Part shown: positions 1 to 64,000 of the stretch, one piece after another | Layout: each line of letters begins with the position of its first letter | How positions within the stretch are numbered: position 1 is the stretch's first letter | IMG/VR virus record: IMGVR_UViG_3300023202_000068 | Coordinates: 1 to 64,000 of that record | Direction: 5' to 3' (one strand) | Source: a virus | Length of the DNA stretch: 64,000 bases | Notes under the pieces: generated by a model | Told to the model about the DNA's origin: nothing | Databases searched by the model: none | Seen by the model: only the letters and a program-made list of their open reading frames with translations | Position numbers and translations under genes: made by a program

Positions 1-1189
1 TAGCCTGTTCAGACTGAAATTGCTCATCGTAATACTCGACCTTTTGCTTGGCCTCTACATACATAGTCTGAAGTCTTTTTGCGTTAGACACGACCGACTC
101 TTGATTATCAAGTTTATTCTTAATATCTAAAGCTTGGGTTGTTAGCGAATCTACTTGTGTACTTATTTCATGCATCTTGTCTTTGGCTGTCTCGGTCACC
201 CAAGACTGTTCACAGGTAGGGCATAGGGCTTTTTCAAGTTCCATTTTTTGACGCTTAAGCTCAGCTATCTGCGGTCCAATATGCTGGGCTTTTTGTCTAA
301 GTAGTGGAAACTCAGCAAGCTGTGCATCTATATTTTCTTTTGCAGATTCAATTTTCTCTAGTTCTTGGAGCTTAGCTTGCTTTTCGGCGTTTAAAGACAT
401 TACCTTGCTATCTGTATACGGCAAGTGCCTTTGTTCAGGTACCACTAGTGATTGTAGTTTGCCAGCACACTCCTGCTCTAGCCTGGTCTTTTCAGTCTCC
501 ACATCTGTCAGCTCACGCTTTAAGGCCTGAAGGTCTTGAGTGGTAACTGTTTGAACTGGTTTTTCTTTATCTCCAAGCATACGCTCAAAGTCTTTAATTG
601 TATCTTGATCAGATTGTAGCTTGACTTCAATTTTGTCTAGTGTCTTTAAGTCTTCGCTGTTGTTGGATTTAATTTCATTGAGATATGAGGTGAAGCGATC
701 TAAGCCAAGTACCGTAGTTAGAAACTCATAAGTCTGCTTACCTGTCATATCTATAAAGAAGCCACCTTCTTTTTGCTTCTTGTGTACCATCTTCTTGAAG
801 ACAGATCTGGGGATACCAATGATTTCATCTAGGCGTTCTTCAGCTAACTTTACATTACCAGTAACCGATTCTCCGTTATAGTCAACAGTAAAACCGCCCT
901 TTTTAGACCTAGTCAGGGTCAGAGGGGCACCTTCTACTAAAAAAACACCCTTAACAGTTAGTGGGTCTTTGGTTAGGCGTGACTGGAGTACTGTAGAAGG
1001 AACGTCGCTAATACCTAGTAGGTAATCTAGTGCTAAAAAAATAGTGGACTTACCGGCTCCAGAAGAGCCTCCTGTGTTTTCGTTCCTACCGTCTACCTGA
1101 ATGAGCTTATCTCTATCTGTAAAGTCTACACTTTGCTCTTCCACAAAACGGCGAATACCACTGAATGTCAATTGCTGTAGTTCTATCAT
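1..1189 (-). CDS. SbcC/Rad50/gp46-like recombination ATPase, runs off the window edge
   Basis: Manual translation MIELQQLTFSGIRRF...GGSSGAGKSTIF (Walker A), long coiled coil, CPTC zinc hook near 212-223; SbcD-like gene nearby. Confidence 0.9.
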   Translation of the reverse strand, partial: MIELQQLTFSGIRRFVEEQSVDFTDRDKLIQVDGRNENTGGSSGAGKSTIFLALDYLLGISDVPSTVLQSRLTKDPLTVKGVFLVEGAPLTLTRSKKGGFTVDYNGESVTGNVKLAEERLDEIIGIPRSVFKKMVHKKQKEGGFFIDMTGKQTYEFLTTVLGLDRFTSYLNEIKSNNSEDLKTLDKIEVKLQSDQDTIKDFERMLGDKEKPVQTVTTQDLQALKRELTDVETEKTRLEQECAGKLQSLVVPEQRHLPYTDSKVMSLNAEKQAKLQELEKIESAKENIDAQLAEFPLLRQKAQHIGPQIAELKRQKMELEKALCPTCEQSWVTETAKDKMHEISTQVDSLTTQALDIKNKLDNQESVVSNAKRLQTMYVEAKQKVEYYDEQFQSEQA

Positions 1190-1440
1190 TACTCTTCCGT
1201 ATAAAGACGTTCGCGTTCGCGCTCAACAACATCATTGCTGATCTCAACTCTTCTTGACTGGATACCGTTATCGATAACTTGAGTGCCCTTACTAGCAGGT
1301 GCAGAAAGGTTTCTCTCTAACTTACCTGAACCACACTGACCGCAGTCTAGAAAAGGAGGGATTTCCTTAGCACTATTAAAGACCTTAGTGATTTCATTGT
1401 CACAGTCTGGGTTATTGCATGTAAAACGTATCATTGGCAT
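1189..1440 (-). CDS. small zinc-ribbon protein (FmdB-like)
   Basis: CNNPDC...CGQC; GAGGAGG RBS. Confidence 0.65.
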   Translation of the reverse strand: MPMIRFTCNNPDCDNEITKVFNSAKEIPPFLDCGQCGSGKLERNLSAPASKGTQVIDNGIQSRRVEISNDVVERERERLYTEE

Positions 1441-1464
1441 GGCTACTTCCTCCTCAATAAGTAT

Positions 1465-1487
1465 AACACGAACTAAACTCGTGTAAA
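1465..1487 (-). promoter_or_regulatory. sigma70-type promoter
   Basis: Minus strand TTTACA-16nt-TATACT with TG extension, followed by GAGGAGG; coordinates approximate. Confidence 0.5.
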
Positions 1488-1491
1488 GAAT

Positions 1492-2130
1492 TTATTCTTC
1501 TTTTGTGGCAGCTTTTTTTGCTGCAGCCATTAACTTAAGGAGTTCTCCAGCGCCATCTTTATTTGTAATTTCTACAGTCTTACTATCTATCTGTTTAACT
1601 TCTGCATCTGAATTCAGATTGAAGTTAACTAGAGGCGAGCCTTCACCTTCAGAAGCCTTACCCATAAGCTTATCGAGAGCTTCGATAGACTTATAGTATT
1701 GGGATAACATCTTAGTATCGACATTATCGATAACACTCGCGTCATTAGTAGTCAAAAATTGTAGAAATTGGTCGCCAAAATGTTTACCTAAAGCAGAGAC
1801 AATTGTACTAACCGTATTAGCAGATTCAAGCTTAGTTTGTTTTAACTTTTCTTCCATGTTAGCTAAAAGATCATCGAAGTGGTACATCTTTTTTTGCAGC
1901 CAATCCTGCCTCTTAGCCATAAATAGTATGTATTGTTTTTTCTTTTTTGTAGCAATTGCAATTTCAGAATATGTTTGTCCAGCCATATATAGCTTAAACC
2001 ACTGAAATATATCAGACTCAGATATCTTTGCAATACCTGGTGAGCCATTGTTTACAAAATCTTCGAGTGCCTGTCTCTCATCTAAAGAGAAATCCTCTGG
2101 CATCTCTATTGGTTCAAGTTCGTTTTCCAT
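1492..2130 (-). CDS. HTH-containing protein, possible terminase small subunit
   Basis: N-terminal HTH-like LYMAGQTYSEIA segment followed by helical/coiled region. Confidence 0.4.
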   Translation of the reverse strand: MENELEPIEMPEDFSLDERQALEDFVNNGSPGIAKISESDIFQWFKLYMAGQTYSEIAIATKKKKQYILFMAKRQDWLQKKMYHFDDLLANMEEKLKQTKLESANTVSTIVSALGKHFGDQFLQFLTTNDASVIDNVDTKMLSQYYKSIEALDKLMGKASEGEGSPLVNFNLNSDAEVKQIDSKTVEITNKDGAGELLKLMAAAKKAATKEE

Positions 2131-2465
2131 GCTTGTCCTTGTTTCTTGAAAGTCACGTCGGTATCTTCCCAGAACATATATTTAGTCCAAAGTATTAACT
2201 GAGCTAGTCTAAGGTCAGGGTCGGGGGGCTCTTTCTTAAAATAGAAGTCATATTCAATACTTCCTGCAGAAATTGCCTCTTCCAGTTCTTTATCTACTTC
2301 TACAATATTAGTAAAGTCATAGTTGATCTCTACCTTACTTAAGTCATCAAATATAATAAAAGGCCATGCCTTCATGTTTTTAAGTTGAAACTCAGAAAGG
2401 TTACCAGTCATTACGACCATCTTTCTGTGCTCATCTACGATATTTTGCTGGTTTTCATCAGACAT
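2106..2465 (-). CDS. hypothetical protein
   Basis: ORF overlapping both neighbours in the operon. Confidence 0.6.
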   Translation of the reverse strand: MSDENQQNIVDEHRKMVVMTGNLSEFQLKNMKAWPFIIFDDLSKVEINYDFTNIVEVDKELEEAISAGSIEYDFYFKKEPPDPDLRLAQLILWTKYMFWEDTDVTFKKQGQAWKTNLNQ

Positions 2466-3444
2466 GTATAAATTCCTTTAAGTACTGGTTAATCTCTTCT
2501 TTCTTAACACCGTCTGCAGGAACAAAGCTAGCCTCTAGGAACTGAAAAATATCGGTAGACTCAGCCTTGTCAACCCTAGTCATTTTACGATCTACTGGTT
2601 TTGCTTTTATCTGTGCAATGCCCTTGTACTTCTTCTTCATTTTCTTAATCCAAGCAGATTTTCCCTGAAGCTCTACGTAGTTTTTAGCATTCTCAATTAA
2701 CTCAGGCTCATCCTCACCCTCTATAATAATATGCTTATAGATTGGTGTAACAACGTCTTGAGTGGAGTAGAATTTTTTTGACTTAACAGTACCGTCAGAG
2801 TCGTGTACAAAAATCCAAACACCCTTTTCCTCGTTAGCGTCGGACATAGAGTCCCACTTAGCAGTACCAGTGTAGAAAGCTTTCCCTACAGTTTGACCTT
2901 TGTGAATGTGACCGGAGATAATGTGCTCTTGACTTACCAGCTCTGGATCAATACCATCAGGAGCGTAGAAGCCATTCTCATACTGTGCGCCTGTGAAAGT
3001 CTGATGCGCCACAAGGGTCTTTGTAGCCCCTGCCTTGTACAGCTCTTGAGTAGCCTTAAGAAAAGCCTCTTCATCACTCATATAGGGAATGTATGCTATA
3101 CCGTTATAAATAGAGGGTTTATCAACAATAGTGGTGCTAGAGTGTGACTTAAAGACGTTGAGGGAATTCATGTGCTGTTCTTTTTCTTTAGAGCCTGGTT
3201 GATCATGATTGCCAACAAGAGCCAACACAGGAATACCTGCACGCCCTAGACCTTCAAAAACAACAGTCCAAAAATCCATAACCTCTACTCTAACGACGGC
3301 GTGGGTGTGGAATAGGTCACCCATAAACTCAACACGGTCCACATCGTTTTCTGTAGCAAGCTTTGCTACAAATTCCATGAGCTTTCGACCTTCCATAATA
3401 TTACGAACAGTAATATGTGGGTCACCTACGCGCAGTATCTTCAT
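2458..3444 (-). CDS. SbcD/Mre11/gp47-like metallophosphoesterase nuclease
   Basis: GDPH, GDLFH, GNHD, AH, SGHIH motifs; near SbcC-like gene. Confidence 0.9.
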   Translation of the reverse strand: MKILRVGDPHITVRNIMEGRKLMEFVAKLATENDVDRVEFMGDLFHTHAVVRVEVMDFWTVVFEGLGRAGIPVLALVGNHDQPGSKEKEQHMNSLNVFKSHSSTTIVDKPSIYNGIAYIPYMSDEEAFLKATQELYKAGATKTLVAHQTFTGAQYENGFYAPDGIDPELVSQEHIISGHIHKGQTVGKAFYTGTAKWDSMSDANEEKGVWIFVHDSDGTVKSKKFYSTQDVVTPIYKHIIIEGEDEPELIENAKNYVELQGKSAWIKKMKKKYKGIAQIKAKPVDRKMTRVDKAESTDIFQFLEASFVPADGVKKEEINQYLKEFIHV

Positions 3445-3917
3445 TTAGTCCTCGCTGGTTGTATCCTAAGCTCGTAGTACGAATTAGTCCCATACGGTTC
3501 ACGAACAAAGAATTTCAAATCTTTCATGTTCGAGTTCTTGTCAAAGTCTCGATACATATCTTTGAAGTATACCATATTAATACCCGATTGGTAAAGCTGT
3601 CTCATACAGTTAATACAAGGAGATAGTGTACAATATACAAAACACTCATCAGTTGAAACACCGTGCCTAGCACAGTTACAAAGTAGATTAGTTTCTGCAT
3701 GTATAATGTACTGGTACTTATCAGGTCTAGTTTTTGGCAAGTCCTTGTCTGGACCACCTCTAACGAATCCGTTGTATCCTGAACTTATTACAGCACCAGT
3801 TTTACCGTGGATAAGTAATGCGCCTACTTTAGTCTGTGCATCTGGCGATTGCTCGGCAACAGCCAATGCTTGTTTGTGGTAGGCGTTTAATTTTTTAAGG
3901 CTAAGGTTAACCTTCAT
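3441..3917 (-). CDS. dCMP deaminase
   Basis: SGYNG, HAETN, PCINC zinc-deaminase motifs. Confidence 0.92.
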   Translation of the reverse strand: MKVNLSLKKLNAYHKQALAVAEQSPDAQTKVGALLIHGKTGAVISSGYNGFVRGGPDKDLPKTRPDKYQYIIHAETNLLCNCARHGVSTDECFVYCTLSPCINCMRQLYQSGINMVYFKDMYRDFDKNSNMKDLKFFVREPYGTNSYYELRIQPARTK

Positions 3918-4224
3918 TGCTAACCATTACAATCGCTGCAGAGTCAGCAATAACAAACTCACCTTCAATTCCTTCAGTGGTGTAGGTTTGCTTAGACCAA
4001 GCTTGGCTATACAAATCCTCTTCTTTAAAAAACACAATGTTGCCTGGCTCAATAGCCATGTCAGTACCATCTAGACCTTTCACGTTTGCATAAAATTTTG
4101 CGCGAAGCCCTAAAAGTGTTCCTTTTTGTTGGACAGTAGCGAAGCCGCTCTTTACCTCGGTTTTTAATGTTTTATCGCCTTTGTAGGGCTCCACCAAAAC
4201 TTTCCTGTTGACAGAAACCATCAT
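3907..4224 (-). CDS. GroES-like co-chaperonin
   Basis: 105 aa; KVLVEP...KSGF (mobile-loop-like)...IEPGNIVFF...FVIADSAAIVMV follows the GroES pattern; GroEL elsewhere in window. Confidence 0.6.
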   Translation of the reverse strand: MMVSVNRKVLVEPYKGDKTLKTEVKSGFATVQQKGTLLGLRAKFYANVKGLDGTDMAIEPGNIVFFKEEDLYSQAWSKQTYTTEGIEGEFVIADSAAIVMVSNEG

Positions 4225-5258
4225 AATTCTACTCCTTTAAGTCTAATAATTTTACGTTCGATCACATTGAGATCTTTAGCCGCAACTAATATTTTAGCAA
4301 GGATTTCACGCTTTATCAACGACTCTTCTATAGATTCTTGATTGTCTGGAGTATAGTCGTAAACATTTACACCAGAGTCTTCGTCGTCACCACCTTGCTT
4401 TGCATCGGCAGAGATGTAGCTAGAGCCATTTAACAAGGTCCTAATGTGCACTTCTCTAATAGGTAACTTAGGTACAGCCTTGCCATCTTCCTTGTCTTTT
4501 TCAAAAGATTCGTTCACTGCTTTTGTAAGCTCTACAACGTCTTCAATTTTTAATCTGTACTTAAGAGAGTTTGCCCTGTATAAAATCTTCTTGTCTGATG
4601 GATACATACGTAAGAATGTTTTTGAATATTCTTCAATCATATATCCAACCATTCTACCGATACAGACGTTAGCCCACTTCCCTCTATTATATTCACCCAC
4701 ATACTTGTCAATACCACTAACCAATCCATAAGTGCAAATATCAATGAGATCAAGGAGCGTTAAGTGTGACCTAGGGGTTTTACGGTAAAAAAGCTTAGCC
4801 CTGTTAATAGCTAACGGAAGGTTGTTTTCAAGTAAAATTCTTCTAGCCTGTAAAAAGTCAAGGTAGTATGAATTTGCCCTCTCAGGTACCTTGCCCTCCC
4901 AGTTTTTAATGATAAAATCTATCAGTTGGAAGTTGACTGAAAACTTCATTAAAGATCTAGCGTCTTTTTCTTTAATAGCCTTTGTAATGCCTTTGCTAAA
5001 TACTGGAGATTTCTCACGAAAGTAGGGTCTGGCACTTAAGATATTGCCGTTAGTATTAACTATAAAGTTGATAAAATCCTTGTAGATTCTTTCAGTCTGT
5101 TTATAGCGATTAATGTAGAATTGGAACTTTTTTTCAAGTTGGAGTAAAAGCTCGACCTGAGCTTGCTGATCACCAATCAAACCATCGTTAGCTATAATGG
5201 TCTGATTGACCTGGGCTGCTAACTCTTGAAACTCTCTATCTGTAGGTCTTCTACTCAT
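4221..5258 (-). CDS. phage sigma-70-like RNA polymerase sigma factor (region 4 truncated)
   Basis: Region 2-like LLENNLPLAINRAK...LDLIDICTYGLVSGIDKY; ends at region 4.1-like LNVIERKIIRLKG. Confidence 0.8.
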   Translation of the reverse strand: MSRRPTDREFQELAAQVNQTIIANDGLIGDQQAQVELLLQLEKKFQFYINRYKQTERIYKDFINFIVNTNGNILSARPYFREKSPVFSKGITKAIKEKDARSLMKFSVNFQLIDFIIKNWEGKVPERANSYYLDFLQARRILLENNLPLAINRAKLFYRKTPRSHLTLLDLIDICTYGLVSGIDKYVGEYNRGKWANVCIGRMVGYMIEEYSKTFLRMYPSDKKILYRANSLKYRLKIEDVVELTKAVNESFEKDKEDGKAVPKLPIREVHIRTLLNGSSYISADAKQGGDDEDSGVNVYDYTPDNQESIEESLIKREILAKILVAAKDLNVIERKIIRLKGVEL

Positions 5259-5276
5259 AACCTACATATACCACAA

Positions 5277-6758
5277 TCAGTACTCTTTAATTTCACCACC
5301 TGCTTCTTGGTAAAAAGAAATTCTTTTTTGTAATTGTTTTTCAAGAAGTGGTTCGCCTTGAATTCTAAAATCATAAATATTAGCTAATGGCTTGGGAGGG
5401 TGTTTGTCTACAAACTTAGATATTTCTAGTTTCCTAGTTGACCTTCCCATAGTACCTTGTTTTGTAACAATTTCCGAAGAACCACCAACCCAGTTAATTA
5501 CGTTGTGGGTGGGGTACATGTTAGTCCCTGTAGCGATAGCTTTTGTCCCTATCAATACCTTGATATCTCCATGGTTGAAAGCATCTACGTGGTCCTGTAG
5601 CTTTACCTTATCCAGATTCCATACTGCAGCGTCTTTCTTAGATGCTGAGTGCACATAACCGTATGGAACTTCCAACAGTTGTTCTAACATTTGAATCTGC
5701 CTAAGCTCTTCTACTAGTATTAAGGTTGATTGATCTTTGACTTTAGCAGAGGCATTTGCAATCTTCGCTGCAAGTTTTGCAATTTCTCCGTTATACAAGA
5801 AGTGCTCTCTTTTACACTCTAGAGGGTCTTTCTTATTTTTAGTCGATGGAGAAAACGTATTTAGGATTGTAAACTTTAATGGACATAAGTAACCATCGCT
5901 AATGGCCTCAGAGAGTCCCATCTCAAGTACATTTTTACCTATAATTGAGTACAGCATCTTTTCAGTACCGTCACCACGCGTCTGAGTAGCGGATACAAAC
6001 ATTCTATACGGCACATTTTCAAATATACCGTGACACACCTTCTCTAGCTCGCTAGCAGCGAACGTATGGGACTCATCTACTAACAGAGCATCAGCCTTAC
6101 ACAAAGCTGCATAAGCCTCTGTGTCGGGCTTAAGCATTGTCATAGACCTACCTATGGCTACAGTTACAGTCTTCTTATAGTCTTTCTTACCATCACCATA
6201 CCCACCGACGTTATTCTTTCCAAGCTTATCTTGAAATTCTTTCAAAAGCTCATTGAAGATAGATTTACTAGGGGTAACAACTACAGTCTTAAGTCCCATC
6301 GACTTGGCTAGGTTTAGCAAGATAAAAGATTTACCGCATCCAGTTGGGAGACTAATATTACCGTGCTTAATATTCATCAACTTTTTTACAGCTTCTGCTT
6401 GATACGGATACGGGTCAAACTCAGGCTTTTTCTTCCAAGGTAAAGGACGAAAGTCTGGATAATCTATTGAATTCATAGTATTTACGGAAAATACAGCTTT
6501 TAAATGTGGTATTATACCAGGACGGATAAAATCGTTGGCGTCTAACAAGCACGAGTGTAAGTCTTGCAAAAGCTCTTTATCTCTATGTCCCCAACCACCT
6601 GGGTCTCTTTGTTTCCACCATCGATTAGCCCGATGTTTTTTAAGTTGAAACTGAACGCTAGTGTTACGATAAGTGAGGAATTTAACAGCTCTAGCTTTTT
6701 CTTGAGCATCTTCGAAGGTAACTTTAGCTTTTGTAGGTGATATTATTTTAATTTTCAT
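5277..6758 (-). CDS. SF2 DNA helicase (UvsW-like)
   Basis: PYQ Q-motif, LPTGCGKS, VDESH, SAT, QGTMGRSTR. Confidence 0.9.
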   Translation of the reverse strand: MKIKIISPTKAKVTFEDAQEKARAVKFLTYRNTSVQFQLKKHRANRWWKQRDPGGWGHRDKELLQDLHSCLLDANDFIRPGIIPHLKAVFSVNTMNSIDYPDFRPLPWKKKPEFDPYPYQAEAVKKLMNIKHGNISLPTGCGKSFILLNLAKSMGLKTVVVTPSKSIFNELLKEFQDKLGKNNVGGYGDGKKDYKKTVTVAIGRSMTMLKPDTEAYAALCKADALLVDESHTFAASELEKVCHGIFENVPYRMFVSATQTRGDGTEKMLYSIIGKNVLEMGLSEAISDGYLCPLKFTILNTFSPSTKNKKDPLECKREHFLYNGEIAKLAAKIANASAKVKDQSTLILVEELRQIQMLEQLLEVPYGYVHSASKKDAAVWNLDKVKLQDHVDAFNHGDIKVLIGTKAIATGTNMYPTHNVINWVGGSSEIVTKQGTMGRSTRKLEISKFVDKHPPKPLANIYDFRIQGEPLLEKQLQKRISFYQEAGGEIKEY

Positions 6759-6790
6759 TACATTATCATACCATATAATTGGAGGTTACC

Positions 6791-7210
6791 ATGTATAAAT
6801 ACAGTAAAAAATCACTAGGCAAGCTAAACACCTGTCACCCAGACTTGCAAAAATTACTAAAGGAAGCTATCAAGCATTACGACGTTACAATTCTGCAAGG
6901 TATTCGTACAAAAGAAGAGCAGGAAGAGCTTGTAAGAACTGGGATGTCTAAGACCATGAACTCAATGCATCTTGATCAAGGTGATGGCTATGCACACGCT
7001 GTAGATTGTGCCCTTTGGCCTATCGACTGGCACGACCGTGAGCGTTTTGTGTTTCTCCAAGGTTTTCTGAAAGGCTTAGCTGTGCAAATGAAGGCTAACG
7101 GTGAAATTAGCCATGACTTGCGTCTTGGTGTTGACTGGGACGACGATGGTAACATTAAAGAACATAGCTTCTTTGATGGGCCTCACGTTGAAATTAGACT
7201 GAAAAAGTAG
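6791..7210 (+). CDS. endolysin, L-Ala-D-Glu peptidase (M15 family)
   Basis: YSKKSLGKL..CHPDL, GIRTKEEQ, SMH, AVD, DGPHVE; GGAGG RBS supports ATG at 6791. Confidence 0.9.
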   Translation: MYKYSKKSLGKLNTCHPDLQKLLKEAIKHYDVTILQGIRTKEEQEELVRTGMSKTMNSMHLDQGDGYAHAVDCALWPIDWHDRERFVFLQGFLKGLAVQMKANGEISHDLRLGVDWDDDGNIKEHSFFDGPHVEIRLKK

Positions 7211-7211
7211 T

Positions 7212-7448
7212 TTATCTCTTAAAATTAGCTACAGTCAACTTAGCATTAGGGCTTGCTTCAACAACCACATTTTCTTTACCAAACTGATTCTGAAGTCTTT
7301 TAATGGCTTCAGCGTCTGTTTTATTATCTGGATTGATAACTGCTGCGCCGTGTTGTTTCAGGCTACTTCTAATTGCATCTAGTCTTAACTGAACATCTGG
7401 AACTCTTGCTCCGATTATGGAGCTTGCTCCCACAGAATTTACTTTCAT
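7212..7448 (-). CDS. hypothetical protein
   Basis: ORF with AAGGGAG RBS downstream of helicase gene. Confidence 0.6.
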   Translation of the reverse strand: MKVNSVGASSIIGARVPDVQLRLDAIRSSLKQHGAAVINPDNKTDAEAIKRLQNQFGKENVVVEASPNAKLTVANFKR

Positions 7449-7462
7449 CTTACTCTCCCTTT

Positions 7463-8524
7463 TTAAGCGACATCTAGTCGCAGATTGTTACCGTTGTACT
7501 GAGTATAAATTTCTTTCTTCATAAGTGCAACCATTTTGTGTAAAAATAACACTTGACGGTTATAATTCTTACCATCAGCAATTCTATAGTAAGTCTTGCG
7601 TACACCTTGTGGGTGTTTTCTAAGAACCCTTGCAAACAACTGAAAAGAAGCGTCTACGTTAGAAGAACTTCTCATGTCAATTAGAGTAGTTATATAACTG
7701 TCGTTAAAGCCAAGAATTCCTTTTCCAACAACAATAAGGGTATCAGATTCGTTAGCCTTAAACTTAGCAATCTCAACATCGTCTGGGTCGTTCTTAGAAG
7801 TAGACAGAGATACCTTACGTCCTTGAGTTTGTAGGTAGGTAGCCAAGGTCTTGGCATAAGCTATAGTGGGGCAGGCGATCATAAGCTTGCTCATGTTGTC
7901 ACGATTAGCTTTAGCCTTGGCAGCTACGGCTTTATAAGCTTCTACAGGATTTTTAGGATTAGTCTTAGCAACGTCAAAGTCTACAGAGTTATAAACACCT
8001 TTTTCAGTCAACTCTTCAGCGGAGATGTAGTACATTGCATATTCTTGAGCTTTCTCGTTGATAGCGTTGTACTTAGTAGGTGAGCCAGTCATGAGGATTT
8101 GGTGCTTAGGCTGAAGCTTTTTAATAATGTCCTGAACCATTGGTTCAAGGTAGAAGTTGTGAGCTTCATCAACGATTAAAAGATCAACGCTAGTCCAGTC
8201 AAGCTGACCGATGCTTTGTGGAATGCCAACTCTAACCTGAGCGTCAGTGTTATTGAGATGACCAAAAGATACGTTCATCTCAATATTTGGAGACTCAAGC
8301 TCTTGTAGGTATTGATTCTTAAGGGTGTTTTGACCTTCAGTAAGAACTAAGATCTTAGCACTAGGGTTAATAGAGACATACTTGTTAATGATGTGGTGTG
8401 AAATGGTAGTCTTACCACCGCCAGGAGCTACAGCCAGGATAGAGGCCTTAAACCTCTTAGAGAAGGCGTTTTGAAGAACCTTGTTGGCTGCAGTGATTTG
8501 GTATGTATAGTCAGTGTTTCCCAT
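7463..8524 (-). CDS. compact DEAH-box SF2 helicase
   Basis: APGGGKT, IVDEAH, MTGSP, QLFARVLR. Confidence 0.85.
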   Translation of the reverse strand: MGNTDYTYQITAANKVLQNAFSKRFKASILAVAPGGGKTTISHHIINKYVSINPSAKILVLTEGQNTLKNQYLQELESPNIEMNVSFGHLNNTDAQVRVGIPQSIGQLDWTSVDLLIVDEAHNFYLEPMVQDIIKKLQPKHQILMTGSPTKYNAINEKAQEYAMYYISAEELTEKGVYNSVDFDVAKTNPKNPVEAYKAVAAKAKANRDNMSKLMIACPTIAYAKTLATYLQTQGRKVSLSTSKNDPDDVEIAKFKANESDTLIVVGKGILGFNDSYITTLIDMRSSSNVDASFQLFARVLRKHPQGVRKTYYRIADGKNYNRQVLFLHKMVALMKKEIYTQYNGNNLRLDVA

Positions 8525-8563
8525 ACATCTATATTATCAAATTGTGTAGAAATTGCAAGAAAA

Positions 8564-9340
8564 TTATCGCGGAAGTCCGTATTTTTCTCTTTGGGCCTCA
8601 AATTCGTCGTGATTTTTGTCTATATATTTGACACTTCCAGCATCGTCAAAACCAAAGCCCTTAGCTAAGTATGTGAGTTTACAGCGACAATTTGGGTGTA
8701 GGCCTGGAAACTTAGGGTTAGAATCACCTTTTTTGTGGTATTCTGAGCCAATCTCTGATAGTTTCCAAACCCTAGGGGTAACCCTATCCGGTAAAGTGTG
8801 GAGCACGTATTCCTCAGGTCCTGTCACATCATCGTGAGTCACTACGAAGAAAACCGTAGGGTCTTCCTTTTTATCCTTACCCATCTTAGATATTTGCAGT
8901 GCCACGCCGGTATTGATTGCCTTATTAGACTCTGCAGCCGCAATCAACTTCATATGTTTACCAGCTTTATCTAGCTCACCATCGATCATTGCATTGACTT
9001 CATCTAAATCTATTGGGGCATTTTGGAGACTCTTATTCTTCATGTAGCTATCGATATCATGTACAACTCTAGCAGCCGTTCGGTCTCTAAGGCCGTCCAT
9101 ATATCCATTGGCAATACGAAGCATTGTTTTTAAGGTTCGCTCCTCAAGTGAGTTAGGGTCACGAGTACCCAGTGCCTGTAAGAATAAAGACACGAGGTTA
9201 TTTCGGGTAGTCTTAAATATAATTGATTTTTGTTGGGATGCTGTGGGGAGAATACCTAAGAAACGAAGAGATAGAAGATCAAACTTACTTTTAATAAGCT
9301 TCTCAATGGACTTAACCCCACTATTAGTTAAGCCCTTCAT
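8564..9340 (-). CDS. head morphogenesis protein (MuF/SPP1 gp7-like)
   Basis: C-terminal PGLHPNCRC motif; downstream of portal. Confidence 0.75.
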   Translation of the reverse strand: MKGLTNSGVKSIEKLIKSKFDLLSLRFLGILPTASQQKSIIFKTTRNNLVSLFLQALGTRDPNSLEERTLKTMLRIANGYMDGLRDRTAARVVHDIDSYMKNKSLQNAPIDLDEVNAMIDGELDKAGKHMKLIAAAESNKAINTGVALQISKMGKDKKEDPTVFFVVTHDDVTGPEEYVLHTLPDRVTPRVWKLSEIGSEYHKKGDSNPKFPGLHPNCRCKLTYLAKGFGFDDAGSVKYIDKNHDEFEAQREKYGLPR

Positions 9341-9342
9341 TT

Positions 9343-9912
9343 CTATTCCTTTACTTCAACACTATGCTGTTTTAGGATTTCTCCTAATTCGCCTTTTACC
9401 TCTGTACTCTCTTCCTCCCACTTAGTAAGTAGGTTGTTTACAAAGGATTTTTGAGCTGAGACTTGTCTCTCCATTTTTTTAGATACTCTGGTTTTTTGTG
9501 ACTTTCTAATGTCAGCAATACCTTCAACTGCTTTTCTCATATCCAAGATAGAGGGTTTTTCACCTTTTGCCACAAGGCTTTGTAGCTCATCAATCTTTTC
9601 ATCAAGCTCAGTTGCCATTCCACCACCTTGAGGTTCCCCACCTTCTTCCATTGGTACTCCCTCTTCCATAGGTGCTCCCTCTTGAGGTATTGGTTCGCCA
9701 GTTTCAGGGTCAATTTGTGGTTCGCCGCCTTGCTGCATCATTTGTTGTTGCATCATAGCTTCTTGTTCAGCCTGCTGCTGAGCCTGTTGAGCCATTTGTT
9801 GCATCTGTGCTTCTTTCATACCAGTTTCTACACCTAGTCTAAAGGCAACATCAGTCGCTTCTATAAACTTAGTTCGTAAATTTTGGTATTTTTGTTTATA
9901 ATCCGCTGCCAT
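9343..9912 (-). CDS. Q/E/P-rich head-associated protein
   Basis: Low-complexity ORF between portal and MuF-like genes. Confidence 0.55.
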   Translation of the reverse strand: MAADYKQKYQNLRTKFIEATDVAFRLGVETGMKEAQMQQMAQQAQQQAEQEAMMQQQMMQQGGEPQIDPETGEPIPQEGAPMEEGVPMEEGGEPQGGGMATELDEKIDELQSLVAKGEKPSILDMRKAVEGIADIRKSQKTRVSKKMERQVSAQKSFVNNLLTKWEEESTEVKGELGEILKQHSVEVKE

Positions 9913-9921
9913 AATAGCTCC

Positions 9922-11730
9922 TTACATCTCATCTTCGTCAAGAAAATCTTGAATGTACAATTTTAATATATCCATTGAGTCCGGTCTGGTCATAAAATAT
10001 GCCTGTGCTGCAGCCGGATTCAAATCTGCTAATGTTTGTAAGTATTGAAACCAAAACTGATCTCTCTTGTATCTCAACACTGGGTCAACTATAGACGCTG
10101 GGGAATCCATGAAGTATTCCATAAATTTGCCGACATCTACAAAAGCACCGGCAACTTCTCTATACCTCTCGTTAAAGGGAACTTTACCACCCATGTGGTC
10201 GCCGACAAGTTCCTTATCAACCTCTTCCATGACTGAGTCATAGTCGTAGTGGATAGGCATGTCTTGTTGTAATCTAACTGACTCTTGTTGTTTAGTTTCA
10301 GCATCGAAACCAGCAAGGTTAATGTTACAAAGCTGCGACAGTTCCTGGTCAATAATTGGGAATAGTTTTTCATTGATAAAGTCTTGAAACTTTAAGATCA
10401 AAGGTCTGATACCAGTATCACGAGCAGCAGTTAGCTTGTACTCATTACTAGACTCTGAAAGAGATTGTTGACCAGTACCACGAGTTAGATGACCAAAGCC
10501 AGGAAGTTCATCTGGTGAAATGTTAAAAGCAGACAGGATGTTACGTGTAGTTTGATCGAAAAGAAACTGAAATTCACCGTCTTTTCTTGTAGGCTGAGTT
10601 GATACCCAGTTTACATTGTCTTCTTTTCCAACACCGAAAATAGGTGTTCTAAATGAATTAGTTACATTATTAATAGAAGCATTAAACTGCTGCTTCATAT
10701 CTTCAATAATTGCCTGATCAATTTCATCAGAGTTAATTACCAAGATACCTCGTGCAGCTCTACCGTTTTGAAAGTAAAGCTTATTGTAAACTTCAATTGA
10801 CATGTGTGTCGTAATTGAGTTCATTGCAGTATCCATAGGTGTTACAGGATATCCGTTGTGCTCAACATCTGAAGATGGATATAGACTATATACAATCATT
10901 TCTTTAGAAGTAAAGGCTTGCTTAGGTGTGCCGTGTACAACCTGAACCCAGGCATACTCTCCACTTTCCTGCTCATCTACCATCTTCTGACCAGTAATGT
11001 ATTCAAGTGCTTTTAGTGAACTTCTACGAATATTCTCTGCAGCTTCACCCTTTCTTACTGATCTGTAAATGGTACCAGCATCAACGGGTCTGAATCTGTG
11101 GAATTCATCTGTAGCATTACCTTCAGCGTCTTGTTCATAAATTAATTCAGTAGCAAACCTACCGAAACTCAGGCCGTTTCTAGCTTGAATATCTAAAAAC
11201 TCTGGTAGGGTCATCTTTTCATGCTCTTCTAGACCATCGGTATTACCACAGTTTATGAGGATTTTTAAGAAACGATCAATGCGCTCTTGAATTTTCACCA
11301 TCTGCTCTGGTTGTACGTGATCTTTAAATTCAGGCTTGATTTCAACGTCAATACCGATATCAAAGCGGTCTTTTCTAATATGACCCATCATTGACATCGT
11401 ATTACCACGAGCACGCAGGATCGAGGCAACTAGAAAGTTTTGTACGCGAATTTGCTTAATAACTTGATCTGGTAATAGGCCACGCTTTAATTTATAAATA
11501 CCGGCGTAGTTGTCATAGTTTTGAGGGTCTTCAGCGAAGGCTAATCTAGGTCTACCCTTGCCTTTTTTTGCAGCAGAACCAGCAGCGTGAGCAATTAAGC
11601 TTTTCATGATATCAGTATTCATGTCGCTAGAAGTATTCTTAATTATCTGATCATTGAACTCATCTTGCTGAGCCTGAATGTCAGTGTTTAAGAAAGGCTT
11701 CTGTTTTTTGTCTTTTTTATCTTCGCTCAT
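9922..11730 (-). CDS. portal protein
   Basis: 602 aa; FRPVDAGTIY, YFQNGRAARGIL, ILSAFNISPDELPG, GIRPLILKFQDFIN portal pattern; downstream of terminase. Confidence 0.88.
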   Translation of the reverse strand: MSEDKKDKKQKPFLNTDIQAQQDEFNDQIIKNTSSDMNTDIMKSLIAHAAGSAAKKGKGRPRLAFAEDPQNYDNYAGIYKLKRGLLPDQVIKQIRVQNFLVASILRARGNTMSMMGHIRKDRFDIGIDVEIKPEFKDHVQPEQMVKIQERIDRFLKILINCGNTDGLEEHEKMTLPEFLDIQARNGLSFGRFATELIYEQDAEGNATDEFHRFRPVDAGTIYRSVRKGEAAENIRRSSLKALEYITGQKMVDEQESGEYAWVQVVHGTPKQAFTSKEMIVYSLYPSSDVEHNGYPVTPMDTAMNSITTHMSIEVYNKLYFQNGRAARGILVINSDEIDQAIIEDMKQQFNASINNVTNSFRTPIFGVGKEDNVNWVSTQPTRKDGEFQFLFDQTTRNILSAFNISPDELPGFGHLTRGTGQQSLSESSNEYKLTAARDTGIRPLILKFQDFINEKLFPIIDQELSQLCNINLAGFDAETKQQESVRLQQDMPIHYDYDSVMEEVDKELVGDHMGGKVPFNERYREVAGAFVDVGKFMEYFMDSPASIVDPVLRYKRDQFWFQYLQTLADLNPAAAQAYFMTRPDSMDILKLYIQDFLDEDEM

Positions 11731-11733
11731 AGA

Positions 11734-12690
11734 TTACTCTGCCGTTGTGTAGAACACCCTTGCAGGCGACTGGGATAAATTTTTAATTTCTGCTGATCGA
11801 ATGATTGCGCTGGACATAAAGACACCAGGCTTCTTAGAAGTACCGGCAGTCAAAGGCTCAATTGTAATTGTTTCAGTAGTATCCAATGTGATCTGCAGCT
11901 TCTGGTCAGACTCGATATATATGAAGTTTTTTGCGTTTCTGTAGATAAACAAGGCTGCAGGGCTATTTGCGACTTCAGTTTCTGCCGGAAGGGAGTCTAG
12001 ACTAAAGAACTCAATGTAGTCGTCAGCAACATCTGTAATCTCATAAGTGTTTTGAGAAACAACGCTAAAACCTGCTGTAATATCTACTCGGTCTCCAACC
12101 TGAACACCATCTTGACTGTGGATCTTCAATTCGTCTTCAAAGCTAGCATCGAGTAGGATAGGTCCTTCGGCGAGCCCAGTGTTATTTTCTACTGTAAAGC
12201 TATTTGTAGTTTTTGCAAGAATCGTATATTTACCCTGATTAGCTACGTTAAAAGCAGCTCCAATTCTGACAATATCTCCAACCTCAACACTAGCCGCATC
12301 TAGGTCGTACAAAGTACCACCTGTGGCTGTAAAGGTTAAAAGCTTGGCGTTCTTGGTCACGGTAACTTCAGTAGTAGCGTCAGACCCAATTGCCCTAAGG
12401 GTTCTAAAACCAGGCAAGGTCCCTGCATTTCGGGAAATCCTATAAGTATTGGTTGTGCCGCTCTTGAGAGCTATGTCCCAGGTTGTGGTAGCATCGTCCG
12501 AAGTAGTTACTTGACCGGCAAAAAGGCTTTGGGACTGTCCAGCCTCAAGTACAATAGACTTGGAGCACGGCTCATCGATATCAATGCCTTGAGAGTCCCG
12601 ATTCCACTTAAAGTTATTTCTACTCGGATTGTTGGTGGGATTTTCGTCTTCGTAGGCATTTAGGTGAACTAGAAGGTTGAGCTTACTCAT
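11734..12690 (-). CDS. beta-rich virion structural protein
   Basis: Two VxVGDxVxI...NxxxYxI repeats; late-promoter motif upstream. Confidence 0.55.
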   Translation of the reverse strand: MSKLNLLVHLNAYEDENPTNNPSRNNFKWNRDSQGIDIDEPCSKSIVLEAGQSQSLFAGQVTTSDDATTTWDIALKSGTTNTYRISRNAGTLPGFRTLRAIGSDATTEVTVTKNAKLLTFTATGGTLYDLDAASVEVGDIVRIGAAFNVANQGKYTILAKTTNSFTVENNTGLAEGPILLDASFEDELKIHSQDGVQVGDRVDITAGFSVVSQNTYEITDVADDYIEFFSLDSLPAETEVANSPAALFIYRNAKNFIYIESDQKLQITLDTTETITIEPLTAGTSKKPGVFMSSAIIRSAEIKNLSQSPARVFYTTAE

Positions 12691-12722
12691 ATTTTTTCTC
12701 CAAAATCGCTAATAATCTAACT

Positions 12723-12731
12723 TAAAGATTG
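12723..12731 (-). promoter_or_regulatory. putative late promoter CAATCTTTA
   Basis: One of ten gene-upstream YAATCTTTA copies. Confidence 0.7.
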
Positions 12732-12771
12732 CTTTTGTCGCCAAACTATATAAATATTACAAAGTTTGTCG

Positions 12772-14655
12772 CTAACCCCAGAAGATCTTTCCCTTCTTCT
12801 TTATACCTGATATACCATCACTTGTAGCTAAACTGTCGATTTTATTCTTCATGGCCTTTTCATTAAGGGTATTGACCATTTTCTTAGTTTCCTCAATCGT
12901 TGGCTTTTTTATGGATTTTTTACCACCAGCACTGGTCATCATAGGCTTTGAGCCCTTGATAAAGAGGTTTTGAGCAGGATACCTGATAGCATCCATAATG
13001 TCAGAAGTACCATCGTCACCATGGTGTGGCTTGCCCTCAATGATCTCACCGCGACCATCAAGTGCCCACTTGTAAGTTCCAAAGGCGTCGATCACTTGTT
13101 GATTATTAGGTGTATCTATTACAAAATATTTTCTAGCATTACTGGAATTTACAACCTTAGACTGTAGTGCTGCTATACCGGCAGATACGTCCTTCTTAAA
13201 GTTAGGTATTTTCCATCCAGCCTTGTCAGACCTTCTAAGTGTTTTAATATAAGCAGGGTATGCCTGGTCCACATACCACTTGTCTACATCCCACTCATTC
13301 TGAAGCTCTTTGCCGTATTTTACTATATCATCAAGTTCAAGACCTGACATTGCAAATGTTTCAAGGTGCAGAACGTCTCCACCAGGCAATAAAGCCATAA
13401 CTACCATACAGGTTAAGTCGCTAAAACCCCAATCGGCACCACCTACAATCGGAACCCCTAGGCTTTTGAGGTAATCTTTTAGATATGAGAAATTATCTAG
13501 GTTTAGCTCTTCTCCCATTACTTTCTTAATAGCTTCTCCAACAGAGAGTACGTTCTTTTCAATGTCGAAACGAGGATAAACTAGACCACTAGAGGATGGT
13601 TTATTACACAAAAGCTGTGCTTCAGCCATATCTATCGGTGTTTGCTTAAAGTTATTGTGTACGGCAACTAAGGGTTTGTATAGGTCGCCAGAGTTATCTT
13701 GAGGCCTATCTACTAAGTAGTTTCTCATAACTGGTAACATGGGGTGATCTGCTATACCAGCGTAGGCCTCTAGCTTTTCATATTTTACCTTCGACTCAAC
13801 AGGTAGCTCAGCCCATCTTTCTTCTGTCAAAATCTCCATTGGCAGCTCTGAAGTCACATATCTAACAACCTTAGGCTCATCAGCCTTAGCCTCTTCTAAT
13901 GATATTCTTTCTGTAACATCTATAATGTTCCAGCGCAATATTTTACCACCAGCTTTTATTGTATTATCTAATGTCTTCTCCATCAGACCACCGGCAAACT
14001 TACGGGTAGAAAGATAGACGGTCATTGGAAAGTAATTTTTCCAAACCGAAGGAATCATCTTTGCTTCTTTTAATGCCCTTGGATCTTGTACAACGTCAAC
14101 TTCATCAATAAACAATAAGGGTACGTGCTCACTGTTAGCACCTGCAATCGTGGCTGTAACGATATTTAACCACACGGTTTGCCCACTCGGTGTAATCCAA
14201 TCGATATAAGCTTTATTGTCTGACTTTTTCTTCCACCCATGGTGCTCTAGATAGGGATGGATCTTACGAAAGAACCCATTGATATACTGTACTGCTTTTG
14301 CAGACTGAGCTTTAATTGCTGCCATGTGAGCCACTGGAACTTCAAAATGAATCATACACAGGACTTCTAGAGCTGCTGCGCAAAGAGTTTTATAGGAGTC
14401 ACGACTTGATAACATACAGGCTTCTGGACACTCTGAACTTTCACCTGTTTTGACGAGCCTGTATATTTCCCACATCGCATCGACTGGCGCGTGAGTAGAA
14501 TCGGGGTATACGACGCCCATAGGAAATAGGATGTCGAAAAACATATACATCCATGCCTGAAGCTCTTCTGCTGACTCAAGTGGTCTTAGAATTAATTCTT
14601 GCTTGAGAACCCTAAGCTGTTCAGGAGGGAGGTTTTTAAGCTGATCAATGTGCAT
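12772..14655 (-). CDS. terminase large subunit
   Basis: Walker A-like SSRDSYKT, Walker B LFIDEVD, nuclease GGADWGFSD and C-terminal DIMDAIRY; start could be 14670. Confidence 0.88.
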   Translation of the reverse strand: MHIDQLKNLPPEQLRVLKQELILRPLESAEELQAWMYMFFDILFPMGVVYPDSTHAPVDAMWEIYRLVKTGESSECPEACMLSSRDSYKTLCAAALEVLCMIHFEVPVAHMAAIKAQSAKAVQYINGFFRKIHPYLEHHGWKKKSDNKAYIDWITPSGQTVWLNIVTATIAGANSEHVPLLFIDEVDVVQDPRALKEAKMIPSVWKNYFPMTVYLSTRKFAGGLMEKTLDNTIKAGGKILRWNIIDVTERISLEEAKADEPKVVRYVTSELPMEILTEERWAELPVESKVKYEKLEAYAGIADHPMLPVMRNYLVDRPQDNSGDLYKPLVAVHNNFKQTPIDMAEAQLLCNKPSSSGLVYPRFDIEKNVLSVGEAIKKVMGEELNLDNFSYLKDYLKSLGVPIVGGADWGFSDLTCMVVMALLPGGDVLHLETFAMSGLELDDIVKYGKELQNEWDVDKWYVDQAYPAYIKTLRRSDKAGWKIPNFKKDVSAGIAALQSKVVNSSNARKYFVIDTPNNQQVIDAFGTYKWALDGRGEIIEGKPHHGDDGTSDIMDAIRYPAQNLFIKGSKPMMTSAGGKKSIKKPTIEETKKMVNTLNEKAMKNKIDSLATSDGISGIKKKGKIFWG

Positions 14656-15170
14656 GTAATTACATTCCAAATCGTAGGTGGTTTCGCCTCTAACTGGACT
14701 AGTTGTACAGCTTTTTGGAAGATCATTTTTTGTTGATCTATCCTATCTTCAGCGTCAGACAGGCGTTCCCGTAAAGTTTGAACTTCTGAAACTAAAGCCC
14801 TTAATTGCCTAGCAATTTCAAGTTGATCTTTTTCTCTTTGCACAATACCGTCAACTTGAGGAGCCATTTTTCTTAAAGACTTAAGGAGAATCTGTAAGGT
14901 TTCTTGAACATCTAGAGGTTTATCTGGTAGAGGGTCAACTATATCAGATAATGCCTCAAAAGCATCTTCTAGGGGGAGGTCACGGGACCTAGAAAAGTGA
15001 CGTGCGGCTTGATTTAAGATATCAGTCCGTATACTCTTCATTTCGTCCCAGTCTATTTTAGACTCTGCATACTCTAATTGTAGCTCTTTAATATAATGTC
15101 TGTAGTATTCAGGGTTAAATTTTTCACCCATAATCTCTTTACTTACATTAGAATCGCTCATTAGCTTCAT
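14592..15170 (-). CDS. hypothetical coiled-coil protein upstream of terminase large subunit
   Basis: ORF; position would also fit a small terminase subunit. Confidence 0.5.
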   Translation of the reverse strand: MKLMSDSNVSKEIMGEKFNPEYYRHYIKELQLEYAESKIDWDEMKSIRTDILNQAARHFSRSRDLPLEDAFEALSDIVDPLPDKPLDVQETLQILLKSLRKMAPQVDGIVQREKDQLEIARQLRALVSEVQTLRERLSDAEDRIDQQKMIFQKAVQLVQLEAKPPTIWNVITCTLISLKTSLLNSLGFSSKN

Positions 15171-16917
15171 TCCTTATGTTAGGTGCATTGTCGATTGATC
15201 TTTGAAAGTCCATCTGATCTCTAAACTCTTGATTTTCTAACTCGCTATCTCTAGGAAAAGCTACGATACCTCCAAGCGTACCCATCACTGAAGCAATTGA
15301 TACTGCATTCTTAAGAGCTTGTTCTACAGCTTTTGTGGCATCAAGTAGACCTAGTTTCTTGGCATCTCCGAACTCTCCATTTTCGACATCGTAGACTACC
15401 TTGCGGTCAGCCACCATTCTTTGGAGAATTTCGTTAACCTCGTCTTGGTTGTAGCCAGCATTGTCGAGTAGTTTAAAGAAAGGGTAAAACAGTGATGGTC
15501 CAATAATGTCTGACACTACGGCGTCATCCCCGTGCTTTTCCTGTAAATGAAGGGCTAGGTTGATTAGCATTCTACAACCACCAGGAAGACATCCGTCTGT
15601 AATTGCCGCTCTAACAGCGCAAACCGCATCTTCTGCTCTATCTGCTTTTTCCTTCAATTCACCGTTTGAAGAACCATAAATCTGTAATTTAGCGATACCC
15701 CTAGTTAACTTACCTAGACGTTCCTCTATGAGTTGCTTTTCAATCTTTGACTCTGATTGTTTTAGTAAAGTTTTCAAGTCTTCAGCTCTTACTTCAATAT
15801 TAGTAGGGTCAGAGTCGCCTACGATGGTAGTTCTAAACCTGTAAATCTCTATCTTCTCCATACCATCACCAAAGTCATTTTCCGTAAATTCAGACAAAGG
15901 ATTGGTCATGTCGAATATCTTAGCCCCAGTAAAAGCAGACAAGTCCATTAAGAAGTGGAGCTGCCCATTAACCATAGGAGTCATAGGTGTTGCCAAAGGC
16001 ACTACGTTAATAGTGTTGGGGTTACTGAAATTGAAGGCAAAGTTGGTTAACACCGTATCTGTAAACTTATGGGCTACAATTACCACATTCTTATAGTCTG
16101 AGTTTCCAGAAACATACTGTTCACCGATTGCAGACAGTATTTGTTGAACCTGGACAGGGTCGTTAATTGTACCATCAAATAGTATAAAAAGTGGTTTTTC
16201 TAAAATACAACGCTGATGCGCCTGGTCGTTAATAAAGGCTGAGTGAAACTTGCCGATAGATTCTTCATATCCTTTTTCGATAGGAAAACCCTCTACAAGC
16301 TCGACGTTGTAGCCAGAAGGACCTGACAACTCTTGAATAGTAACGTGAGAAGAGCTTCCATACCCCACTTCTTCAAAGGCACTTATTACTGCCTTAGCCA
16401 TTTCATCATCACCATTTGCTGAAATCTTAGCTACCTTCTCTAGGAGCTTCATATTCTTTTGTGTAATCTTTATAGATGACTTTTTAATTTCAGGGACAAT
16501 GTCCTCTTTTAAGATACGAGAGATTAGTCTCGTAATCTTCTGTGGACTATACTTTTTGTTGTTTTTGCAAAACTCAAAAATATTCTTAATTAAGGCAGAG
16601 GATATGATAGTCGCTGTGGTAGTTCCATCTCCAGCTTCGTTAACCGTCTGAACCGCTGCATCCCTTGTCTGCTCGATAATTAAATGCTCGTAGGCATTTT
16701 GAGACCCAAGAGATCTGAAAATAGTTACTCCGTCTTTAGTGTTTTTATTTGGAATCCCTGGTAACTCAGATTCGATAATCACGTTACGCCCACCAGGACC
16801 AAGAGATGAGCCTACTATACGCTCAATCTTGTTCATAGTTTTTACGACAACTCTTTCTAAGTTATCGACATCACTAGAAAACATTTTTGCTGGTGATTTG
16901 ACTTTTTTTACCGCCAT
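15148..16917 (-). CDS. groEL: GroEL-like chaperonin
   Basis: SLGPGGRNV, TKDGVTI, AGDGTTTAT, ISANGD, EDAVCAVRAA, LPGG; AAGGAG RBS before ATG 16917. Confidence 0.96.
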   Translation of the reverse strand: MAVKKVKSPAKMFSSDVDNLERVVVKTMNKIERIVGSSLGPGGRNVIIESELPGIPNKNTKDGVTIFRSLGSQNAYEHLIIEQTRDAAVQTVNEAGDGTTTATIISSALIKNIFEFCKNNKKYSPQKITRLISRILKEDIVPEIKKSSIKITQKNMKLLEKVAKISANGDDEMAKAVISAFEEVGYGSSSHVTIQELSGPSGYNVELVEGFPIEKGYEESIGKFHSAFINDQAHQRCILEKPLFILFDGTINDPVQVQQILSAIGEQYVSGNSDYKNVVIVAHKFTDTVLTNFAFNFSNPNTINVVPLATPMTPMVNGQLHFLMDLSAFTGAKIFDMTNPLSEFTENDFGDGMEKIEIYRFRTTIVGDSDPTNIEVRAEDLKTLLKQSESKIEKQLIEERLGKLTRGIAKLQIYGSSNGELKEKADRAEDAVCAVRAAITDGCLPGGCRMLINLALHLQEKHGDDAVVSDIIGPSLFYPFFKLLDNAGYNQDEVNEILQRMVADRKVVYDVENGEFGDAKKLGLLDATKAVEQALKNAVSIASVMGTLGGIVAFPRDSELENQEFRDQMDFQRSIDNAPNIRNEANERF

Positions 16918-16953
16918 TGCAACTCCTTCTTGTTCCAGTAACATATACCACAA

Positions 16954-17670
16954 CTAGAAAAAATCTTGACCTTCACTTAAGCCTTCTTTAGCTAATTCCC
17001 AGTTAAAGCAATAGGCTTTTTCTTGATAAGGCTGGTATCTAGCGTCTAGTGTTGAAGCATTTACAAAGGTTATAGGGCCTTCCCCTAAATCTTTAACCTC
17101 TACACCACGTGCCTCATGTATGTGACCGAAAATATGCATTTTAACATCTAGCCTGTGTAGGTGTGTAAGAAGCTCTCTACATCCTACGTGTGGATTCCAA
17201 TAAGGTGGGTGTGGAAAAAGTACAGAATCCAAAATCCCTTCGGGAGGACCGTGTGTTATTAAAAGTTCAGTATCGCTTGGTATTTTTTTCCAGTGCTCTT
17301 CAATATGTGCCCCTCTAAATCTATTAAAAGCCCAATTGTTGAAGGCTGGGGATATTGGGGAGCCCCATATTTTAATACCCTCTATTTCAGCACCAGAGTC
17401 GTTTAGATAAATAATGTTATTATCCTTACACATCTGCTCGTAAATCCCACGAGTAGTTTTTTCAAAACCCCAATCGTGATTTCCAGCAATCAGTATTTTA
17501 TACTTGTAAGGAAGGCTTGAGAACCAATTAATAAAACTTGTAACTTCCTTCTTGCTACCTCTACCCGATATGTCTCCGGCGTGAATAATCATTTCACCTG
17601 GAAATAAAAGATCACCCTCACTTAGCAGTTCGTGCTTGTTATGTGTATCCGATATTGTGACGATTCTCAT
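16954..17670 (-). CDS. calcineurin-like metallophosphoesterase
   Basis: SDTH, AGD, AGNHD, THGPP, FGHIHE. Confidence 0.9.
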   Translation of the reverse strand: MRIVTISDTHNKHELLSEGDLLFPGEMIIHAGDISGRGSKKEVTSFINWFSSLPYKYKILIAGNHDWGFEKTTRGIYEQMCKDNNIIYLNDSGAEIEGIKIWGSPISPAFNNWAFNRFRGAHIEEHWKKIPSDTELLITHGPPEGILDSVLFPHPPYWNPHVGCRELLTHLHRLDVKMHIFGHIHEARGVEVKDLGEGPITFVNASTLDARYQPYQEKAYCFNWELAKEGLSEGQDFF

Positions 17671-17672
17671 TT

Positions 17673-18665
17673 TTAAAAACCTATACCCATCTTTTTTGTG
17701 TCAGCAAAGGCAGCTTCAAACCTTTCCTTGTGGGTAACAAGTTGCTCTGCAGCTTCTAGTAGACTAATATCATCTAACTTAGACCTGACAACAATTTCTT
17801 GCAAGTGAGCGATTGAGAATTTTTTACTAGCAGCCAGGTGTGCCGCTGCCTTACCGTCATCAGTGATTTTTTGCTTTGAAATAAATGCAATAAGCTCTTC
17901 TGATTCTGTAGCATTTGGTGTTTTTAACTCTATAACTTTATCAAAACGCCCAGGTCTATCGATTAATGCTCCAACGCTTTGTTCTGGGTTGTTTGTTGTA
18001 GCAATAATAAAGGTAGGGATGCCTTTGAAAGGATTACCTACACCGTCAAGTAAGTTGAGTAATGAAGAATCTGCCCCTCTAGCCCCGTGATAGTCTTCGG
18101 TAGAGCCTCCACCGATATCTTCCATAACCATAATTAGTCTTGTAACTTTTTTACTAAAAGAAGATTTTCTAAGGAAAAATTTGTTCACAGCAGAAGATCT
18201 AACATCAGAAGTATCCCATACAACAACGCAAGTGCCTGAGTCTTGATCTAAAAATCCATTACAAACTTCATTGATAGCCGCTGTTTTACCTACACCAGGA
18301 GGTGAACATAAGATAATTGCACGTTTCGGCTCTCTCTCAAGCTCCTTGTAAACACTAAGTCTATCAAAAAACTTATCGGCTTCAGCCAAGATAGTAGAGG
18401 TGTTATCAATAGATGCCAGTAACTCATACTTGCGAAGTTCAAATTTCTTTAGGGAGGTTCCAAAAGAGCCGTCTTCAATAGAAAAACAGCCAGGTTTGAT
18501 GATAACCTTACCACCTTTTTCCTCGGCTTCCTGGTAGGACATCTGAATTAAGTGATCTTCAGTTTGGATTGTAACGTCCGATTCAGGAATGCTCTTGGCT
18601 ATTTGTTCGGCTAAATCATTTAGTTTTGTAACTTTTTTAATTACAAACTTTCCCTCTTCACTCAT
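17673..18665 (-). CDS. AAA+ ATPase
   Basis: PPGVGKT, VMEDI, LLNLLDG, TTN, DRPGRFD. Confidence 0.9.
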   Translation of the reverse strand: MSEEGKFVIKKVTKLNDLAEQIAKSIPESDVTIQTEDHLIQMSYQEAEEKGGKVIIKPGCFSIEDGSFGTSLKKFELRKYELLASIDNTSTILAEADKFFDRLSVYKELEREPKRAIILCSPPGVGKTAAINEVCNGFLDQDSGTCVVVWDTSDVRSSAVNKFFLRKSSFSKKVTRLIMVMEDIGGGSTEDYHGARGADSSLLNLLDGVGNPFKGIPTFIIATTNNPEQSVGALIDRPGRFDKVIELKTPNATESEELIAFISKQKITDDGKAAAHLAASKKFSIAHLQEIVVRSKLDDISLLEAAEQLVTHKERFEAAFADTKKMGIGF

Positions 18666-18892
18666 GTATTACCGTCCTTTTCTGGATCTATATTGTCGTA
18701 ATCATCAACGTAGTGGCTATTTTTTTGAATACCCATCTCTTTATATATACCATCAACTGACTCGACTGTCCAGGCAGAATCAAAGTGAAAACGATTATAT
18801 TTTTTTTGAAGCTTACGATGGTATAGTCTATAACGCTTTTTTGAAAAATGTGCATAATTATCGTGATAAATTTCTGTGCGCTTATACTTCAT
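18662..18892 (-). CDS. hypothetical protein
   Basis: AAGGAG RBS; ATGA overlap with next gene. Confidence 0.55.
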   Translation of the reverse strand: MKYKRTEIYHDNYAHFSKKRYRLYHRKLQKKYNRFHFDSAWTVESVDGIYKEMGIQKNSHYVDDYDNIDPEKDGNT

Positions 18893-18909
18893 AAAGACTC
18901 CTTTTAATT

Positions 18910-18939
18910 AAAAAAAAGGCTGGCACGAAGCCAGCCTTT
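18910..18939 (-). terminator. intrinsic terminator after major capsid gene
   Basis: AAAGGCTGGC-TTCGT-GCCAGCCTTT plus T run on minus strand. Confidence 0.85.
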
Positions 18940-18964
18940 GCAATAGGACGTATACTAATGCTTA

Positions 18965-20353
18965 TTAAGCAAGTTGACCGTCAATGTTTTCCATCAACAC
19001 GTTCTTACGAGGCTGCATAGCAGCTAGGCACAAGAAGCGGAAATGAGCTTCAGGAAGTGACAAGTCACTAACTGCTAGCTTCAATCTGCTATAAGGAGCC
19101 AATTGATGCATAGACATAGTAGAAGACTGAAGCAAGTATCCTGTTACGGAACCTGGACTTCTGTTTCCAAGGTCTACGAAAGAAGTGGCACCAGCTCCGG
19201 CAGCTTTTACACGACCGATGAACTTGGCTGTAGCGGCAGAGCCACCATCTTCAGAACGATACACGTTGAAGTGTTTAGCACCAGCAACAGCAGCGATTGT
19301 AAGTGTTACCGCTTGACCAGCAGTAGGGCTTACTTGAGCAGAAGCAGTCTCTAGAGACTCACCGCGCTCATTAACAGCAGTTGCTTTGTACACATAATCA
19401 CCAGCATCTAAGTTAGAAGCGGCGTTAGCAGCAGCAGCGGAACCTACAGAAGCAGGAGCAGCAGGGCTACCAGCACGTGCTCTTGCAGGTCTAGTTTTTC
19501 CAGACAAGAATCGGCTAGGCTCAAGAGCAACTAGAGCAGACGAAGTCCACTGAGTTCTCAAGTTAGCACCAGAAGCTTCTTGTGGAGAGCCTGCAAGCAT
19601 AATTCGTTCTTTGGCGAAGGCAATCTTGTTGTATGCGCTCAAAGAGATTGGATCTAGAACTAATTTATCAGCAGCACCGTGTTGCATTGCAGACTTAACT
19701 GATGCATCTTCGATAGCAGACTGAGAAAGAGTTCCATTAACAGAAACGACTACAGTTTGATCTGAACCGTATTCTGCAAACATAAGGTCTTGAGTGTTTG
19801 ACAAACTGTCAGACTCACGAACCTGAGAATCAACTCCACGAATGTTAGGCATTTCAGCGATAGCCGCAGGGTTACCGTCGAAAAGACCAGCATTTGAAAA
19901 GTCTGATTGACCACGGAAAGCGTCAAACTCAATATCAGCAGATAGTTTCATTGCAGCATCTTGAGCAGCGCGATCTTCAGCCTTACGACCATCGAAAGCT
20001 CCGATCATATTCGCAGCAACGGAAACTCTACGTGTAGTTGAGTAGTAACTCATAGGCACGATAGCTCGTACATAGTTACTTGTATCTTCTTCACCGATGC
20101 CGCCTTCAAATTGAGCGGAACCACCGAAAATACCGTAGTCTAGTTGTCGGTTAAATTGAATGAGTGTAGACTTAGCGTCTTTCACATTCAACATCTTCTG
20201 TAGCTTGATGTGACTGTCGTCAAAAGTGACGTTTTCCATCACAGGAGAAAGATCTTCTACCTGCAATGCAGCACCTTGGTTAAGCTGGCCAGGTTGCGCG
20301 TTATACGAACCGGCTTCCAAGGCTTTCATTAGATCATTAAGTTGTTCGACCAT
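18965..20353 (-). CDS. major capsid protein with inserted Ig/FN3-like domain
   Basis: 462 aa; GAALQVEDL N-arm, FEGG E-loop, YVYKATAVNERGES...FNVYRS insertion as in SPO1/Twort-like capsids; downstream of scaffold, followed by strong terminator. Confidence 0.88.
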   Translation of the reverse strand: MVEQLNDLMKALEAGSYNAQPGQLNQGAALQVEDLSPVMENVTFDDSHIKLQKMLNVKDAKSTLIQFNRQLDYGIFGGSAQFEGGIGEEDTSNYVRAIVPMSYYSTTRRVSVAANMIGAFDGRKAEDRAAQDAAMKLSADIEFDAFRGQSDFSNAGLFDGNPAAIAEMPNIRGVDSQVRESDSLSNTQDLMFAEYGSDQTVVVSVNGTLSQSAIEDASVKSAMQHGAADKLVLDPISLSAYNKIAFAKERIMLAGSPQEASGANLRTQWTSSALVALEPSRFLSGKTRPARARAGSPAAPASVGSAAAANAASNLDAGDYVYKATAVNERGESLETASAQVSPTAGQAVTLTIAAVAGAKHFNVYRSEDGGSAATAKFIGRVKAAGAGATSFVDLGNRSPGSVTGYLLQSSTMSMHQLAPYSRLKLAVSDLSLPEAHFRFLCLAAMQPRKNVLMENIDGQLA

Positions 20354-20373
20354 TGTATTCCTCCTATAATGGA

Positions 20374-21132
20374 TTAAACTAGTAAATGCTTAATGGTTTC
20401 AAGTTTAGCGTTGTCTAGATAGTACTGATTGATCTTTTCTTTATCAGACTTTTCTAGAGTTCCCTCACGAATTTTTGAAGAAAGTTTAGCAGAGATTTCA
20501 GATTTAGTAAGTTTTTCAACAGCTTCCTCTTTCTTCTCTTCCTTGATTTCCTCTTCAGACTTAGCAATGTACTCAATGCCAGTGTAGGCTTTTCTCTTAG
20601 GAGCAGCGCCTTTCTTAACATAGTCGGTCAATGCGGTCGTTAGATGTTCAAGTGATTTCTTCAACTCTTCGTTTTCCTTCTTTACAGCTTCTACTTCTGA
20701 TTTAAGAAGATCAGAAGACTCGTCTTTAACTTCTACTTCAGCAGCTTTGTCTTCAGACTTAGCCATTTTAGTTTCAGCTTGTTCTTCTACTATTTCTTCA
20801 GAAGATTCGACATCTAGGGCTTTTTGGATAGAAGCAAGGTGTGCTTCAGCTTCATTTTTGGACATTGAAGCGTACATTTTATCCATTTCTGCGATATCTT
20901 CTTGGTCATAGTCGAAGTCCGTTACGATTTCGTCTTCGTTCTTTTGAACTTCTGTTTCAGAAGCTTGAAGCTCTTCTTGCTTTTCAGGCTCAGTAACTTC
21001 TTCAGCTACTTCTTCTGATTTGGCAAGTACTTCTTCATTTTGGGCTTCTGACTTAGCAAGGTGCTCAGCGAACTGAGTCTCTACTTCACTAATCAGAGCA
21101 GCCATGTCTTGTTCAGAATATTTCATGTGCAA
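20374..21132 (-). CDS. capsid scaffold protein
   Basis: Acidic coiled coil directly upstream of MCP with many xxKS(E) motifs. Confidence 0.75.
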   Translation of the reverse strand: MHMKYSEQDMAALISEVETQFAEHLAKSEAQNEEVLAKSEEVAEEVTEPEKQEELQASETEVQKNEDEIVTDFDYDQEDIAEMDKMYASMSKNEAEAHLASIQKALDVESSEEIVEEQAETKMAKSEDKAAEVEVKDESSDLLKSEVEAVKKENEELKKSLEHLTTALTDYVKKGAAPKRKAYTGIEYIAKSEEEIKEEKKEEAVEKLTKSEISAKLSSKIREGTLEKSDKEKINQYYLDNAKLETIKHLLV

Positions 21133-21152
21133 ACTCCTTATTAGTTAAGTAA

Positions 21153-21554
21153 TTAAGAACCCTTAGTAGGCCAGCGAACGTCCCAAGAAATAGCATCAGC
21201 AGATGCATCAGCGATAGCTTCAGCAGTAGCAAGATCTGTTGCAGATGTCTTGAGTAAAGTTTTGTCGATTGCAACTTTAGATAGCTCAGCAATTACTTCT
21301 GCTAACTTCTTGTATGCAATAGCTTCATCGATAGCAAGAGTTGCTTGATGAGGTGCGAAAGCTAAAAGGTCATTCCCAAAGATATCTTTAGAAACGGCAT
21401 CAGCTTGCACAATTTCAATTGAAGCGTCTGAACCGACTGTAAGTTTTGGATTGCCCTCGGCTGTTTTGCTCTCAGTAGAGCTATAGCCTCGGAAAGCCAA
21501 TCGATCTTTCAGATCACGCACGACAGCTTCTGCTTTAGCAGTTGATTTAGCCAT
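21153..21554 (-). CDS. putative head/structural protein
   Basis: First gene of the capsid operon; GGAG RBS. Confidence 0.55.
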   Translation of the reverse strand: MAKSTAKAEAVVRDLKDRLAFRGYSSTESKTAEGNPKLTVGSDASIEIVQADAVSKDIFGNDLLAFAPHQATLAIDEAIAYKKLAEVIAELSKVAIDKTLLKTSATDLATAEAIADASADAISWDVRWPTKGS

Positions 21555-21712
21555 AGTTTTTCCTCCGAAAATTGTTAGGTTGAATGGTTTTTTGTAGAAA
21601 ACGCCCTATGTATAACTACTTACGTAAAGCTTGTTATTTTTGCATTGTAATTTTTATTTTTTTTTGTAAATATTTGTTTTTAAAGCGGTATATGTAAATG
21701 ACACAAATGCAA

Positions 21713-21721
21713 TAATCTTTA
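21713..21721 (+). promoter_or_regulatory. putative late promoter TAATCTTTA
   Basis: YAATCTTTA upstream of HNH gene. Confidence 0.7.
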
Positions 21722-21744
21722 ATATTTTACAAGGAGAAAACTTA

Positions 21745-22296
21745 ATGCCTCAGTATTACTATAAAAAACCATATAAACCATCTGACCCAAAAATCAAATT
21801 TAGAAAATGTAGGGAGTGTAAGCAAATTTTTCACTACAATAAGATGGAAGTAAATTTTATGTGTAAAAGTTGCTATACTAAGGTAAAGGGTAAAAAAAGA
21901 TGTACCAAGTGCTATCTTTTAAAACCTACAACAGAATATATTCAAACTAAAAAATCTAAAGATGGCTTTCATACAAAATGTAAAAAATGCACAAAAAGAG
22001 CCAAAGGCACTGGTAAATCAAGAGGTGAAAAATACAAAAAATGGTCTTCAGAGAGCAATAGAATTAAATTCTATAATAACAAAAGACGTTGTGGTATTAA
22101 AAACGCCACCATTCCTGGTTTTGAAAAACAAATTAAGGAGATATATGATGCGTGTCCAGAAGGACATAGTGTAGACCATATTGTTCCAATCACGCACGAA
22201 CTTGTATGTGGACTAAACGTGCCTTGGAATTTACAGTATCTGCCAACTTCTGTAAATATTGCTAAAAGTAATAAGTTAGAGCACCACAATCTTTAA
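21745..22296 (+). CDS. free-standing HNH homing endonuclease
   Basis: CxxC pairs; HSVDHIVP...VCGLNVPWNLQYL..SVNIAKSNK; AT-rich. Confidence 0.88.
   Translation: MPQYYYKKPYKPSDPKIKFRKCRECKQIFHYNKMEVNFMCKSCYTKVKGKKRCTKCYLLKPTTEYIQTKKSKDGFHTKCKKCTKRAKGTGKSRGEKYKKWSSESNRIKFYNNKRRCGIKNATIPGFEKQIKEIYDACPEGHSVDHIVPITHELVCGLNVPWNLQYLPTSVNIAKSNKLEHHNL
22287..22295 (+). promoter_or_regulatory. putative late promoter CAATCTTTA
   Basis: Upstream of prohead protease, overlapping HNH stop codon. Confidence 0.7.
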
Positions 22297-22327
22297 TAGG
22301 TAACCTGTCTAAAGGAAAAAACTTCAT

Positions 22328-24985
22328 ATGTCTGAAGAAAAAGAAATAAATGGAACTTTCATTGACGGTATAGCTGCCTCTGAACACCTTGATAGCTCTG
22401 GTGAAAGAATTAGGGTTGAAGGTATTGATATATCAAGCCTTACTAAGGACGGAGTCCTAAACATGGAACACCAAAGTAAGGAAGCTTCTGCAATTGTAGG
22501 TAAGATACTAAAAGCTAAAAAAATATTAAAAGAATCTGATTGTGAGACTGATAGACATAGGTATTTTTGGAATAAAATTAAAATACCATATCTATATATT
22601 ATGGGTGAGCTATTCGATGCTGATGGACACCAGGCAGCAAAAGATATTGCAGCCATGCTTAAGTACGACAAAAGAAAAAAGCATGAAGATAAAGAAACTA
22701 AGAAACTTATAAACTTTTCCATTGAAGGTTCACGCCTTGAGAAAAAAGGTGCGGAGATATTAAAATCCATAGCTCGTAAGGTATCTGTAACTATTACACC
22801 TTGCAATAAAGTGTGCGAAGCAGAATTACTACTTCCCGATCAAATTGTTAACAATGGTAAATTGAAGAAGTTTGGTCAGCACGAACAGAACTTTAGCATG
22901 ATTCAGGACCTTATGTCTAAAAAAGAAGAGCACTTTGCGTCCTGTGAGCCTATGGAAAAGGCAAATTGGGGTGAAATGGGCATTAACGCTACTATCAAGA
23001 ATGAGCTTCCAAAACCCTCAATCACCAATGAAGTCGGTGACATATCTAAGCCTAACAAGGGCTATGGTGCTATTAAAGATGCAACACCGAAGCCTCTAAA
23101 GCCTAATTATGGCAAGGTTATAGTTAAAAGTAAAAAGAAAAAAGAAAAGAAAAAGCCTGAGAAGCCTATGGAAAAGCGCGAGTTTTTTAGAAGAGTAGGT
23201 AATCGCTGGAATCAAATGAAGCAAAGACGCGCTATTGACCAAACTGCTAGAAAGATGCAGAACGAAAGAGAGTCACAAGGTATAGCTTTTGATCCAGATC
23301 AAACAGCTATGGCAAGCCCTAATAAGACTACCCTTAGAGCTGGAAAAAGACCGGCACCTCCGACCCAAATCGAAAGAGATTCTATTTTTGCAAAACCATC
23401 TACACCACTAGGTCAGTTCTCACCTAAATACGCTAAAGATTCAAAAGAATCTTCAGATCAAAAAGAAAAAAGAATTGGAGCAATTGATCAAGCTGTAACA
23501 AGGCAGACGAATACTCTGAATGATATGAGAGATCGAAAAAGAGCTATGATTTCTGGCTCAGCAAATGCCGATACCGTAGCTATAGACGGTAATCCTAGTG
23601 TTAAAAAAGCACTTACTGCAGGTTCTGCTGTAGGAGCACCCTCTACACTAACAGGTGGTGCTGCTTTAGGTAAGATGGCTACATCAATGGTTAACGAATC
23701 TGTCGTAACACCTTCAAAGGCTGGCTCATTTACTAAAGAAGAAAAGAAGAAGAAGAAAAAGAAGGCGCTTAAAGAAATGTCTGATGAAGCTTTTAATAAC
23801 TTTGAGAAGAAAGAAGAGCTTTTAGACTTCCTAGTCGATAAATTACCTAACAATTCTGCAGAAGAAATTATGGCGCTAGCTAAGACTGTAGCTTTTACAT
23901 CTATTAAGAAGAAAGAGTTAATGCTTGCAGACTTAATGAAGGCTAGTAAAAACGTGCGAGAGCAAAGAAAGAAAGTTTTTGGTAGCAAGTCTCAGCCTGG
24001 TAAGGGCTCTAAAATGCGAGACAAGCATATGGAAACAATTGGTATGTTTGCCGATAGATTTCTAGGTCTTCAGTTAAACCCTTCTGGTGGAAAGATTGAT
24101 GAAGAGACTGGTGGTCGCAGAAGTGATAAGCCTAAGGTTGGAGTAGACAAACCCGACTGGAGATCTGGTCAACTTGAAACCCAATGGAATCCTGAGGCTG
24201 CAGTTCATGAAATGGCTCATTTGATGTTATTACCACAAGGTATTGGTCTAGAAGATGGTCAAAGACTTATGGACCAACAATATAAAGACGTGCAGCGTGA
24301 CTACGGATATATGAAGCAAAAAGAATCAAGACATGAAGTACAACCAATGGCTGCGGAACAAATTATACGTAGAATGATGGGACTTCCAGCTTCTCAGGTA
24401 GCTAAGCAAGTTAAACCAGACGACCCAGAAAGAGTAGCTGTAGAAGACGGTAAAACCCCAATCGCACAACGAGTACAAAGAGGTAAGACTAGGCAGGGAG
24501 ATGCTAAGTATGTTGATCTTCTTAGGCTTTCTCAAAACTTGACTCCAGAAAACAGAAAAACACTTACGAGAAGACTTAGTGGACAGGAAGTTTTTCACCC
24601 AGAAAAGGGTTGGCACAATGCCGAGACTTCTGATGCAAAAATCAACACACGCGCTGAAGAAGAAAAAATGGACAAAGCAGAGGTCAAGGTTGAGGAAATG
24701 CAAATTGACCTGATGAAGGATAAAAAAAAGAAGAAAAAGCCTTTTAAGGGTTACAACTCTAAGAAACACGCCAAGACTGGTGGAATGAGCGACAAGGCTA
24801 GAGAAAAATACAACCGAGAAAACAATGCTGATTTAAAGAGACCTGTAACTTCCGATAACCCCAAGGGTAAAGCTAAAAAACGTAAAAAATCTTTTTGTGC
24901 TAGAATGAAGGGAAACAAAGGCCCCACCTCTAAAGACGGCGAGTTGACACCAAAAGGTGCAGCTTTAAAAAGGTGGAACTGCTAA
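22328..24985 (+). CDS. prohead protease fused to extra domains (zincin-like HEMAH domain, C-terminal basic SFCARM domain)
   Basis: IDGIAASEHLDSSGE...NMEH...FSIEG...VSVTITPCN (HK97/herpes-type protease pattern); AVHEMAH; RKKSFCARMKG...ALKRWNC. Confidence 0.82.
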   Translation: MSEEKEINGTFIDGIAASEHLDSSGERIRVEGIDISSLTKDGVLNMEHQSKEASAIVGKILKAKKILKESDCETDRHRYFWNKIKIPYLYIMGELFDADGHQAAKDIAAMLKYDKRKKHEDKETKKLINFSIEGSRLEKKGAEILKSIARKVSVTITPCNKVCEAELLLPDQIVNNGKLKKFGQHEQNFSMIQDLMSKKEEHFASCEPMEKANWGEMGINATIKNELPKPSITNEVGDISKPNKGYGAIKDATPKPLKPNYGKVIVKSKKKKEKKKPEKPMEKREFFRRVGNRWNQMKQRRAIDQTARKMQNERESQGIAFDPDQTAMASPNKTTLRAGKRPAPPTQIERDSIFAKPSTPLGQFSPKYAKDSKESSDQKEKRIGAIDQAVTRQTNTLNDMRDRKRAMISGSANADTVAIDGNPSVKKALTAGSAVGAPSTLTGGAALGKMATSMVNESVVTPSKAGSFTKEEKKKKKKKALKEMSDEAFNNFEKKEELLDFLVDKLPNNSAEEIMALAKTVAFTSIKKKELMLADLMKASKNVREQRKKVFGSKSQPGKGSKMRDKHMETIGMFADRFLGLQLNPSGGKIDEETGGRRSDKPKVGVDKPDWRSGQLETQWNPEAAVHEMAHLMLLPQGIGLEDGQRLMDQQYKDVQRDYGYMKQKESRHEVQPMAAEQIIRRMMGLPASQVAKQVKPDDPERVAVEDGKTPIAQRVQRGKTRQGDAKYVDLLRLSQNLTPENRKTLTRRLSGQEVFHPEKGWHNAETSDAKINTRAEEEKMDKAEVKVEEMQIDLMKDKKKKKKPFKGYNSKKHAKTGGMSDKAREKYNRENNADLKRPVTSDNPKGKAKKRKKSFCARMKGNKGPTSKDGELTPKGAALKRWNC

Positions 24986-25374
24986 TGAGTTCAACTAATC
25001 GCGTAGCCATGGCACTTATTTGCGACCACAAGGGTGATGTCTTAACAGGCATTAGAAATGACAATGGTAAATATACTGTCCCAGGAGGACACCTTAATAA
25101 GGGTGAAGACCCTTTTGAGGGAGTGGCGCGTGAATTGAAAGAAGAGTCTGGTCTTGACGCCAAGAGCATGAAAATAGTTAAAGTTACCAAGAAAGGTAAG
25201 ATGCTAGTTTATGTTATGAAAGTTGAAATTGACCCTAATCAAGAAGTTGATGCAACTCAAGATCCAGATCAAGAATGTGACACCTGGTTTTTCATGGACC
25301 CGAACGAAACTGTCCACAATCTCCATGTAGACTTAGAGGACAACACAGTCCTCCAAGCATGGATGGAAAGTTAA
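24985..25374 (+). CDS. NUDIX hydrolase
   Basis: GGHLNKGEDPFEGVARELKEESGL Nudix box; TAATG stop/start overlap with protease. Confidence 0.92.
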   Translation: MSSTNRVAMALICDHKGDVLTGIRNDNGKYTVPGGHLNKGEDPFEGVARELKEESGLDAKSMKIVKVTKKGKMLVYVMKVEIDPNQEVDATQDPDQECDTWFFMDPNETVHNLHVDLEDNTVLQAWMES

Positions 25375-25650
25375 TTATTTAGCTTTTACACTCATTTTTT
25401 CATAAGTAATTTCATCAGAACAAGACTCAATGACATCTGGATGTACAACTTCAAGAAGCCTCTTCTTGTTCAGGTTTTTTCTTGTAGCTTCAGAAATAGT
25501 TACAATCACATCTTCACCAACAAAATCTTCGGTAAAAATAGCTTTTAAGTTAGACTCTTCAGTCTTCAACTCTTTAAGAAGCTTACGAACCTCAAGAAGA
25601 CGCTTTGCAGATTGATTCTTAATATCTACGATTTCTTTTTTTGCACCCAT
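25375..25650 (-). CDS. hypothetical protein
   Basis: AGGAGG RBS and own -10-like element. Confidence 0.7.
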   Translation of the reverse strand: MGAKKEIVDIKNQSAKRLLEVRKLLKELKTEESNLKAIFTEDFVGEDVIVTISEATRKNLNKKRLLEVVHPDVIESCSDEITYEKMSVKAK

Positions 25651-25686
25651 AATTCCTCCTATTGTTTATATGTATATATTACACAA

Positions 25687-25950
25687 TTACGAGGCTTTTG
25701 TCAACTCCTTTTTTTGAGTATATATAAAAGTCCCTAACATCCCGAAGTGAGCTTCGTTGTGGTCGTTTTGAATAAAATTTTCGACCGCTATCTCTAATTC
25801 CGCAAATTCTATGCCAAGATTCACTGCGAGCTTAATAATTGACTTAAAATCACCCTCAAACTTACCACGAGGCGTCTCTAGTTGATACTTGTTATTCTCT
25901 CCTATATGTCTAAGGTAATACCCCTTCATTAGCGAAAAATCGTCTTGCAT
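25687..25950 (-). CDS. hypothetical protein
   Basis: AGGAGG RBS. Confidence 0.65.
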   Translation of the reverse strand: MQDDFSLMKGYYLRHIGENNKYQLETPRGKFEGDFKSIIKLAVNLGIEFAELEIAVENFIQNDHNEAHFGMLGTFIYTQKKELTKAS

Positions 25951-26177
25951 TGTCCCCTCCTATTTTTTAGTAGCCTATCTACATCTTTGATTTTATTACG
26001 TATTTCTAGCCAATCTTTAAGAATTGGGTTAGGACCTAGAGCTTCTTCCTGTCTTTTCAGACCTTCTCTTAAGCCTCGTAAGTACCCTAAACGATTAGCG
26101 TCCTCGTCAAAATTTTTCAGCAATATCTTCCAAGCTGATTTTTTATTTGGAAACTGTAGTAGTTTGTCTAAAATCAT
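25929..26177 (-). CDS. hypothetical protein
   Basis: AGGAGG RBS; TTGACT...TGTGTAAT promoter-like element upstream. Confidence 0.6.
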   Translation of the reverse strand: MILDKLLQFPNKKSAWKILLKNFDEDANRLGYLRGLREGLKRQEEALGPNPILKDWLEIRNKIKDVDRLLKNRRGQCKTIFR

Positions 26178-26232
26178 ACATCCTCCTGTTATTTATAATA
26201 ATTACACAAGTTGAGTAAAAAGTCAAACGTAA

Positions 26233-26241
26233 TAATCTTTA
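26233..26241 (+). promoter_or_regulatory. putative late promoter TAATCTTTA
   Basis: YAATCTTTA upstream of 26281. Confidence 0.7.
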
Positions 26242-26280
26242 AAGCGTGTACATATGTCTCAAATTTGAGGAGGACCGAAC

Positions 26281-26727
26281 ATGGCACTAAGTAAAGACAC
26301 TGAATTTCGCATAGACCACGCTGTCACTGACGACAAGGTTGGCGATGAAATTGCTGCAAGAATGGAAGTTAGCTCTAGCCCAGCTACAACTGCTGAAGCT
26401 GATGCTATATTAGCCCTACTCGATAAGAGCCAGGATGCTGCAATTGAAGAAAGAATGACTGTAGCCTTAGCTGGTGACGGTAAAGAGGGAAGAGAGATCT
26501 CAAAGAAAATGAGACTAATGATTCCAGTTCTTGAGGCTAGATCTGCAAACGAACCTGCAGACATTGTTGCTGCTAAAGCCGCAATGGGTTCTGAGCCTAT
26601 GAGCGAGAATGCTAGGTATCATCTTGAGCACGCACTTGGAAGCAAGGCTGCGGCTGATGAAGCTAAGGCATCTTATGACGCAATGGTAGCAGCTATACAA
26701 GCTGTAGACGAAGACGCTGAGGTATAG
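26281..26727 (+). CDS. Ala-rich late protein with internal repeat
   Basis: GAGGAGG RBS; repeated [L/M]Sxx...HA[V/L]...DE unit. Confidence 0.7.
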   Translation: MALSKDTEFRIDHAVTDDKVGDEIAARMEVSSSPATTAEADAILALLDKSQDAAIEERMTVALAGDGKEGREISKKMRLMIPVLEARSANEPADIVAAKAAMGSEPMSENARYHLEHALGSKAAADEAKASYDAMVAAIQAVDEDAEV

Positions 26728-26736
26728 GAGTTTTAA

Positions 26737-26913
26737 ATGAAAAAATCTGATAAAATGAGAAAGCTCATGGCTGAAATGGCTAAAAAGCCTGCTAAGAAAG
26801 CGCCTAAGAAAAAAGCAGAGAAAAAGTCTGAGCCTAAAAAAGAGAAAAAGTCCGAGAAGAAAGAGAGTATCGTCTCTAAAACTTTGAAGAAAATTGTTAA
26901 GAAGAAAGACTAA
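26737..26913 (+). CDS. 58-aa Lys-rich, histone H1-like peptide (not in ORF track)
   Basis: MKKSDKMRKLMAEMAKKPAKKAPKKKAEKKSEPKKEKKSEKKESIVSKTLKKIVKKKD; AGGAG RBS. Confidence 0.7.
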   Translation: MKKSDKMRKLMAEMAKKPAKKAPKKKAEKKSEPKKEKKSEKKESIVSKTLKKIVKKKD

Positions 26914-26937
26914 TATCTATAATATTTTGAATACAGA

Positions 26938-26960
26938 GCCCTCTTTATGAGGGTTTTTTT
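26938..26960 (+). terminator. intrinsic terminator between convergent genes
   Basis: AGCCCTC-TTTAT-GAGGGTT followed by T run. Confidence 0.6.
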
Positions 26961-27547
26961 ATTTCAAAATTGTCTTTCAAATACTTCTTTATAGCCTCAA
27001 GAGTACCTAACATGGGTGTTTCAGGCTCTACATCGATAGTTTCAAACTTTGTATTTCTAGACACCACGTGATTATCAAAGAGTCTCATCATTTGCACAAT
27101 CTTCTCTTCTCTAGAAAGGTCAAAGGCTCCTTCAGGTTCTTTCCCCATCATTTTCTGCTTTTGAACCATTCTCCTGTGAGCCTCTTTCACGTCATTCATT
27201 ACTAATAGGATATTGGCAGTGCCAAATTGGTGATACAAGCTGTCTTGTATAAAAATCAACTCTCTGTATTTTTCGATTACATCATTTGTGGGCATAGAGT
27301 CAACCAGGTCCGTCACCATCATTCTTGCAACAGACCCATCGTTTATTACGAGACCATACTCATTAGATTGTAAATATTCTAAAGTTTCTTTAGACATGTC
27401 AATTCCTGACTGAATGTTATCTATCAGGTGGTGAATTCTAACGTCTACACCAAAAGAAGTGAGGAAGGGCTTAAGTAGGTGAATCTGCGTTGTTTTCCCA
27501 GATCCCTCTGTCCCATCAATATTGATTATCCTTAGATACTTTTGCAT
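26945..27547 (-). CDS. thymidylate/dNMP kinase-like P-loop protein
   Basis: IINIDGTEGSGKTTQI; probable start MQKYL at 27547. Confidence 0.75.
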   Translation of the reverse strand: MQKYLRIINIDGTEGSGKTTQIHLLKPFLTSFGVDVRIHHLIDNIQSGIDMSKETLEYLQSNEYGLVINDGSVARMMVTDLVDSMPTNDVIEKYRELIFIQDSLYHQFGTANILLVMNDVKEAHRRMVQKQKMMGKEPEGAFDLSREEKIVQMMRLFDNHVVSRNTKFETIDVEPETPMLGTLEAIKKYLKDNFEIKKPS

Positions 27548-27570
27548 GTCTACATAATACCACAAAACGA

Positions 27571-27579
27571 CAATCTTTA
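27571..27579 (+). promoter_or_regulatory. putative late promoter CAATCTTTA
   Basis: Upstream of 27608. Confidence 0.7.
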
Positions 27580-27607
27580 CCATATACACTGTATTGGGAG
27601 CGTAAAT

Positions 27608-28030
27608 ATGCGAATTAATGCGAAAATAATTAAAAACGTAGCAAATGTCAATCAGTGGGAGTATGCATCAGAAGCCACAGTTCAAGAAGGTCAGATCAAT
27701 GAAGTATATATTCAATTGGTAGACTTAGACAAGACACATGCTGGTGAAAAATCAATAAACTTACCAGACTTTCCATTGAGATATATGACCCAAGCTGCTG
27801 TTTTTTCTGTATCTGTAAACTTTCCAGCCCTTGACCCTGATAATGCAATTGACGTAGTGGCTACCCAGCCATTTGCCGATGATAAGTCAATTTGGAAAGT
27901 AACCTTGGCTGCTAATCAAGTTCCTTTTGCAGGAAATATTGTTGTAACTCTTACAGAAGACGGTAACACAAGACAATTTGTTGTGCGTAGCGCATTGAAG
28001 GTTGACTTGCTTGAAGTTGGAGGCTGTTAA
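27608..28030 (+). CDS. beta-rich virion protein
   Basis: GGGAG RBS before ATG 27608; late motif upstream. Confidence 0.6.
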   Translation: MRINAKIIKNVANVNQWEYASEATVQEGQINEVYIQLVDLDKTHAGEKSINLPDFPLRYMTQAAVFSVSVNFPALDPDNAIDVVATQPFADDKSIWKVTLAANQVPFAGNIVVTLTEDGNTRQFVVRSALKVDLLEVGGC

Positions 28031-28851
28031 TGTCGGCTGATTATTCAGAAAGTAAATCATTTGGAACCAAAGGGTATCCAGTTGAGGGTTTCCAGGTATC
28101 AAATCTTTTTCGTAGATGTGAGACTCTCTTGGACCCAGAAACTTTTAAGTCTAGGTATCTTAAGGGTATCGACGTTGAAAAGTATTCTAATGATGAGTTG
28201 AAACAAGAGATAGAACTTGCTATGAATGAGTTTGAACTTCTTACAGATCTAAATGTAACAAACGTAACCTATAAAGAGCGCGTTCCTTTTGATAGAGCGG
28301 CGTATCAATCCTTTGTCTACATGAAGTTAAATAACGGTCCTATCAGGAGTATTGAAGAGGTTTTAATTGAGAGTTCAAATGGGGAAAGTATTTACAAACT
28401 CCCTTCTCAATGGATTGAGGTTGGACATGCTCACAAAAGACAGATCAACTTAATCCCAATTCTTTCTATATTTGGTTCTGCAGGTCTTAAGGACGGTCAA
28501 GCTAGTAACGCTGGACTTATCTTTATCCAAGCTGTGAATAACTTTCGATGGCTACCTGCTTTTTATTCTGTAACATATACATGTGGACTTACCAATAAAG
28601 ACGGTGAGCTTCCAATTGTGGTAAATGATGTTATAGGCATGACTGCTGCGATTGAGGTTTTGTCATCTTTACAGACTAACTTTCTTTACAACTCTACTGC
28701 AATCAGTCAAGATGGTATTTCACAGTCCGCTAGTGGTGCTGGTCCTCAAACTTACCAGGCTAGAATTGACAAGCTCAAAGAAAGAAGAGAAAGAATGCTT
28801 CAGAAAATTAGAGCCCAATTCCATCAGAAATACTACATGTCAAACATTTAG
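28030..28851 (+). CDS. head-tail adaptor/neck protein
   Basis: VTYTCG...LP..V...IGMTAAIEVL...ISQDGISQS adaptor-like pattern. Confidence 0.65.
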   Translation: MSADYSESKSFGTKGYPVEGFQVSNLFRRCETLLDPETFKSRYLKGIDVEKYSNDELKQEIELAMNEFELLTDLNVTNVTYKERVPFDRAAYQSFVYMKLNNGPIRSIEEVLIESSNGESIYKLPSQWIEVGHAHKRQINLIPILSIFGSAGLKDGQASNAGLIFIQAVNNFRWLPAFYSVTYTCGLTNKDGELPIVVNDVIGMTAAIEVLSSLQTNFLYNSTAISQDGISQSASGAGPQTYQARIDKLKERRERMLQKIRAQFHQKYYMSNI

Positions 28852-28858
28852 GACAATC

Positions 28859-31800
28859 ATGTATAAGAAAACGTGGCGAATCTTAGCAAAATCAGAAAAC
28901 AACTCAGTACTTGGTAGAAGACCTCACTTTATCTTTAGTGTTGAGGAGCCTCGCTACGAGCAAAAGCTAAAAATGGACCACGATAAAGCTGTAAATTTTT
29001 TACGTCAAAAAGGCTATAAAGTAGAAGAGATGGGTGGGCGATACGGAGGTCTAGACGAGCGAAGTATTGTGGTTCACGACGTACCAGAAGAGTCGATTGG
29101 AAAACTTCATCAATTTGCTAAAGACTTAGGGCAAGAATCTAGTATACACTCAGACGGCAGTAGTCACTCTATGTTGTATCACGGCGGTGAAAACGCCGGA
29201 ATGCACGTTCGAGGTCAAGGTACTAACTTTCATAAAAACCCACCTGAGGATTACTTCTCTACATTATCGGATGGAACTATTTTCACTCACAACTTTAACA
29301 TGGACGAATGGCATCCTAGTGAAACTAACGGTGTAAAAAAATCTGAAGATGTCTTGATGAAGGCACCTATAATGGGTGAGATAGATCCAGACGATGAAGA
29401 TTGGCACTATGCCAATAGTGTTGGACACGTCCTCAATCCTTCTGGCGGTTTTAGCTACAGCAATAAGGCTACAGAAAAAATGAAGGATAGTTTATTTCAC
29501 CACGTGATCGAAAGACACTATCAAGACTCTCAAGAACCAGGTGGTACTAGAAAATTTTTTGACCACATATATACTACAGATGAAGAGGGTGAGGACCCTA
29601 TAGCAAACCTATCTATACAACGCACGTCTAAGGGAAAGCATAGGGTAAATCATTCAATTGTAGAGCCTTCACATAGAGGTAGGGGCTTTGGCTCCATGAT
29701 GTACCAAAGAGCCCTAGAGCACCACGGGGATTTAGAGTCCGACGAATCTGTTAGTCCCGAAGCACATCGCGTTTGGGAAAAAATGTCTAAGAAGCCTAAC
29801 GTACAAGGTAGGCTTGGTGAGTATCCTGGCCCTAGTAGTGATAGACATGCTTTTAAATTTATAAAAAAATCTGAAGATGATGACTCTAGATACTTAGAGC
29901 ACTACTCAAGGCACAAAGATTTAGCACACATAGATCCAGACCATACTGGTTCTGGCGTAGACAGGACTCAGCGAGCTGCCGCCAATAGGCAAAGTAAATT
30001 TAGCTTTTACTACCCTAATAACTACGAGAGTCCAGAGCCTTTTGTAACAAATCAAGCCCAATCAAAGTACAAAGTAAAGTTAGACCCAAATCACAAGGTC
30101 TTTGACGCAAAAGAGCACGGTAGCGATATAGTAAATCAAAGTAAAAACGCTAGTGGTGCTTTAGATATAGATGCTTTTGTACAAAATCTAAAGACTGCAG
30201 GCTACCATGGTTTTAAATCAAGACCTCAAGGTGTTGAAATGGTGGCTATGTTTGATAAGCTACCAGTTTACAGTGAAGAGCCAGTACAGCCTTTTAAGGT
30301 TAAGAAATCTGAAATAGAAAAAGGCGTTAAAACTCCTTCTAAGTTTATGGGTTTAAAGCGCCTAAAGCAAATTAAGCAAGACCACAATATAGGGGCTGGG
30401 GGAAATGAGTACTCTGAGGGTGAGTTAAAAGACGCCATAGTTCAAAGAAAAATCTCAGATGCTGAAAGAACAGTTAGAGAAGCTAAAAGAAGAGAAAAAG
30501 AACTTGCCTCTCAACATGAGGGTGGAGGAGCTTTACCACCTCCATTTGTGTTTAAAAAATCTGAAAGTCTTGAAAAAGGTGCAATGCAACGTAAGTTTAA
30601 GTTTAGACCTCAGGATGATGTAGGCGAAGATGAAGCTGAAAATGTTGATCTTTGGCAGCAAGATTCTTTTGAAGACGGTCGAAAAAAAATGGGCAATATG
30701 CATCCAAACGCAAAAATGAGAGCTTTAAATAAGTTGGCGGCTAAAACTAAAATGAGAACAGATAAGGATGGCAAAAGACATTTCTTACTACATCGAGGTG
30801 TCGGCGCTTCAGAGGCACTAAAAACTTATCGTAAAAAAGGTGCTTTTATTAAAGAAATAAATAATCCCGATTTCTCCTCTTGGACTTACGATAAAAAATT
30901 TGCCGATAATTTTGGAGCAGACTACGGGGGAGGCGCTCAATCTGCGTGGATACATGAGGATAACATTACACACATGCCTAATGCTTACGGCGATGTAAGT
31001 CACGGCGGAGCTGGTGAAAACAAAATGCACGGTGAGGGAGAGGTTATAGTAGGACCTCACAAATCAAGAATGGCTAGTCACAATGAGGTAAATACAGAAA
31101 TTCACCCAAACACTCTAGATGAGGCAATTAGTGCACGTGGAAAAATGGGAGGCTCGTGGCTTGGCAGGGAACAGTCTGATAAGTCTTTTAGAGAAAGAGT
31201 TGTTAAGCCGAGATTGAAAAACAAAAAGCTAGCTTCTTCAGAACACGATGTACCTGATCTTCTTAAGAATGAATATAAACCACCTAAGATCAACCTAAAC
31301 CCAGAACATGGTAAGAAGATCGCAGACGCATACCATAATATGAAGCACGACCCAGACCATCCTGATGTTCAAGAAGCCTATGGTGCTCTGATTAATGAAA
31401 CAAAGAAACAATATCAAGATATTTTGGATTCAGGTATAAAACTTACCCCTATTAAGCCTGGACAGGAAAATCCATACAAGAACTCAAAAGAATTGCATCA
31501 CGACATAGAGAATAACAAGCACATGTATTATTTTCCAACAGATCAGGGGTTTGGCTCTTCTGACAACGAATACTCTAACCACCCAATGCTTCAACCAACA
31601 GAGCTTGAGATTGGTGGGCAAAAACTTCTTGCAAATGACTTATTTCGAATAGTTCATGATATAAACGGACATCACCACGGTGGTAGAACTACGTTTGGAC
31701 CCAAAGGTGAGCACAAAGCCTTTCTCCATCACAAGACTATGTATTCACCAATGGCACAGCGTGCACTTGCATCAGAAACACTTGGTCAAAACTCTTGGGT

Positions 31801-33655
31801 AAACTTTGGACCTCATGGTGAGGCTAACAGAAGAGATCCAGCCAACACAATATATGCAGATCAAAAAGCCGGATTACTTCCTAACGATATACTAGAAGGT
31901 AATTGGCACGCAGACGAAACACCTCAAGCCTCTAGTCCTATGGATCTTGTAAACAAGCCAATTAAGAAGAGCGAGAAAAAGTTTAAATACCAACCTAAGA
32001 AAGGTGATACAGTACACTTATCTCACGGTATCACAGATAGTAAGCGCGGTGGAGAAAAAGTACATACTGATAAAAAATACGTAGTACATAACGAATCCAA
32101 AGGTGGATATAGACAATCACACTGGGTAGTTCCTGAAGGTGAAAAAGATACAAGTAAGGGTAGGTACCACAGAAGTGACAGACTCCACCCTGTAAAGAAA
32201 TTTGAAGTACAGCTTAAAAAAGACGTTGGAGCCCTAAAGTTTCCAGGTTTAAAAGACATTACTACAAGACCAGATCAAGAGATTAACTCAATTAGTACTG
32301 ATCGGCAAGCAGACATTGCTACTAAGCAAATCGTTGAGAGAGAGAAAAGAGTTAGACCTGAAGCTGCAGAGGCTGTAGAACAAGAAGCCGGAAGAGCTGT
32401 TAGAAGCTTAGTTCAGAAAAAACCTAAAAATATATTAGGTAAGCCCAAGAAAGCTAAGGGAACATTTGAAGGTATAGAGGGTGATAGGCAAGCGGCTAAG
32501 TCTCAGATTAGAGAGGCCAAGGCAAGACAGGAAGATAAAGATTTTTCAGAGCCAGGGGCTCAAGGCTTCTTAGTAGAGCAGCGAGTGCCAGATCAGAAAG
32601 ACTTAGGCTTTGTCCCTGAGAGACACGCAGGCGGTCCAGTACAGCAACACGAAGGTCATCATCACCTGTTTAGCGAAGTATCTAGAAAATACGGTCCAAG
32701 TGCTAGGTACAAACTTGTTAATCACTTATTGAAAGAGTTACCTGGTCAAGATATTGAAGACATGAAAGATCATTTAAGGTTTACTTATGGATATGACCAT
32801 AAAGATAGTAACTTTAATGAAGAAGTTTTGAACCACGCTAGGGATATACTTGTAAGCCCTAAATCAAGAGAGTCTTACTTAAAGTTTTTAGAAGAAAAAC
32901 ATGGTCCTGCAAACACCCATGACAATAGAAGAACAATGGCTAGGGTAAAATCTGGTTGGAGAAAAGTACTTAATAGTAGTAAAAAAGTTACACCTGAAAC
33001 TTTTCAGGCAGAGGTGATTCCTTTTAAGAGTAAGTTAACGGCATCAGAAAAGGCGGTTATTGATATGCACAAAGCTACAAGCTTTAGATCAGCTATAATG
33101 GCTGGACTTGCAACTGGAGCAATGGCGACTAGTAGTAACGTCCAAGCAGGTATGACACAACCAGAGACACCAGTACAAAACACAATCACTCATGACCAGC
33201 AAGTGCCTGAAAATAACAAAAACCACATACTGAATGCAATACAGTTCGTAGAATCATCTGGTGGTAAAAACACCAATCATGAACGACTCCCTCAAGACTC
33301 CATCCATAGAGGAGAAAGGGCTTTTGGAAAGTATGGTTTAACACCCTTATTGATTAGAGAAACTATAGGTCAACACAAAGACTTATCTAGAAAATACAAT
33401 TCATTGCAAAATTTGCAAGGCGATCAGTTTCACGAACAAATGCAGCAACACCCAGAACTAGAAGAAATTATAGCATCACGTCATTACGATAGGCTTTCTA
33501 GAAAGTTTGGTCACGATCATCAAAAAATTGGCTATGCATGGTTGAACGGAATCACTGGTACTATGAAGGCACTAAAGCGTGGCGACGATATATCGGACCA
33601 CTGGCATGTGCAAAAAATTACAAACGCATACAATAAAGCAAAATCTGGTAAGTGA
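28859..33655 (+). CDS. ~1598-aa multidomain virion polyprotein (SAM-lyase-like, GNAT, two ART-like, two zincin-like, transglycosylase-like domains)
   Basis: AGGA RBS before ATG 28859; catalytic motifs separated by KKSE-type linkers (see findings). Confidence 0.85.
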   Translation: MYKKTWRILAKSENNSVLGRRPHFIFSVEEPRYEQKLKMDHDKAVNFLRQKGYKVEEMGGRYGGLDERSIVVHDVPEESIGKLHQFAKDLGQESSIHSDGSSHSMLYHGGENAGMHVRGQGTNFHKNPPEDYFSTLSDGTIFTHNFNMDEWHPSETNGVKKSEDVLMKAPIMGEIDPDDEDWHYANSVGHVLNPSGGFSYSNKATEKMKDSLFHHVIERHYQDSQEPGGTRKFFDHIYTTDEEGEDPIANLSIQRTSKGKHRVNHSIVEPSHRGRGFGSMMYQRALEHHGDLESDESVSPEAHRVWEKMSKKPNVQGRLGEYPGPSSDRHAFKFIKKSEDDDSRYLEHYSRHKDLAHIDPDHTGSGVDRTQRAAANRQSKFSFYYPNNYESPEPFVTNQAQSKYKVKLDPNHKVFDAKEHGSDIVNQSKNASGALDIDAFVQNLKTAGYHGFKSRPQGVEMVAMFDKLPVYSEEPVQPFKVKKSEIEKGVKTPSKFMGLKRLKQIKQDHNIGAGGNEYSEGELKDAIVQRKISDAERTVREAKRREKELASQHEGGGALPPPFVFKKSESLEKGAMQRKFKFRPQDDVGEDEAENVDLWQQDSFEDGRKKMGNMHPNAKMRALNKLAAKTKMRTDKDGKRHFLLHRGVGASEALKTYRKKGAFIKEINNPDFSSWTYDKKFADNFGADYGGGAQSAWIHEDNITHMPNAYGDVSHGGAGENKMHGEGEVIVGPHKSRMASHNEVNTEIHPNTLDEAISARGKMGGSWLGREQSDKSFRERVVKPRLKNKKLASSEHDVPDLLKNEYKPPKINLNPEHGKKIADAYHNMKHDPDHPDVQEAYGALINETKKQYQDILDSGIKLTPIKPGQENPYKNSKELHHDIENNKHMYYFPTDQGFGSSDNEYSNHPMLQPTELEIGGQKLLANDLFRIVHDINGHHHGGRTTFGPKGEHKAFLHHKTMYSPMAQRALASETLGQNSWVNFGPHGEANRRDPANTIYADQKAGLLPNDILEGNWHADETPQASSPMDLVNKPIKKSEKKFKYQPKKGDTVHLSHGITDSKRGGEKVHTDKKYVVHNESKGGYRQSHWVVPEGEKDTSKGRYHRSDRLHPVKKFEVQLKKDVGALKFPGLKDITTRPDQEINSISTDRQADIATKQIVEREKRVRPEAAEAVEQEAGRAVRSLVQKKPKNILGKPKKAKGTFEGIEGDRQAAKSQIREAKARQEDKDFSEPGAQGFLVEQRVPDQKDLGFVPERHAGGPVQQHEGHHHLFSEVSRKYGPSARYKLVNHLLKELPGQDIEDMKDHLRFTYGYDHKDSNFNEEVLNHARDILVSPKSRESYLKFLEEKHGPANTHDNRRTMARVKSGWRKVLNSSKKVTPETFQAEVIPFKSKLTASEKAVIDMHKATSFRSAIMAGLATGAMATSSNVQAGMTQPETPVQNTITHDQQVPENNKNHILNAIQFVESSGGKNTNHERLPQDSIHRGERAFGKYGLTPLLIRETIGQHKDLSRKYNSLQNLQGDQFHEQMQQHPELEEIIASRHYDRLSRKFGHDHQKIGYAWLNGITGTMKALKRGDDISDHWHVQKITNAYNKAKSGK

Positions 33656-33662
33656 CACTGGG

Positions 33663-33691
33663 TTGACACAAACCACATATGAAGATAAAAT
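33663..33691 (+). promoter_or_regulatory. near-consensus sigma70 promoter
   Basis: TTGACA-17nt-TAAAAT. Confidence 0.75.
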
Positions 33692-33718
33692 ATAGTTGTA
33701 AGTTAACGAGAGAGTTTT

Positions 33719-33934
33719 ATGAACAGAAAAGACATTGCAGCACATAAAGCCTACGCTAGTACATTAGAAGTGTACGAGCTATCTGGTTTTATAAGACAGC
33801 TTCAAGCAGAAAAAGCAGAATTAAAACCACACATGGATGTTGAGAAATATGACTTTTTAATTAACGCCTATCTCGATGAACTTGTCTATCTTTCCCTACA
33901 GCAAAACCCTAGTCACAAAGCAAATATTCATTAA
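33719..33934 (+). CDS. small hypothetical protein with its own host-type promoter
   Basis: ORF directly downstream of sigma70 promoter. Confidence 0.6.
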   Translation: MNRKDIAAHKAYASTLEVYELSGFIRQLQAEKAELKPHMDVEKYDFLINAYLDELVYLSLQQNPSHKANIH

Positions 33935-33947
33935 TCCCTAAAAACGA

Positions 33948-33956
33948 TAATCTTTA
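33948..33956 (+). promoter_or_regulatory. putative late promoter TAATCTTTA
   Basis: Upstream of 33982. Confidence 0.7.
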
Positions 33957-33981
33957 CAGATATAGTCTTTAGGAGGCATAT

Positions 33982-34506
33982 ATGGATATCAAGCCAGGTG
34001 AAGTCGAATCTGTAAAAATTATAGGTAACCTACACGGTAATGACGTTAAGATGGTCAAGACCCACGGTGGGTTTCACGTAGCAGTTGGTAAAAAGAAGAA
34101 AAACGGTAATAAAACCGAAGCCTTAGCCGCTGGATCACATCAAGCTATTGTTGCTCACCAAATTGCTAAAGAGTTTGGAACAGACTATCAACCAGCCATT
34201 ATGAAGTCTGAAGCCGATAGGCTTGAAGATGTCATGAATAAGTCTGAGCTTTTATCAAGCGAAGCGTTGGCTAAAGGTATTGAACTTTTTACACTTGAAA
34301 AAAACAACCATTACGACTTTGTCGTATACAAAAGAGGTATGACCCTAGGTAAGTATCAAGCTGAACTAGAGGGTAACACACTAAAGCTCACAAAGTATGA
34401 GTTCAACACGGCTCCTGATATGGATATAGCTAAGGCTGTGGCTAGAATGATTGAGGACAAGGCTGATGAACTAGGTGTCACTGAGATAGAAAAAGGTTGG
34501 TTGTAA
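33982..34506 (+). CDS. late protein with internal MKSE/NKSE motifs
   Basis: AGGAGG RBS; IMKSEADRLEDVMNKSEL. Confidence 0.7.
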   Translation: MDIKPGEVESVKIIGNLHGNDVKMVKTHGGFHVAVGKKKKNGNKTEALAAGSHQAIVAHQIAKEFGTDYQPAIMKSEADRLEDVMNKSELLSSEALAKGIELFTLEKNNHYDFVVYKRGMTLGKYQAELEGNTLKLTKYEFNTAPDMDIAKAVARMIEDKADELGVTEIEKGWL

Positions 34507-34529
34507 AGTTTTCAATTTAAGGAATATTA

Positions 34530-35426
34530 ATGTCCAAGAAAATTAAGACTATTATAGATACTTCTTCGATGCCAGAGGTTAAATTTAGCCTCGACGCACA
34601 GGAGAAGTTTGGTCGCAGTCGCGGTGTCATATTTGAACACTGGTCTGCTATACCATCCCCTATAGGACTCAAAGACCGTGGAGACTACCGAAGGTCAGAT
34701 ACGCTGGATACTATTTCAGAAAATGGCTTTATATATAAGAAGGTTGGTTGTTTTGTGGCGACCATTGTGGGTAACGGTCACCAGAATCAGCACAACGGTC
34801 CTGCAGAAGCCGGTATTTACGACAATAGCACAGCTAGAATTATCATACCCAAGTTTTATGAGGACACTGATCAAAAAAAAGAAATTTCTCTGCTTCCAGG
34901 CGACCGAATATACGCAAGAGATATAGAGCTGAATGTTGAGAACTATCAAAGGGCAGAATATAACCCTAACTCTTCGGACTTCTTACAGTTTCCAGCTAAA
35001 TGCGTTAGTAGACTGGTAGACTCAAAGGGTATTGAGTACACAGAGGGTAGAGATTTTAAGATCAATCGAGATGGAAATGTTCAATGGATATCTGGAAAAA
35101 AGAACCCTGGTATTGACCCAGAAACGGGCAAGGGCAGGATATACTCTATTAGATACGAGTATACAGCCTTCTGGTATATCCAGCAATTGATTAATGAGAT
35201 AAGAATTACCAATACCGACGACGCTGAGAGCCCAGCACGTATGCCATACCACGCTATGGTACAAAGAGAATATGTTTACCACAACCAGAACCGAAAAAAA
35301 CCTGCTGAAACTGAAGAAAAAGTTACAAGAAAGACTGAGCCTACTCGTAAAAACCCAGAGCCTCGTGAAGATATTGAGCCTAACCAGCCAGAAGTACAGG
35401 TAGACCTGAGGAATTTCACAGAGTAG
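34530..35426 (+). CDS. neck/head-closure protein
   Basis: LLPGDRIY, YTEGRDFKI..DGNVQW, YSIRYEY pattern; neck region context. Confidence 0.55.
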   Translation: MSKKIKTIIDTSSMPEVKFSLDAQEKFGRSRGVIFEHWSAIPSPIGLKDRGDYRRSDTLDTISENGFIYKKVGCFVATIVGNGHQNQHNGPAEAGIYDNSTARIIIPKFYEDTDQKKEISLLPGDRIYARDIELNVENYQRAEYNPNSSDFLQFPAKCVSRLVDSKGIEYTEGRDFKINRDGNVQWISGKKNPGIDPETGKGRIYSIRYEYTAFWYIQQLINEIRITNTDDAESPARMPYHAMVQREYVYHNQNRKKPAETEEKVTRKTEPTRKNPEPREDIEPNQPEVQVDLRNFTE

Positions 35427-35435
35427 CAATCTTTA
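35427..35435 (+). promoter_or_regulatory. putative late promoter CAATCTTTA
   Basis: Upstream of 35461. Confidence 0.7.
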
Positions 35436-35460
35436 AGGTGTAATTTATAGGAGTTACAAG

Positions 35461-35937
35461 ATGTCACAAAAAGTAAAAGATCCAATTAGAACGATTAGAA
35501 CACGTGCTGATTTAGCAAAAAAAGATATGATTAAGTACAATGACGCTGCAGGTGCAGACAAGGTATTTATCATTGAGCCTCCAATTAAAAGAGCCGTCAC
35601 AGGTGGAGAAGCTGTTGGTCCTGGTAAATATGTAAAAATTACCAGTGCAAACTATACGCTCGACTTAGTAGGTAGAGCTTACGACAATTCTAAAACTTAC
35701 AGAAAGGGTGATATTGTTTCAGAAGGTACTGACATCTACCGTGCAAACGTAGACATCCTTGAGCCTGAAGCTTTTGAAGCCGATAACTGGGTTAAGGTCG
35801 CACCAAAGCAAATCGCAGCTATACCAGCACCATCTGGGGCTGTAGTAACTACTGGCAGATACCACAACACTGTAACAACTGCTGGTTTCTTGGTTGATGA
35901 TGATTCTGAAATATCATTTCAATCTGTGAGAGACTAA
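35461..35937 (+). CDS. virion protein with CBM5/12-like insertion
   Basis: AYDNSKTYRKGDIVSEGTDIYRAN...W. Confidence 0.55.
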   Translation: MSQKVKDPIRTIRTRADLAKKDMIKYNDAAGADKVFIIEPPIKRAVTGGEAVGPGKYVKITSANYTLDLVGRAYDNSKTYRKGDIVSEGTDIYRANVDILEPEAFEADNWVKVAPKQIAAIPAPSGAVVTTGRYHNTVTTAGFLVDDDSEISFQSVRD

Positions 35938-35938
35938 C

Positions 35939-36829
35939 ATGTTATCTGCTAAGGATATCAAGGTCGTTCAAAGCATTTTAGGCGATGATATCTTTCAGAC
36001 TCTAGAAAAGTCTGAAATTAGCGGTGGACTATATAAACCTGGAACTAGAACTGCTTTAGATCCAGAAGAAATCAAGATTGCCTTAGAAATTGTTCCTAGA
36101 ACAATTTTGTCTTTTTTGATGGGACAGTTAAAAAATAAAGAGGTTGGTGAAATTTGTAAATGTGACCTTCCTTTCGAACCAGGCGCTATGATGGAGTGCC
36201 ATAAGCTTGGACCAGACAATTATTCTGGTCAAATTATCAAAGACGGTAAAGTTTGTGCAGAGTTTAAGCATAGATCTATACCAGGGGTGGGTTTAATAAT
36301 ACTAACAGCTTTTGAATTATATGATATATCTAACTTAGACCGTAAAAAAGCCTCTGAGTCAGATGAAAAAATAGAAAAACTACAAGACATCATTAATCAA
36401 AAACTGGAGTTACAAAGACTTGTTCAAGACGTAGTCGATAGAAGGATGTCTGAAAGAGCCGCAATAGACTCTTTAATACAGGCACGCTTAGGGGAGCACA
36501 TTGCATCAGTACAAGCACCGACTGAAGAAAAGGAAGAACCAACCATGGAAAAGAAAAGTAAGCTCAAACAATTTCTAGAGAGTCGAGAAGGTAAGAGACA
36601 AGAGTCTGTAGAAATGGAAAAAGGTGAAATTAATTGTCCTGATTGTGGTACGAATATTTACAAAAATGAAAAGAAAAACGAGATTAACCTATGCCTCTGT
36701 TATGGAGAGCATATGAATAAAGGCATTAAGTTTAAAAAATCAGAAGACGGTAGGGTTCAGTTTAAGTTTCCTAAGTCTTTTGACATTGAAAACGTAGAAA
36801 TGCTTTTAGACGCAATTAAGAAACAGTAA
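35939..36829 (+). CDS. late protein with C-terminal zinc finger and KSE motifs
   Basis: LEKSE, MEKGE, FKKSE; CPDC...CLC. Confidence 0.65.
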   Translation: MLSAKDIKVVQSILGDDIFQTLEKSEISGGLYKPGTRTALDPEEIKIALEIVPRTILSFLMGQLKNKEVGEICKCDLPFEPGAMMECHKLGPDNYSGQIIKDGKVCAEFKHRSIPGVGLIILTAFELYDISNLDRKKASESDEKIEKLQDIINQKLELQRLVQDVVDRRMSERAAIDSLIQARLGEHIASVQAPTEEKEEPTMEKKSKLKQFLESREGKRQESVEMEKGEINCPDCGTNIYKNEKKNEINLCLCYGEHMNKGIKFKKSEDGRVQFKFPKSFDIENVEMLLDAIKKQ

Positions 36830-36840
36830 CGGAGATTGAA

Positions 36841-38049
36841 ATGCAAGAAATATATGTAGCTATCAACGGTGACGATGTAGGAAATTCAATAGGTTCCGCT
36901 ATTGCTTCTGACGATAGGGAATCACTTGGCTCTACAACCTCCACTTTAAAAGATATACATTCGCAAATTGACCAGTGGGTTGAGCAGTGCGGTGGTGAAG
37001 TTGTAACTTCTTCAGGAGATGAAGGTATCTATAAGGTACCACATGAGTGTGCTGATCACCTAGAGGATATTCGAAGTGAGTATCAAGAGCACACAGGGCA
37101 CACATTGACTATTGGTGTTGGCCAGAGCATGTCTGAAGCTGCCAAAGCTTTGATCTATGGAAAAATGAACAACAAAGACCAGATTGTAGAGTATGCACCT
37201 GAAATGGACGAAGCTATTTCAAGTGAAACTGGTGAAATGGGCACTCAAGGATACGAGCAGCAAAACGAAGGTAAACTTCCTGCAGAAGAAGAAATGTCTT
37301 ATCAAAAGGAAAATGCTGCTCAGCAAGAAGCTAGTATGGCTGAAGAGCCCGATGAAGACATGGTTGAAGAAGACGGTGAAGGCGAAGCTGATAAAGATGC
37401 CGAAGAGATCATTGAAGAAGCCTCTAATGACCCAGAGCATGAAAAAGACATGACTCCTGAAGAAGAGCGCGAGCATGATGCTGCAGAAAATGAGCTTGAT
37501 GAAATGGATGACGATATCGTTGAAGCCGATGAAGAGGCTAATATGGAAGGTATCGACGGCGAAGCTGGTGAAGAAGACATGCAAGTTGATGAAGATGAGA
37601 ATATGGAAGAAGAACCTGAAGCTGACGAAGGTGATCACGAAGATTTATTAGCCGAAATGGTTCATGCTCATATGTCTGGTGAAGAAGATGAAGAAATGCC
37701 AGAAGAAGAGATGATGGAAGAAGAGGTGCCTGAAGAAATGCCAGAAGAAGAGATGATGGAGGAGGACCAATACAGTGACGAAGAAATTGAAAACTTACGT
37801 GCTGATATTGCTCATTCTTTAAACTCCTTTAAGGCAAATAGAGAAATGATCTTGCAAATGCAACAGGCAAGTCCTGAAATGTACGAGAGCTTAATGGTAA
37901 TGCTAAGATCTATGATCGCTATGGGTAGACATATGGGTTTTGACGCTGAACAGGCTGCTGATGAACAAATGTCTGAAGCACAGGCACAAGAAGAAATGCC
38001 TGAAGCTGCTCCAGAAGGTCAACCAATGGCGATGTCTGAAAAAAAGTAG
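36841..38049 (+). CDS. mCpol/GGDEF-like palm domain plus long acidic tail
   Basis: YVAINGDDVG...GGEVVTSSGDE...TLTIGVGQSMSEAAKALIYGKMNNKD. Confidence 0.7.
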   Translation: MQEIYVAINGDDVGNSIGSAIASDDRESLGSTTSTLKDIHSQIDQWVEQCGGEVVTSSGDEGIYKVPHECADHLEDIRSEYQEHTGHTLTIGVGQSMSEAAKALIYGKMNNKDQIVEYAPEMDEAISSETGEMGTQGYEQQNEGKLPAEEEMSYQKENAAQQEASMAEEPDEDMVEEDGEGEADKDAEEIIEEASNDPEHEKDMTPEEEREHDAAENELDEMDDDIVEADEEANMEGIDGEAGEEDMQVDEDENMEEEPEADEGDHEDLLAEMVHAHMSGEEDEEMPEEEMMEEEVPEEMPEEEMMEEDQYSDEEIENLRADIAHSLNSFKANREMILQMQQASPEMYESLMVMLRSMIAMGRHMGFDAEQAADEQMSEAQAQEEMPEAAPEGQPMAMSEKK

Positions 38050-38090
38050 CAGGGGTAGGTCGTGGACCTAAAGATCCCATGAGCCTACCC
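38040..38090 (+). other. programmed -1 ribosomal frameshift signal
   Basis: In-phase A AAA AAG before TAG, 6-nt spacer, ~13-bp stem; -1 frame open into the 38079 ORF. Confidence 0.75.
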
Positions 38091-38354
38091 GACAAAGCCG
38101 CCAAAAAAATACCTAAAAAGCAAGCTCCAGTTGGTGCACAACGCGGTAATAAGCTTAAAGTATTAGATGGTGACACAGGTAAAGTTAGGTGGAGAAAAGG
38201 TACTAAGGGTTTCTTGAGAGACTATGACGGTGACCCTGTTAGTACAAATTACACGGCTAGGTATTTAAAACCTAAGCCAAAACACAGCCCACATATGGGG
38301 GGAAAGCGCAGACACGATCCACACATGGGTGACCGAGACGGCGCTTATCAATAA
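38079..38354 (+). CDS. basic ORF, probably the -1 frameshift extension of the 36841 gene
   Basis: No clear RBS; in the -1 frame of the upstream gene. Confidence 0.65.
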   Translation: MSLPDKAAKKIPKKQAPVGAQRGNKLKVLDGDTGKVRWRKGTKGFLRDYDGDPVSTNYTARYLKPKPKHSPHMGGKRRHDPHMGDRDGAYQ

Positions 38355-38362
38355 GGGATAGA

Positions 38363-39124
38363 ATGGCAAACTTTGATTTATTATTTGAAATAGATGTCGA
38401 AGATATGTCAAAAGATCTCGGTGAACTCAAAGAGATGATGCAAAAAGATCTCACCGAGGGAGTCCAGGCTGTCGCTTCTATGACACACGCAAAGACACTA
38501 GAGCTTGCTAGAGACGAGCTTAATAGTCTATCTTCAATGTACCAGGACAACGTAGAATTTGAACATCCTGAAAAAGGAATGTGGGTAGTTACGATTAAAA
38601 ATCCAGCTATGTGGATTGAAGAAGGACGTAAGTCCGGTTTTATGGAAGAGCTGTTGAACGGCAAGTCCAGTAAAGTCAACGCCAAGGGTGAAAGATACGC
38701 AGTTATACCTTTTAAGCATAATAAGAATCCAAGCGAACAGTCGGCTAAAGCACAAGAGTTAGCTGGACAGATTAAGTCTGCTATGAAAGATAAGGGATTA
38801 AGTGTAAAAAAACTTGAGCTTAATCAAGACGGTAGCCCTCGTATTGGCAAACTTCATTCTTTTAATGTAGAAAGTGCAAGACTTAAGCCTCACCATAAAG
38901 ATCCTGCTACTTACGGCGTTAGTGTTTATCAAAATAAAATGCCTGACGGTACCGTGAGAAGAGATGTAATGACTTTTAGAGTGATTACGGAAAAACACAA
39001 AGAAGAGGGCAAGTGGGTTCATCCAGGTAGACAGGGCTCTAAGATTCTTGATAAAGCTTTTGATTGGGCTATGCAGACTTGGGAGCGAGAAATTCTACCA
39101 GGAATATTGGAGAGTTATAAATGA
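38363..39124 (+). CDS. neck/tail-completion protein
   Basis: AMWIEEG, YAVIPFKH, TFRVIT..KWVHPG; neck context. Confidence 0.6.
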   Translation: MANFDLLFEIDVEDMSKDLGELKEMMQKDLTEGVQAVASMTHAKTLELARDELNSLSSMYQDNVEFEHPEKGMWVVTIKNPAMWIEEGRKSGFMEELLNGKSSKVNAKGERYAVIPFKHNKNPSEQSAKAQELAGQIKSAMKDKGLSVKKLELNQDGSPRIGKLHSFNVESARLKPHHKDPATYGVSVYQNKMPDGTVRRDVMTFRVITEKHKEEGKWVHPGRQGSKILDKAFDWAMQTWEREILPGILESYK

Positions 39125-40134
39125 GACCATATCCTTGCATAACAGGTATTTTTCAAGGTGACTTGATCATCAAGACTGCTATTGAGCTGTCCATTGAAGA
39201 CATACGAAAAAAACCATGGCTTATAGAAGATATGTTCGGCAGCCTTATTGAAAACCCATACCTAAAAGTCAAATATGGTATGAAGGAAATAGACAGGGCT
39301 AAAGAGTTTCTATTAAACAATGACATACCAGTATACATGAGACATAGAGTTGATAAGCAAGAATTTCCTTGCGTAACCATATCTATTGGTAATTCTCAAG
39401 AAGACAAGTCTCTAGCCACTCTAGGTGATCAATCCCCATATTTTGAAGAGTACGGAGCTGATGAGATCGGACAGCCTATTAAATACATTATACCACCTTT
39501 TGATCCGGTATCATATGATACTGCTACAGGAATTATAGAGGTACCAGAATCTGTTACAGACTACAGATTTATTAGTGAAGGTATGGTAGCTGTTGACCCT
39601 GAAACTGGTAATGGCTACATTATACAGGGTAAGGCTGGAACCAACGGTTTTCGAATATCCACTGGAGCTAACATAGCTGGTAGACTAGGGGTTGTGCCTC
39701 AGTTTCAAGTGTACAGGGCTAGACGTGAGCGTGCAGGTTCACAGGAGACATACAACATTGGATGCCATACACATGGAGACCCATCTACAGTCATATTTCT
39801 ATATGCTCTTGTAAAATATTCACTATACAGATACAGAGAAGGTCTGATAGAGGCCAGCAACTTTCAACTATCCAATCTTACATCTACCGATATGATTAAG
39901 AACGGAGCTTTTGATGTTGAAAATGTCTACTCTCGATTTATTACACTGAGTGGGCAAGTTGAAGAGAGTTGGGTTAAAGCCCCACACCGGAAGATTGAAG
40001 CTGTAGATATTATAGATCCAACAGAAGATGAAGGCCTTAGACAAGGTATTAAGATATTAAGTAACAGTGAACCTCCTAACCAGGATGAATGTGAAATGGT
40101 AAGGGTAATAGAAGATGAAGATTCGAATGAATAG
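39121..40134 (+). CDS. tail terminator/neck protein
   Basis: FPCVTISIG...VYSRFITL pattern; upstream of sheath. Confidence 0.55.
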   Translation: MRPYPCITGIFQGDLIIKTAIELSIEDIRKKPWLIEDMFGSLIENPYLKVKYGMKEIDRAKEFLLNNDIPVYMRHRVDKQEFPCVTISIGNSQEDKSLATLGDQSPYFEEYGADEIGQPIKYIIPPFDPVSYDTATGIIEVPESVTDYRFISEGMVAVDPETGNGYIIQGKAGTNGFRISTGANIAGRLGVVPQFQVYRARRERAGSQETYNIGCHTHGDPSTVIFLYALVKYSLYRYREGLIEASNFQLSNLTSTDMIKNGAFDVENVYSRFITLSGQVEESWVKAPHRKIEAVDIIDPTEDEGLRQGIKILSNSEPPNQDECEMVRVIEDEDSNE

Positions 40135-40143
40135 TAATCTTTA
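40135..40143 (+). promoter_or_regulatory. putative late promoter TAATCTTTA
   Basis: Upstream of 40174. Confidence 0.7.
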
Positions 40144-40173
40144 TAGATAACGAGCTATGTAGGTGATTTTTCT

Positions 40174-40515
40174 ATGAAAAACGATTCAAAAAACGATAAA
40201 ATTTACAATGACACAGATCTTGTGAAGGCTATCTATAAGACAATTCAGAAAAAAATGAAAAATCGTCACTACAAAGATGATGCCCAGGAAATCATACGTG
40301 ATGTCCTTGACCCTAACTATGTAGCTGAAGTAGACCCAGACGAGGTTCCAGCAGGTAAAACTAATATTACCATGAAGTCTGATAAGGGTGTTGATAAGTT
40401 GAAAAAATTTCAAAAAAGTAAGAAAAGTAAGAAGAAAGGCAGATGTTGGGACGGCTATGAGCCAACACCTGGTAAAAAACCATGTAGTGAAGGTTCATGT
40501 CGTAAAAAGAAGTAA
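40174..40515 (+). CDS. basic late protein with C-terminal CWDGYxxxPGK microdomain
   Basis: TMKSD, FQKSK; RCWDGYEPTPGKKPCSEGSCRKKK. Confidence 0.65.
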   Translation: MKNDSKNDKIYNDTDLVKAIYKTIQKKMKNRHYKDDAQEIIRDVLDPNYVAEVDPDEVPAGKTNITMKSDKGVDKLKKFQKSKKSKKKGRCWDGYEPTPGKKPCSEGSCRKKK

Positions 40516-40521
40516 CAATTC

Positions 40522-40530
40522 TAATCTTTA
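40522..40530 (+). promoter_or_regulatory. putative late promoter TAATCTTTA
   Basis: Upstream of 40565. Confidence 0.7.
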
Positions 40531-40564
40531 CTAGTAGCTGGTAACAAATATAAGGATAGCAAAT

Positions 40565-41482
40565 ATGAGCAAAAAAGACGATAAATCATACACTGCCCAC
40601 GATGCGGCTCTTGCTGTATTGAAGAAAGCTCAAGAGATGCTCAAGAAAAGCACTCTAGCAAAAGCTAATACTGCTCACGAAGTTGAGGCTGGTGGAGAAC
40701 CAAAATCTGAAGGCTCTGAAGCCCCTGAATACTTGGCAAACGCTGATATTGAAAGCACCTCAGGTACTGACAGAAATGAAGCCCCTGACCAAATCAAACA
40801 GGCTCATGTTGACACTGATGACGCTGAAAAAGAAAAGAAGCGTAAAAAATACGATGGCGCTATGAAAGCCAGCGACGATGATGAAGAAAAAGAAGAAGAG
40901 ATCGAAGAAGATCAAGAAGATTATGGTTCTGAAGAAGAAGACAAAGACGATGATCAAGAAGATTATCACCAAAAAGGTAAAGACGTACCTACAGACAAGG
41001 GTACTAAGCACTTTGGTAAATCTGAAGATGTAGAGGCAGCCGCTAAAGCAGTAATGGGTGATAAAGATCTAGACGATGTTTTGGATAAAATGCCTAAAGA
41101 CAAGCGAGACGATGTTTTGCGCAAACTTCGTGAAATGAAGAAAATGGGCAAATCAAAAGGTAGCATGATGGCTGCATGTAAGTCAGAACTAGCTAAGTGC
41201 GGAGAAATGGAACGCGGCAAGAAAATGAAAAAATCTGAATCTAACCATAAAGACGGTATTAGTAAAGTCTACGGTTTTCTTGCTAAAAGTTATGCTAAAA
41301 AAGCTGACGAAAAAAGAATGGCAACACCTGAGGAAATGCAATCTTTAGAAGAGGCCAAAAAAGAAAAGAAAAAGAAATTAAAAAAGATGGCTGGGGAAAC
41401 TGCAAAAGCACCAAAAGACATGATGAAGCCACAAAGTAACAGTTCTATGCCCCCTGTTCCAAGCGGAAAGCAAGGATACTAG
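40565..41482 (+). CDS. charged, disordered putative internal head protein with many xxK[S/A] sites
   Basis: LKKS, LAKA, AMKA, FGKSE, MGKS, ACKSE, MKKSE, LAKS. Confidence 0.7.
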   Translation: MSKKDDKSYTAHDAALAVLKKAQEMLKKSTLAKANTAHEVEAGGEPKSEGSEAPEYLANADIESTSGTDRNEAPDQIKQAHVDTDDAEKEKKRKKYDGAMKASDDDEEKEEEIEEDQEDYGSEEEDKDDDQEDYHQKGKDVPTDKGTKHFGKSEDVEAAAKAVMGDKDLDDVLDKMPKDKRDDVLRKLREMKKMGKSKGSMMAACKSELAKCGEMERGKKMKKSESNHKDGISKVYGFLAKSYAKKADEKRMATPEEMQSLEEAKKEKKKKLKKMAGETAKAPKDMMKPQSNSSMPPVPSGKQGY

Positions 41483-41719
41483 ATGCCTAGAAAAAAGAAA
41501 GTTGTAAAGAAAGAGGTAGTAATGGAAAAATCAAAGCGAGTTTTGAGAGATGATGAAGTTCGCAAGGAATTTCGTAATTACTTCGTAAAATTAAAAAGAA
41601 AATTACAGTTGGATGCTGGTCTAGAAGATATTATTTGGCTTCACCTACAATCGACTGGTAACGACAAGCCTGAGTTGTTTAACAAAGGCGTTGAAAATTT
41701 TGGCTATAAGGTACAATAA
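41483..41719 (+). CDS. small late protein
   Basis: ORF directly upstream of sheath. Confidence 0.65.
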   Translation: MPRKKKVVKKEVVMEKSKRVLRDDEVRKEFRNYFVKLKRKLQLDAGLEDIIWLHLQSTGNDKPELFNKGVENFGYKVQ

Positions 41720-41732
41720 GGAGATATGAAAG

Positions 41733-43877
41733 ATGGCACAAAGAATTAGTACATCGTTTATCAATACTAACAGGCCAGGTGCTTACTTCGATGTTCAAGT
41801 AAAGTCTACTCCTGTAGGTGTTGCAAGCTCAGGTAATATCATAATTATCGGTGAAGCTGCTGGTGGAGCTGCTGTTGCAGGAATCGATTCAGCAGAAGGT
41901 GATTTGCTAAAAGACAACTTTTTCACACCTGATCAGGTTGATAGAGTTGTTGCAAAATATATTAGTGGTCCAATTGTTGATGCTTTTAGAGCACTTTCAT
42001 CTCCTAGCTCTGATGCAAACATTTCTGGTTCTGCAAATAGAATTTACATTGCTAAAACGAACACTGGAACACGAGCCTCTGCGACTATCGCAAGTGCTTA
42101 CGGAACAATTCGAGATAAGAACTACGGAATTGATGGTAATAAATACTCTTTTAGTATTTCTCAGTCAATTGACGAAGAAGCCCCACAGATTACTGGTTCA
42201 GTAATCGCATCTTTTGGAGCGGCACTTGACGGTGACTTCAGAATGAGAATTGACGGTGGTGCTGAAATTACTGTAACAATTGCATCAAGTCCTGCAGATA
42301 TGACAGATCTTCTAACAGAACTTAACGGTGGTGCTTTGCCAGCCGGAGTGACTGCTACAGAGGGCACTGCTGCTGACAGCTTGACGCTAACATACGACGC
42401 AGATGCTGCGGCTAACAGTAAAGGAAGTGGTAAGTCTATCGAGCTTATTGAGGATTCTATTTTAGCTGCCCTTGGACACTCAGAAGGACTTGTAGTTTCT
42501 TCTGCTGAGCCTGAGGTTCAAGTTGATATCGTAAGACAAGACACTGGAATTAACGAGTCTTTCTTGGCTGAAGCTCAAGTTGCATTGAGAATTGGCTACG
42601 AAGGAACAACTGGAACTATAGATATTACAGACTCTAGCTTGACTACTACTGTAACTGGTGGTTCTGGAACTAACTTGAACATTAACTTGTCAGAGTATCC
42701 TTTGATGTCAGACTTGGCTGAGTTTATCAACTCACAAACTGGTTACACTTGTGTAGCTACCCCTGGGGCATCTCAAACTTCTCCTGTATCTCTTGACGAC
42801 GTTACAGGTGTTGGAATTGCTTCAAGTGATGCTGGAATCCTACCTGGTCGAATTAAAATTTCAACTCTTAGGTTTGAACAAGCAATAGGTCAATCTGCAG
42901 TATTAGATTTTATCTTAACTGCCGATGAAGGTCTACCAGAAGTTGCATCTAGTCAGTTTTTGACTGGTGGACAGCGCGGTGGAACTCTAGCTGCTGATTT
43001 TGTTACAGCTTACACAGACCTAGAGGGTATTGATGTAAACTTTGTAATTCCTTTGATCTCAAGAGATGCTTCTGCAGATATTCTTGACGGTCTAACGGAC
43101 TCTAGCTCTACTTATACAATTGCTGCTGTAAACGCTCTTACAAAAAGCCATGTACTTAAAATGTCTACGGCTAAACTTAAGAAGCACAGAACGGCATTTT
43201 GTAGTTTTGACGGTTCATACTCAGATGCAGTTGCTCAGGCTGGTTCACTAGCTAACCAACGTGTGTCGCTTTGTATGCAAAGAACTAGTCAGGTTAACGC
43301 TGTAGGGGCTGTTGTTAACTTTCAACCTTGGCACACCGCATGTATTGCTGCTGGTATGCAGGCTGCTGGTTTTTACAGATCTATCACAAACAAATTTGCA
43401 AACGTAATTAGCTTTAGCGACCCATCAGGTTTTGACTCTGGTAGCCCTGGAGATATTGAATCTGCTCTTGATGCTGGACTTCTTTTTCTTGAAAAAGCAG
43501 TTGTTGGTAACAAGTGGGTTTCCGATCAAACAACTTATGGAATTGACACAAACTTCGTTTACAACTCAGTTCAAGCTATGTATGCTTCTGATCTAGTTTC
43601 ACTTGATCTTGCAGACAGCTTTCAAACTGCCTTTGTTGGTCAGTCTTTGGCTGATGTAGATGCTTCTACTGCCTTGTCTTTCTTGGCTTCTAAAATGGAT
43701 GCATTTAAAAAACAAAAGCTTATAGCTGCTTCTGACGATGCCCCTCTTGGGTTCAAGAATGCTCGTGTAAGAATCAATGGTCCAATTATGGAAGTTGGTG
43801 TAGAAATTAAGCTTGCTACGGCAATCTTATTCATTCCAATTAACATTGAAATCAGTCAAGTACAAAGCGAAGCTTAG
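41733..43877 (+). CDS. contractile tail sheath protein
   Basis: RPGAYFDV, IIIGEAAGG, FLTGG..G, C-terminal ILFIPINIEI; 714 aa upstream of tube. Confidence 0.92.
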   Translation: MAQRISTSFINTNRPGAYFDVQVKSTPVGVASSGNIIIIGEAAGGAAVAGIDSAEGDLLKDNFFTPDQVDRVVAKYISGPIVDAFRALSSPSSDANISGSANRIYIAKTNTGTRASATIASAYGTIRDKNYGIDGNKYSFSISQSIDEEAPQITGSVIASFGAALDGDFRMRIDGGAEITVTIASSPADMTDLLTELNGGALPAGVTATEGTAADSLTLTYDADAAANSKGSGKSIELIEDSILAALGHSEGLVVSSAEPEVQVDIVRQDTGINESFLAEAQVALRIGYEGTTGTIDITDSSLTTTVTGGSGTNLNINLSEYPLMSDLAEFINSQTGYTCVATPGASQTSPVSLDDVTGVGIASSDAGILPGRIKISTLRFEQAIGQSAVLDFILTADEGLPEVASSQFLTGGQRGGTLAADFVTAYTDLEGIDVNFVIPLISRDASADILDGLTDSSSTYTIAAVNALTKSHVLKMSTAKLKKHRTAFCSFDGSYSDAVAQAGSLANQRVSLCMQRTSQVNAVGAVVNFQPWHTACIAAGMQAAGFYRSITNKFANVISFSDPSGFDSGSPGDIESALDAGLLFLEKAVVGNKWVSDQTTYGIDTNFVYNSVQAMYASDLVSLDLADSFQTAFVGQSLADVDASTALSFLASKMDAFKKQKLIAASDDAPLGFKNARVRINGPIMEVGVEIKLATAILFIPINIEISQVQSEA

Positions 43878-43902
43878 TAATTAGGATTTAAGGAGAAATA
43901 AA

Positions 43903-44370
43903 ATGGCAGGAACACCACAAACAGTAATGACAGGCGCACGAGCCAAAGTCTATGTTGACGATGTCTTAGTTGGTATCTTCGATAGTGTTAACTACGCGGT
44001 TAACATTGGTGCTGAGCCAATGTTTATCTTAGGTCGCTACAGTGCTTCTGAAATCACACATACTTCATACGAAGCGGTAACTGTAAACTGTTCAGGATTT
44101 AGACTTATTGGTAATGGTGGTCATGTACTACCAAAAGTACCTAAGGTTGAAGACTTGCTGCAGCTTGAATATGTTACACTAGCTGTAATTGACAGGCAAC
44201 AGACTGATAGTAATCCTATCTTAACAGTAACTAACTGTATACCTATTAGTTATTCAACTGGATACCAGGCAAAAGCTACTTCTAGAATTCAGGTTACATA
44301 CCTTGGAACCATTGCTTCTGACGAAGACGGGGCACAAGACGAATCACCTGGAGCAGTTAGCCTACCATAA
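43903..44370 (+). CDS. tail tube protein
   Basis: MTGARAKVYVD...VG...ILGRY; follows sheath. Confidence 0.85.
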   Translation: MAGTPQTVMTGARAKVYVDDVLVGIFDSVNYAVNIGAEPMFILGRYSASEITHTSYEAVTVNCSGFRLIGNGGHVLPKVPKVEDLLQLEYVTLAVIDRQQTDSNPILTVTNCIPISYSTGYQAKATSRIQVTYLGTIASDEDGAQDESPGAVSLP

Positions 44371-44391
44371 TTTTAGAGAGGATCTCGTAAG

Positions 44392-44832
44392 ATGGATACT
44401 AAAACTATCTATGATCTTCTCAAAGAAGTTCGTGACGATCAGAAAGAGCATAATAAAGAGGCACAGGAAACCAGGGAGGCCCTGGTAAAACAAGGTGTCT
44501 CTATTGAAAACATCAAGTCTGATATTTCAGAGATGAAAGTTGTTGCGTCAAGAAACACTGATAATATTGAAGAACACATGCAGAGAACTTACCAAGTTGA
44601 AGTTGGTCAGGAAAAGATGTTTACAGAGCTAGAAAGGCTGCATGTAGATAACTTAAAACGCATTGAAGAGCTACAACTAGCTTATGTAAATGTAAAAGAA
44701 AGAGTGAATAAGCTTGAAGAGCCTCAAAAGGCCAAAGCTTGGTTAAAAAAAAACTATCTAGCGATAGCTAGTATATTAACTGCCACAGGAAGTCTTGTAG
44801 CATTAGCTAGCAAGGTCTTAGGTTGGTGGTAA
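44392..44832 (+). CDS. coiled-coil protein with C-terminal transmembrane helix (possibly lysis-related)
   Basis: YLAIASILTATGSLVALASKVLGWW. Confidence 0.55.
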   Translation: MDTKTIYDLLKEVRDDQKEHNKEAQETREALVKQGVSIENIKSDISEMKVVASRNTDNIEEHMQRTYQVEVGQEKMFTELERLHVDNLKRIEELQLAYVNVKERVNKLEEPQKAKAWLKKNYLAIASILTATGSLVALASKVLGWW

Positions 44833-44836
44833 CAAA

Positions 44837-44860
44837 GAGCCCATAGGGGCTTTTTTTGTT
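44837..44860 (+). terminator. intrinsic terminator
   Basis: AGCCC-ATAG-GGGCT followed by T run. Confidence 0.7.
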
Positions 44861-44899
44861 TGGAGCGCAAAGGGTTGCGCTGTTTAGGAATGGGTAAAG

Positions 44900-45757
44900 A
44901 TGGCTGTAGAGTTAAAATGGCTTCGGCAAGGCCCAGTTGCATTTTCTGCAGATGGCGGCGCTGACGGTCTAGTAACAGTTGAGGATGTTCTATGCTTTAA
45001 AGTAAAGCAAGACATTGTCATATCTTCAGATACCCAGCCTAATCTCCAATTAGAAGTAAAGAGAGTCCTATCTCTTACCCAGCTCATAGTTGGTCCACGC
45101 TTCGACAGTAAAAACAGAAGAATAAATCAGTTAAATAAAAGAACAGATATTAGCGCCTACACAGTCGCTGACAATGCCTCCATACGTGCCAGCGAGCAGG
45201 ATAAGAAGTTTATCCCAACAGAAGACATGTGGAAGGCTGTGTACGAATTTGAGCCCACACTGGCCCTCAGAAACCTACTAGTAGACAAGGTTGGAAGTCC
45301 TCATTCTAATAAGAATCCATTGTGGACGGGCTTAACTGATGGTAACAACAACGCGGCTATCAATAATGATGGTAGTATTAATGTAAATATTGTAGAGGGT
45401 GGTGCAGCAGGCAGTAATATAGTATTTACAGATACTAGTGGTGAATTTACAGATACAACGGAAACACAGGTGGCGACGTATGTTTCTGATCAAAATAATA
45501 CAAGAATTACAAAATTTTTAGGGGAGGCACCTACCTTTGGTTGGTGGAGAATATATAAGAACGCAGTAAGTACTGTAAATCTTACAGTTTCTTTTAGAAC
45601 ATCTCCTTTTCAAAGAAATGGTGAATACGATCTGGAGATACCGGAAACACTGAGTGGCACCGACACATTGATCGTAACATTTCAAGCAGACAGGTATCGT
45701 AGCAATCTTTTAGGTAGTACGGCGTCTACTTTTGTAAGACTTGAGGGTGTAAAATAA
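44900..45757 (+). CDS. virion structural protein
   Basis: Beta-rich; AINNDGSINVNI motif; tail region. Confidence 0.55.
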   Translation: MAVELKWLRQGPVAFSADGGADGLVTVEDVLCFKVKQDIVISSDTQPNLQLEVKRVLSLTQLIVGPRFDSKNRRINQLNKRTDISAYTVADNASIRASEQDKKFIPTEDMWKAVYEFEPTLALRNLLVDKVGSPHSNKNPLWTGLTDGNNNAAINNDGSINVNIVEGGAAGSNIVFTDTSGEFTDTTETQVATYVSDQNNTRITKFLGEAPTFGWWRIYKNAVSTVNLTVSFRTSPFQRNGEYDLEIPETLSGTDTLIVTFQADRYRSNLLGSTASTFVRLEGVK

Positions 45758-45768
45758 GATAAGAATGT

Positions 45769-45777
45769 TAATCTTTA
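45769..45777 (+). promoter_or_regulatory. putative late promoter TAATCTTTA
   Basis: Upstream of 45793. Confidence 0.7.
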
Positions 45778-45792
45778 GTGTAAGAGGTACAT

Positions 45793-46131
45793 ATGGCTTT
45801 ACTAAATATAGACAGAAATTCACTCACTTTACAGGTTAAAGTAGGGGTTTTAGAGACATATAAACCGGATGAAGATATTGAGCACATTCACAAGGAAGTG
45901 GAAAAACTTAGAGATAAGTTTCAAAAAAACATGAAGCGCATTATTGGTAAAGGAAATCCTGCAGAGCTTCAGCAAGTTTTAAACACAGACGAGAAAAAGC
46001 TTAATAGGTGGACGACATACATAGAGAATACTTTTAGTAAACAGCTAAAAGAAATTCAACTAAGAATTGTTGATAAAAATAAGAAAATCTGTGGAAACTT
46101 TGAAGAAGCAGTTTTAAGCAAAGAAAAGTAG
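45793..46131 (+). CDS. hypothetical late protein
   Basis: GAGG RBS; late motif upstream. Confidence 0.6.
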   Translation: MALLNIDRNSLTLQVKVGVLETYKPDEDIEHIHKEVEKLRDKFQKNMKRIIGKGNPAELQQVLNTDEKKLNRWTTYIENTFSKQLKEIQLRIVDKNKKICGNFEEAVLSKEK

Positions 46132-46157
46132 CACGAATACCATAAGGGAGGGTACAA

Positions 46158-47300
46158 GTGAACGATTTTGGGTTACTCATATCGCAGTATAATGCAGCAT
46201 TACCTACACTGACTGACGGTCAATATAGTGAACTGCAATTAGACTCACTAGGTCGCTTAGTTATTAGCGGTCGGTATCTTGAAGATGCCGCGCACACCAC
46301 GGGTGATGCTGGTCTCTTTATGTTGGCAGTTCGTAATGATACGGAAGGCTCTCTTGTTGACACTAATGGGGACTATGCTCCGTTACAAGTTGACAATCTA
46401 GGTCGATTACGTGTTATTACAGACATTGATAATGTTAATATTGACTTTAACTCAGAAAAAGCTGAAGACAGTGCTCACCAAGACGGTGATATCGGTTCTT
46501 TTATGCTTGCTGTTCGTCGTGACACACGACCAACAGATGCAGCAGTTTCAGCCGATGGTGATTACGCAGCATTCAGTGTAAACGCAAGTGGTGAACTTTA
46601 TGTAAAAGACACTGATGCACTTACTGAGTTGCAAGGTATTGGTACTACATTAGATAGTATAGATACAGCAATTGGAAATGTTGAAACAGATATTGGAAAT
46701 ATCGATAGTAATATCGGAACTATCAATGCTAACATTTCTGCATTAACCAAAGACGAAGATGCCCCTCACTCAAGCGGTGATTCTGGTATTATGGCTTTGG
46801 CTATTAGAAACGATAGTGATGTAGACCTTACAAATGCTGACCTAGATTATTCAGGTATTGCAGTTGACAGTGTAGGTCGTGTAAAAGTTGTTGGTAGCCT
46901 TACTTTTGAAGCTTTGGGTACAGAAACTTTTACAGTTACTGATGCACTTGCTGCTGGTGGTGACGGTCTTGAAACTATTACAGCCGCTGCTACACCTTGG
47001 ATTACAGTTGCTTCTGTTTCTGTTGCCAACGGCGAACTTGCATATGTATACGGATGGCAATGGGCTTGTGATCAAAACGCTCAAGCAAGGCTTGTTACCA
47101 ATGACGGTGTAAACACAGTTTACTACAAAACCGACATTAATAGTTCTGCACAACCTGGTAAGGACGAGCATTGGGGTGAAGGTGGGAGAATTGAAATCCC
47201 AGGTGCCGCAAGCTTAGAGCTTCGACTTCAAATTAAGAAGAGAAGTGTGCCTGGCGGTAATGCACAGGGAACTGGCTCAATTCACTTAAGAGTTGCATAA
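46158..47300 (+). CDS. fibre-like structural protein with three EDxxHxxGDxG...LA[V/I]RxD repeats
   Basis: Internal repeats plus short coiled coil; GGGAGGG RBS before GTG. Confidence 0.7.
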   Translation: MNDFGLLISQYNAALPTLTDGQYSELQLDSLGRLVISGRYLEDAAHTTGDAGLFMLAVRNDTEGSLVDTNGDYAPLQVDNLGRLRVITDIDNVNIDFNSEKAEDSAHQDGDIGSFMLAVRRDTRPTDAAVSADGDYAAFSVNASGELYVKDTDALTELQGIGTTLDSIDTAIGNVETDIGNIDSNIGTINANISALTKDEDAPHSSGDSGIMALAIRNDSDVDLTNADLDYSGIAVDSVGRVKVVGSLTFEALGTETFTVTDALAAGGDGLETITAAATPWITVASVSVANGELAYVYGWQWACDQNAQARLVTNDGVNTVYYKTDINSSAQPGKDEHWGEGGRIEIPGAASLELRLQIKKRSVPGGNAQGTGSIHLRVA

Positions 47301-47303
47301 TCT

Positions 47304-47336
47304 AGTAGGAGAGTTAAGCTCTCCTACTGATTTTTT
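47304..47336 (+). terminator. intrinsic terminator
   Basis: AGTAGGAGAG-TTAAG-CTCTCCTACT plus T run. Confidence 0.8.
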
Positions 47337-47354
47337 ATATTAGTAGGAGAAGAC

Positions 47355-47738
47355 ATGGGTCTATTAGAAGAACGCGCTGAACTAATCAAAGACGGTAAGT
47401 TTAAGCTTTCATTTTTTAAAAAGTTTTATGAACAAATGCAGTGGACAAGGGTACCAAGACAACTTGGCCCTAAGCACCCTGCATTTTTTTATTATGGTAA
47501 ATACGAAGACAAGTTTAAAATTGTAAATATTCGTATTCGACCCACTATGTTTATGGTTGTTGAGGAAACAGTAAAAGGCTGTGACAAAAACGGCAATAAG
47601 CCTCCGACAAACTACAGAGGTCAAACATTTGAGTTTGGAACTACTGTTGAAGTAAAAATTGATGAAGCATTTCTTAAAAAAATAAAAGACCTGGCTCAAG
47701 CAGAAACAACAACTTCCATTCAAAAGGTTAGCTGGTAA
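47355..47738 (+). CDS. hypothetical protein
   Basis: AGGAG RBS. Confidence 0.65.
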   Translation: MGLLEERAELIKDGKFKLSFFKKFYEQMQWTRVPRQLGPKHPAFFYYGKYEDKFKIVNIRIRPTMFMVVEETVKGCDKNGNKPPTNYRGQTFEFGTTVEVKIDEAFLKKIKDLAQAETTTSIQKVSW

Positions 47739-48073
47739 TGGCTGATTTTCAAGACTTTGACTTAGAACTACAAAACCTAAAAGGTAGTGAGCCTGAAAAA
47801 TTTAAAGCTCAAATACCTACTGCTGGTGCTGCTGTAACACTTACACCAGCAACAGGTCGTCCTGTAACACTTGCGTTTATAGACGTACCAAGTCGTCGTG
47901 ACCCAGACAATCCAAACGGCATAAACGATGCTGTAAAATATAGCATTGATGGTGGAAACACGTTTCTAACCCTTCTTGCCGGTGAATCTATATACATACC
48001 AGGTACCTTTACTGACTTACAACTTGATACTAATGCGAACGGCACCTGGTATCAAGCAATTCTTTGGAGTTAA
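47738..48073 (+). CDS. small beta-rich virion protein
   Basis: Translationally coupled ORF in fibre cluster. Confidence 0.55.
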   Translation: MADFQDFDLELQNLKGSEPEKFKAQIPTAGAAVTLTPATGRPVTLAFIDVPSRRDPDNPNGINDAVKYSIDGGNTFLTLLAGESIYIPGTFTDLQLDTNANGTWYQAILWS

Positions 48074-48074
48074 C

Positions 48075-49982
48075 ATGCCTGGGTTTTGGAATGCAGTAAA
48101 ACAAAAAATACAAACGGCACTAGAAACACCCTTTGACAATACTGGGTCTAGTCTTGTTAGTGAAGATGCAGAGAGTGCTATTAAAGAGGTTAGTACAAAT
48201 ACTGCAACTTCTGCATCTCCAGGTTTTACCTGGGGTGACGTAGGTTCTGCTACTGCCGGTACGTTTCTTGAAAACGACAGTGTTCAATCTAGTAACTCTG
48301 GACGACTAGTTCCCTTTGACGGCTTTATTACTGATTTTTTTATAAATAATGAAAGGTCTCAGGGTACAAAAATAATGGAGATCTTAAGAAGAAGACCTGC
48401 CCAAACAGGTACTTACACTCCAATTTTTCAAACAACCTTGGGTCCAGGGACACGAGTTGTAAGAGTACCTGTAAATGTAGCAGTGCTAGAAGAAGACGAG
48501 CTTGCAATTAGAGTTCAACCTGGTTCCGATAGATTTCAAAACCCAGTAGTTGGTTTAATTCTTAAAAACAACTCTGGTTCTGGTGCTGTTGGTGGGGTTT
48601 TTTTACAGACTGAAGATGAAGGTAGTCAAATTGAGGCTACCACTACAAAGTATAACTTTACAGGTGCTGGTGTAAGTGCAGTTTCAGATGGTAATGGAAA
48701 TGTAACCGTTGATGTACCTGGTGGTGGAGCAGGCTCAGGAGAGGCCAATACAGCCTCTAATCGCGGAACAGGCGAAGCCTTATTTGCTGCAAAAAGCGGT
48801 GTTGATTTAGAATTTAAGTCTTTAGTAGCAGGGTCAAATGTATCCCTTTCTTCCAATGGAGATACTGTTACAATTAATTCAAGTGGAGGCGGAGGTGGTG
48901 GTTCCTTTGCTGCTGCAAGAGTTGAGGCAAACGCTAACCTCTTAGAGTCTACTAACATTGCGAGTGTTACAAACCCATCTACAGGAAATTACACAGTAAC
49001 ATTTACGAGTCCTGCTGCAAATGCTAACTATCCAATAACAATGGGTATAGAACAAAACGCAGGCACTGATGATTACTTTGTAAGTTATACAAATGTAACG
49101 GTAAACGGATTTGATGTACAAGTTAGAGAGCAAGACGATGGTGGAGGCGGTGGTACTGCTGTAAATTCCGGCTTTAGTATAGATATTCCAGATCTATCAC
49201 CAGGTGGTGGCGGTGGGGGTGAGACCAATACAGCCTCTAATGCTGGCTCTGCATCTGATGCTGATATTTTCAAACAAAAGACTGGCGTAGATTTAGAGTT
49301 TAGAAGACTTACGTCTGGTGCCAATATAAGTATTACACAAAACGCTGATGACATAGTAATAGCCGCATCAGGGAGTGCTGGGGAGGTAAATACAGGAGTA
49401 AATGTTGGTGGTGGGTCCGAGGTATTTAGAGACAAGACTGGAACTGCACTTAACTTTCGAACAATAGTTGGAACTGGTGATATTAATGTAACTACAAGTG
49501 GAAATACCATTGAAGTTGGAGGTACTTTTCCAGTAGTTGACGCAAATACAAACAGGGTCGCAGAAGCTGGAGACGTAGCAGGGGGACAGTCGGTTTCTAC
49601 TACAGGTTTTGCAAACTTGAGCTTTGATACTTTTGCAAGCTCTGCTGTAGCTACAGCATCTGCAACAGGAGTGGCAATTAATGTTACTGGGTTTTATGAA
49701 ATTTCCTATGACTACTCTGCAAGCGGTGATTCTAATTCTAGATCAGAATCACAAGCACGGTTGTTTTTAAATGGCACTACTGTCATTTCACTGTCATTAA
49801 GGCCAGTTTACCACAGAACAACCGCTCAAGGTGCTGGCTCTGCTACTGCAGTAAGGTATTTACAGCTTTCATCTGGAGACACGATATCTCTACAGGCTCA
49901 AAGATCTGCAGGCGGTGCTCCGATCACTACAGAGCCAAATGGAACTATTTTAAGGGTAAAGTATTTAAGGAGTAGTGTGTAA
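48075..49982 (+). CDS. tail fibre/spike protein with three GExNTxxNxG repeats and C1q/TNF-like tip
   Basis: GGAG RBS before ATG 48075; repeats and Gly hinges; C-terminal GFYEISY...LSSGDTISL jelly-roll pattern. Confidence 0.75.
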   Translation: MPGFWNAVKQKIQTALETPFDNTGSSLVSEDAESAIKEVSTNTATSASPGFTWGDVGSATAGTFLENDSVQSSNSGRLVPFDGFITDFFINNERSQGTKIMEILRRRPAQTGTYTPIFQTTLGPGTRVVRVPVNVAVLEEDELAIRVQPGSDRFQNPVVGLILKNNSGSGAVGGVFLQTEDEGSQIEATTTKYNFTGAGVSAVSDGNGNVTVDVPGGGAGSGEANTASNRGTGEALFAAKSGVDLEFKSLVAGSNVSLSSNGDTVTINSSGGGGGGSFAAARVEANANLLESTNIASVTNPSTGNYTVTFTSPAANANYPITMGIEQNAGTDDYFVSYTNVTVNGFDVQVREQDDGGGGGTAVNSGFSIDIPDLSPGGGGGGETNTASNAGSASDADIFKQKTGVDLEFRRLTSGANISITQNADDIVIAASGSAGEVNTGVNVGGGSEVFRDKTGTALNFRTIVGTGDINVTTSGNTIEVGGTFPVVDANTNRVAEAGDVAGGQSVSTTGFANLSFDTFASSAVATASATGVAINVTGFYEISYDYSASGDSNSRSESQARLFLNGTTVISLSLRPVYHRTTAQGAGSATAVRYLQLSSGDTISLQAQRSAGGAPITTEPNGTILRVKYLRSSV

Positions 49983-50800
49983 TGGCATTAATAATTAAAA
50001 ACACTACTAACACAGGAATATTTGTTCAAAAAACTGGTGATCTTATACCTTCACAAGATGAGCTTAGGATTGAACCTCAAAACTATGGTGATTACTCTAG
50101 TGCGGTTGAATTAGGAACGGATTCAGAAGACACTGACTTCACATCTGCTTTGCAAAGCGGTGATTTAGTTGTAAGCGATGGTGTAGAAGACTTTTCAGAA
50201 CCAGAGGGTATAAGGTATTTAAAAACACTAAGAAAAATAACAGTAAGTTTACAAAATACAATAGTAGAAAAAATTCTTTCTGGAATAGATTTTACTGGTT
50301 TAAATATAGACGTTACCACAAATAGCGGTCAAGTAACGGTAAACATTAACAGTGCGAGTAAAGTTTCTGGGGACCTCTACGTATTAAGTTTTAGTGAAAA
50401 CAGCACTACAAAAAATGAATATATTAATTCTGGTGTTGATGGTACAGGGTCAAACGAAACTCCCCATGTAATTCCTTTTCGCTCTAAGGTAATGGCGTAT
50501 ACATTTAGTAATTCAAATAGTGACTCAGATACTGATATTCAAATTTATAGTGTTGCTGAAAACAATGGAAATTCACCCACTACCCTAGAAGACACTTGGG
50601 TATTAAGAAACGCAAGAACTGCAAGAAAAACAAATTTTTTAAGCGACGTAATTTTTGAAGCAGGGGATAAGGTTACGGTTTACTTTAGAGATAGGGGCTC
50701 TAACCCAAGTGATGTTGTTTTTAAAATATACCTGAAAATTTTAGAAGAAAGTAGTGTAAACAATATTGAAACGTGGAGCGGAGACATCGAGCCAGAGTAA
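49982..50800 (+). CDS. fibre-associated structural protein
   Basis: Beta-rich; shares an IPF...FEAGD pattern with the fibre N-terminus. Confidence 0.55.
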   Translation: MALIIKNTTNTGIFVQKTGDLIPSQDELRIEPQNYGDYSSAVELGTDSEDTDFTSALQSGDLVVSDGVEDFSEPEGIRYLKTLRKITVSLQNTIVEKILSGIDFTGLNIDVTTNSGQVTVNINSASKVSGDLYVLSFSENSTTKNEYINSGVDGTGSNETPHVIPFRSKVMAYTFSNSNSDSDTDIQIYSVAENNGNSPTTLEDTWVLRNARTARKTNFLSDVIFEAGDKVTVYFRDRGSNPSDVVFKIYLKILEESSVNNIETWSGDIEPE

Positions 50801-50833
50801 TGATGATGATAATGATGATGACTAGGGGTTTTT

Positions 50834-51517
50834 ATGAGAATAATTAAGATTAAAAATGATTCAGGACAAGCTCAAACAATATCTGGCTCAGTTTTAGCCG
50901 ACCAAGATGTTATAAACTTTAACACGTACCGTGAGTTGGAAGATTTTAGAAATAACTCTAGCTATATTGAAATGGTTAGTAATCAAAATTTTATAGTCCA
51001 AAACGCTGAAGGCGATATATCATCAATATCCGAAGCTTTAGCGTGGCTATTTCAAGATAACCCAAGTGATGTTAAAATTATTGATCAAGTTTCATCTAGT
51101 GCATTTGCTTCAAAATCAATCGGTGAAAAAAGGCTTTTTAAACGAGTTCATGGTGTAAAGACTACCCTATCTGGAGATACTGTTGTAGATATTGTTATCC
51201 CATATAATGAGTGTAAAGTCGATAAGATAGAAATATTGTGGGCACCAAAAGGCCTGACTGTTGACTTTAAAGTTTACGACACTCCTGCTGGAACAATTAC
51301 GTCTACGCTGGCGGCGACTGGATACACAGCCATTCCAAACTTTATGTTAAATCAATTTGGTTTCGACGTTGGTGTGGCTGAGGGTGAATTTCGGGAAGAG
51401 TCGAAGTATGATGCAGATTTAATAAAAGATATGAAGCTAGAGCTAACGATAAAAAATCCTGCAAATTTAACCGACGAAGTGTGTGTCAACTTTACCTTGC
51501 ACGAGCTTAAACTATGA
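50834..51517 (+). CDS. fibre-associated structural protein
   Basis: ORF in tail operon. Confidence 0.55.
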   Translation: MRIIKIKNDSGQAQTISGSVLADQDVINFNTYRELEDFRNNSSYIEMVSNQNFIVQNAEGDISSISEALAWLFQDNPSDVKIIDQVSSSAFASKSIGEKRLFKRVHGVKTTLSGDTVVDIVIPYNECKVDKIEILWAPKGLTVDFKVYDTPAGTITSTLAATGYTAIPNFMLNQFGFDVGVAEGEFREESKYDADLIKDMKLELTIKNPANLTDEVCVNFTLHELKL

Positions 51518-52002
51518 AGGTCTCAGTAGATATCCTATTTAGTAAAAATGACAAGGTAGGTTCTAAACTGATTCAGTGGGGATCAAACCACCAGTATCCT
51601 CAAATAGAAAAGACACCAAGTCATGTTGCCGTCCTAATTAATAACAGGTGGGTTTTTGAATCAACTCTGTTTACAGGTATTAGAGTAATACCCTATAAGA
51701 AATGGCGTGAGATTAACACTGAGCTTTACAAATATCGACACTCAGAAATGGAATATAGCAAGGTTAAGTCTACATATAAAAAACTTCAAGATAAGAAGTA
51801 TGACTGGTCTGGAGTCTTATACTTAGGCATTATGCTTATGGCCAATAAGTTTTTTAAGAAGCCAATGCCTCAGACAAATAAATGGGAGGGTAAGGATCTT
51901 TACTTTTGTAGTGAAGCTGTGGCAACAATAATAGGCTTAAGTAATCATGCAATGAAAACACCTGTAGACGTGATGGTGTGGACTGATTACTTACTTAGAT
52001 AA
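51514..52002 (+). CDS. permuted papain-like NlpC/P60 (YiiX/YebB-like) hydrolase
   Basis: SHVAV...KYDW...YFCSE with His before Cys. Confidence 0.8.
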   Translation: MKVSVDILFSKNDKVGSKLIQWGSNHQYPQIEKTPSHVAVLINNRWVFESTLFTGIRVIPYKKWREINTELYKYRHSEMEYSKVKSTYKKLQDKKYDWSGVLYLGIMLMANKFFKKPMPQTNKWEGKDLYFCSEAVATIIGLSNHAMKTPVDVMVWTDYLLR

Positions 52003-52374
52003 CTGACCAGCTCCGTACACGGCAGCTCCTGTTGCCAATACACCCAATCCAAACCACAGCCACTTATTCTTCTCTGAGGCATTCTTGATATTATTAAGCC
52101 TTTTGTTTTGCTCAATACTTTCCTTCATCCAAAGATCTACTTGCTCATCTGATTTTTCAATCATCAAGTCCTTTAACTCAATTGTCTTTCTTAACTGAAC
52201 AATCTCACCTTCGGCGTCAGATAGGTTTTTTCGAGTTAAACCAAACTCTTTGTGACAATCGTTGTTGTACTGAAGCCTCTCAGAATCTAAACGTACAATT
52301 CCTGTTCTAGGATTGCACTCAGCAAAGACTAAAATAGGTTGAAAACTTAAAAGTATAGCTATTAAAAATTTCAT
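51991..52374 (-). CDS. signal peptide + coiled coil + C-terminal TM (spanin-like)
   Basis: MKFLIAILLSFQPILVFAEC; WLWFGLGVLATGAAVYGA. Confidence 0.5.
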   Translation of the reverse strand: MKFLIAILLSFQPILVFAECNPRTGIVRLDSERLQYNNDCHKEFGLTRKNLSDAEGEIVQLRKTIELKDLMIEKSDEQVDLWMKESIEQNKRLNNIKNASEKNKWLWFGLGVLATGAAVYGAGQLSK

Positions 52375-52376
52375 AT

Positions 52377-52688
52377 CTACTCCTTTAAGTGCCAGTCTTC
52401 ATCAACATCTTCTGTAGTTCGACTTTCTCTTTTTTCGCGCAAAGCGTCGGCTTTAGCCTTGGCTTCTTCAGCGTCTTTCTTAAACTTCAGACGTTCTTCT
52501 TCAAGCTTTGAGTGATCAGTCTTAGCTTCTTCAAGACTTTTATTAGCTTGATGAGCTTGGTATTCGATATACAATTTAATGCCGATAGCAAGTAAACCAA
52601 GGGGCAGGATTACTAGAAACAATAGTTTACCTAGTAAGCCCTTTGACCATAGTTCAGCAATGTTATTGACTATCTTCTCCATCTTCAA
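52377..52688 (-). CDS. N-terminal TM + coiled coil (inner-spanin-like)
   Basis: LLFLVILPLGLLAIGI followed by charged helix. Confidence 0.45.
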   Translation of the reverse strand: MKMEKIVNNIAELWSKGLLGKLLFLVILPLGLLAIGIKLYIEYQAHQANKSLEEAKTDHSKLEEERLKFKKDAEEAKAKADALREKRESRTTEDVDEDWHLKE

Positions 52689-53028
52689 TCTCCTCTGCAG
52701 GCTTCATTCTATCAATCCACTCTTGTGGACAATCGATTAGTTCAAAACCACCATTGTCAACAGCTTCATGAAAGTTGCTTTGTAGAGTGTGACCTTGAAT
52801 AGGAAAGATAACTACAAATCCGTCAATGTAGTAAGTTCCATCTACACTGAATAGTGAAGTTTCGTAGCCTACAACCTGAAACACAGCCATGTCTTGTTCG
52901 CTCAAGTAGCAAGTGCCAACAGTTGATTCTGCTTGATACACAGCCTTAGCCTTAATAAAACCTAACACGAGTGTTACGGCTAAAACTAAACCTAGGAGAA
53001 CTATAGAGCCTTCTTTAAGCTTTTTCAT
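52663..53028 (-). CDS. membrane-anchored hypothetical protein
   Basis: N-terminal hydrophobic helix. Confidence 0.55.
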   Translation of the reverse strand: MKKLKEGSIVLLGLVLAVTLVLGFIKAKAVYQAESTVGTCYLSEQDMAVFQVVGYETSLFSVDGTYYIDGFVVIFPIQGHTLQSNFHEAVDNGGFELIDCPQEWIDRMKPAEEIEDGEDSQ

Positions 53029-53257
53029 TTATACCTACTTTCTTGTCTGGGTCAGTGCTTCTTCGTAAGACGTAGACCGCACCTAAAGCACCGATAGCTG
53101 CTGCATACTCACTACCAGTAAAAGGAGCGAGCGTTAGCCCACCGATTTCTACACCACTTAAAATTAATTTTGTATTTACAACAATAAAGCCAACAACAAA
53201 AGCCGTCATAGTAGCCGACTTCTTGCCAGAACTATCCTTCAGAAGTAGATTGTTCAT
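53015..53257 (-). CDS. putative holin (2 TM)
   Basis: 80 aa; DSSGKKS..T.AFVVGF, two hydrophobic helices, charged C-tail. Confidence 0.55.
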   Translation of the reverse strand: MNNLLLKDSSGKKSATMTAFVVGFIVVNTKLILSGVEIGGLTLAPFTGSEYAAAIGALGAVYVLRRSTDPDKKVGINEKA

Positions 53258-53747
53258 TTAACTTATTCTCCATTAGCTCTTGAAAATAATTCATACAAAT
53301 CATAGAGTGCATGTTGTGAGCTTCTTCAATCATGTCCTCGTTTTCTTCACCAAAGTTCTTCTTTGCCCAGTTTACAATATTTTCATTACGGTCAATCTTG
53401 AACTTACCTTCTACATATACCACAGAGTTTACAGTAATGCCTGAGTTTGGATCAAAATAATCTGTAATTACTTCATGAAAATCTTTCTTAGCATTTGGAA
53501 GCCAAGTCTTGTGCTCTTTCTTCTTAGCCTTGTGACCATCTTCGCTAACCAAGTCAGAAAGCACACGACGTTCTAGCCCTAATGCCTCTTCGTAGTCCAC
53601 GCCAAGCTGAACCAAGTCGTAGAATAAATCTCTTAAGTAACTCCTACGTTCTTTTTTCAAGTATAGCTGTGACCTGTCATTGTCAGGTCCAACAATACCA
53701 TTGAGCCAGCGATTGTAGACAAAATCTATATCAACTTCTTTACTCAT
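53232..53747 (-). CDS. hypothetical protein
   Basis: ORF overlapping neighbours. Confidence 0.6.
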   Translation of the reverse strand: MSKEVDIDFVYNRWLNGIVGPDNDRSQLYLKKERRSYLRDLFYDLVQLGVDYEEALGLERRVLSDLVSEDGHKAKKKEHKTWLPNAKKDFHEVITDYFDPNSGITVNSVVYVEGKFKIDRNENIVNWAKKNFGEENEDMIEEAHNMHSMICMNYFQELMENKLNEQSTSEG

Positions 53748-54324
53748 CTCTACCCTCTTCAGCTAATCGTCTCTTCCTAAGTTCCTTTACATACTCAACA
53801 TCTGCATCGACATTTGATGACTCTTCTTGTTTTTTAATCTCAGTGTAAAACTTTCTTATTCGTTTTGTTCTCACATCTGTAGCACGCATCTCACCAAGTT
53901 GTTCTGTAACAATCGAGGATACGAGTGGGTCAGTTATAACATACAGACCTGGTTGTCTACCAACTTGTTTTTCCTGAACCTTCCAAAAACCATCGTCTCT
54001 CATCTTTCTCATAAAGGTAGAGTAGGCCCTGCTGTGAATAGTATTAGTACCGTGGTTCTGATCTTCCTCTAGCAAAACCTCAAAAGCACGTCTGGATAAA
54101 CCGAAAGCGTCATTCTCTTGTGTAACAATTGCATTAACCAATGTAGCAAAATAATTATCGTAACCTCCACCTTTCTCCAAAAGCATGGTAATTAACTTAT
54201 TAGCACGAGAGTTTTCTATGTTCTCAAGCTTTGTGGTCCTGTAGAGCATGACGTGATCGTCATACCCAAAGTATCTGGCAGCAAATTCTCTTAACTCTTC
54301 ATCGTCTATCAACACGTCCTCCAT
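53740..54324 (-). CDS. hypothetical protein next to iteron-like repeats (possible origin-binding protein)
   Basis: Probable start MEDVL at 54324; the longer ORF-track start lies inside the repeats. Confidence 0.55.
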   Translation of the reverse strand: MEDVLIDDEELREFAARYFGYDDHVMLYRTTKLENIENSRANKLITMLLEKGGGYDNYFATLVNAIVTQENDAFGLSRRAFEVLLEEDQNHGTNTIHSRAYSTFMRKMRDDGFWKVQEKQVGRQPGLYVITDPLVSSIVTEQLGEMRATDVRTKRIRKFYTEIKKQEESSNVDADVEYVKELRKRRLAEEGRDE

Positions 54325-54351
54325 TGCTCTATTGGGGATAATACCACAGTT

Positions 54352-54507
54352 TACACCGCAAATACACCGCAAAAATTAAGAAAGTTAATAAACCTTGAGA
54401 TTACAAACACTTAAACCATTTTACACCGCAAATACACCGCAAATACACCGCAAATTGAATTTCGCTGCCCCTAGGTTAGGTTAGTATATAGGTTAGGTTA
54501 GGTTAGT
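54352..54507. repeat. five TACACCGCAAA direct repeats plus TAGGT pentamer arrays
   Basis: Copies at 54352, 54363, 54422, 54433, 54444; (TAGGT)n blocks 54472-54507. Confidence 0.95.
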
Positions 54508-54578
54508 AAAACAACCAAGCAGCTTTTTTTAAAGTAAAACCTTGTTTTGTGGTAAATAGAGAAGCAAAGGAGTTTGCT

Positions 54579-55091
54579 ATGCAAATTGAAGGAAGCGAAG
54601 CTAAGTTTGATGTCAACATTGTTGGAAACATTACAAAAGAGTCTTATCTTGGTAAGTTTAAGGTGAAGTGTTTATTGTCACCACTTGAAGAAATAGAAGC
54701 TGATAAAATTTACAGAGAGTTGCTAGGTAACAATTTTCAACTTGCTGAAGACCGTGTTAAACAAAAAGCCTTTGCATTAGCTCAACTTCAGGTTAGAGTA
54801 ATTGAAGAACCTCCTTTTTGGAAGCACGACATCATTGGTGGTGGTGACATTCCTGATGACAACGTGTTACTAGATGTGCTAGAATTAGCCATCACTGCTC
54901 AAGAAAAGTACATCAAGGGTAAGGAAGAGGAAATGAAGAGAAGGCAAGAGATGCTAACGCGAGCTGTACAGCGTGGTCAACTTAAGCCAGAGAGTGAACT
55001 TGACGAAGTAACAGAACAGGAGTTGGACAATGAACTTGAAGAACTTGAAAACAATCAACCTGAAGAGCCTACAGAAGGTGAAGTCGAGTAA
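54579..55091 (+). CDS. putative tail assembly chaperone
   Basis: GKFKVKCLLSPLEEIEAD...LLG pattern, acidic tail; AAGGAG RBS before ATG 54579. Confidence 0.45.
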   Translation: MQIEGSEAKFDVNIVGNITKESYLGKFKVKCLLSPLEEIEADKIYRELLGNNFQLAEDRVKQKAFALAQLQVRVIEEPPFWKHDIIGGGDIPDDNVLLDVLELAITAQEKYIKGKEEEMKRRQEMLTRAVQRGQLKPESELDEVTEQELDNELEELENNQPEEPTEGEVE

Positions 55092-55332
55092 TATCTCAAT
55101 GGTTGGTTACGACGACAATACAACCTATGTACAATTTACCAATGGTAACATATACAAATATCCAGACACAAGTCAAGAAGCTTTCGATTCCTTGGTAAAG
55201 GCTGAGAGTGTTGGACAACACTTTGGTAAAACATACAGACATCTTCAAAAATATGAAAAACTAGAAAACGTGGTGTTAAAGAGTGAAGAGAAGAAAGAAG
55301 AAAAGCAAGAAGCCGATAGCTCAAAGAGCTAA
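55030..55332 (+). CDS. KTSC-domain protein
   Basis: VKSSNISMVGYD...VQFTNGNIYKY...AESVGQHF. Confidence 0.85.
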   Translation: MNLKNLKTINLKSLQKVKSSNISMVGYDDNTTYVQFTNGNIYKYPDTSQEAFDSLVKAESVGQHFGKTYRHLQKYEKLENVVLKSEEKKEEKQEADSSKS

Positions 55333-55792
55333 GGCTGGTGTGTTCAGTGTTTATGAGTCCTTGCAAGTCGAGGCTATCTATAACGCTGTCACCAACAACG
55401 ATGGCTTCTTTGAAAGAAAGGTGCGTAGGTGGTTTAGTAAGAACTACAACACTCCTTTGATGGACACATACGAAGTTCCATGGTCGGATATCTTAATTCA
55501 CTACTACGAGTCTTTACTTGAAAATAATACATTTAATCAGAACTTTGAGATCATGACTGCTAGGTATTTGCCAGAACTAGTAGACCAAAAAGATGCTGAA
55601 GATGCAGCATTCGCTCAGAGCCTCGTAGAGGAGCAGAGAAGGACGTTAAAGAAAAAGAAGGCAAAGACTAAGGTTAAGCTTAAAAAACCAGCAGAGGCCC
55701 CAAAACGGAAGCCTGAGGGTGAACCAGAAGAAGTAATGAACTTGCAGTTTGATGACAAAGACTTTGAAGGTGGTGGTGATGAAGATTCATAA
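55283..55792 (+). CDS. hypothetical protein (possible second tail-chaperone segment)
   Basis: RRWFSKNYNTPL...LIHYYE. Confidence 0.5.
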   Translation: MKRRKKKSKKPIAQRAKAGVFSVYESLQVEAIYNAVTNNDGFFERKVRRWFSKNYNTPLMDTYEVPWSDILIHYYESLLENNTFNQNFEIMTARYLPELVDQKDAEDAAFAQSLVEEQRRTLKKKKAKTKVKLKKPAEAPKRKPEGEPEEVMNLQFDDKDFEGGGDEDS

Positions 55793-56117
55793 AAAAGCAA
55801 AGACAACTTTAAAAGCATCGTTTGGAAGTAGAAGAGGAAGGCATTACACACCTGAAGCCAGTCGGTTTCAAAAAGAACAAAACAGTATAGAATATTTACA
55901 AGCACTTCTTTGGAAACATTGTAGTGAAGCCATGTTTTCCCCAGAAGACTGGTTGGCTGAAAAAGAATTTATCGAAAGTATGAAAACCCACAAATCGATT
56001 AAGTTTGTCAACAACAAGCCCGTAGAATACCATCCGTTTGACAACTACCATCCCATGACTGACTACATAGAATATTTAAGAAAACAAATAAGAACTAGGA
56101 GAGAAAATGTTGATTGA
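55779..56117 (+). CDS. hypothetical protein
   Basis: ORF; likely start MKIHK. Confidence 0.5.
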   Translation: MKIHKKAKTTLKASFGSRRGRHYTPEASRFQKEQNSIEYLQALLWKHCSEAMFSPEDWLAEKEFIESMKTHKSIKFVNNKPVEYHPFDNYHPMTDYIEYLRKQIRTRRENVD

Positions 56118-56370
56118 TAAAGGCCACGTGCTATTTAGCAAGGTAATTCTTGTAGACTCTAACGGTGAGCAGATTAAAGAGCCAATTAAGAGCTTCGACA
56201 CAGTTACAAAAAAAGCTGTAGTATTTTCACAACGAGAAGATGGTGGGGTAAAAATTTACAAAGACGAAAGCGACAACACTCACATAGAGACAGAAGAGAA
56301 ATACTTTCTCGACGCCTACTTGGTTTACAAAGGAACAAAAGAGCGCGTGCTCGAAAAGGATATGCAATGA
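56107..56370 (+). CDS. hypothetical protein
   Basis: AGGAG RBS. Confidence 0.6.
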   Translation: MLIDKGHVLFSKVILVDSNGEQIKEPIKSFDTVTKKAVVFSQREDGGVKIYKDESDNTHIETEEKYFLDAYLVYKGTKERVLEKDMQ

Positions 56371-56540
56371 AAAAATTACTAGCAATGCCTGAGATTTACT
56401 CAGTTCTACTCTTTACCACACTGACTCTTTGGCTAGTAATGAACGACAGTCTCTTGGCTACCTTCACTGGAATTTGGCTTGGTGTAAGAATTTCAGACTT
56501 ATTTCACCAAATGAGGGAGGACTTAAAAGATAATGCATAA
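56367..56540 (+). CDS. small membrane protein (not in ORF track)
   Basis: MKKLLAMPEIYSVLLFTTLTLWLVMNDSLLATFTGIWLG...; ATGA overlap. Confidence 0.5.
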   Translation: MKKLLAMPEIYSVLLFTTLTLWLVMNDSLLATFTGIWLGVRISDLFHQMREDLKDNA

Positions 56541-56757
56541 GAAAGGCTACATCGGATACAATTACGAGTATGACTCTAGCATTGCAAATGTTGATGACAG
56601 TGTATTTTTTATAGCCAGAAGGATTGTAAGAATAACAGGTTCTGCACATAAAATCAATTTATATGGAAAGTTTGCAGGTTATGGTAGACAACAGTATAAA
56701 GAAACATTCTTATCTAGAACTGATAAGGTAAGGATTAAAAGAAGAAATAAAGGATAG
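56533..56757 (+). CDS. hypothetical protein
   Basis: GGGAGG upstream. Confidence 0.5.
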   Translation: MHKKGYIGYNYEYDSSIANVDDSVFFIARRIVRITGSAHKINLYGKFAGYGRQQYKETFLSRTDKVRIKRRNKG

Positions 56758-56953
56758 GCGGCGTGGGAAGCTGTGGTGAGCAAGTACCTTTTGGTAAGAT
56801 TAGCGCCACTGGAGACACGCTAGAGCACTTAGAGATAACTAAGACGCTTGAAAGCGGTTGGTAAAAAACAAATGAGATTAAACGCTCATATGCTAGTTTC
56901 GGCTACCATAAACCGACAAACACCGTTACCATAGTAGCGACTGGTCCTATCCA
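56752..56953 (+). ncRNA. ~200-nt tRNA-like structured RNA
   Basis: 7-bp GGATAGG/CCTATCC acceptor-like stem plus discriminator A, GCGTG/CACGC D-like stem, ACCA..AGTAGCGA..TGGT T-like arm, several internal hairpins. Confidence 0.65.
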
Positions 56954-56992
56954 CTTTTTACAAACTGCAACAATATTTAGAGTAGAGGGTGT

Positions 56993-57259
56993 ATGACAAC
57001 ACTAGAAGAATTAGAAAAGTTTGCAGAAAAACATAAAGGTGTAAAGATTACACAAAAGCACTTTACTAAAGACTTAATGGCTAGTACGTTCTTTATCCCT
57101 AATGGTGAAGTTAGGCCTCTTGATAATAGCTATGAAGACCCAAAGATATATAAGATTATGGGTAAGTTCTACAAGCATGAGGATGACACGGGAGTAGACT
57201 CTGAGGTTGTTTTTGATTTAGAACTAATGGATTTAGATTTATTTGTCTTATTTGAATAG
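56993..57259 (+). CDS. hypothetical protein
   Basis: GAGGG RBS. Confidence 0.6.
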   Translation: MTTLEELEKFAEKHKGVKITQKHFTKDLMASTFFIPNGEVRPLDNSYEDPKIYKIMGKFYKHEDDTGVDSEVVFDLELMDLDLFVLFE

Positions 57260-57476
57260 GCTCCTATGGACTTAACAGCATAGGCTAAGTTGTGTTCTTT
57301 CACAAGCCATACATTCTGAGCGTGTCTACAGGGCACTTTGAGCACCACCCAGATCATACGTGAGCTTCGGCAAAACGCATTTTCAGGGAAGGTGCATTCG
57401 TGCGTCTAAAATCAGCAATCATTTCAGCTATATACCAGTTTGCAAGGTAATGTAACAAAAAAATGTTACAAAGAGC

Positions 57477-57521
57477 TTGCATTGTCCATCCACCTGTGGT
57501 GTAATAATTACATAGGGAGGG
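57477..57521 (+). promoter_or_regulatory. early promoter + RBS unit 1
   Basis: TTGCAT-17nt-TGTAAT...TAGGGAGG. Confidence 0.6.
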
Positions 57522-57524
57522 ATT

Positions 57525-57701
57525 ATGAATTTCTACAACATCAAACTTACATTCTCAAACGGCGAAGTCACTACACTTAGAGTACACGGTATCTTCTTTA
57601 AGTCACACGATGCAGCTCTTGATGGTTTCCTATCTATGGTCCTAGAGGCTGGTATCCAAAAGTCTACAGCAGCAGATGGTACAGTGGTGGAGTTCTACTA
57701 A
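57525..57701 (+). CDS. 58-aa early protein (not in ORF track)
   Basis: MNFYNIKLTFSNGEVTTLRVHG...; GGGAGGG RBS. Confidence 0.7.
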   Translation: MNFYNIKLTFSNGEVTTLRVHGIFFKSHDAALDGFLSMVLEAGIQKSTAADGTVVEFY

Positions 57702-57716
57702 TTATTTAAAATAGTT

Positions 57717-57761
57717 CTTGCAATTATTACAAACCTATGAGACTATTAATGTATAGGGAGG
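57717..57761 (+). promoter_or_regulatory. early promoter + RBS unit 2
   Basis: CTTGCAATTATTACAA...TATAGGGAGG. Confidence 0.75.
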
Positions 57762-57770
57762 AACAACAAT

Positions 57771-58037
57771 ATGGGAAGATCTAGAACGCCAAAATACAGA
57801 ATCGAATTAAGAGCTAGTAACATGGGTAGAACTTCTTTTTCTTATGAGAAGCAACCTGCTACTGTTGATGGACTTGTAGAATTTATAAAAGTTTGGGAGA
57901 AGTCTTTTCAGCCTGGTGGAGTTAACGAGCACTTCAACTTCCCATCACCAGTGACTGTATTTCAAGCTGAGATCGTCAACCAGAAGACCAATGAGACTGT
58001 TGTAGAGTTTAAGCTTCCAATGTTTCAGGAGATATAA
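57771..58037 (+). CDS. early hypothetical protein
   Basis: Follows promoter/RBS unit. Confidence 0.75.
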   Translation: MGRSRTPKYRIELRASNMGRTSFSYEKQPATVDGLVEFIKVWEKSFQPGGVNEHFNFPSPVTVFQAEIVNQKTNETVVEFKLPMFQEI

Positions 58038-58306
58038 TGACATACATGTACGAAATATCACAAGACCTAGACGTTAGCTACCAAGATCAAGGTCCATGGA
58101 GATCGTATCAGCTAGAAGCCATGGGTGACAGTTTTGAGCAATTGTGGGATAATGCATTTGTATACGAGCTTGATAAAGATGGTGGGGAGCTAAACTTGTA
58201 CCACGCTATGGAAGCTCCAAAGCAAGTGTTTGAGAAGGTAGAAGAGATAATGAATGGATATGTACACGATCACAGAGCAGCAGCGGTTGTTGCTGGGGAG
58301 GACTAA
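58037..58306 (+). CDS. early acidic hypothetical protein
   Basis: AGGAG RBS; TAATG coupling. Confidence 0.7.
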   Translation: MTYMYEISQDLDVSYQDQGPWRSYQLEAMGDSFEQLWDNAFVYELDKDGGELNLYHAMEAPKQVFEKVEEIMNGYVHDHRAAAVVAGED

Positions 58307-58307
58307 A

Positions 58308-58529
58308 ATGAAAGCAATATACAGAGTTGAGATACCAGGGAAAGACCCACAATGGATGTCTAAGGACGTGAACGGGAGCTACAGCCTAGTTACCAAGATG
58401 AGCGTGGCTGCCCCTATAGAAGAACATGAGCACTTGATTATTATGGACTTCCTTCCTGAGGGCACTACAGCCTATGTGGAGCAATCTAGCATTCAGCTCG
58501 AAATTAAGGACATTTGGAGAGCTATGTAA
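58308..58529 (+). CDS. early hypothetical protein
   Basis: GGGGAGG RBS before ATG 58308. Confidence 0.65.
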   Translation: MKAIYRVEIPGKDPQWMSKDVNGSYSLVTKMSVAAPIEEHEHLIIMDFLPEGTTAYVEQSSIQLEIKDIWRAM

Positions 58530-58545
58530 TTTTTTTAAAAAAAGA

Positions 58546-58591
58546 CTTGCAATTATTACAAGCCTATGAGATATTAGTTGTATAGGGAGGG
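58546..58591 (+). promoter_or_regulatory. early promoter + RBS unit 3
   Basis: CTTGCAATTATTACAA...TATAGGGAGG with AT-rich upstream element. Confidence 0.75.
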
Positions 58592-58595
58592 ACAT

Positions 58596-58811
58596 ATGAA
58601 ACTAACAGTCTTACAAAAACACGCACTAGAATATATCGCAGGTCTTCAGGTTACTGGCACTCCGCAACGCAGAGTGGTTGTAAACATCTACAAAAAAGGT
58701 CTCATTACATCTGACCGCAAGCTCACAGCCAAAGGAGCTGAGCTTCTTGGTCTTCAGGTTAGCGAGGAAGTGGTTTACGTAAACTTCAAGTCAAGAAGAA
58801 AGGTGGCGTAA
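58596..58811 (+). CDS. early small winged-helix-like protein
   Basis: LTVLQKHALEYI...KKGLI...LTAKGAELL. Confidence 0.6.
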   Translation: MKLTVLQKHALEYIAGLQVTGTPQRRVVVNIYKKGLITSDRKLTAKGAELLGLQVSEEVVYVNFKSRRKVA

Positions 58812-58827
58812 AAAATATAAAATAATG

Positions 58828-58872
58828 CTTGCAATTATTACAAAGCTTTAGTATTATTTATATATAGGGAGG
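58828..58872 (+). promoter_or_regulatory. early promoter + RBS unit 4
   Basis: TTGCAA-17nt-TATTAT, TATAGGGAGG. Confidence 0.8.
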
Positions 58873-58877
58873 CAAAT

Positions 58878-59117
58878 ATGGACATCAAACTTCAAGAAGC
58901 TCTAATCAATATCGCTCACCAAGACTTGCGTGATGCACGCGCTGAGGGTGAGATTGCAATCTGCAACACAAAGCTTGGCACTTTGTGCCTAGGCTACAAC
59001 AGAGCCAAGGGCACTTACACGATTAATCCTGTATCTATTTCTCAGACCATGTCTGACCTTACAATAGACCAGGCAGTTTATGAACTAGTTCACTCTTACG
59101 AAGTCGAGGTAGACTAA
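58878..59117 (+). CDS. early hypothetical protein
   Basis: Follows promoter/RBS unit. Confidence 0.7.
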   Translation: MDIKLQEALINIAHQDLRDARAEGEIAICNTKLGTLCLGYNRAKGTYTINPVSISQTMSDLTIDQAVYELVHSYEVEVD

Positions 59118-59863
59118 TGAATAAGGACAATGTATTAGACAAGATCAAGAAACTACTAGCACTTGCAAACTCTTCAAACGAGCACGAGGCTAAAGCAGCC
59201 AGTGCACGTGCACATGCACTTCTTACAAAATACAACCTTACCATGGATGACGCGGAAGCTTTAGATAGAAAGTATACTGAAGAGTTTTGCTCAACAGGTA
59301 GACAGAGAATGCCAATGCAGTGGAAGTTTGTACAAAGTCTTTTGCGTGAGTTCTTCTATATTGAGATTGTACAAACTAAGAGAAGAAAGAAGTCTGAGAC
59401 TTTAGAAGAGATGCTAGGTCCTATCAAACTTGAGATCTGCTACCTAATGTTTGGTAAAGCCCACAACATAGAAGTGGCTAAGTATATCAGAGACTTCCTA
59501 ATGCGTGCTTTTGAAGACTCTTTCAAGTCATACCGCAAAGAGACTGGAGCACCAGCTAAGGCTAAGCAAAGTTACTACATAGGTTTGTATCAGGGTTTGC
59601 AAGAGCAACTAATAGATGCTAGGGGAGAGGTCGAACAAGAGACTGGACTTGTGGTTGTTCCCGATGCTGATCTTAATGACTTTGTAGAAAACTCGTTTAA
59701 CAATAAGCTAACCACAAGGAATAGCAATAAAGTAGTGATAGATAAGCAAGCTATGTCTGCAGGATATGAAAAAGGTAAAGATATGAGCATTGCTAGAGGC
59801 CTTGGCGGAAGCTCTTCCAAGCAGGTAAGGAGCACTTTGAGGCTTGGAGGAAGCAATGGGTAA
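59117..59863 (+). CDS. DUF2786-domain protein
   Basis: LDKIKKLLALANSSNEHEAKAASARAHALLTKYNL. Confidence 0.8.
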   Translation: MNKDNVLDKIKKLLALANSSNEHEAKAASARAHALLTKYNLTMDDAEALDRKYTEEFCSTGRQRMPMQWKFVQSLLREFFYIEIVQTKRRKKSETLEEMLGPIKLEICYLMFGKAHNIEVAKYIRDFLMRAFEDSFKSYRKETGAPAKAKQSYYIGLYQGLQEQLIDARGEVEQETGLVVVPDADLNDFVENSFNNKLTTRNSNKVVIDKQAMSAGYEKGKDMSIARGLGGSSSKQVRSTLRLGGSNG

Positions 59864-60095
59864 ATGTGGATTCTGCGACATACCGTGCGGTAATTCGCAC
59901 TGTGCGTTCAATACAGATAATAAAGACGTGACCAAGGTGAAGTTGTTTAAAAACACAATAAGTTTCACTCGTGATGGCGCTGAGGTTAGTATTGTGGTAA
60001 AATCTACCAATAAGCTAGCATTAGCTGAGGTGGAAGATTTATTGAGAAGCGTCAAGCGTGATGCTGGAATATCTTGTGAAGAAAAAAACTATTGA
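59856..60095 (+). CDS. small Cys-rich hypothetical protein
   Basis: GGAGG RBS; CGFCDIPCGNSHC. Confidence 0.55.
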   Translation: MGKCGFCDIPCGNSHCAFNTDNKDVTKVKLFKNTISFTRDGAEVSIVVKSTNKLALAEVEDLLRSVKRDAGISCEEKNY

Positions 60096-60237
60096 AGTAT
60101 TGGTGGAGGAATAAAATGCCATTAACATTTCATGGCAGTGAAGTTACTGCCACGCAACTATTTTTTCTAGCGCAATTGTTCGTACCATTTGCAGTCTACT
60201 TCTTATGGACTTTCTTTAACGAGTGGAAGAGGCAGAG

Positions 60238-60666
60238 ATGAATAGCTTGCTAATTAGAGCTAGTTTTGTTATGCTTGTAATCATTACAGTGCAACACGAC
60301 ACATTTAAAGAGGTATACAAGGTGTTTACTAAAGATTACGAAGCTGAGGCTAGAGGTAAGTTGTGCGCTGAAGTCATGGCGATGGAAGACATGTATAAGA
60401 CTTACGCTAGAAATTTATATATTAGAGGCTGTCAAGTTGCCTACGCAAATATGCAGTTTGAAATGTTTACAGCAATGGCTGGTGGTAAGGCTACTGAAGA
60501 GCATAGGAAAAAGTATTTTGAGATAATTAACGATGAAGAAACACCTGAACACGAAGCTATGATGAACTGGTGTGGCAAGGCAGCTTCAAAGTATGAGTTG
60601 GACAATAAAGATCAAATGGTTATGACTTGGCACTTAAAGGAGAAGATGTGCTATGAGCAGGAGTAA
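60238..60666 (+). CDS. hypothetical protein with N-terminal hydrophobic segment
   Basis: GAGG RBS before ATG 60238. Confidence 0.55.
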   Translation: MNSLLIRASFVMLVIITVQHDTFKEVYKVFTKDYEAEARGKLCAEVMAMEDMYKTYARNLYIRGCQVAYANMQFEMFTAMAGGKATEEHRKKYFEIINDEETPEHEAMMNWCGKAASKYELDNKDQMVMTWHLKEKMCYEQE

Positions 60667-60799
60667 TTACTCAAGTGGCCTTGACCAGTTGTCGTATGGA
60701 CGCTGGAGACCTAGATAATATGACAACTAAAGAGGCTTTTCAAGCTGCGCAGTGGTTTTCTCACCTTGGTGATTGGTTGGCAGACAAGGAGAAGGGGTG

Positions 60800-61030
60800 A
60801 TGTGTATAATTTGCATAGAAATGGCTAAACAGAGAATGACAATACCAGAGGCTGAGGGAAACGTCGGCGAGGTAGTTGTTACAAAGTCATTCGGTGAGCA
60901 GTTTGAAGAGCAGCACGCACGTGACTTGAAAGATGCATTGACAGACTTAGATATTGATAAACTAGACAAGGTAATAAAGGAAGGGATAGAAGAAGATGAA
61001 CAAAACACTAAAGATGGCTCAAGAGGCTAA
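60800..61030 (+). CDS. hypothetical protein
   Basis: Probable start MCIIC after a purine-rich RBS. Confidence 0.55.
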   Translation: MCIICIEMAKQRMTIPEAEGNVGEVVVTKSFGEQFEEQHARDLKDALTDLDIDKLDKVIKEGIEEDEQNTKDGSRG

Positions 61031-61187
61031 CAGTAGAGGAATTATCCCACTAGCAATGGTGGAAAAAGAAGAGATCGAGTATGCACTCCTGGTATATAAG
61101 GGTAATAAGACCTTGGCAGCCAGAGCACTAGGTATTGGTCGAGCTACGATCTATAGAAAAATTAAAGAGCACAAGATCACACTATGA
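60996..61187 (+). CDS. stand-alone Fis-type HTH protein
   Basis: EKEEIEYALLVYKGNKTLAARALGIGRATIYRKIKEH. Confidence 0.88.
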   Translation: MNKTLKMAQEANSRGIIPLAMVEKEEIEYALLVYKGNKTLAARALGIGRATIYRKIKEHKITL

Positions 61188-61552
61188 AGTTTTGCCCCAA
61201 GTGCAACAAGAATAGGCGAGACACAAGCTTTTATAAGGCTAAGGCTCAGGCTGATGGATTATCCAGCTACTGTAAGGATTGCCTAAACAAGTATCAAAAG
61301 GAAGTAAGAACTCCCAAGCCTAGACCGCGCAAGTATAGTATTAAGAAAGTACGCAATGGATTGTACGCGGTAAGGGAAAAGGGCTGGGCTGTTGAAATGT
61401 TTACAACAATGCAGGAAGCTAAGGATTTTGTATATGGCAAGAAGCCAGAAGAGCCACAAGTGCTAGAGCCGTCTGTAACAGAGCGCGTGCTAGAGGCTTT
61501 AGAGCAAGACGGTGACACCAGCCTAGTCGGAGGACTGGGCATTGATGTGTAG
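61184..61552 (+). CDS. zinc-finger protein
   Basis: CPKC...DGLSSYCKDC. Confidence 0.6.
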   Translation: MKFCPKCNKNRRDTSFYKAKAQADGLSSYCKDCLNKYQKEVRTPKPRPRKYSIKKVRNGLYAVREKGWAVEMFTTMQEAKDFVYGKKPEEPQVLEPSVTERVLEALEQDGDTSLVGGLGIDV

Positions 61553-61674
61553 ACAGACATGTGATAGGATTAGGGCATGGGAAAAGTAATTAAATTTAAA
61601 CCAAAAGACAGTAAAGAACTTGCCCTAGAGTTGATCAAGAAGGGCGGCAAGCACTTTTTAGAAGGGAAGGCGAT

Positions 61675-62040
61675 GTGGCAAAGGGTTACTACCACAAAAC
61701 AAAAGAAACGATAGAGCTTAACCTAGACAAGGTTGTAGTTCGGTCTGTACCTTACAATACGGGTAAGTATGGGATTGTTGAGAAAACCTACACAGGTGAC
61801 TGGTTTGACTGGGACGACGGACCTGTCTTGTTTTACAAAGCTTTAGAAGTGGCTAAACATAGTGTTAGGAAAATCTCTAGAGACGGTGTTTTGATTGACA
61901 CTGATAAGGGCATTCCCATGCACAACATAAGTCACATTGACATTGAACCACCAACACCTTACGTTCTTAAGTTTAGAAAAGTTTACAGCAACTGGTGGGA
62001 GCGCGTGTTCGGTATCTATGAATGGGTGGAAGAGTCGTGA
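61675..62040 (+). CDS. hypothetical protein
   Basis: ORF in early/middle operon. Confidence 0.55.
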   Translation: MAKGYYHKTKETIELNLDKVVVRSVPYNTGKYGIVEKTYTGDWFDWDDGPVLFYKALEVAKHSVRKISRDGVLIDTDKGIPMHNISHIDIEPPTPYVLKFRKVYSNWWERVFGIYEWVEES

Positions 62041-62336
62041 GTGATTCAAAGATAGATTTTGCAAAACTTAAGGAGTTGCAAGCGTCTGTACCTAAATACA
62101 GGACGTTTATCGTTTTTGATGGTGACCCGATTGAAACAACTGCAAACACAAAAAGGTGTTTAGAACTCCCAAAAGGGGAGAGTCTTACCCCACCTAAGGA
62201 TGGATTTTTAGTTGTAGAAAAGTCAGCTTATAATAAACTGTTAATAGCACTACAAGAAATAGCCAACACCAGACCACACAAAGAAGCAGCACTTGAGATG
62301 AAAAATAAAGCTAAGAAAGTTTTGGAGGAAGCGTGA
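62022..62336 (+). CDS. hypothetical protein
   Basis: ORF; start uncertain. Confidence 0.55.
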   Translation: MGGRVVSDSKIDFAKLKELQASVPKYRTFIVFDGDPIETTANTKRCLELPKGESLTPPKDGFLVVEKSAYNKLLIALQEIANTRPHKEAALEMKNKAKKVLEEA

Positions 62337-62499
62337 AATACTTACAGCCTTTTGATTTTATCGTTCCATACCTGCCGTTTGTGGCTGCAGGCTGGATTTA
62401 CGACTATTTTTTCCCTAGCGTTACACTTACAGAGACAATTTGGTTAATAGCAGCGTGGGTGATTGCAGAAAAAGCAAGCGAATACTTGAGGGGCGAGTA

Positions 62500-62745
62500 G
62501 TGGAGACTGTAAAGTTTATATTAAAGTGTTTGTTTAACAAAAGCCTTGGACCTTTTCTATTTATGATTATAATAGGTTTAAACACACAGGCAGTTCAAGA
62601 CTTTAAAGTTCGCGTTGCCATACTGATGATTGGAATGTTTATAGGTATTGCATTCAGTGATTGGTTAGATAAAGCTGTAGAAATTTCAGAACAAGAAAAA
62701 AAGAAAGCACAGGAAGAGTTGGATGAAAAAAGGCGACAAAGTTAA
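62500..62745 (+). CDS. small 2-TM membrane protein
   Basis: Two hydrophobic helices; start approximate. Confidence 0.5.
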   Translation: METVKFILKCLFNKSLGPFLFMIIIGLNTQAVQDFKVRVAILMIGMFIGIAFSDWLDKAVEISEQEKKKAQEELDEKRRQS

Positions 62746-62897
62746 GGACCTTAAAACAGGAGAAGTGGCGACAATAGTAGGTGTCAGGGGAGGGCTAATA
62801 TATGTTATGCCTGACTCAGCTTCACACTTTGCAACGCCAGAATGTTGGTATTACAAATGGGTAAAAAAGCTGGAAGGAGCTGGGGAATAGTTTGCGC

Positions 62898-63012
62898 TTT
62901 ACAAATTGTAAACTTAATTGTAAACTGAGGTTAGTTTTAATTGTAAATTATTCCGTATTGTGATTAGTATATATACGAATAATTTACAAAAAAAATTAGT
63001 ATATATACGAAG
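62898..63012. repeat. AT-rich repeat cluster
   Basis: AATTGTAAA x3, inverted TTTACAA copies, ATTAGTATATATACGAA x2. Confidence 0.8.
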
Positions 63013-63024
63013 AAAGGATTTTAA

Positions 63025-63297
63025 ATGAAAACAGTAAGAGCTATAGAAGAAAAAGAAAATGAAGGCATGATGGCTCTAATGGGAAAGCGGGTATTAATAA
63101 TGACCGCTGGCTATTTTTACGAGGGCGAGCTTGTCGGTGTAAACGATACCTGTGTAAAGCTTAGTGACCCAAGTATTGTCTACGAGACGGGAAAGTTTTC
63201 TGACAAAACATATGACGATATTCAAAAACTGCACACAAATATCTGGTACGTGCAGACAGGCTTGATTGAGTCATTTGGAGTTTCTAAAAATGATTAA
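63025..63297 (+). CDS. Sm/LSm-like fold protein
   Basis: LMGKRVLIMTAGYFYEGELVGVNDTCVKLSD...WYVQTGLIESF. Confidence 0.6.
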   Translation: MKTVRAIEEKENEGMMALMGKRVLIMTAGYFYEGELVGVNDTCVKLSDPSIVYETGKFSDKTYDDIQKLHTNIWYVQTGLIESFGVSKND

Positions 63298-63379
63298 TCA
63301 AAAGTCAATTAGATTGCGATATTGGTCAGAGTCAGGGTCATGGTCAGGGTCAAGGTCATGGTCAAGGTCAAGGTCATGA
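63290..63379 (+). CDS. 29-aa Ser-x repeat peptide encoded by NGGTCA hexamers
   Basis: MINQKSIRLRYWSESGSWSGSRSWSRSRS; overlaps the stop of the Sm-like gene. Confidence 0.55.
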   Translation: MINQKSIRLRYWSESGSWSGSRSWSRSRS

Positions 63380-63407
63380 GTTTAAATATGCGAAGGAAGG
63401 GTGAGAG

Positions 63408-64000
63408 ATGAAAGCATTTCATAACGACACAGAAGTTAAGAAGAAATATTTAAGTAGAGTTGAGCATCACATCAAGGTAGATAACCTCATTAGAGGCAAA
63501 GGTTGGGATGGTTCGAAAGGCTGTGCTGTCGGTTGTACATTAGAAAAGTATGATCATAAAGCTTATGAGACTGAGCTTGGTATACCGGAGTGGCTTGCAA
63601 GAGTTGAGGACGCGCTTTTTGAGGGCATGAACTTAGAGAAATCTAAGACTTTTCCTAAAGAGTTTTTAGAATCTATAAATCCAGGTTCTGACTTAGATAA
63701 AATTAAAGCACCGTTTTTAATTATGGTTCTTAGAAGAAGTTTAGAGCATTTTGATCATGAAAAGTATCCTGATATATACCAAGCGGTCCAATCGGTGATT
63801 GATTTATACGAAATTGGAGAAGCGCCTCCCAATCAATTCCAGGCAGCAGAGGCAGCAGCAGAGGCAGCATGGGCAGCAGAGGCAGCAGAGGCAGCAAGGG
63901 CAGAGTCGGTATGGGCAGCAGGGGCAGCAGCAGAGGCAGCAGCAGGGGCAGCAGCAAGGGCAGCAGCAGAGGCAGCAGCAGGGGCAGCAGCAAGGGCAGC
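63408..64000 (+). CDS. hypothetical protein with Ala-rich repeat, runs off the window edge
   Basis: MKAFHNDTEVKKKYL...KGCAVGCTL...GIPEWLARVEDALFE...AAEAAAEAAWAAE. Confidence 0.8.
   Translation, partial: MKAFHNDTEVKKKYLSRVEHHIKVDNLIRGKGWDGSKGCAVGCTLEKYDHKAYETELGIPEWLARVEDALFEGMNLEKSKTFPKEFLESINPGSDLDKIKAPFLIMVLRRSLEHFDHEKYPDIYQAVQSVIDLYEIGEAPPNQFQAAEAAAEAAWAAEAAEAARAESVWAAGAAAEAAAGAAARAAAEAAAGAAARA

Follow-up and report, generated by a model that had tools for sequence, protein, structure and literature searches.

A modular polyprotein of an uncultured phage with candidate prohead-protease sites between its modules

The window analysed here is a 64,000-nt stretch of DNA, positions 1 to 64,000 of the IMG/VR record IMGVR_UViG_3300023202_000068, from an uncultured phage with a genome of 153.5 kb. 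The polyprotein gene starts with an ATG at 28859, which is preceded by an AGGA box and lies 8 nt past the stop of the upstream gene, and its stop codon is at 33653-33655. The MYKK N-terminus of the 1598-aa product is common to the polyprotein and its relatives. Portal, terminase, capsid, protease and sheath genes all lie within the same 35 kb, a packaging and virion neighbourhood. The box YAATCTTTA, with 15 copies against 2.6 expected, also occurs 5' of the protease gene and other virion genes, and the polyprotein gene is placed behind the same promoter-like box as these. A megablast search of the gene against phage records gave no match, a phmmer search of the whole polyprotein against PDB sequences gave nothing meaningful, and neither the polyprotein nor the protease ORF matched NCBIfam. 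A single-protein scan of viral contigs did not find relatives, and an alignment of module 6 was needed as the query.

Table. Features of the polyprotein locus and of the associated head genes; slashes mark the candidate scissile bond, and residue numbers refer to the encoded protein.
Feature	Coordinates	Strand	Basis or remark
LMKA, residues 8-11 of the major capsid protein (gene 18965-20353)	20321..20332	-	kept in relatives
Scaffold-like protein, 252 aa, directly upstream of the capsid gene	20374..21132	-	6 KSE, 12 h-x-K-[SAGN]
Prohead protease domain, residues 1-200 of the 885-aa ORF 22328-24985	22328..22927	+	AF2, fold matches
Cargo-like modules fused to the protease: HEMAH module about 516-777, DUF6321 814-883	22928..24985	+	motif-bounded
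CAATCTTTA box 5' of the three-gene unit whose last gene is the polyprotein gene	27571..27579	+	YAATCTTTA count
Polyprotein gene (P0002)	28859..33655	+	1598 aa; 39 large modular relatives
N-terminal leader MYKKTWRI and site 1 LAK/SE (residues 1-13)	28859..28897	+	relatives start MYKK
Module 1, SAM-lyase-like (residues 14-158)	28898..29332	+	Pfam S-AdoMet_lyase via homologues P0006, P0039
Linker 2, VKK/SE...LMK/A (residues 159-169)	29333..29365	+	motif and alignment ends
Module 2, GNAT-like (residues 170-334; RGRGFG 273-278)	29366..29860	+	sub-threshold Pfam
Linker 3, IKK/SE (residues 335-339)	29861..29875	+	motif and module alignments
Module 3, conserved (residues 340-480; HYS...SFYY...PE pattern)	29876..30298	+	alignment A8
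Linker 4, VKK/SE-IEK/G (residues 481-489)	30299..30325	+	motif
Module 4, short, conserved, non-enzymatic-looking (residues 490-564)	30326..30550	+	tblastn
Linker 5, FKK/SE-SLEK/G (residues 565-574)	30551..30580	+	K-G invariant, 15 module copies
Module 5, R-S-E ADP-ribosyltransferase-like (residues 575-790)	30581..31228	+	motifs invariant in A3, A10
Linker 6, LASSE...LLK/N (residues 791-804)	31229..31270	+	motif and alignment ends
Module 6, most conserved module (residues 805-1034; VHDINGH 932-938)	31271..31960	+	phrog_3170; alignment A9
Linker 7, IKK/SE (residues 1035-1039)	31961..31975	+	motif
Module 7, short, basic (residues 1040-1118)	31976..32212	+	P0003 alignment
Linker 8, LKKD (residues 1119-1122)	32213..32224	+	alignment ends cluster at residue 1118
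Module 8, HExxH module (residues 1123-1392; HEGHH 1264-1268)	32225..33034	+	invariant residues; AF2
Linker 9, LTASE...MHK/A (residues 1393-1406)	33035..33076	+	h-x-K-[SA] kept at module start in relatives
Module 9, Ala/Gly-rich hydrophobic segment (1411-1423) and SLT-like domain (VESSGG 1464-1469)	33077..33652	+	alignment A7
174-aa protein, candidate small head-internal substrate	33982..34506	+	2 KSE, 6 general sites
296-aa protein	35939..36829	+	2 KSE, 6 general sites
305-aa highly charged protein	40565..41482	+	4 KSE, 7 general sites

A sequence-only reading had divided this ORF into blocks by nine motif groups, beginning with LAKSE at residues 9-13, and all nine were found where it had placed them. 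Independently of the motifs, the ends of BLAST alignments with 38 relatives cluster at the block boundaries. In the polyprotein, KKSE occurs five times against 0.085 expected and KSE six times against 0.86 expected. The weakest site is LKKD in linker 8, where the residue after K falls outside [SAGN]. LASSE and LTASE are uninformative alone because the relaxed pattern [AS]-S-E also occurs within conserved domains (GASE 650, LASE 971); their neighbours LLKN and MHKA match the more general motif [LIVMF]-x-K-[SAGN], hereafter h-x-K-[SAGN]. This unifying motif has 12 copies in the polyprotein, 11 of which lie within 12 aa of the nine boundaries (shuffle mean 1.2; none of 2000 shuffles reached 11). 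Inside the modules it occurs once against 7.6 expected (P=0.004), as FHKN 124-127 in module 1. The general motif is of low information content.

Across the genome, 20 of the 23 KSE tripeptides fall in five virion-region genes, namely the scaffold and the polyprotein with six each and three small proteins. The 189 other ORFs hold three against 16.4 expected, which makes KSE the second most depleted of 2128 tripeptides; this depletion also covers non-virion proteins that may never meet the protease. The linkers are conserved as protein and not as DNA, the Ser codon being TCT, TCA or AGC. We also considered DNA repeats at the linkers as recombination joints and rejected them, as at most 12 nt are shared and the Ser codons vary.

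Each of the nine blocks has its own set of homologues, as seen from alignment ends and module alignments, and among the 38-39 large relatives (P0003-P0040) the modules appear in differing order and number. The first reading had raised the question whether homologues swap domains at the KSE linkers. In the relatives similarity breaks at the linker motifs, and the motif is enriched at 337 boundaries. KSE lies within 15 aa of 27% of these boundaries compared with 6% of random positions, and the general motif reaches 54% compared with 17%; control motifs were not enriched. Copies of module 5 start with L-x-K-G (in 125 of 172 the second residue before K is L), and stand-alone genes of this ADP-ribosyltransferase (ART)-like module either begin at M-K-G or have leaders of 11-23 residues ending in L-x-K-G. 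L-x-K-G might alternatively belong to the structure of the ART-like module. All relatives whose scaffold could be recovered (L001, L002, L023 and Myxococcus phage Mx1) use the same motif code as the present phage.

The head genes nearby share this motif, which is the dominant repeat of the scaffold and is also found at the capsid N-terminus and at the borders of the modules fused to the protease. The first reading had placed a protease domain at 22328, and this holds up: based on its AF2 model (pLDDT 80; invariant H48 and S131) and on PDB and BFVD searches, the ORF starts with an HK97-type prohead protease of HK97/assemblin fold. In the PDB search of the model the top ~45 matches were nearly all herpesvirus assemblins, and the 153 BFVD matches with E<=1e-3 include HK97-family prohead proteases; the domain also matches phrog_1028 (E 1e-4). 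The modules fused to it are bounded by MEK/A 209, VKK/A 425, LMK/A 536 and MDK/A 781, and its C-terminal modules also occur inside polyproteins of related phages. The scaffold, in which 1.7 general sites would be expected, is homologous and syntenic in L001, L002, L023 and Mx1. The capsid LMKA aligns with ALNK/ALEAG of SPO1.

While the polyprotein does consist of nine blocks, the description of all nine as enzymatic was overstated, since modules 4 and 7 are short and carry no catalytic motif; by sequence, these two modules look non-enzymatic. Module 4 has tblastn matches of 47-48% identity in L001, L007 and L012. For module 7, the block that the first reading called SH3-like, only P0003 aligns, at 45% identity, and no locus matches. 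The functional labels given to other blocks were retained in part, and sequence evidence for the SAM-lyase, GNAT, R-S-E ART and SLT identities is weak to moderate. The SAM-lyase label comes from homologues of module 1, of which P0039 matches Pfam S-AdoMet_lyase above the cut-off (E 4.5e-9, 36.8 bits) and P0006, 55% identical to module 1, matches PF23780 at E 1.6e-5 with 25.3 bits against a cut-off of 28, whereas module 1 itself has no Pfam match. Module 2 matches Acetyltransf_CG (E 9.8e-5, best score 22.9 bits against a cut-off of 30) and Acetyltransf_1 (E 2.4e-3, below the gathering score), so that the GNAT label rests on Pfam matches that are all below cut-off; relatives carry precomputed GNAT domains. 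For module 3, which the first reading labelled ART-like, nine members compared with Pfam gave no relevant family.

Module 5 contains LHRG 644-647, SSWT 673-676 and GEGEV 725-729, and its R, S-W and E-x-E are invariant and in order in 15 members (A3) and in 31 diverse members (A10). The family has 510 cluster representatives, with up to four copies per protein. These motifs are consistent with the proposed R-S-E ART, but no Pfam ART match was found in the 31 members, and an hhalign comparison with T4 Alt gave no similarity (probability 0.2). Module 6 occurs in 214 phage records and also within a protein annotated 'large polyvalent protein'; its members had no match in Pfam, and the ESM Atlas returned only unnamed viral clusters. 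Of the block-by-block fold and profile comparison suggested with the first reading, PDB searches with profiles covered modules 1, 5 and 6 and gave no match, and the fold search covered module 8 and gave none that was convincing.

The HExxH motif of module 8 stands as a motif, with H1264, E1265 and H1268 invariant together with an E-E 57 residues downstream and an R-D, but a zincin could not be matched. The AF2 model has a core with pLDDT of ~94 that is all-helical and without the zincin beta-sheet, and the first half of the module is predicted to be long helices or disorder. The best Foldseek match in the PDB had E 0.79. A wide VIA search gave a best Z of 5.6 on unrelated N-terminal helices, effectively the sole part covered, and the ESM Atlas gave no usable match. 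In module 9 VESSGG is conserved, and two of nine homologues match Pfam SLT (best E 1.3e-4), although the copy in the polyprotein does not; the SLT-like label is kept to this extent.

The first reading described a multi-enzyme payload encoded by one gene, and the single ORF of autonomous, shuffled modules, as seen in alignment ends and relatives, agrees with a multi-module payload. We consider it somewhat probable, from the motif and module patterns, that the polyprotein is a polyvalent cargo which is loaded into the prohead, cut at its linkers by the protease and delivered to the host. The nine autonomous modules would form one chain joined by short linkers with one or two copies of h-x-K-[SAGN], often as h-K-K-S-E. 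This chain would be co-assembled in the prohead, possibly via the short N-terminal leader, and the protease that degrades the scaffold would cut the linkers. Based on the h-x-K-[small] pattern shared by these proteins, the scissile bond is most likely after Lys. The cuts would free the SAM-lyase-like, GNAT-like and R-S-E ART-like modules and the widespread His/Asp-rich module, as well as the HExxH module and the module with the hydrophobic segment and SLT-like domain. By analogy with known head proteins, the pieces may stay in the head and exit with the DNA. The first reading had taken it as established that SPO1/Twort-like prohead proteases cut after Lys before Ser; our literature search found neither this statement nor a mature N-terminus of SPO1/Twort-like capsid proteins.

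The broader proposition, that h-x-K/[SAG] is a portable proteolytic punctuation code which extends from SPO1-like phages to the Mx1-like clade and enables polyprotein head cargo, seems to us evenly balanced. Under such a code, a short leader or flanking code would bring any module into the prohead, where the capsid protease would set it free. This would explain the free movement of modules among the protease fusion, giant polyproteins and small stand-alone genes. SPO1 (Herelleviridae) has a comparable head module of protease gp3.2, scaffold gp3.3 and capsid gp6.1, with homologous capsids at 26% identity. Its scaffold has 11 h-x-K-S sites against 1.5 expected, and it carries ALNK/ALEAG at the capsid N-terminus and PLDK/SLEAG in the protease tail. 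Among the annotated genes of its 13-kb head-to-sheath stretch there is no polyprotein.

The T4 prohead protease gp21 cuts at L/I-x-Glu. T4 Alt and IPI-III are packaged in the head, trimmed by the protease and enter the host with the DNA, and their short N-terminal leader ends in the protease motif. The T4 cargo includes an ADP-ribosyltransferase according to the T4 record annotation. While T4 cargo proteins come from separate genes and each loses only its leader, the polyprotein is encoded by one gene. In the phiKZ-like phage SPN3US, many head-internal proteins are cut by gp245 at a short consensus with several copies per substrate, and the 14 sites in nine proteins all serve removal of N-terminal propeptides, except for self-cleavage of the protease (PMC10052503). 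Unlike in SPN3US, the motif in the polyprotein stands between one functional module and the next, in the manner of a viral polyprotein. A T4- or phiKZ-like cut after Glu was also considered and is less likely, as the capsid N-terminus and the K-G sites have no Glu in register.

The polyprotein is a punctuated variant of the polyvalent proteins, which have 2 to 15 distinct domains per polypeptide and are predicted to be packaged and delivered (Iyer et al. 2017, PMC5512222). Like these, it combines many unrelated enzyme-like domains (ART, GNAT, peptidoglycan hydrolase and, in relatives, NUDIX), lies among virion genes, and shows extensive mosaicism with nine blocks in one chain. For polyvalent proteins, processing was proposed mainly by zincin-like MPTase domains, assemblin-like peptidases were mentioned only at the C termini of a few, and the word 'linker' is absent from the main text (PMC5512222). 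Unlike them, the present protein has a short conserved motif at every junction, and this motif agrees with the sites in scaffold and capsid of a prohead protease that is encoded separately, as an N-terminal domain. A literature search for work connecting polyvalent proteins with prohead-protease linkers led only to Iyer et al. 2017.

The polyprotein might instead be packaged and used at full length, like the N4 virion RNA polymerase or P1 DarB, with the linkers left uncut as flexible charged spacers or as scaffold-mimicking peptides that bind the capsid. Some polyvalent proteins are delivered unprocessed (Iyer et al. 2017, PMC5512222), the scaffold, which attaches to the inside of the capsid, has the linker motif too, and a cyanophage polyvalent protein has a related module 6 without any recurrent linker. 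We nevertheless regard full-length use as unlikely, since it leaves unexplained the depletion of the motif inside modules and in the rest of the proteome, its presence at the SPO1 capsid N-terminus and protease tail, and the stand-alone modules whose short leaders end in it. Cutting by a metallopeptidase, either the HExxH module of the polyprotein itself or the HEMAH module fused to the protease, would fit the invariant HExxH and downstream E-E and the MPTase processing proposed by Iyer et al. 2017 (PMC5512222). This appears improbable considering the all-helical prediction for module 8 and its lack of a fold match. Moreover, module 8 is missing from many relatives that have the same linkers, the two metallopeptidase candidates are unrelated to each other by BLAST, and the motif also occurs in the scaffold and capsid N-terminus, which are classical prohead-protease substrates.

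That the linker motif is a by-product of the extensive module shuffling in the relatives, as a travelling flank or recombination joint with no function at the protein level, is very improbable. A 12-nt string, AAAAAATCTGAA, is indeed common to three linker sites, but it is the longest shared DNA, and the other sites differ in codons. Common descent of the linkers also explains neither the 12 scaffold sites, the capsid site, nor the proteome-wide avoidance. We give the least credence to the polyprotein being a tail- or baseplate-associated or non-virion late protein with a coincidental motif match. Its C-terminal SLT-like domain is of a type usual for the tail-tip proteins of many myoviruses, and the gene upstream hits a PHROG with the annotation 'tail fiber protein'; however, the same annotation covers SPO1 gp6.3, whose gene sits in the block that separates the capsid gene from the tail-sheath gene. 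The exchange of modules with the prohead-protease fusion and the motif statistics further argue against coincidence.

If the linkers are cut by the prohead protease, heads of this clade would deliver ready-made enzymes before phage gene expression, and the set might hold a SAM-degrading enzyme, an acetyltransferase, an ADP-ribosyltransferase, a wall-cutting enzyme and others. Such effector sets would evolve by cassette swapping at the protease site. Under the portable code proposed above, the prohead protease would play the part that polyprotein-processing proteases play in RNA viruses. The motif would also provide a sequence rule for spotting head-internal proteins in metagenomic phages, and possibly a simple handle for bringing chosen or foreign proteins into the heads of phages.

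Myxococcus phage Mx1 (OR576727), a cultured relative with the same code, would allow a direct test of this idea. The Mx1 literature that we found is a genome announcement without a virion proteome (PMC10720576). Mx1 is the nearest cultured relative, with a capsid 52.6% identical, while its module content and host phylum differ from those of the present phage. It encodes a 1239-aa 'putative prohead protease', a scaffold with LAKSE, ALKSE and LAKAE, and a 1479-aa multi-module protein that is annotated 'NUDIX hydrolase' and contains four KSE.

The product of the polyprotein ORF consists of nine modules joined by linkers, and all nine motif groups that the sequence-only reading had proposed as cutting sites were present in it, at the positions given there. 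KSE occurs six times in the polyprotein against 0.86 expected from composition and KKSE five times against 0.085, with a hydrophobic residue two positions before Lys in 6/6 KSE sites. While these KSE sites held up, the relaxed [AS]-S-E form that had been grouped with them was not specific, as GASE at 650 and LASE at 971 lie within conserved domains, and [LIVMF]-x-K-[SAGN] is a better common denominator of the linkers than this form, in which Ala or Ser replaces Lys. This general motif occurs 12 times, and 11 of the sites are no more than 12 residues away from one of the nine boundaries (on average 1.2 after shuffling, with 11 not reached in any of 2000 shuffles), leaving one site inside modules against 7.6 expected (P = 0.004). 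The linkers are kept at the protein level and not at the DNA level, with Ser codons being TCT, TCA or AGC and shared DNA not exceeding 12 nt. The linker-motif observation is confirmed, far beyond chance.

Features considered in the analysis, with positions in the window, which covers the first 64 kb of one contig of 153,539 bp
Feature	Coordinates	Strand	Details
Portal	9922-11730		
Large terminase	12772-14670		
GroEL-type chaperonin (GroEL homologue)	15148-16953	-	phrog_5725, E 2.5e-88; between terminase and capsid genes
Major capsid protein	18965-20353	-	phrog_752, E 2e-43
Scaffold-like protein	20374-21132	-	252 aa, acidic
Prohead protease ORF	22328-24985	+	885 aa; protease is the N-terminal 200-residue domain
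Polyprotein ORF	28859-33655	+	ATG at 28859, stop at 33653-33655; 1598 aa
Module 6 of the polyprotein	31271-31960	+	
Small charged motif-enriched protein	33982-34506	+	
Small charged motif-enriched protein	35939-36829	+	
mCpol-like gene	36841-38049	+	
Small charged motif-enriched protein	40565-41482	+	
Tail sheath	41733-43877		

To delimit the modules, 38 relatives of 907-2493 aa were collected from a search of 5.8 billion proteins, and the BLASTP alignments of the polyprotein with them start or end at residues ~152-166, 334-335, 485-490, 562-567, 795-814, 1008-1036, 1101-1126 and 1390-1414. Based on these alignments, the boundaries in the polyprotein are real module boundaries. Block order and combination vary among the relatives: block 3 directly follows block 1 in P0003, and the order in P0007 is 1, 3, 8, 6, 9. 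Across all 39 proteins, 337 internal boundaries were set where alignment ends cluster; 27% of them have a KSE no more than 15 residues away (6% of random positions), and 54% have the general motif nearby (17% at random). Control motifs, in which Arg or Glu replaced Lys or a different residue followed it, as well as KTE, KSD and RSE, were not enriched at the same boundaries.

The same motif is present in proteins of head maturation. The scaffold, whose gene lies immediately upstream of that for the capsid protein, has six KSE tripeptides and 12 general sites, the latter against 1.7 expected, and residues 8-11 of the capsid protein are LMKA, the tetrapeptide of polyprotein linker 2. Genome-wide, 20 of the 23 KSE tripeptides in ~194 ORFs fall within five genes of the virion gene region, namely those of the scaffold, the polyprotein and the three small charged proteins, which have homologues in relatives (e.g. 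the 177-aa and 299-aa genes of the related locus L023) and are candidate head-internal or propeptide-bearing proteins. Across the remaining 189 ORFs, only one of 2128 testable tripeptides is more depleted than KSE, which occurs 3 times there against 16.4 expected. This depletion extends to proteins without obvious prohead contact.

The protease domain is barely recognized by sequence libraries (phrog_1028, E 1e-4), and it matched nothing in Pfam or NCBIfam. When its structure was predicted from an alignment of 23 relatives (mean pLDDT 80), in which His48 and Ser131 are invariant, the top ~45 PDB matches were nearly all herpesvirus assemblin proteases, individually weak with a best E of 8e-3. 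Among predicted viral structures there were 153 matches with E <= 1e-3, with names including prohead protease, HK97 family phage prohead protease and COG3740. The top structural neighbours of the domain are likewise joined to other domains, namely a PI3K/PI4K-like kinase, a helicase and a ferritin-like domain. The rest of the ORF product is modular, with general-motif sites (209, 425, 536 and 781) where its homology blocks end. Its HEMAH (~516-777) and DUF6321 (814-883) modules are found within polyproteins of other phages (L002, L012, L016), and modules are thus exchanged between protease fusion and polyprotein; L002 encodes its protease in a short gene of its own. This module exchange is the best in-silico argument that the polyprotein modules would lie in the prohead interior.

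The syntenic loci L001, L002 and L023 encode scaffolds full of h-x-K-S/A-E (h, hydrophobic) and a conserved capsid N-terminus. The cargo of L023 is split over four genes; P0030 has no sites in its first 1040 residues and a cluster of them just before module 6. Among cultured phages, Myxococcus phage Mx1 is the nearest (52.6% capsid identity), and its genes for a 1239-aa 'putative prohead protease' fusion, a 1479-aa 'NUDIX hydrolase' and a 619-aa 'kinase' (L022 13002-16721 and 24404-30710) have the same layout. The Mx1 scaffold contains LAKSE, ALKSE and LAKAE, its capsid N-terminus LRKA, and KSE is the most frequent tripeptide of the 1479-aa multi-module protein; being cultured and alike in gene layout, Mx1 is a ready experimental model. 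The capsid of SPO1 is 26% identical and has ALNK-ALEAG where that of the phage studied here has DLMK-ALEAG. In the 4407-7347 region of the SPO1 locus L025, h-x-K-S sites number 11 in the annotated scaffold (1.5 expected) and 10 in the protease protein (2.0 expected); one of the latter, PLDK-SLEAG in the protease tail, mirrors the capsid ALNK-ALEAG, which suggests self-processing of this tail. As the motif occurs in the scaffold, capsid and protease tail of SPO1, the code is old and shared with Herelleviridae. A literature search yielded no statement on the mature N-terminus of these capsid proteins. Cutting would occur after Lys, a position that fits HK97 gp5, in which the cut falls between Lys103 and Ser104.

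Module 5 served as a test case, and its profile, built from 15 copies and searched against 1.84 billion proteins, retrieved 510 cluster representatives, in which the module occurs in proteins of 257-2933 aa, at any position and in up to four copies. Among 172 module starts found with a pattern that left the position two before Lys unconstrained, 125 have Leu there and 24 more have Met, Ile or Phe. The module comes first in 16 proteins; of these, one stand-alone gene starts M-K-G, and in the others the module follows a leader of 11-23 residues with the motif at its end. Capsid-targeting leaders are known in T4, and those of module 5 resemble them. The call of an ADP-ribosyltransferase-like R-S-E module is based on Arg (LHRG), Ser (SSWT) and Glu-x-Glu, none of which varies among 31 diverse members; comparison with Pfam, the PDB and T4 Alt found no similarity.

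The other modules were likewise identified to different extents. For module 1, read as SAM-lyase-like, two homologues but not the window's own copy have a match to Pfam S-AdoMet_lyase, which exceeds the cut-off in one of the two, and the matches of module 2 to GNAT families stay under the cut-off. Module 8 has the predicted HExxH, invariant together with a downstream Glu-Glu, and its model, all-helical in the confident part, had no match in fold searches. Module 9 has an Ala/Gly-rich hydrophobic segment directly after MHK/A, followed by a Glu-Ser-Ser motif, and Pfam SLT matches two of nine homologues (E 1.3e-4). The most conserved is module 6 (214 phage records), which has invariant His, Asp and Glu residues, matched no known family in profile and family searches (Pfam, PDB), and forms part of a Planktothrix phage protein of 2772 aa annotated as 'large polyvalent protein'. 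It also occurs as a short hypothetical gene in ~200 mycobacteriophage records and in several cyanophage giant proteins.

At the sequence level, the polyprotein counts as a polyvalent protein, a class defined by Iyer et al. (2017), who predicted packaging of the phage versions and proposed processing mainly via zincin-like peptidases; they note that a few carry assemblin-like peptidases C-terminally, and their main text does not use the word 'linker' (PMC5512222). In contrast to those proteins, the polyprotein has the scaffold/capsid motif of a separate prohead protease at every junction. No recurrent linker was found in the cyanophage polyvalent protein sharing module 6, and therefore the punctuation is a trait of the lineage and not a property of the class; a literature search found no paper that connects polyvalent proteins and prohead-protease linkers. 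Nine SPN3US proteins are cut by the prohead protease, at 14 sites in all, and except for its own self-cleavage the enzyme always removes N-terminal propeptides (PMC10052503). Taken together, prohead-protease sites are the best-supported explanation of the linkers, and we regard it as a fairly probable one. Cleavage, packaging and ejection of the polyprotein, as well as most of the enzyme activities, are inferred.

The phage is a myovirus. The polyprotein ATG has an AGGA box on its 5' side, with the upstream stop 8 nt before it, and the N-terminal MYKK is common to relatives. A CAATCTTTA box at 27571 lies 5' of a three-gene unit ending with the polyprotein ORF. YAATCTTTA, a candidate late-promoter element, has 15 copies in the window (sites 12723-60338) against 2.6 expected, mostly directly 5' of virion genes, the protease gene included, and in their sense. 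The mCpol-like gene has a long acidic tail, and its homologues in L001 (18001-19440) and L023 (18997-20382) have a precomputed Pfam mCpol match; downstream of the L023 copy is a 677-aa gene (20674-22707) with an intein-splicing domain (PF14890).

Follow-up and report, generated by a model that had tools for sequence, protein, structure and literature searches.

The window analyzed here, the 64,000-nucleotide stretch that opens IMG/VR record IMGVR_UViG_3300023202_000068, comes from an uncultured tailed phage of 154 kb and carries a large gene, P0001, within a late tail/virion block. P0001 is co-directional with the tail and virion genes and tightly linked to them, and a 167-kb relative shows the same arrangement in synteny. 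Its product is composed, in order, of a short leader, a SAM-lyase-like domain, a GNAT domain (matched at residues 235–292), further modules and a C-terminal transglycosylase-like domain. The ATG at 28859 lies 7 nt past the stop of the preceding gene, and we take it to be the true start because homologues open with the same MYKK...KSE leader. These homologues are 1096–1854 aa long; the N- and C-terminal modules are common to them and the middle modules vary. A megablast search with 6 kb of the window found no match in the phage collection. The features of the locus are as follows.

18965–20353: major head protein
20374–21132, − strand: acidic scaffold-like protein of 252 aa, adjoining the major head protein gene
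22328–24985, + strand: 885-aa protein with a candidate prohead protease N-terminus and a DUF6321 C-terminus
28859–33655, + strand: polyvalent protein gene P0001 (open reading frame; translation 28859–33652), product of 1598 aa
28859–28897, + strand: N-terminal leader MYKKTWRILAKSE of 13 residues, ending in the first h-x-K-S-E motif (LAKSE, 28883–28897)
28898–29347, + strand: predicted released module, residues 14–163, 150 aa (T3 SAMase, 152 aa)
28916–29323, + strand: SAM-lyase-like core, residues ~20–155, a discrete domain
29036–29044, + strand: G60-R61-Y62, equivalent to T3 G55-C-Y57 and Svi3-3 G56-V-Y58 in the hhalign register
29057–29065, + strand: E67-R68-S69, equivalent to T3 E68-K-T70 and Svi3-3 E69-x-S71 in the same register
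29132–29140, + strand: Q92-E93-S94, equivalent to T3 Q94-D-C96 and Svi3-3 Q104-E105-S106 in the same register
29333–29347, + strand: VKKSE, residues 159–163, a candidate protease site bounding the module on its C-terminal side
29861–29875, 30299–30313, 30551–30565 and 31961–31975, + strand: further h-x-K-S-E copies in P0001 from a motif scan
33203–33652, + strand: C-terminal lysozyme-like/lytic-transglycosylase-like domain, residues ~1449–1598, preceded by a hydrophobic segment

An earlier note on this DNA had proposed that a SAM-lyase-like domain at 28900–29330 heads a large virion-block protein. The present analysis agrees: these coordinates translate to residues 15–157 of the product, which is the core of the domain (residues ~20–155). 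The peptide strings quoted in that note occur exactly in the + strand translation of 28859–33652, and the T3-type motif pattern it described is present as G60-R-Y62, E67-R-S69 and Q92-E-S94, in a register that matches T3 in hhalign. The profile and structure searches it suggested as a check also point to T3: the Pfam family S-AdoMet_lyase (PF23780) is matched, and among solved structures the AF2 model is matched best by chains of T3 SAM lyase. The PF23780 match spans profile positions 17–131 of 133 with an E-value of 1.9e-5 and 25.0 bits, which is 3 bits under the curated cut-off of 28 bits; T3 SAMase itself scores 143 bits on this model. Relatives of the module match the same family in 12 of 22 short and 9 of 33 long cases (best E 6e-9). 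The AF2 model has a pLDDT of 89.6, retrieves T3 SAM lyase as top match with both Foldseek and VIA, and shows the T3 SAMase fold, a monomeric beta-barrel built from some nine strands and accompanied by two helices. In the ESM Atlas, the clusters closest to the module (0.92) are viral proteins labelled PF23780.

Aligned with 14 members of the T3 clade in hhalign, the module family falls into the expected register at P 0.04–0.08, which is not significant, and hhalign against T3 SAMase alone gives no meaningful alignment. The family HMM scores T3-clade proteins at 8.8 bits or less. PDB chains searched with the domain (phmmer) and with a 22-sequence family profile (hmmsearch) yielded no match, and PHROGs assigned the N-terminal domain no function. 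A PF23780 search across the phage's own genome missed the domain, its initial filter yielding no candidate. On the profile, fold and conservation evidence we reject a chance match of motifs, and we also reject a trimeric Svi3-3-type enzyme requiring oligomerization, as the AF2 model has the T3 barrel, which is monomeric. Over its first ~150 residues the P0001 product is a true relative of the SAM-destroying enzyme of phage T3.

The positions expected to form the active site are strongly conserved. In characterized enzymes the G-x-Y motif packs against the ribose and makes a cation–pi contact to the sulfonium, and the glutamate of the E-x-S/T motif (T3 E68, Svi3-3 E69) is the key substrate-orienting residue (PMC7877911). 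The T3 catalytic pair E68/Q94 aligns with E67/Q92 of the module; in T3 SAMase, E68Q lowers activity and the E68Q/Q94A double mutant is inactive. Among 155 cluster representatives, G60 is conserved in 94%, Y62 in 95%, E67 in 96%, S69 in 90%, G91 in 100%, Q92 in 99% and S94 in 97%, and H103 also falls within the 90–99% set. Additional positions are invariant (H23, S98, G110, G114, G119-x-G-T122, P129 and F142-x-H144), and judged by sequence they set the module apart as a separate subfamily. The hairpin from Y62 to E67 has 4 residues in the module versus 10 in T3 and Svi3-3. An equivalent loop helps to set substrate choice in a SAM-AMP lyase (PMC12255297), and the substrate of the module could therefore differ.

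As a mobile module, the domain recurs in 371 protein clusters (50% identity), where it mostly heads large multidomain 'polyvalent' proteins. It is N-terminal in 85 of 155 relatives, and elsewhere is internal, C-terminal or a stand-alone gene. Partner domains include ART-PolyVal, PI3/PI4-kinase-like and mCpol domains; the mCpol/Cas10-palm fusion occurs in 4 of 33 relatives, and an mCpol gene also lies near P0001 in its own phage. Binning placed relatives of this phage with Flavobacterium. A tblastn search of the domain against 50,697 phage records matched only Myxococcus phage Mx1, with Aeromonas phages below threshold; in Mx1, a cultured phage, the homologous domain (protein WNM70344.1) lies in the gene immediately upstream of the tail sheath gene. 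The flavophage paper gives no proteomic basis for the 'structural protein' label on the elemoC homologue, and the literature searched contained no paper on a SAM lyase domain in polyvalent proteins and none on DUF3293.

The h-x-K-S-E motif brackets the SAM-lyase-like module and sits at module borders of the P0001 product, where six copies are observed versus 0.18 expected; none of 20000 shuffles reaches six. Genome-wide, 18 of 20 copies fall in five late proteins (the P0001 product, the scaffold-like protein and three others), a density 150-fold over background. The scaffold-like protein alone has six copies (0.13 expected) and is therefore probably cut by the same protease as the P0001 product. 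That the motif is common to these two proteins points to processing by a head protease rather than to autoproteolysis. Similar motifs border the domain in other phages, with K[ST]E found within 30 aa downstream of it in 33% of 128 relatives versus 4% in background. The 13-residue leader is a candidate capsid-targeting sequence or pro-peptide. In ten full-length relatives its M1 and E13 are invariant and Y2, K3 and K4 nearly so.

A candidate for the protease that would act at these sites is the 885-aa protein. Its N-terminus matches phrog_1028, 'head maturation protease', over ~50 residues (E 1e-4 and 3.2e-7), and prohead proteases of the S78 and S77 types are found among its neighbours in the Atlas (0.89–0.90), a lead only. 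This N-terminus is the only prohead protease candidate found: the phage genome contains no Peptidase_S77 or S78 match and no other canonical prohead protease family was found, and PHROGs returned no function for eight head-region ORFs.

At the opposite end of the P0001 product, the transglycosylase-like part is modelled by AF2 with pLDDT 83–95. All 12 of the best Foldseek PDB matches are lytic transglycosylases, among them Cj0843c, Slt70 and Pseudomonas Slt, with probabilities of 0.95–1.00 and E-values of 0.014 or weaker. A phmmer search of PDB chains with the C-terminal 198 aa gave no match, nor did hmmsearch with a 10-sequence profile of full-length P0001-type proteins. Pfam searches of the P0001 product detected no MuF or portal fusion, no known capsid-targeting domain and no metallopeptidase anchor.

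Based on these observations, we propose that the P0001 product would be made late alongside virion proteins and loaded into the prohead, where a head maturation protease would cut after the h-x-K-S-E motifs and free an enzyme of ~150 aa. In this way the module is probably released inside the phage head and injected with the DNA. Once in the cell, the enzyme would convert S-adenosylmethionine (SAM) to methylthioadenosine and homoserine lactone, and the loss of SAM could weaken SAM-dependent defences (type I R-M, BREX) and host methylation ahead of phage gene expression. T3 SAMase is a monomeric barrel, and a module of this kind can work within a fusion or once released. DNA methyltransferases of the three main Pfam families are not detectable in the phage, so SAM could be lost without conflict with self-methylation. 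We infer catalysis on SAM, packaging, cleavage, delivery and the defence target from these features, and to the full proposal, in which residues ~14–163 are a self-contained SAM lyase of T3 type that is packaged, freed by a protease and co-injected against SAM-dependent defences, we assign an even chance of being correct. A cell holds roughly 1e5 molecules of SAM, and at ~10 turnovers per second per enzyme, with tens of copies per virion, this pool would take minutes to clear. By this estimate, clearance would be slower than DNA entry by a contractile-tail phage, which counts against bulk depletion. The turnover figure is taken from Svi3-3, whose kcat is 9.5 per second (PMC7877911).

Two alternatives to this proposal keep the fold but change its use. 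The module could be an active SAM lyase that is not delivered with DNA, the P0001 product being a late cytoplasmic effector, a lysis-stage protein or a virion-surface protein that destroys SAM for late roles, such as leaving progeny DNA free of methylation or switching off host metabolism. The searches that failed to find a MuF domain, a portal, a known capsid-targeting domain or a canonical prohead protease family are consistent with this, as are the weak E-values of the transglycosylase-like match and the caution of the S-CREM2 authors that abundant late proteins can co-purify with virions (PMC10665884). We nonetheless consider it unlikely, because h-x-K-S-E is almost exclusive to the scaffold-like and other late-block proteins and lies at module borders, the conserved short leader ends in the motif, a muralytic domain joined to effector domains is easier to reconcile with an ejection protein than with an endolysin, and polyvalent proteins encoded among virion genes are generally taken to be injected (PMC5512222). 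The other alternative is that the SAM-lyase fold acts mainly by binding, either sequestering or inhibiting host SAM synthetase, as in the T3 SAMase–MetK interaction, or serving the polyprotein as a structural or targeting element. T3 SAMase that is catalytically dead (E68Q/Q94A) can still block BREX in part by binding MetK, the module lies under the Pfam cut-off, and its N-terminal position in 85 of 155 relatives could be related to targeting. However, the SAM-pocket and catalytic residues are the most conserved positions of the family (90–100%), the signature of an enzyme; the MetK-contacting N-terminal tail of T3 is not conserved in the module, and the domain also occurs internally, at C-termini and alone. 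We regard this as the least probable of the readings considered.

A different substrate is also conceivable. The module could be a lyase of the same family directed at a scarce signal derived from SAM, for instance SAM-AMP, which CorA-type type III CRISPR systems use as second messenger, in which case it would be a pre-delivered anti-CRISPR or signal eraser rather than a bulk SAM depleter. SAM-AMP lyases belong to the wider SAM lyase/PII-like group and have only the catalytic Glu and Gln in common with SAM lyase; one phage enzyme cuts SAM-AMP and not SAM, with specificity set by loops of the pocket (PMC12255297). The hairpin of the module is 6 residues shorter than in T3 and Svi3-3, and the kinetic estimate indicates that a few pre-made enzymes would suit a scarce messenger better than an abundant pool. 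Also in its favour are the phage relatives binned with Flavobacterium, SAM-AMP signalling having been described in Bacteroides, and both the mCpol/Cas10-palm fusions and the mCpol gene near P0001. We consider this reading improbable. A broader version, in which the short-hairpin subfamily as a whole, found mostly in polyvalent proteins that are presumably injected, arrives with the DNA to erase an immune signal derived from SAM (SAM-AMP or an unknown sulfonium nucleotide), seems to us a touch more doubtful again. If true, it would be the first virion-carried anti-signalling enzyme of its class and would open a way into SAM-based defence signalling, so far unknown, in Bacteroidota and myxobacteria.

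Returning to a packaged and co-injected SAM lyase, the closest parallel in virion assembly is phage T4, where the head-packaged proteins Alt and IPI–III are processed by gp21, carry a capsid-targeting sequence and are cut at L/I-x-E sites that occur also in the scaffold. The P0001 leader likewise ends in a Glu-terminated motif present in a scaffold-like protein, but that motif is h-x-K-S-E rather than L/I-x-E, and the cargo is not a small separate protein but one module within a polyprotein. As an enzyme, the module is best compared with the T3 gp0.3 SAM lyase (SAMase; PDB 8BB1, 7OCK; PF23780), to which it has ~13% identity and whose structure is a monomeric nine-stranded barrel. The SAM lyase of T3-like phages is known to be expressed early and to counter restriction and BREX; T3 SAMase is a free protein from the first early gene and has a MetK-binding N-terminal tail, whereas the module lacks the tail and heads a late 1598-aa multidomain protein. 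Svi3-3 SAM lyase (PDB 6ZM9/6ZNB) uses the same catalytic Glu and Gln, and its Q104-E105-S106 is identical to the Q-E-S of the module. A ferredoxin-like core is common to the module, Svi3-3 and the SAM-AMP lyases, but Svi3-3 and the SAM-AMP lyases of C. botulinum and phage (AcrIIIB4) are PII-like trimers, the SAM-AMP lyases having a T-loop that accommodates the AMP part, in contrast to the T3-type monomeric barrel modelled here.

The P0001 product resembles the polyvalent proteins described by Iyer et al. in 2017 (PMC5512222) in that disparate domains (SAM-lyase-like, GNAT and transglycosylase-like) are joined in one polypeptide, encoded among the virion genes of a portal/terminase phage, a context for which co-delivery is predicted. 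It differs in the repeated inter-module h-x-K-S-E motifs common to the scaffold-like protein, and the text of that paper does not mention a SAM-degrading domain (PMC5512222). The module belongs to a distinct subfamily of the SAM-lyase fold that is widespread as a mobile unit, mostly fused into large late proteins, and bracketed by head-protease-like sites. A precedent for carriage in the particle is ORF6 of cyanophage S-CREM2, a SAM hydrolase detected in virions by mass spectrometry in 2023, for which the authors drew the same anti-restriction inference (PMC10665884). In both cases a defence-countering enzyme would be carried in the particle, seen by proteomics in S-CREM2 and predicted from the gene for P0001; homology between ORF6 and the P0001 domain is not detectable by BLAST. 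The cultured relative Mx1 makes the delivery idea directly testable. If the module is packaged and active, it would lend a mechanistic interpretation to the SAM hydrolase found in S-CREM2 virions and add to the polyvalent proteins a domain unmentioned in the text of the 2017 paper (PMC5512222). The particle-borne tools of phages, which include DarB, IPI, Alt and the N4 virion RNA polymerase, would then extend to the destruction of a cofactor or signal.

The source record (153.5 kb, with an estimated completeness of 96%, the window being its first 64 kb) is that of a contractile-tailed phage with 39.9% G+C. The polyvalent protein, a 1598-aa late gene product whose N-terminal domain is the lyase-like module, is encoded in the following setting:

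9.9–21.1 kb, minus strand: head genes (portal, large terminase, GroEL-like chaperonin, major head protein)
~21.7–52 kb, plus strand: late block, including tail sheath and tail-fibre-like genes
28859–33655, plus strand: polyvalent-protein gene (1598 codons, ATG at 28859), inside the late block

This ATG lies 7 nt past the stop codon of a phrog_772 'tail fiber'-like gene, and the start codon is fixed by the MYKK... leader with which homologues of 1096–1854 aa also begin. A 167-kb relative preserves the gene order, and one copy of this relative was placed in a Flavobacterium bin. Myxococcus phage Mx1 is the only cultured relative with a BLAST-detectable domain, carried within a 559-aa protein encoded directly upstream of the tail sheath gene. 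Between the terminase and major head protein genes lie the chaperonin gene (15148–16953, minus strand; phrog_5725, E 2.5e-88) and a metallophosphoesterase gene (16954–17670, minus strand). Two adjacent genes (5277–6758 and 7463–8524, both minus strand) match the same portion of DNA helicase family phrog_16 and are probably paralogues rather than one split gene.

The earlier note had placed a SAM-lyase-like domain at 28900–29330, which corresponds to residues 15–157, and every peptide string that it quoted is found in the translation. The kinship is borne out by both profile and structure searches. With a 164-aa N-terminal query, Pfam PF23780 (S-AdoMet_lyase) is hit at E 1.9e-5, the alignment spanning profile positions 17–131 of 133; the score of 25.0 bits falls short of the curated cut-off, 28, and T3 SAMase reaches 143 bits on this model. 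PF23780 is also matched by 12 of 22 short and 9 of 33 long relatives (best E 6e-9), and a few relatives match DUF3293. Searched exhaustively with HMMER, 1.84 billion representatives yielded 371 domain clusters at E ≤1e-3 and 173 at E ≤1e-10. The closest ESM Atlas clusters are viral and auto-named S-adenosylmethionine lyase family (score 0.92). The AF2 model, for which 22 aligned sequences served as input, is confident (pLDDT 89.6, pTM 0.81) and has a single Foldseek match in the PDB under E 1e-3, the T3 SAM lyase 8bb1_E, followed by 7ock (T3 SAMase-MetK) and 6znb (Svi3-3); its BFVD neighbours are small T7-like phage proteins, several annotated SAM hydrolase, and large polyvalent proteins. A PDB sequence search with the module found no chain. 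Comparisons with the narrow T3 clade are not significant by hhalign (P 0.04–0.08) or by the family HMM (≤8.8 bits), and both hhalign runs agree on one full-length register.

In that register, the G-x-Y / E-x-S / Q-[D/E]-[S/C] pattern proposed from sequence is indeed present and in step with T3: G60-R-Y62 aligns with G55-C-Y57, E67-R-S69 with E68-K-T70, Q92-E-S94 with Q94-D-C96 and H103 with H105. Across 155 cluster representatives the pattern is 90–99% conserved (G60 94%, Y62 95%, E67 96%, S69 90%, Q92 99%, S94 97%), as are G91 (100%) and H103 (96%), and the T3-equivalent positions rank among the most conserved of the subfamily. As judged from the alignment, such conservation is typical of an enzyme maintained by selection. 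In Svi3-3, SAM is bound and oriented by the equivalent residues Gly56, Tyr58, Glu69 and Gln104-Glu105-Ser106 (PMC7877911); in T3 SAMase, E68Q and Q94A each leave an enzyme five-fold less active, and combining them abolishes activity (bioRxiv 2023.02.27.530186). Invariant positions that set the subfamily apart from T3 are H23, S98, G110, G114, G119-x-G-T, P129 and F142-x-H144. T3 SAMase is a monomeric barrel of nine strands (bioRxiv 2023.02.27.530186), and the AF2 model follows this barrel, C-terminal strands included; the pocket should therefore be self-contained, as would suit a module within a fusion protein.

The borders of the module coincide with a second signal. Across all ORFs of the genome (48,450 residues), a census of [VILFM]-x-K-S-E found 20 copies, 18 of them within five proteins of the 20–42 kb late region:

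28859–33655, plus strand: polyvalent protein, six copies (residues 9–13, 159–163, 335–339, 481–485, 565–569, 1035–1039)
20374–21132, minus strand: acidic 252-aa scaffold-like protein, six copies; adjoins the major head protein gene
33982–34506, 35939–36829 and 40565–41482, plus strand: three other late proteins, two copies each

Motif density in these five is ~150 times that of the rest of the proteome. Composition-preserving shuffles of the polyvalent protein give an expectation of 0.18 copies, and none of 20,000 reached six. Copy 1 closes a conserved 13-residue leader in which E13 is invariant (ten relatives), and copy 2 lies just past the lyase-like fold; between them they enclose 150 aa, about the length of T3 SAMase (152 aa). 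In other phages, K-[ST]-E occurs within 30 residues of the domain upstream in 22% and downstream in 33%, against a background of 4%, and in Mx1 KKSELMEKA follows the domain copy. The motif may define where a head protease cuts, and the proteins that carry it may together be head-internal. Neither Peptidase_S77 nor S78 was found in the phage genome. The sole protease candidate is the N-terminus of an 885-aa ORF (22328–24985, plus strand; C-terminus DUF6321), with a 50-residue match to phrog_1028 (head maturation protease) and S78/S77 prohead proteases as ESM Atlas neighbours.

In the Mx1 protein (WNM70344.1, L005:6185–7861), a ~19-aa repeat, K-M-E-x-P-A-[ST]-K-E-x-A-N-G-G-P-x-P, is also present four times, flanking the domain on both sides, together with an FGKSELD motif, and the tail at the protein's end is Cys-rich.

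The lyase-like domain is mobile. Among 155 instances it is N-terminal in larger proteins in 85, internal in 28 and C-terminal in 21, the remaining 21 being proteins of ≤230 aa, with at least one short instance a complete stand-alone gene. Fusion partners include GNAT, ART-PolyVal, PI3/PI4-kinase-like and mCpol/Cas10-palm domains, and the multidomain relatives are polyvalent proteins as meant by Iyer et al. 2017, whose reading is that those encoded in virion-gene settings are co-injected with DNA; their text nowhere mentions a SAM-degrading domain. Here the module order is lyase-like, GNAT, several further modules and a C-terminal domain. Ten relatives retain the leader, the lyase-like module, two inner modules and the C-terminal domain, while the remainder varies. 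For a confident AF2 model of the C-terminal domain, the first twelve PDB matches are all lytic transglycosylases (probability 0.95–1.00, E 0.014 or weaker). One inner module is common to cyanophage and mycobacteriophage proteins. The most conserved (31223–31882, residues ~789–1008; HDxxGH, GQNSWVNFGPHGE, YADQKAG) matches phrog_3170, with no Pfam family and no PDB match by sequence, and recurs in ~200 mycobacteriophages and in cyanophage genes annotated 'lysin / large polyvalent protein / RelA-SpoT'. Residues ~600–720 (30600–31020) show by eye R...S-S-W-T...G-E-G-E-V, typical of R-S-E ADP-ribosyltransferases; Pfam ART-PolyVal was found in one relative only and not in the polyvalent protein. A separate mCpol (minimal CRISPR polymerase) domain protein is encoded in the late block (36841–38049, plus strand) and kept in the 167-kb relative (L002:18001–19440).

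The most interesting rival reading is that the module targets a SAM-derived messenger such as SAM-AMP. Its Tyr-to-Glu hairpin has 4 residues, against 10 in both T3 and Svi3-3, and the corresponding loop of SAM-AMP lyases helps to set acceptance of SAM versus SAM-AMP (PMC12255297), so that the module's substrate should not be taken for granted. The domain is also recurrently associated with mCpol-type domains, being fused to mCpol/Cas10-palm in one polypeptide in 4 of 33 polyvalent-protein relatives; its fold, however, favours the T3 type.

On the best reading, the module is a T3-type SAM lyase that is made late, loaded into the head, released by a protease and co-delivered with DNA. From the conserved active site we infer SAM cleavage, and from motifs and context that the module would be packaged, cut and injected. 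It would be made late as part of the polyvalent protein and loaded into the head, freed by the head protease, and enter the cell alongside the DNA; the lowered SAM level would blunt type I R-M and BREX, because both require SAM. None of three common Pfam DNA methyltransferase families was found in the phage, which would therefore lose nothing of that kind through SAM depletion. Svi3-3 turns over roughly 10 times per second (PMC7877911). At ~10/s per enzyme, tens of copies would clear ~1e5 SAM molecules in minutes. Both tens of 180-kDa precursor copies per head and a SAM pool of order 1e5 molecules are assumptions. Contractile-tail phages deliver their DNA more quickly than this, and the enzyme may therefore provide only a head start, act with other modules or hit a scarcer target.

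Both the SAM lyase family and the polyvalent-protein concept are already known. In 2023, virion proteomics of cyanophage S-CREM2 detected a SAM hydrolase, for which the same anti-restriction role was proposed, with the authors' caveat that it possibly co-purified (PMC10665884). New here are the lyase subfamily itself, its breadth as a polyvalent-protein module beyond T4-like cyanophages, and the clean statistical association of a scaffold-type cleavage motif with the module's borders. The proposed loading and trimming of the motif-bracketed module would resemble what T4 does with Alt and its internal proteins.

Follow-up and report, generated by a model that had tools for sequence, protein, structure and literature searches.

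What does a nucleotide cyclase domain of the mCpol (minimal CRISPR polymerase) family do among the late genes of a phage, and is it still a cyclase where the first of its catalytic aspartates is replaced by asparagine? In the searchable literature mCpol figures solely in Panoptes or CARF-linked systems of bacteria, with no mention of phage copies. We analyzed a window of 64,000 nucleotides, positions 1 to 64,000 of an IMG/VR virus record of 153,539 bp (IMGVR_UViG_3300023202_000068) with an estimated completeness of 96%, in which a first-pass annotation, made from the letters of the DNA and its open reading frames, had proposed such a domain. That annotation had named three outcomes for the phage protein: synthesis of a decoy or suppressing second messenger, binding of such a messenger, or structural reuse of the fold.

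Identity and setting of the palm domain

The open reading frame at 36841..38049 (+) encodes, as its short 0-frame product, a protein of 402 aa with a pI of 4.05, and the palm motifs quoted in the first-pass annotation were present in it. Residues 1-130 (36841..37230, +) were identified as an mCpol palm domain by Pfam, NCBIfam, phmmer against the PDB, AF2 modeling and Foldseek. The Pfam family mCpol (PF18182; cut-off 26.4 bits) matched aa 5-118 over profile positions 1-114 of 114 (57.7 bits; E 1.8e-15) and the NCBIfam model NF033576 matched the domain with 44.5 bits, above its cut-off of 40 bits. A phmmer search of the PDB with the single sequence retrieved the Panoptes OptS/mCpol chains 9mnr_A and 9nwn_B (E 1e-8). 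The AF2 model, for which the input was a 37-sequence alignment, had a pLDDT of 95-98 over aa 1-130, and the top PDB structure found with the modeled palm by Foldseek was KpOptS (9mnr_A; TM 0.89 by target, rmsd 1.5 Å, 116 columns), followed by GGDEF and Cas10 palms. A search of the ESM Atlas was concordant with this identity, with a GdpP-type GGDEF among the matches, and in PADLOC the phage protein matched solely the mCpol part of the CARF-HEPN-mCpol model. PHROGs contained no family for the mCpol protein or for its basic tail. The domain is a true mCpol-family palm, placed at the N-terminal end of a late carrier protein that is conserved, and the mCpol/Cas10/GGDEF-type palm first proposed is confirmed by both profile and structure, with KpOptS as the best palm-fold match in the PDB.

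The Panoptes OptS/mCpol synthases (KpOptS, PDB 9mnr and 9pd0; mCpol, 9nwn; Pfam PF18182) produce 2',3'-c-di-AMP and related dinucleotides (type I) or cA3 (type II). The phage protein shares their domain family by sequence and by fold and keeps the beta-hairpin Asp and the Lys-rich helix. It differs from them, however, in being encoded by a virulent-type phage and not by a bacterial defence operon, and in having its palm fused to ~270 further residues and a frameshift tail. No 2TM-beta (OptE) or CARF-TM effector was found nearby, where the neighbors are virion, neck and tail genes. With the GGDEF diguanylate cyclases and the Cas10 palm the phage domain has in common the RRM-like palm, the G-D-E hairpin and the A..AL..AK..GK helix, but it is much smaller, is without the I-site or sensor domains and is encoded in a late operon.

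The gene is part of a + strand late block that runs from the gene of a polyvalent virion protein to those of the tail sheath (41733..43877) and tube, in line with the structural operon to which it was first assigned. The genes for the major capsid protein (MCP), its acidic neighbor, the portal and the terminase are on the opposite strand, at 9.9-21 kb. Pfam and NCBIfam gave nothing for the immediate neighbors except a borderline SP10_terminator match on o337. Two scans of viral contigs recovered 92 loci, ~65 of them distinct, on contigs of as much as 177 kb, and in these ~65 the mCpol slot was located upstream of the neck and sheath genes. The order o174, o298, (o158), o296, mCpol protein, o253, o337, o78, tail sheath, tube was shared, and it was the same whether the first catalytic position held Asp or Asn (Asp-type and Asn-type hereafter) and in Myxococcus phage Mx1. 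Mx1 was the only one among 50,697 deposited phage genomes to have the gene, in the same slot, and no relative was found in the genomes of 185,579 prokaryote species with alignment A1 as query. In Mx1-like myoviruses of ~150-177 kb the gene belongs to the fixed core. A domain studied only as the guard synthase of Panoptes is here a late gene at the core of a large phage clade that is almost entirely uncultured.

Two minor features of these regions were also recorded. The o253 homologue was inverted relative to the operon in two loci (L011, 11859-12599; L012, 2583-3323), and in the window a GroEL-type chaperonin gene (15148-16953, -; phrog_5725, E 2.5e-88) was located between the terminase and MCP genes.

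The catalytic pocket across the family

In KpOptS, Asp6 and Asp57 are the metal-binding catalytic aspartates and Ser30 and Asn34 read adenine (PMC12657218, PMC12657230), with Asp6 required for full activity (PMC12657218). The phmmer alignment to KpOptS placed Asn9 of the window protein (codon 36865..36867, +) at the position of Asp6, Asp60 at Asp57, Thr33 at Ser30 and Lys37 at Asn34. The first metal-binding Asp, at the end of strand 1, is Asn in the window protein, as the first-pass annotation had read it, and Asp in a sister Asp-type phage clade. The second catalytic acidic residue is present on the beta-hairpin as the invariant Asp60 of a Gly59-Asp60-Glu61 motif (37015..37023, +), preceded by Ser58 where the Asp-type relatives have Gly. 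The window protein therefore differs from OptS at Asp6 (Asn), at the Gly before GDE (Ser) and at Asn34 (Lys), and the Asp-type phage relatives keep the equivalents of Asp6, Ser30 and Asn34. Across 37 close homologues (35-73% identity) N9, D11, G59-D60-E61, K102, K108 and K112 were invariant, and D11, D60, E61, K102, K108 and K112 were also kept among wider relatives.

To determine the extent of the family, 1.84 billion cluster representatives (clusters at 50% identity) were searched exhaustively; 766 clusters matched at E<=1e-3, and 509 of these at E<=1e-10. Nearly all of the best 150 of the 766 clusters were proteins of 350-960 aa, and a word-indexed search for short stand-alone relatives returned just one fragment. 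Among the domains of the best matches, position 9 was Asn in 86 and Asp in 78. Asp-type domains combine GGDE with Ser33 and often with Asn37, which makes up a complete OptS-like site, and Asn-type domains combine SGDE with Thr/Ser33 and mostly with Lys37; most of the family keeps the complete OptS-like site (DxD, GGDE, Ser/Asn). On a tree of 162 tips the Asn/Asp label required 2 changes compared to ~54 for shuffled labels, and a single origin of Asn9 is also compatible with this tree. The tree was without a bacterial mCpol outgroup and its polarity rests on OptS, Cas10 and GGDEF, with Asp taken as ancestral because all three have it. Both Asn codons, AAT and AAC, were used at position 9 among the relatives, each one transition away from Asp. 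The label count on the tree, the use of both codons and the clade-wide distribution mark the Asp-to-Asn change as ancient, fixed and selected, and alongside it came co-varying Gly58-to-Ser and Asn37-to-Lys changes in the pocket.

These data bear directly on whether the palm of the window lineage is a decaying remnant with no function, as the loss of the catalytic Asp might suggest and as the full decay tolerated in Mx1 (see below) would allow. Asn9 and the surrounding pocket were, however, invariant in the 37 homologues and in the 86 domains from 50%-identity clusters, both synonymous Asn codons were in use and the structure model was very confident. As the homologues share 35-73% identity and are not near-identical strains, this conservation effectively refutes decay, which we regard as very improbable indeed.

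A third state of the pocket was found in Mx1. Its homologue, WNM70340.1, is without any of the catalytic motifs, with SID in place of N/DGD, LGAV in place of S/GGDE and no Lys helix. A fold-level match remains, and the C-terminal helical block (E 2.6e-12) and the basic tail are retained together with a KSE site, all of these in a single frame. The retention of the gene without any catalytic motif suggests that a conserved core role survives without the pocket, which may be wholly dispensable for it. The family data suggest that all three of the outcomes named in the first-pass annotation are represented as states in different lineages (intact, fixed Asn and the motif-less Mx1). The fixed Asn subclade, set against its Asp-type relatives and the motif-less Mx1 form, is new, and the three natural states (intact, fixed Asp-to-Asn, motif-less) offer a set of comparisons with which to ask whether phages synthesize, sense or sequester immune nucleotides.

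For the window protein, the role of Asp6 in OptS points to a loss of catalysis. Ligation of Mg2+ by Asn occurs in other enzymes (e.g., protein kinases), so catalysis with Asn9 would still be possible. Degenerate GGDEF domains act as nucleotide-binding or regulatory modules (receptors), which is a precedent for altered palms being kept for ligand binding. On its residues, the palm here probably binds nucleotides or works unlike the known enzyme. We propose that the ancestral phage protein would have had an OptS-like, ATP-using cyclase site, as the family comparison suggests, and that in the window lineage the metal-binding Asp would have become Asn once and stayed fixed together with Gly58-to-Ser and Asn37-to-Lys, the remainder of the pocket being invariant after the change. 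The most likely consequence would be a domain that binds an NTP or a cyclic oligonucleotide without the standard two-metal cyclisation, or that cyclises with altered chemistry or specificity.

A different reading is that the protein is, despite Asn9, an active cyclase used as a counter-defence, making a cyclic di- or tri-nucleotide in the late cytoplasm or after delivery by the virion, and thereby keeping Panoptes-type effectors off or jamming other nucleotide-sensing defences. The strong purifying selection on the pocket is in its favor, as are the complete OptS-like site with the adenine-recognition Ser/Asn in most family members and the shuffling of the palm domain with cargo-like modules. 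OptS products hold the effector off (PMC12657218, PMC12657230) and a phage counter-measure was expected by the Panoptes authors (PMC12657218), for which phage mCpol is a concrete candidate. In the window protein, however, the Asp6 that OptS needs for full activity is Asn and the base-recognition Asn is Lys, and Mx1 retains the gene without the catalytic residues. The gene also has a strictly syntenic place in the late core and contains a frameshift, whereas anti-defence genes are typically early and patchy, and the lack of a relative in the prokaryote genomes searched means that a recent capture from a defence system is not evident. Searches of the phage for Tad2-like and ring-nuclease families were negative and Pfam found no 2H esterase in its polyvalent protein, and so nothing among these would create a need for a synthase. 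Weighing these points, we consider an active counter-defence cyclase unlikely. A "writer plus eraser" pairing was considered as well and is unsupported here, with none of the three kinds of protein found.

Several relatives displayed variations in architecture around the palm. Three of them (P0068, P0097, P0113) carry two tandem mCpol domains per chain, the second copy being degenerate in some, and these tandem copies may be built-in dimers. In the linker of the Asp-type alignment, repeated CxxC...DCxxC motifs were present in the spacers of many relatives, suggesting zinc knuckles, and are missing from the window protein. In P0083 the palm is immediately followed, at aa 148-197, by a DUF5661 domain (PF18905, E 1e-9). 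The N-terminal extensions of some relatives were considered as fusions with the upstream o296, and this reading was rejected.

Spacer, helical block and frameshift tail

Beyond the palm, aa 131-312 (37231..37776, +) form an acidic disordered spacer with 83 D+E and 5 K+R, which together with the low pI of the whole protein matches the acidic remainder that the first-pass annotation had described. The spacer is of variable length among relatives, and disorder in the AF2 model extended over aa ~134-310. It is followed by a conserved C-terminal block of three helices (aa 313-385; 37777..37995, +), defined by an HMM and by the AF2 model (pLDDT 82-92), and modeled in the related locus L012 at pLDDT 89-97. 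In addition to Mx1, the HMM of this block matched the proteins of 141 of the 167 palm-domain stretches. Pfam and NCBIfam returned nothing for the helical block or the tail, and a Foldseek search with the models of both gave nothing significant in the PDB or BFVD.

The 0 frame ends in TCT GAA AAA AAG TAG, with a slippery heptamer A_AAA_AAG in register with this frame (38040..38046, +) directly before the TAG stop. A predicted RNA hairpin that would act as a frameshift stimulator (38053..38090, +; -21.2 kcal/mol, z -3.4) begins 6 nt past the heptamer, and the -1 frame continues as a basic tail of 104 codons (38040..38354, +; pI 10.4) that includes a 91-aa ORF at 38079..38354. The same heptamer and a homologous -1 frame tail were found in eight of the nine close loci, the tail being fused in frame in L012, and the heptamer was also present in many wider relatives. 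Of the loci of the wider family, 24 have the tail in the -1 frame, 10 have it fused and 3 have it in the +1 frame, with no tail detected in 32; natural in-frame fusions occur in L012, Mx1 and eight Asp-type loci. Alignment of the tails revealed a shared motif (LPxKxTKH...PxGA...GxxKVxDxxTG...W), and the tail was modeled as a short beta-hairpin within an extended chain. The heptamer in register, the downstream structure and the conserved open -1 ORF are together the features of a programmed -1 frameshift, and ribosomal frameshifting is predicted to give two forms of the protein, with the basic arm on a fraction of the molecules. In three Asp-type loci (L018, L023, L025) a weak tail-like match was observed in the +1 frame, with no slippery heptamer found there, and this +1 frame tail may represent an independent gene or recoding of another kind.

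The heptamer is identical to A_AAA_AAG, the frameshift heptamer of E. coli dnaX. Like dnaX, T7 10A/10B and lambda G/GT, the phage gene would use a -1 frameshift to make two C-terminal forms, here with a heptamer, a 6-nt spacer, a stable hairpin and a conserved -1 ORF. It differs from them in belonging to a gene family not known for this mechanism before, and in adding a basic arm to an acidic enzyme-like protein.

Ratios set by frameshifting are typical of structural and assembly proteins, as in T7 10A/10B and lambda G/GT, and would suit a purely morphogenetic protein, an assembly chaperone whose palm serves only for oligomerisation or as a scaffold-like module, whose spacer and frameshift set the stoichiometry, and in which the conservation of the pocket reflects fold stability or a structural nucleotide cofactor. 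The retention of the fold, helices, KSE site and tail by Mx1 in the absence of catalytic motifs agrees with such a role, as do the fixed position between the virion and neck genes and the oligomeric state of OptS, in which sites are shared between protomers (PMC12657218). The invariance of Asp11, Gly-Asp-Glu 59-61 and the three Lys across hundreds of <50%-identity clusters is, however, hard to explain by folding alone, and no catalytic or base-recognition residue of an active enzyme is missing from the Asp-type members. A purely morphogenetic role is in our judgment doubtful, if by no means negligible.

Head association and proposed role

The tripeptide KSE, for the most part within a hydrophobic-x-K-S-E pattern, occurred 19 times in the 16,009 aa of window proteins and was confined to five late proteins (20374-21132, -; 28970-33655, +; 33982-34506, +; 35939-36829, +; 40565-41482, +), with none in the other ~13,400 aa examined. 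Six of the occurrences were in the acidic protein adjacent to the MCP, five in the polyvalent protein, four in o305 and two each in o174 and o296. On this distribution KSE is a candidate head-protease site. In the mCpol family it is missing from the palm and helical parts and is ~3.5-fold enriched after the helices (27 observed compared to ~7.6 expected), where it was present in only 17 of the 69 family loci. The window mCpol protein is itself without an exact KSE and has only MAMSE, at its end. KSE was also located directly before the palm domain in two relatives (P0135 and P0150), and the N-terminal module of P0135 has 56% identity to aa 772-972 of the window phage's polyvalent protein. In a further relative (P0077) LPKSE was repeated six times.

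The distribution of KSE and the sharing of modules with the polyvalent protein point to loading into the head, and they would fit a head component that is processed by a protease and has modules in common with the polyvalent protein. Phage polyvalent proteins were reportedly described by Iyer et al. in 2017, and head-packaged cargo enzymes include MuF-fused toxins, T4 Alt and internal proteins. Like these, the mCpol protein is encoded by a gene of the late virion block, and in a relative its palm is fused to a polyvalent-protein module, with KSE linkers at the module borders. Unlike them, it is strongly acidic and strictly syntenic, where cargo modules are usually swappable, and its packaging and cleavage are putative. 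The acidic composition is also like that of the scaffold candidate beside the MCP, which is in keeping with a morphogenetic role. The mCpol protein was considered as a scaffold in its own right, and this was weakened by the separate, better candidate that already adjoins the MCP at 20374..21132.

The explanation that we prefer, and hold with about even confidence, is that the protein is a carrier or cargo protein of the head module, produced in two lengths, whose mCpol domain derives from an active phage cyclase and in the window phage binds nucleotide or has an altered activity. More weakly, the protein would be a prohead-associated, protease-processed component loaded alongside the polyvalent protein, with the helical block and the frameshift tail serving for anchoring or assembly and the palm domain as its functional head. 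The purpose of a nucleotide-related activity may be either tampering with immune signals or an assembly cue, and a role in tampering with immune nucleotides is speculation, nothing having pointed specifically to a decoy or an anti-Panoptes function. We think quite unlikely the combined reading that the heads of Mx1-like phages are loaded with the mCpol module and deliver it with the DNA, the Asp-type proteins making the "all is well" nucleotides of Panoptes in answer to guard systems and the Asn-type acting as a non-catalytic sponge or sensor evolved from the cyclase. A strongly acidic protein more likely leaves the head, like a scaffold, than travels with the DNA; were the basic tail to be cleaved away, it could remain with the DNA. 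No virion proteomics of Mx1 was found in the literature, and as this phage is cultured such proteomics is possible now.

Searches with the prohead protease families S77, S78 and S49 and with PHROGs recognized no classical prohead protease, which weighs against a processed head component. The only recognizable protease was a ClpP-family protein (71.3 bits) encoded outside the window at 126987-127478 (-), far from the head genes. Within the window, an 885-aa protein (22328-24985, +) combines a C-terminal DUF6321 domain (E 2.6e-12) with an N-terminal region that weakly matches a head maturation protease PHROG (E 1e-4).

Follow-up and report, generated by a model that had tools for sequence, protein, structure and literature searches.

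The DNA analysed here – the window – is a stretch of 64,000 nucleotides (positions 1 to 64,000 of IMG/VR record IMGVR_UViG_3300023202_000068) belonging to a viral record about 153.5 kb long. Among sequencing runs, one DNA metagenome run, probably the source, was listed as containing the stretch, and no RNA run was. An open reading frame on the + strand at 36841..38049 (ORF1) encodes an acidic protein of 402 amino acids (45 kDa, pI 4.05, with 126 Asp and Glu residues), and the gene is located in the late morphogenesis cluster, within the neck module. A gene coding for a virion protein (phrog_1004) lies at 34530, and ORF1 is followed by a conserved + strand gene (38363..39124; phrog_16819) encoding a 253-residue protein with a tail-completion-like predicted fold, by a terminator-like gene at 39121 (PF23932, just under threshold), and by a sheath gene at 41733. 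The structural model of the 253-residue protein (pLDDT 80) aligns by VIA-align with 9mu2_P – chain P of the SaPI1/80alpha neck structure – with a Z score of 11.8 and an rmsd of 2.3 over 106/109 residues, the next row having a Z score of 6.5; the residue range of this chain (7-115) suggests that it is gp51, which is the tail completion protein of phage 80alpha. Foldseek returned nothing below E 0.1 with the same model, and a profile of this protein found nothing significant among PDB sequences. Synteny with the 253-residue gene is preserved at all of the loci examined, including that of the cultured Myxococcus phage Mx1.

The ORF1 protein is composed of a polymerase-like palm, an acidic low-complexity region of approximately 180 residues, a conserved helical segment, and a short acidic linker. 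The palm (residues 5-118, encoded at 36853..37194, + strand) scores 57.7 bits (E 1.8e-15; cut-off 26.4) against the mCpol family of Pfam (PF18182), the match covering profile positions 1-114 of 114. The name mCpol denotes a minimal CRISPR polymerase, and mCpol enzymes were recently shown to run Panoptes immunity. The domain also aligns to the solved Panoptes protein OptS (9mnr) with an E value of 1e-8. In KpOptS the catalytic metals are held by Asp6 and Asp57 (PMC12657218). The equivalent of Asp57 is kept in ORF1 as D60, within the motif SGDEG, and the equivalent of Asp6 is Asn9; N9, D11, and G59-D60-E61 are invariant in 48 homologues. Because Asn9 replaces a catalytic aspartate, mCpol activity in this branch of the family may be altered or lost, as judged from these residues. 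Searches of the ESM Atlas with the C-terminal helical part of ORF1 gave no usable lead, PADLOC reports a domain-level mCpol hit only, and no Panoptes effector (2TM-beta or CARF-TM) is located beside ORF1, its neighbours being virion and neck genes.

The 3′ end of ORF1 reads GAA (38038-40) AAA AAG TAG (38047-49), so that the protein ends ...MSEKK and an A AAA AAG heptamer (38040..38046, + strand) stands in the X XXY YYZ slippery phase of ORF1, immediately abutting the zero-frame TAG stop at 38047..38049. A reading made earlier from the sequence alone had proposed that this heptamer, together with a stem positioned 6 nt downstream, directs a programmed -1 frameshift that adds a basic tail to the ORF1 protein, and each element that it described at this junction is present. 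The -1 frame, which is closed 2 codons upstream of the heptamer, is open from 38046 for 102 codons up to the TAA at 38352-38354 (extension 38046..38354, + strand); it begins VAGVGRGPKDP and then runs through an ATG at 38079 and the reading frame that follows it. The extension is basic, as had been claimed, with a pI of 10.3 and 24 Lys and Arg among its 102 residues. The predicted transframe product has 504 residues (56 kDa) and the junction ...MSEKK/VAGVGRGPKDPMSLPDK..., and the computed sizes of 402 and 504 residues agree with those given in the sequence-only reading (402 and about 504).

The heptamer alone is not a rare feature, as AAAAAAG occurs 57 times in the window with 38 expected. The combination of heptamer, fold, and stop at 38040 is exceptional in the window, however. 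There are 98 X XXA AAG-type heptamers on the two strands, and the 50 nt downstream of the 38040 site fold more stably (-21.0 kcal/mol) than those downstream of any other (mean -6.4, sd 3.9, runner-up -16.2). Moreover, of the 25 X XXA AAG heptamers that are in phase within 113 ORFs of at least 80 aa, only that at 38040 both abuts a stop and opens a long -1 frame. A T TTA AAG heptamer at 47801, with a hairpin of -16 kcal/mol, was considered as a candidate tail-chaperone shift and rejected, as it is out of phase with its containing ORF.

The putative stimulatory hairpin occupies 38053..38090 (+ strand), and begins after six unpaired nucleotides (38047-38052), the first half of this spacer being the TAG stop. 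Positions 38053-38065 pair with 38077-38082 and 38084-38090 to form an interrupted helix of 13 bp with an 11-nt loop and G38083 bulged, and the 3′ arm covers the tail codons Met-Ser-Leu-Pro. Folding of 38047-38100 gives -21.0 kcal/mol (z = -3.4), a stability equalled by 1 of 200 shuffled sequences, and returns the stem and spacer as they had been drawn in the earlier reading. No Rfam family matches at the hairpin. A scan of the junction found no promoter-like site and no + strand terminator-like site; since there is also no U tract after the hairpin, it is not a terminator.

Comparison with related phages shows that this arrangement is widespread. An X XXA AAG-type heptamer stands in phase 0-7 codons (mostly 0-1) before the ORF1 stop at 25 distinct loci of related phages, where the -1 frame encodes the same tail (..LPDK.TKHIPK..GK.KV.DG.TGK..WR..; 22 sequences were aligned); going upstream from the heptamer, the -1 frame is closed after 2-8 codons in most of these loci. 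The loci were gathered by routes that differ in what they select. Retrieval with the mCpol domain, in which the 3′ end of the gene plays no part, gave 32 IMG/VR loci (about 22 distinct), of which 16 have an in-phase heptamer no more than 3 codons from the stop together with a homologous -1 tail; a further two have the tail in frame (L023 and L026), two lack it and run directly into the next gene (L028 and L030), and two are too distant to be judged (L036 and L037). The heptamer is also present at all six tail-retrieved loci (L001-L006), three of which – L004, L005, and L006, with the heptamer in phase in each – are metagenome loci obtained with the tail profile, and three further loci were fetched from protein hits for the heptamer survey. 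Searches of IMG/VR with the tail alone and with the tail profile returned nothing. Among cultured phages there was no match to the locus at the nucleotide level nor to the tail, and the protein search found only Myxococcus phage Mx1, at 27% identity.

The closest homologues of the tail (62-70% identity) are three sequences on short Logan contigs, and all three keep A AAA AAG TAG, exactly 33 nt between there and the ATG, and an open -1 frame. Their linker peptide follows the pattern V[AV]GV[GA][RI]G[PR]K[DN]P, with changes mainly at third codon positions (GGA, GGC, GGT, and GGG at one glycine), and ORF1 sequence upstream of the linker diverges freely. The comparison of homologues thus documents, at the level of sequence, the signal, its phase, and the open frame, and shows all three to be under purifying conservation throughout the family. 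Whether heptamer and stem are conserved in homologues is the check that the sequence-only reading had itself put forward as capable of refuting it; when run, it came out in support, with the heptamer, its phase, a spacer of about 6 nt, a co-varying hairpin, and the -1 tail all conserved across the 25 loci.

The identity of the heptamer varies between loci. A AAA AAG is found in most, with C CCA AAG in five (L022, L024, L025, L033, and L035), G GGA AAG in two (L040 and L041), and A AAA AAA in one (L034). These heptamers code for KK, PK, or GK, and all are in phase, so that it is the slipperiness and not the peptide that is conserved; a varying dipeptide with persisting phase and slipperiness is the prediction of selection acting on the RNA signal. 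Across a larger set of 59 ORF1 homologues, KK, GK, or PK is present at, or within 12 residues of, the C-terminus in 56.

The hairpin is also conserved in position while varying in sequence. A helix of 5-14 bp, beginning 5-7 nt 3′ of the heptamer, is present in 20 loci; in the minimum-energy folds this distance is most often exactly 6 nt, and in 18 of the 20 the 3′ arm coincides with the conserved Leu-Pro codons of the tail. The arms differ between loci but match within each locus, for example CUA CCC/GGGUAG, CUU CC/GGAAG, CUG CC/GGCAG, and UUG CCA GCC/GGCUGG. Because subfamilies differ by one base in helix register, also when aligned without gaps, covariation was assessed by a home-made permutation test of duplex energy. 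The mean energy is -16.1 kcal/mol with each locus's own arms versus -9.2 kcal/mol with arms swapped across loci, and none of 20000 permutations reached the observed mean (p <= 5e-5), the outcome being the same with 14 non-redundant loci. Two loci (L009 and L021) are without a hairpin and have runs of nine A's instead.

Homopolymer A runs are known to support slippage of RNA polymerase in bacteria, as in Thermus dnaX and IS elements, and the window heptamer lies in a run of seven A's (38039-38045). Addition of an extra A by RNA polymerase within this run would join the two frames with no ribosomal shift, and such slippage may operate at the two hairpin-less loci with nine A's. It is a very improbable account of the window, however: seven A's are short for efficient slippage, the same architecture is found with only three A's in relatives whose heptamer is C CCA AAG or G GGA AAG, and a co-varying hairpin 5-7 nt downstream is a signature of ribosomal shifting. 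Transcriptional slippage could contribute at the A run of the window, but since the CCCAAAG and GGGAAAG variants keep the layout, it is not the mechanism common to the family.

The second alternative is that ORF1 and the tail are two separate genes, with a basic 91-residue protein initiating at ATG 38079 (38079..38081, + strand), and with the heptamer and hairpin being incidental or serving to throttle that start. Gene callers do annotate the tail as a small ORF of its own, and a Met at, or within 4 codons of, the ATG position recurs in 9 of the 25 loci. Yet this start is poorly placed in the window: it is base-paired within the 3′ arm of the hairpin, and there is no GGAG/AGGA-type Shine-Dalgarno sequence before it, whereas such sequences are present at the starts at 36841 and 38363, in agreement with the earlier remark that 38079 is without a clear ribosome binding site. 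In most homologues the Met is replaced, by K, G, S, N, or F; for instance, the equivalent residue is Lys in L004 and Gly in L005 and L006, so that there is no ATG at that position. Nine loci (L004, L007, L009, L011, L013, L020, L027, L034, and L035) have no ATG, GTG, or TTG for at least 20 tail codons, a start-free stretch that runs well beyond the conserved LPDK.TKH motif, and at several others the sole candidate start is a TTG coding for the conserved Leu.

The annotations themselves fit this pattern. An exhaustive profile search recovered 59 short stand-alone tail calls whose N-termini are scattered over profile positions 9 to 59, as expected when gene callers take the first internal start available. 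In addition, the K-D-P residues encoded just upstream of the ATG (38070-38078) match KDP[KM]SLPDK in relatives, in-frame fusions included, and by their location would be translated only after a shift. Conservation of heptamer class and phase while the encoded residues vary is likewise at odds with a separate gene, and we consider that reading extremely improbable, though some additional independent initiation at ATG 38079 is possible in the window phage.

In other members of the family the tail is joined to the mCpol protein without any shift. It is in frame at the C-terminus of L023, P0026, P0041, and P0048, where the junction reads ..KKKALKKAKDPKSLPDK.., and further fusions are present in L026, L043 (in which synteny with the 253-residue gene is also kept), and another seven representatives in which Pfam detects mCpol. 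Mx1 has the tail fused in frame, and this is the sole version among the cultured phages searched. The in-frame branch keeps an Asp at the Asp6 position of OptS. These natural fusions indicate that the long product is a functional protein in its own right. Among longer tail-carrying proteins, a Streptomyces beta-propeller hit from a word-indexed library was spurious, and it was the exhaustive profile search that found the real fusions. Although the fusions, and the error-prone nature of homopolymers, could suggest that the window gene is truly one continuous frame of 504 codons broken by an assembly or sequencing error, this is hardly conceivable, because 25 independent assemblies, originating in different studies, show the same split, which is always to -1 with a zero-frame stop close by, and non-homopolymer heptamers are among the split loci.

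Taken together, we consider it very probable (at roughly 90%, as judged from comparative sequence analysis) that a programmed -1 ribosomal frameshift makes products of 402 and 504 residues from one message. The slip itself, which we infer from the features described above, would take place when a ribosome arrives at A AAA AAG and the hairpin, located 6 nt further on, is held at its mRNA entrance. Most ribosomes would decode AAG, reach TAG, and release the acidic 402-residue protein, and in a fraction of them the P- and A-site lysine tRNAs would re-pair one base back (from AAA AAG to AAA AAA). The next codon would then be GUA at 38046, and translation would proceed for a total of 102 codons more to give the 504-residue form with its basic C-terminal tail (...SEKK-VAGVGRGPKDPMSLPDK...).

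The mechanism proposed is a textbook one, and its closest mechanical counterpart is Escherichia coli dnaX (tau/gamma), which likewise relies on A AAA AAG, on a hairpin 6 nt downstream of it, and on slippage of lysine tRNA. There are two differences. The dnaX shift truncates the protein (gamma), whereas the shift here would extend it, and the upstream Shine-Dalgarno stimulator of dnaX is not conserved in the mCpol family: some 10 nt before the heptamer the window reads GGCG, only L001 and L002 have GGAG, and no comparable sequence is seen in L013. Slipping on AAG is governed by the lysine tRNAs available, and the window itself encodes no tRNA genes.

Among phage genes, the predicted shift is similar in its general plan to that of gene 10A/10B of T7 and T3, in which a late virion-cluster gene has a -1 shift near its stop that extends a minority of copies of a common body. 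In T7 and T3, however, the gene is that of the major capsid protein and the heptamer is a different one, while here the body is an mCpol-like palm with an acidic region, and the site directly abuts the stop and is followed by a well-defined hairpin. Similarly, lambda gpG/gpGT is a conserved -1 shift in a morphogenesis cluster, in which the extension presumably links the shared part to a second component in a fixed proportion, and its G GGA AAG heptamer is also that of L040 and L041. The lambda gene pair lies between the tail tube and tape-measure genes, though, and has no sequence similarity to ORF1 and its tail. The site here precedes the genes for the tail-completion-like, terminator-like, and sheath proteins, and since both the position and the protein differ, this is not a tail-chaperone shift, a point on which the sequence-only reading was correct.

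The tail itself matches no family in Pfam, PHROG, or PADLOC, and gave no usable lead in the ESM Atlas. Its AlphaFold model is a weak one (pLDDT 66), showing an extended chain with one beta-hairpin. The tail is not restricted to mCpol-like proteins, as proteins containing ART-PolyVal and DUF5661 domains also end in it (P0136 according to Pfam; P0141 and P0149 are near-identical in C-terminal sequence). It thus behaves as a portable C-terminal module. From its presence on ART-PolyVal proteins, and the constant location of the ORF1 gene before a tail-completion-like gene, we infer a virion-anchoring or cargo module.

Our best guess is that the tail would serve as a modular anchor at the C-terminus, tying a fixed fraction of the protein either to DNA or to a component of the neck or virion. 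The proportions of free and anchored protein would in that case be determined by the shift, in the manner of T7 10A/10B or lambda G/GT. A more specific proposal, which we regard as unlikely though not far-fetched, is that cargo enzymes of the mCpol-like and ART-PolyVal types share the tail as a portable module for virion loading or neck anchoring, with the frameshift dosing a particle-carried mCpol-like nucleotide cyclase (or a nucleotide-binding pseudo-enzyme) that would be delivered with the DNA, for instance against host cyclic-nucleotide immunity such as Panoptes. The similarity to Panoptes lies in the N-terminal 118 residues, which correspond to Pfam mCpol and align over the whole length of OptS. 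Unlike OptS, the ORF1 protein is phage-encoded within a morphogenesis cluster, and has a long acidic region, a putatively recoded tail, and an invariant Asn at the Asp6 position.

A literature search found no report of recoding or frameshifting in phage mCpol genes, and the gene family that would use this mechanism is new. If the frameshift reading is correct, it bears on annotation, because in widespread uncultured phages of 100-170 kb the tail is called as an orphan small ORF with an arbitrary start, or is left uncalled, and the transframe protein would be the real product behind such annotations. It would also provide a lead on how phages use the mCpol domain, with two forms made at a fixed ratio from a neck-module gene. 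The four X XXA AAG heptamers, the co-varying hairpins, the hairpin-less loci with nine A's, and the in-frame fusions make the family a useful series in which to follow the evolution, gain, and loss of frameshift signals.

The basic C-terminal tail of the mCpol-like protein (ORF1) is a portable module carried by different enzyme heads, because the same tail that ends mCpol proteins also ends proteins with ART-PolyVal and DUF5661 domains. It closes three further proteins recovered by the profile search (P0136, P0141 and P0149), in which ART-PolyVal – the ADP-ribosyltransferase of polyvalent proteins – and DUF5661 stand in place of mCpol; these Pfam domains were assigned on P0136 only, with P0141 and P0149 grouped through the C-terminal sequence that they have in common with it. 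Within the mCpol-like domain itself, Asn9 (36865-36867) matches the catalytic Asp6 of the Panoptes protein OptS. This asparagine is invariant among the 48 aligned homologues of the branch with the tail in the -1 frame, and Asp is retained at the equivalent position in the branch with the tail fused in frame.

Two related phage loci have a run of nine A's at the junction (L009:5386-5395 and L021:5393-5402), in both cases without a downstream hairpin, and in these the tail frame may be reached via transcriptional slippage instead of ribosomal shifting.

The window contains a second in-phase A AAA AAG heptamer on the minus strand (17691-17697), five codons ahead of the stop of a 330-aa ORF (17673-18665). 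The -1 frame runs from it for 245 codons and enters the next gene (16954-17670), whose ATG lies 2 nt past that stop; just seven or so linker codons are at stake, and this heptamer may therefore be a chance occurrence. A T TTA AAG heptamer (47801-47807) is located near the genes presumed to encode the chaperone and tape measure (47355-49982). A hairpin of -16.2 kcal/mol begins 7 nt downstream of this heptamer, which is out of slippery phase relative to the ORF at 47738-48073.

Two more highly charged low-complexity proteins, one basic (113 aa) and one K/E/D-rich (305 aa), are encoded at 40174-41482, with the terminator-like gene on one side and the sheath gene on the other, and neither has a family match. 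Immediately 3′ of the tail is a conserved 253-aa gene (38363-39124) belonging to phrog_16819, which has no function assigned in PHROG. Its predicted fold resembles that of the 80alpha/SaPI1 tail completion protein gp51 (Z 11.8), with a large insertion in addition, and this modelled similarity offers a candidate annotation for phrog_16819.
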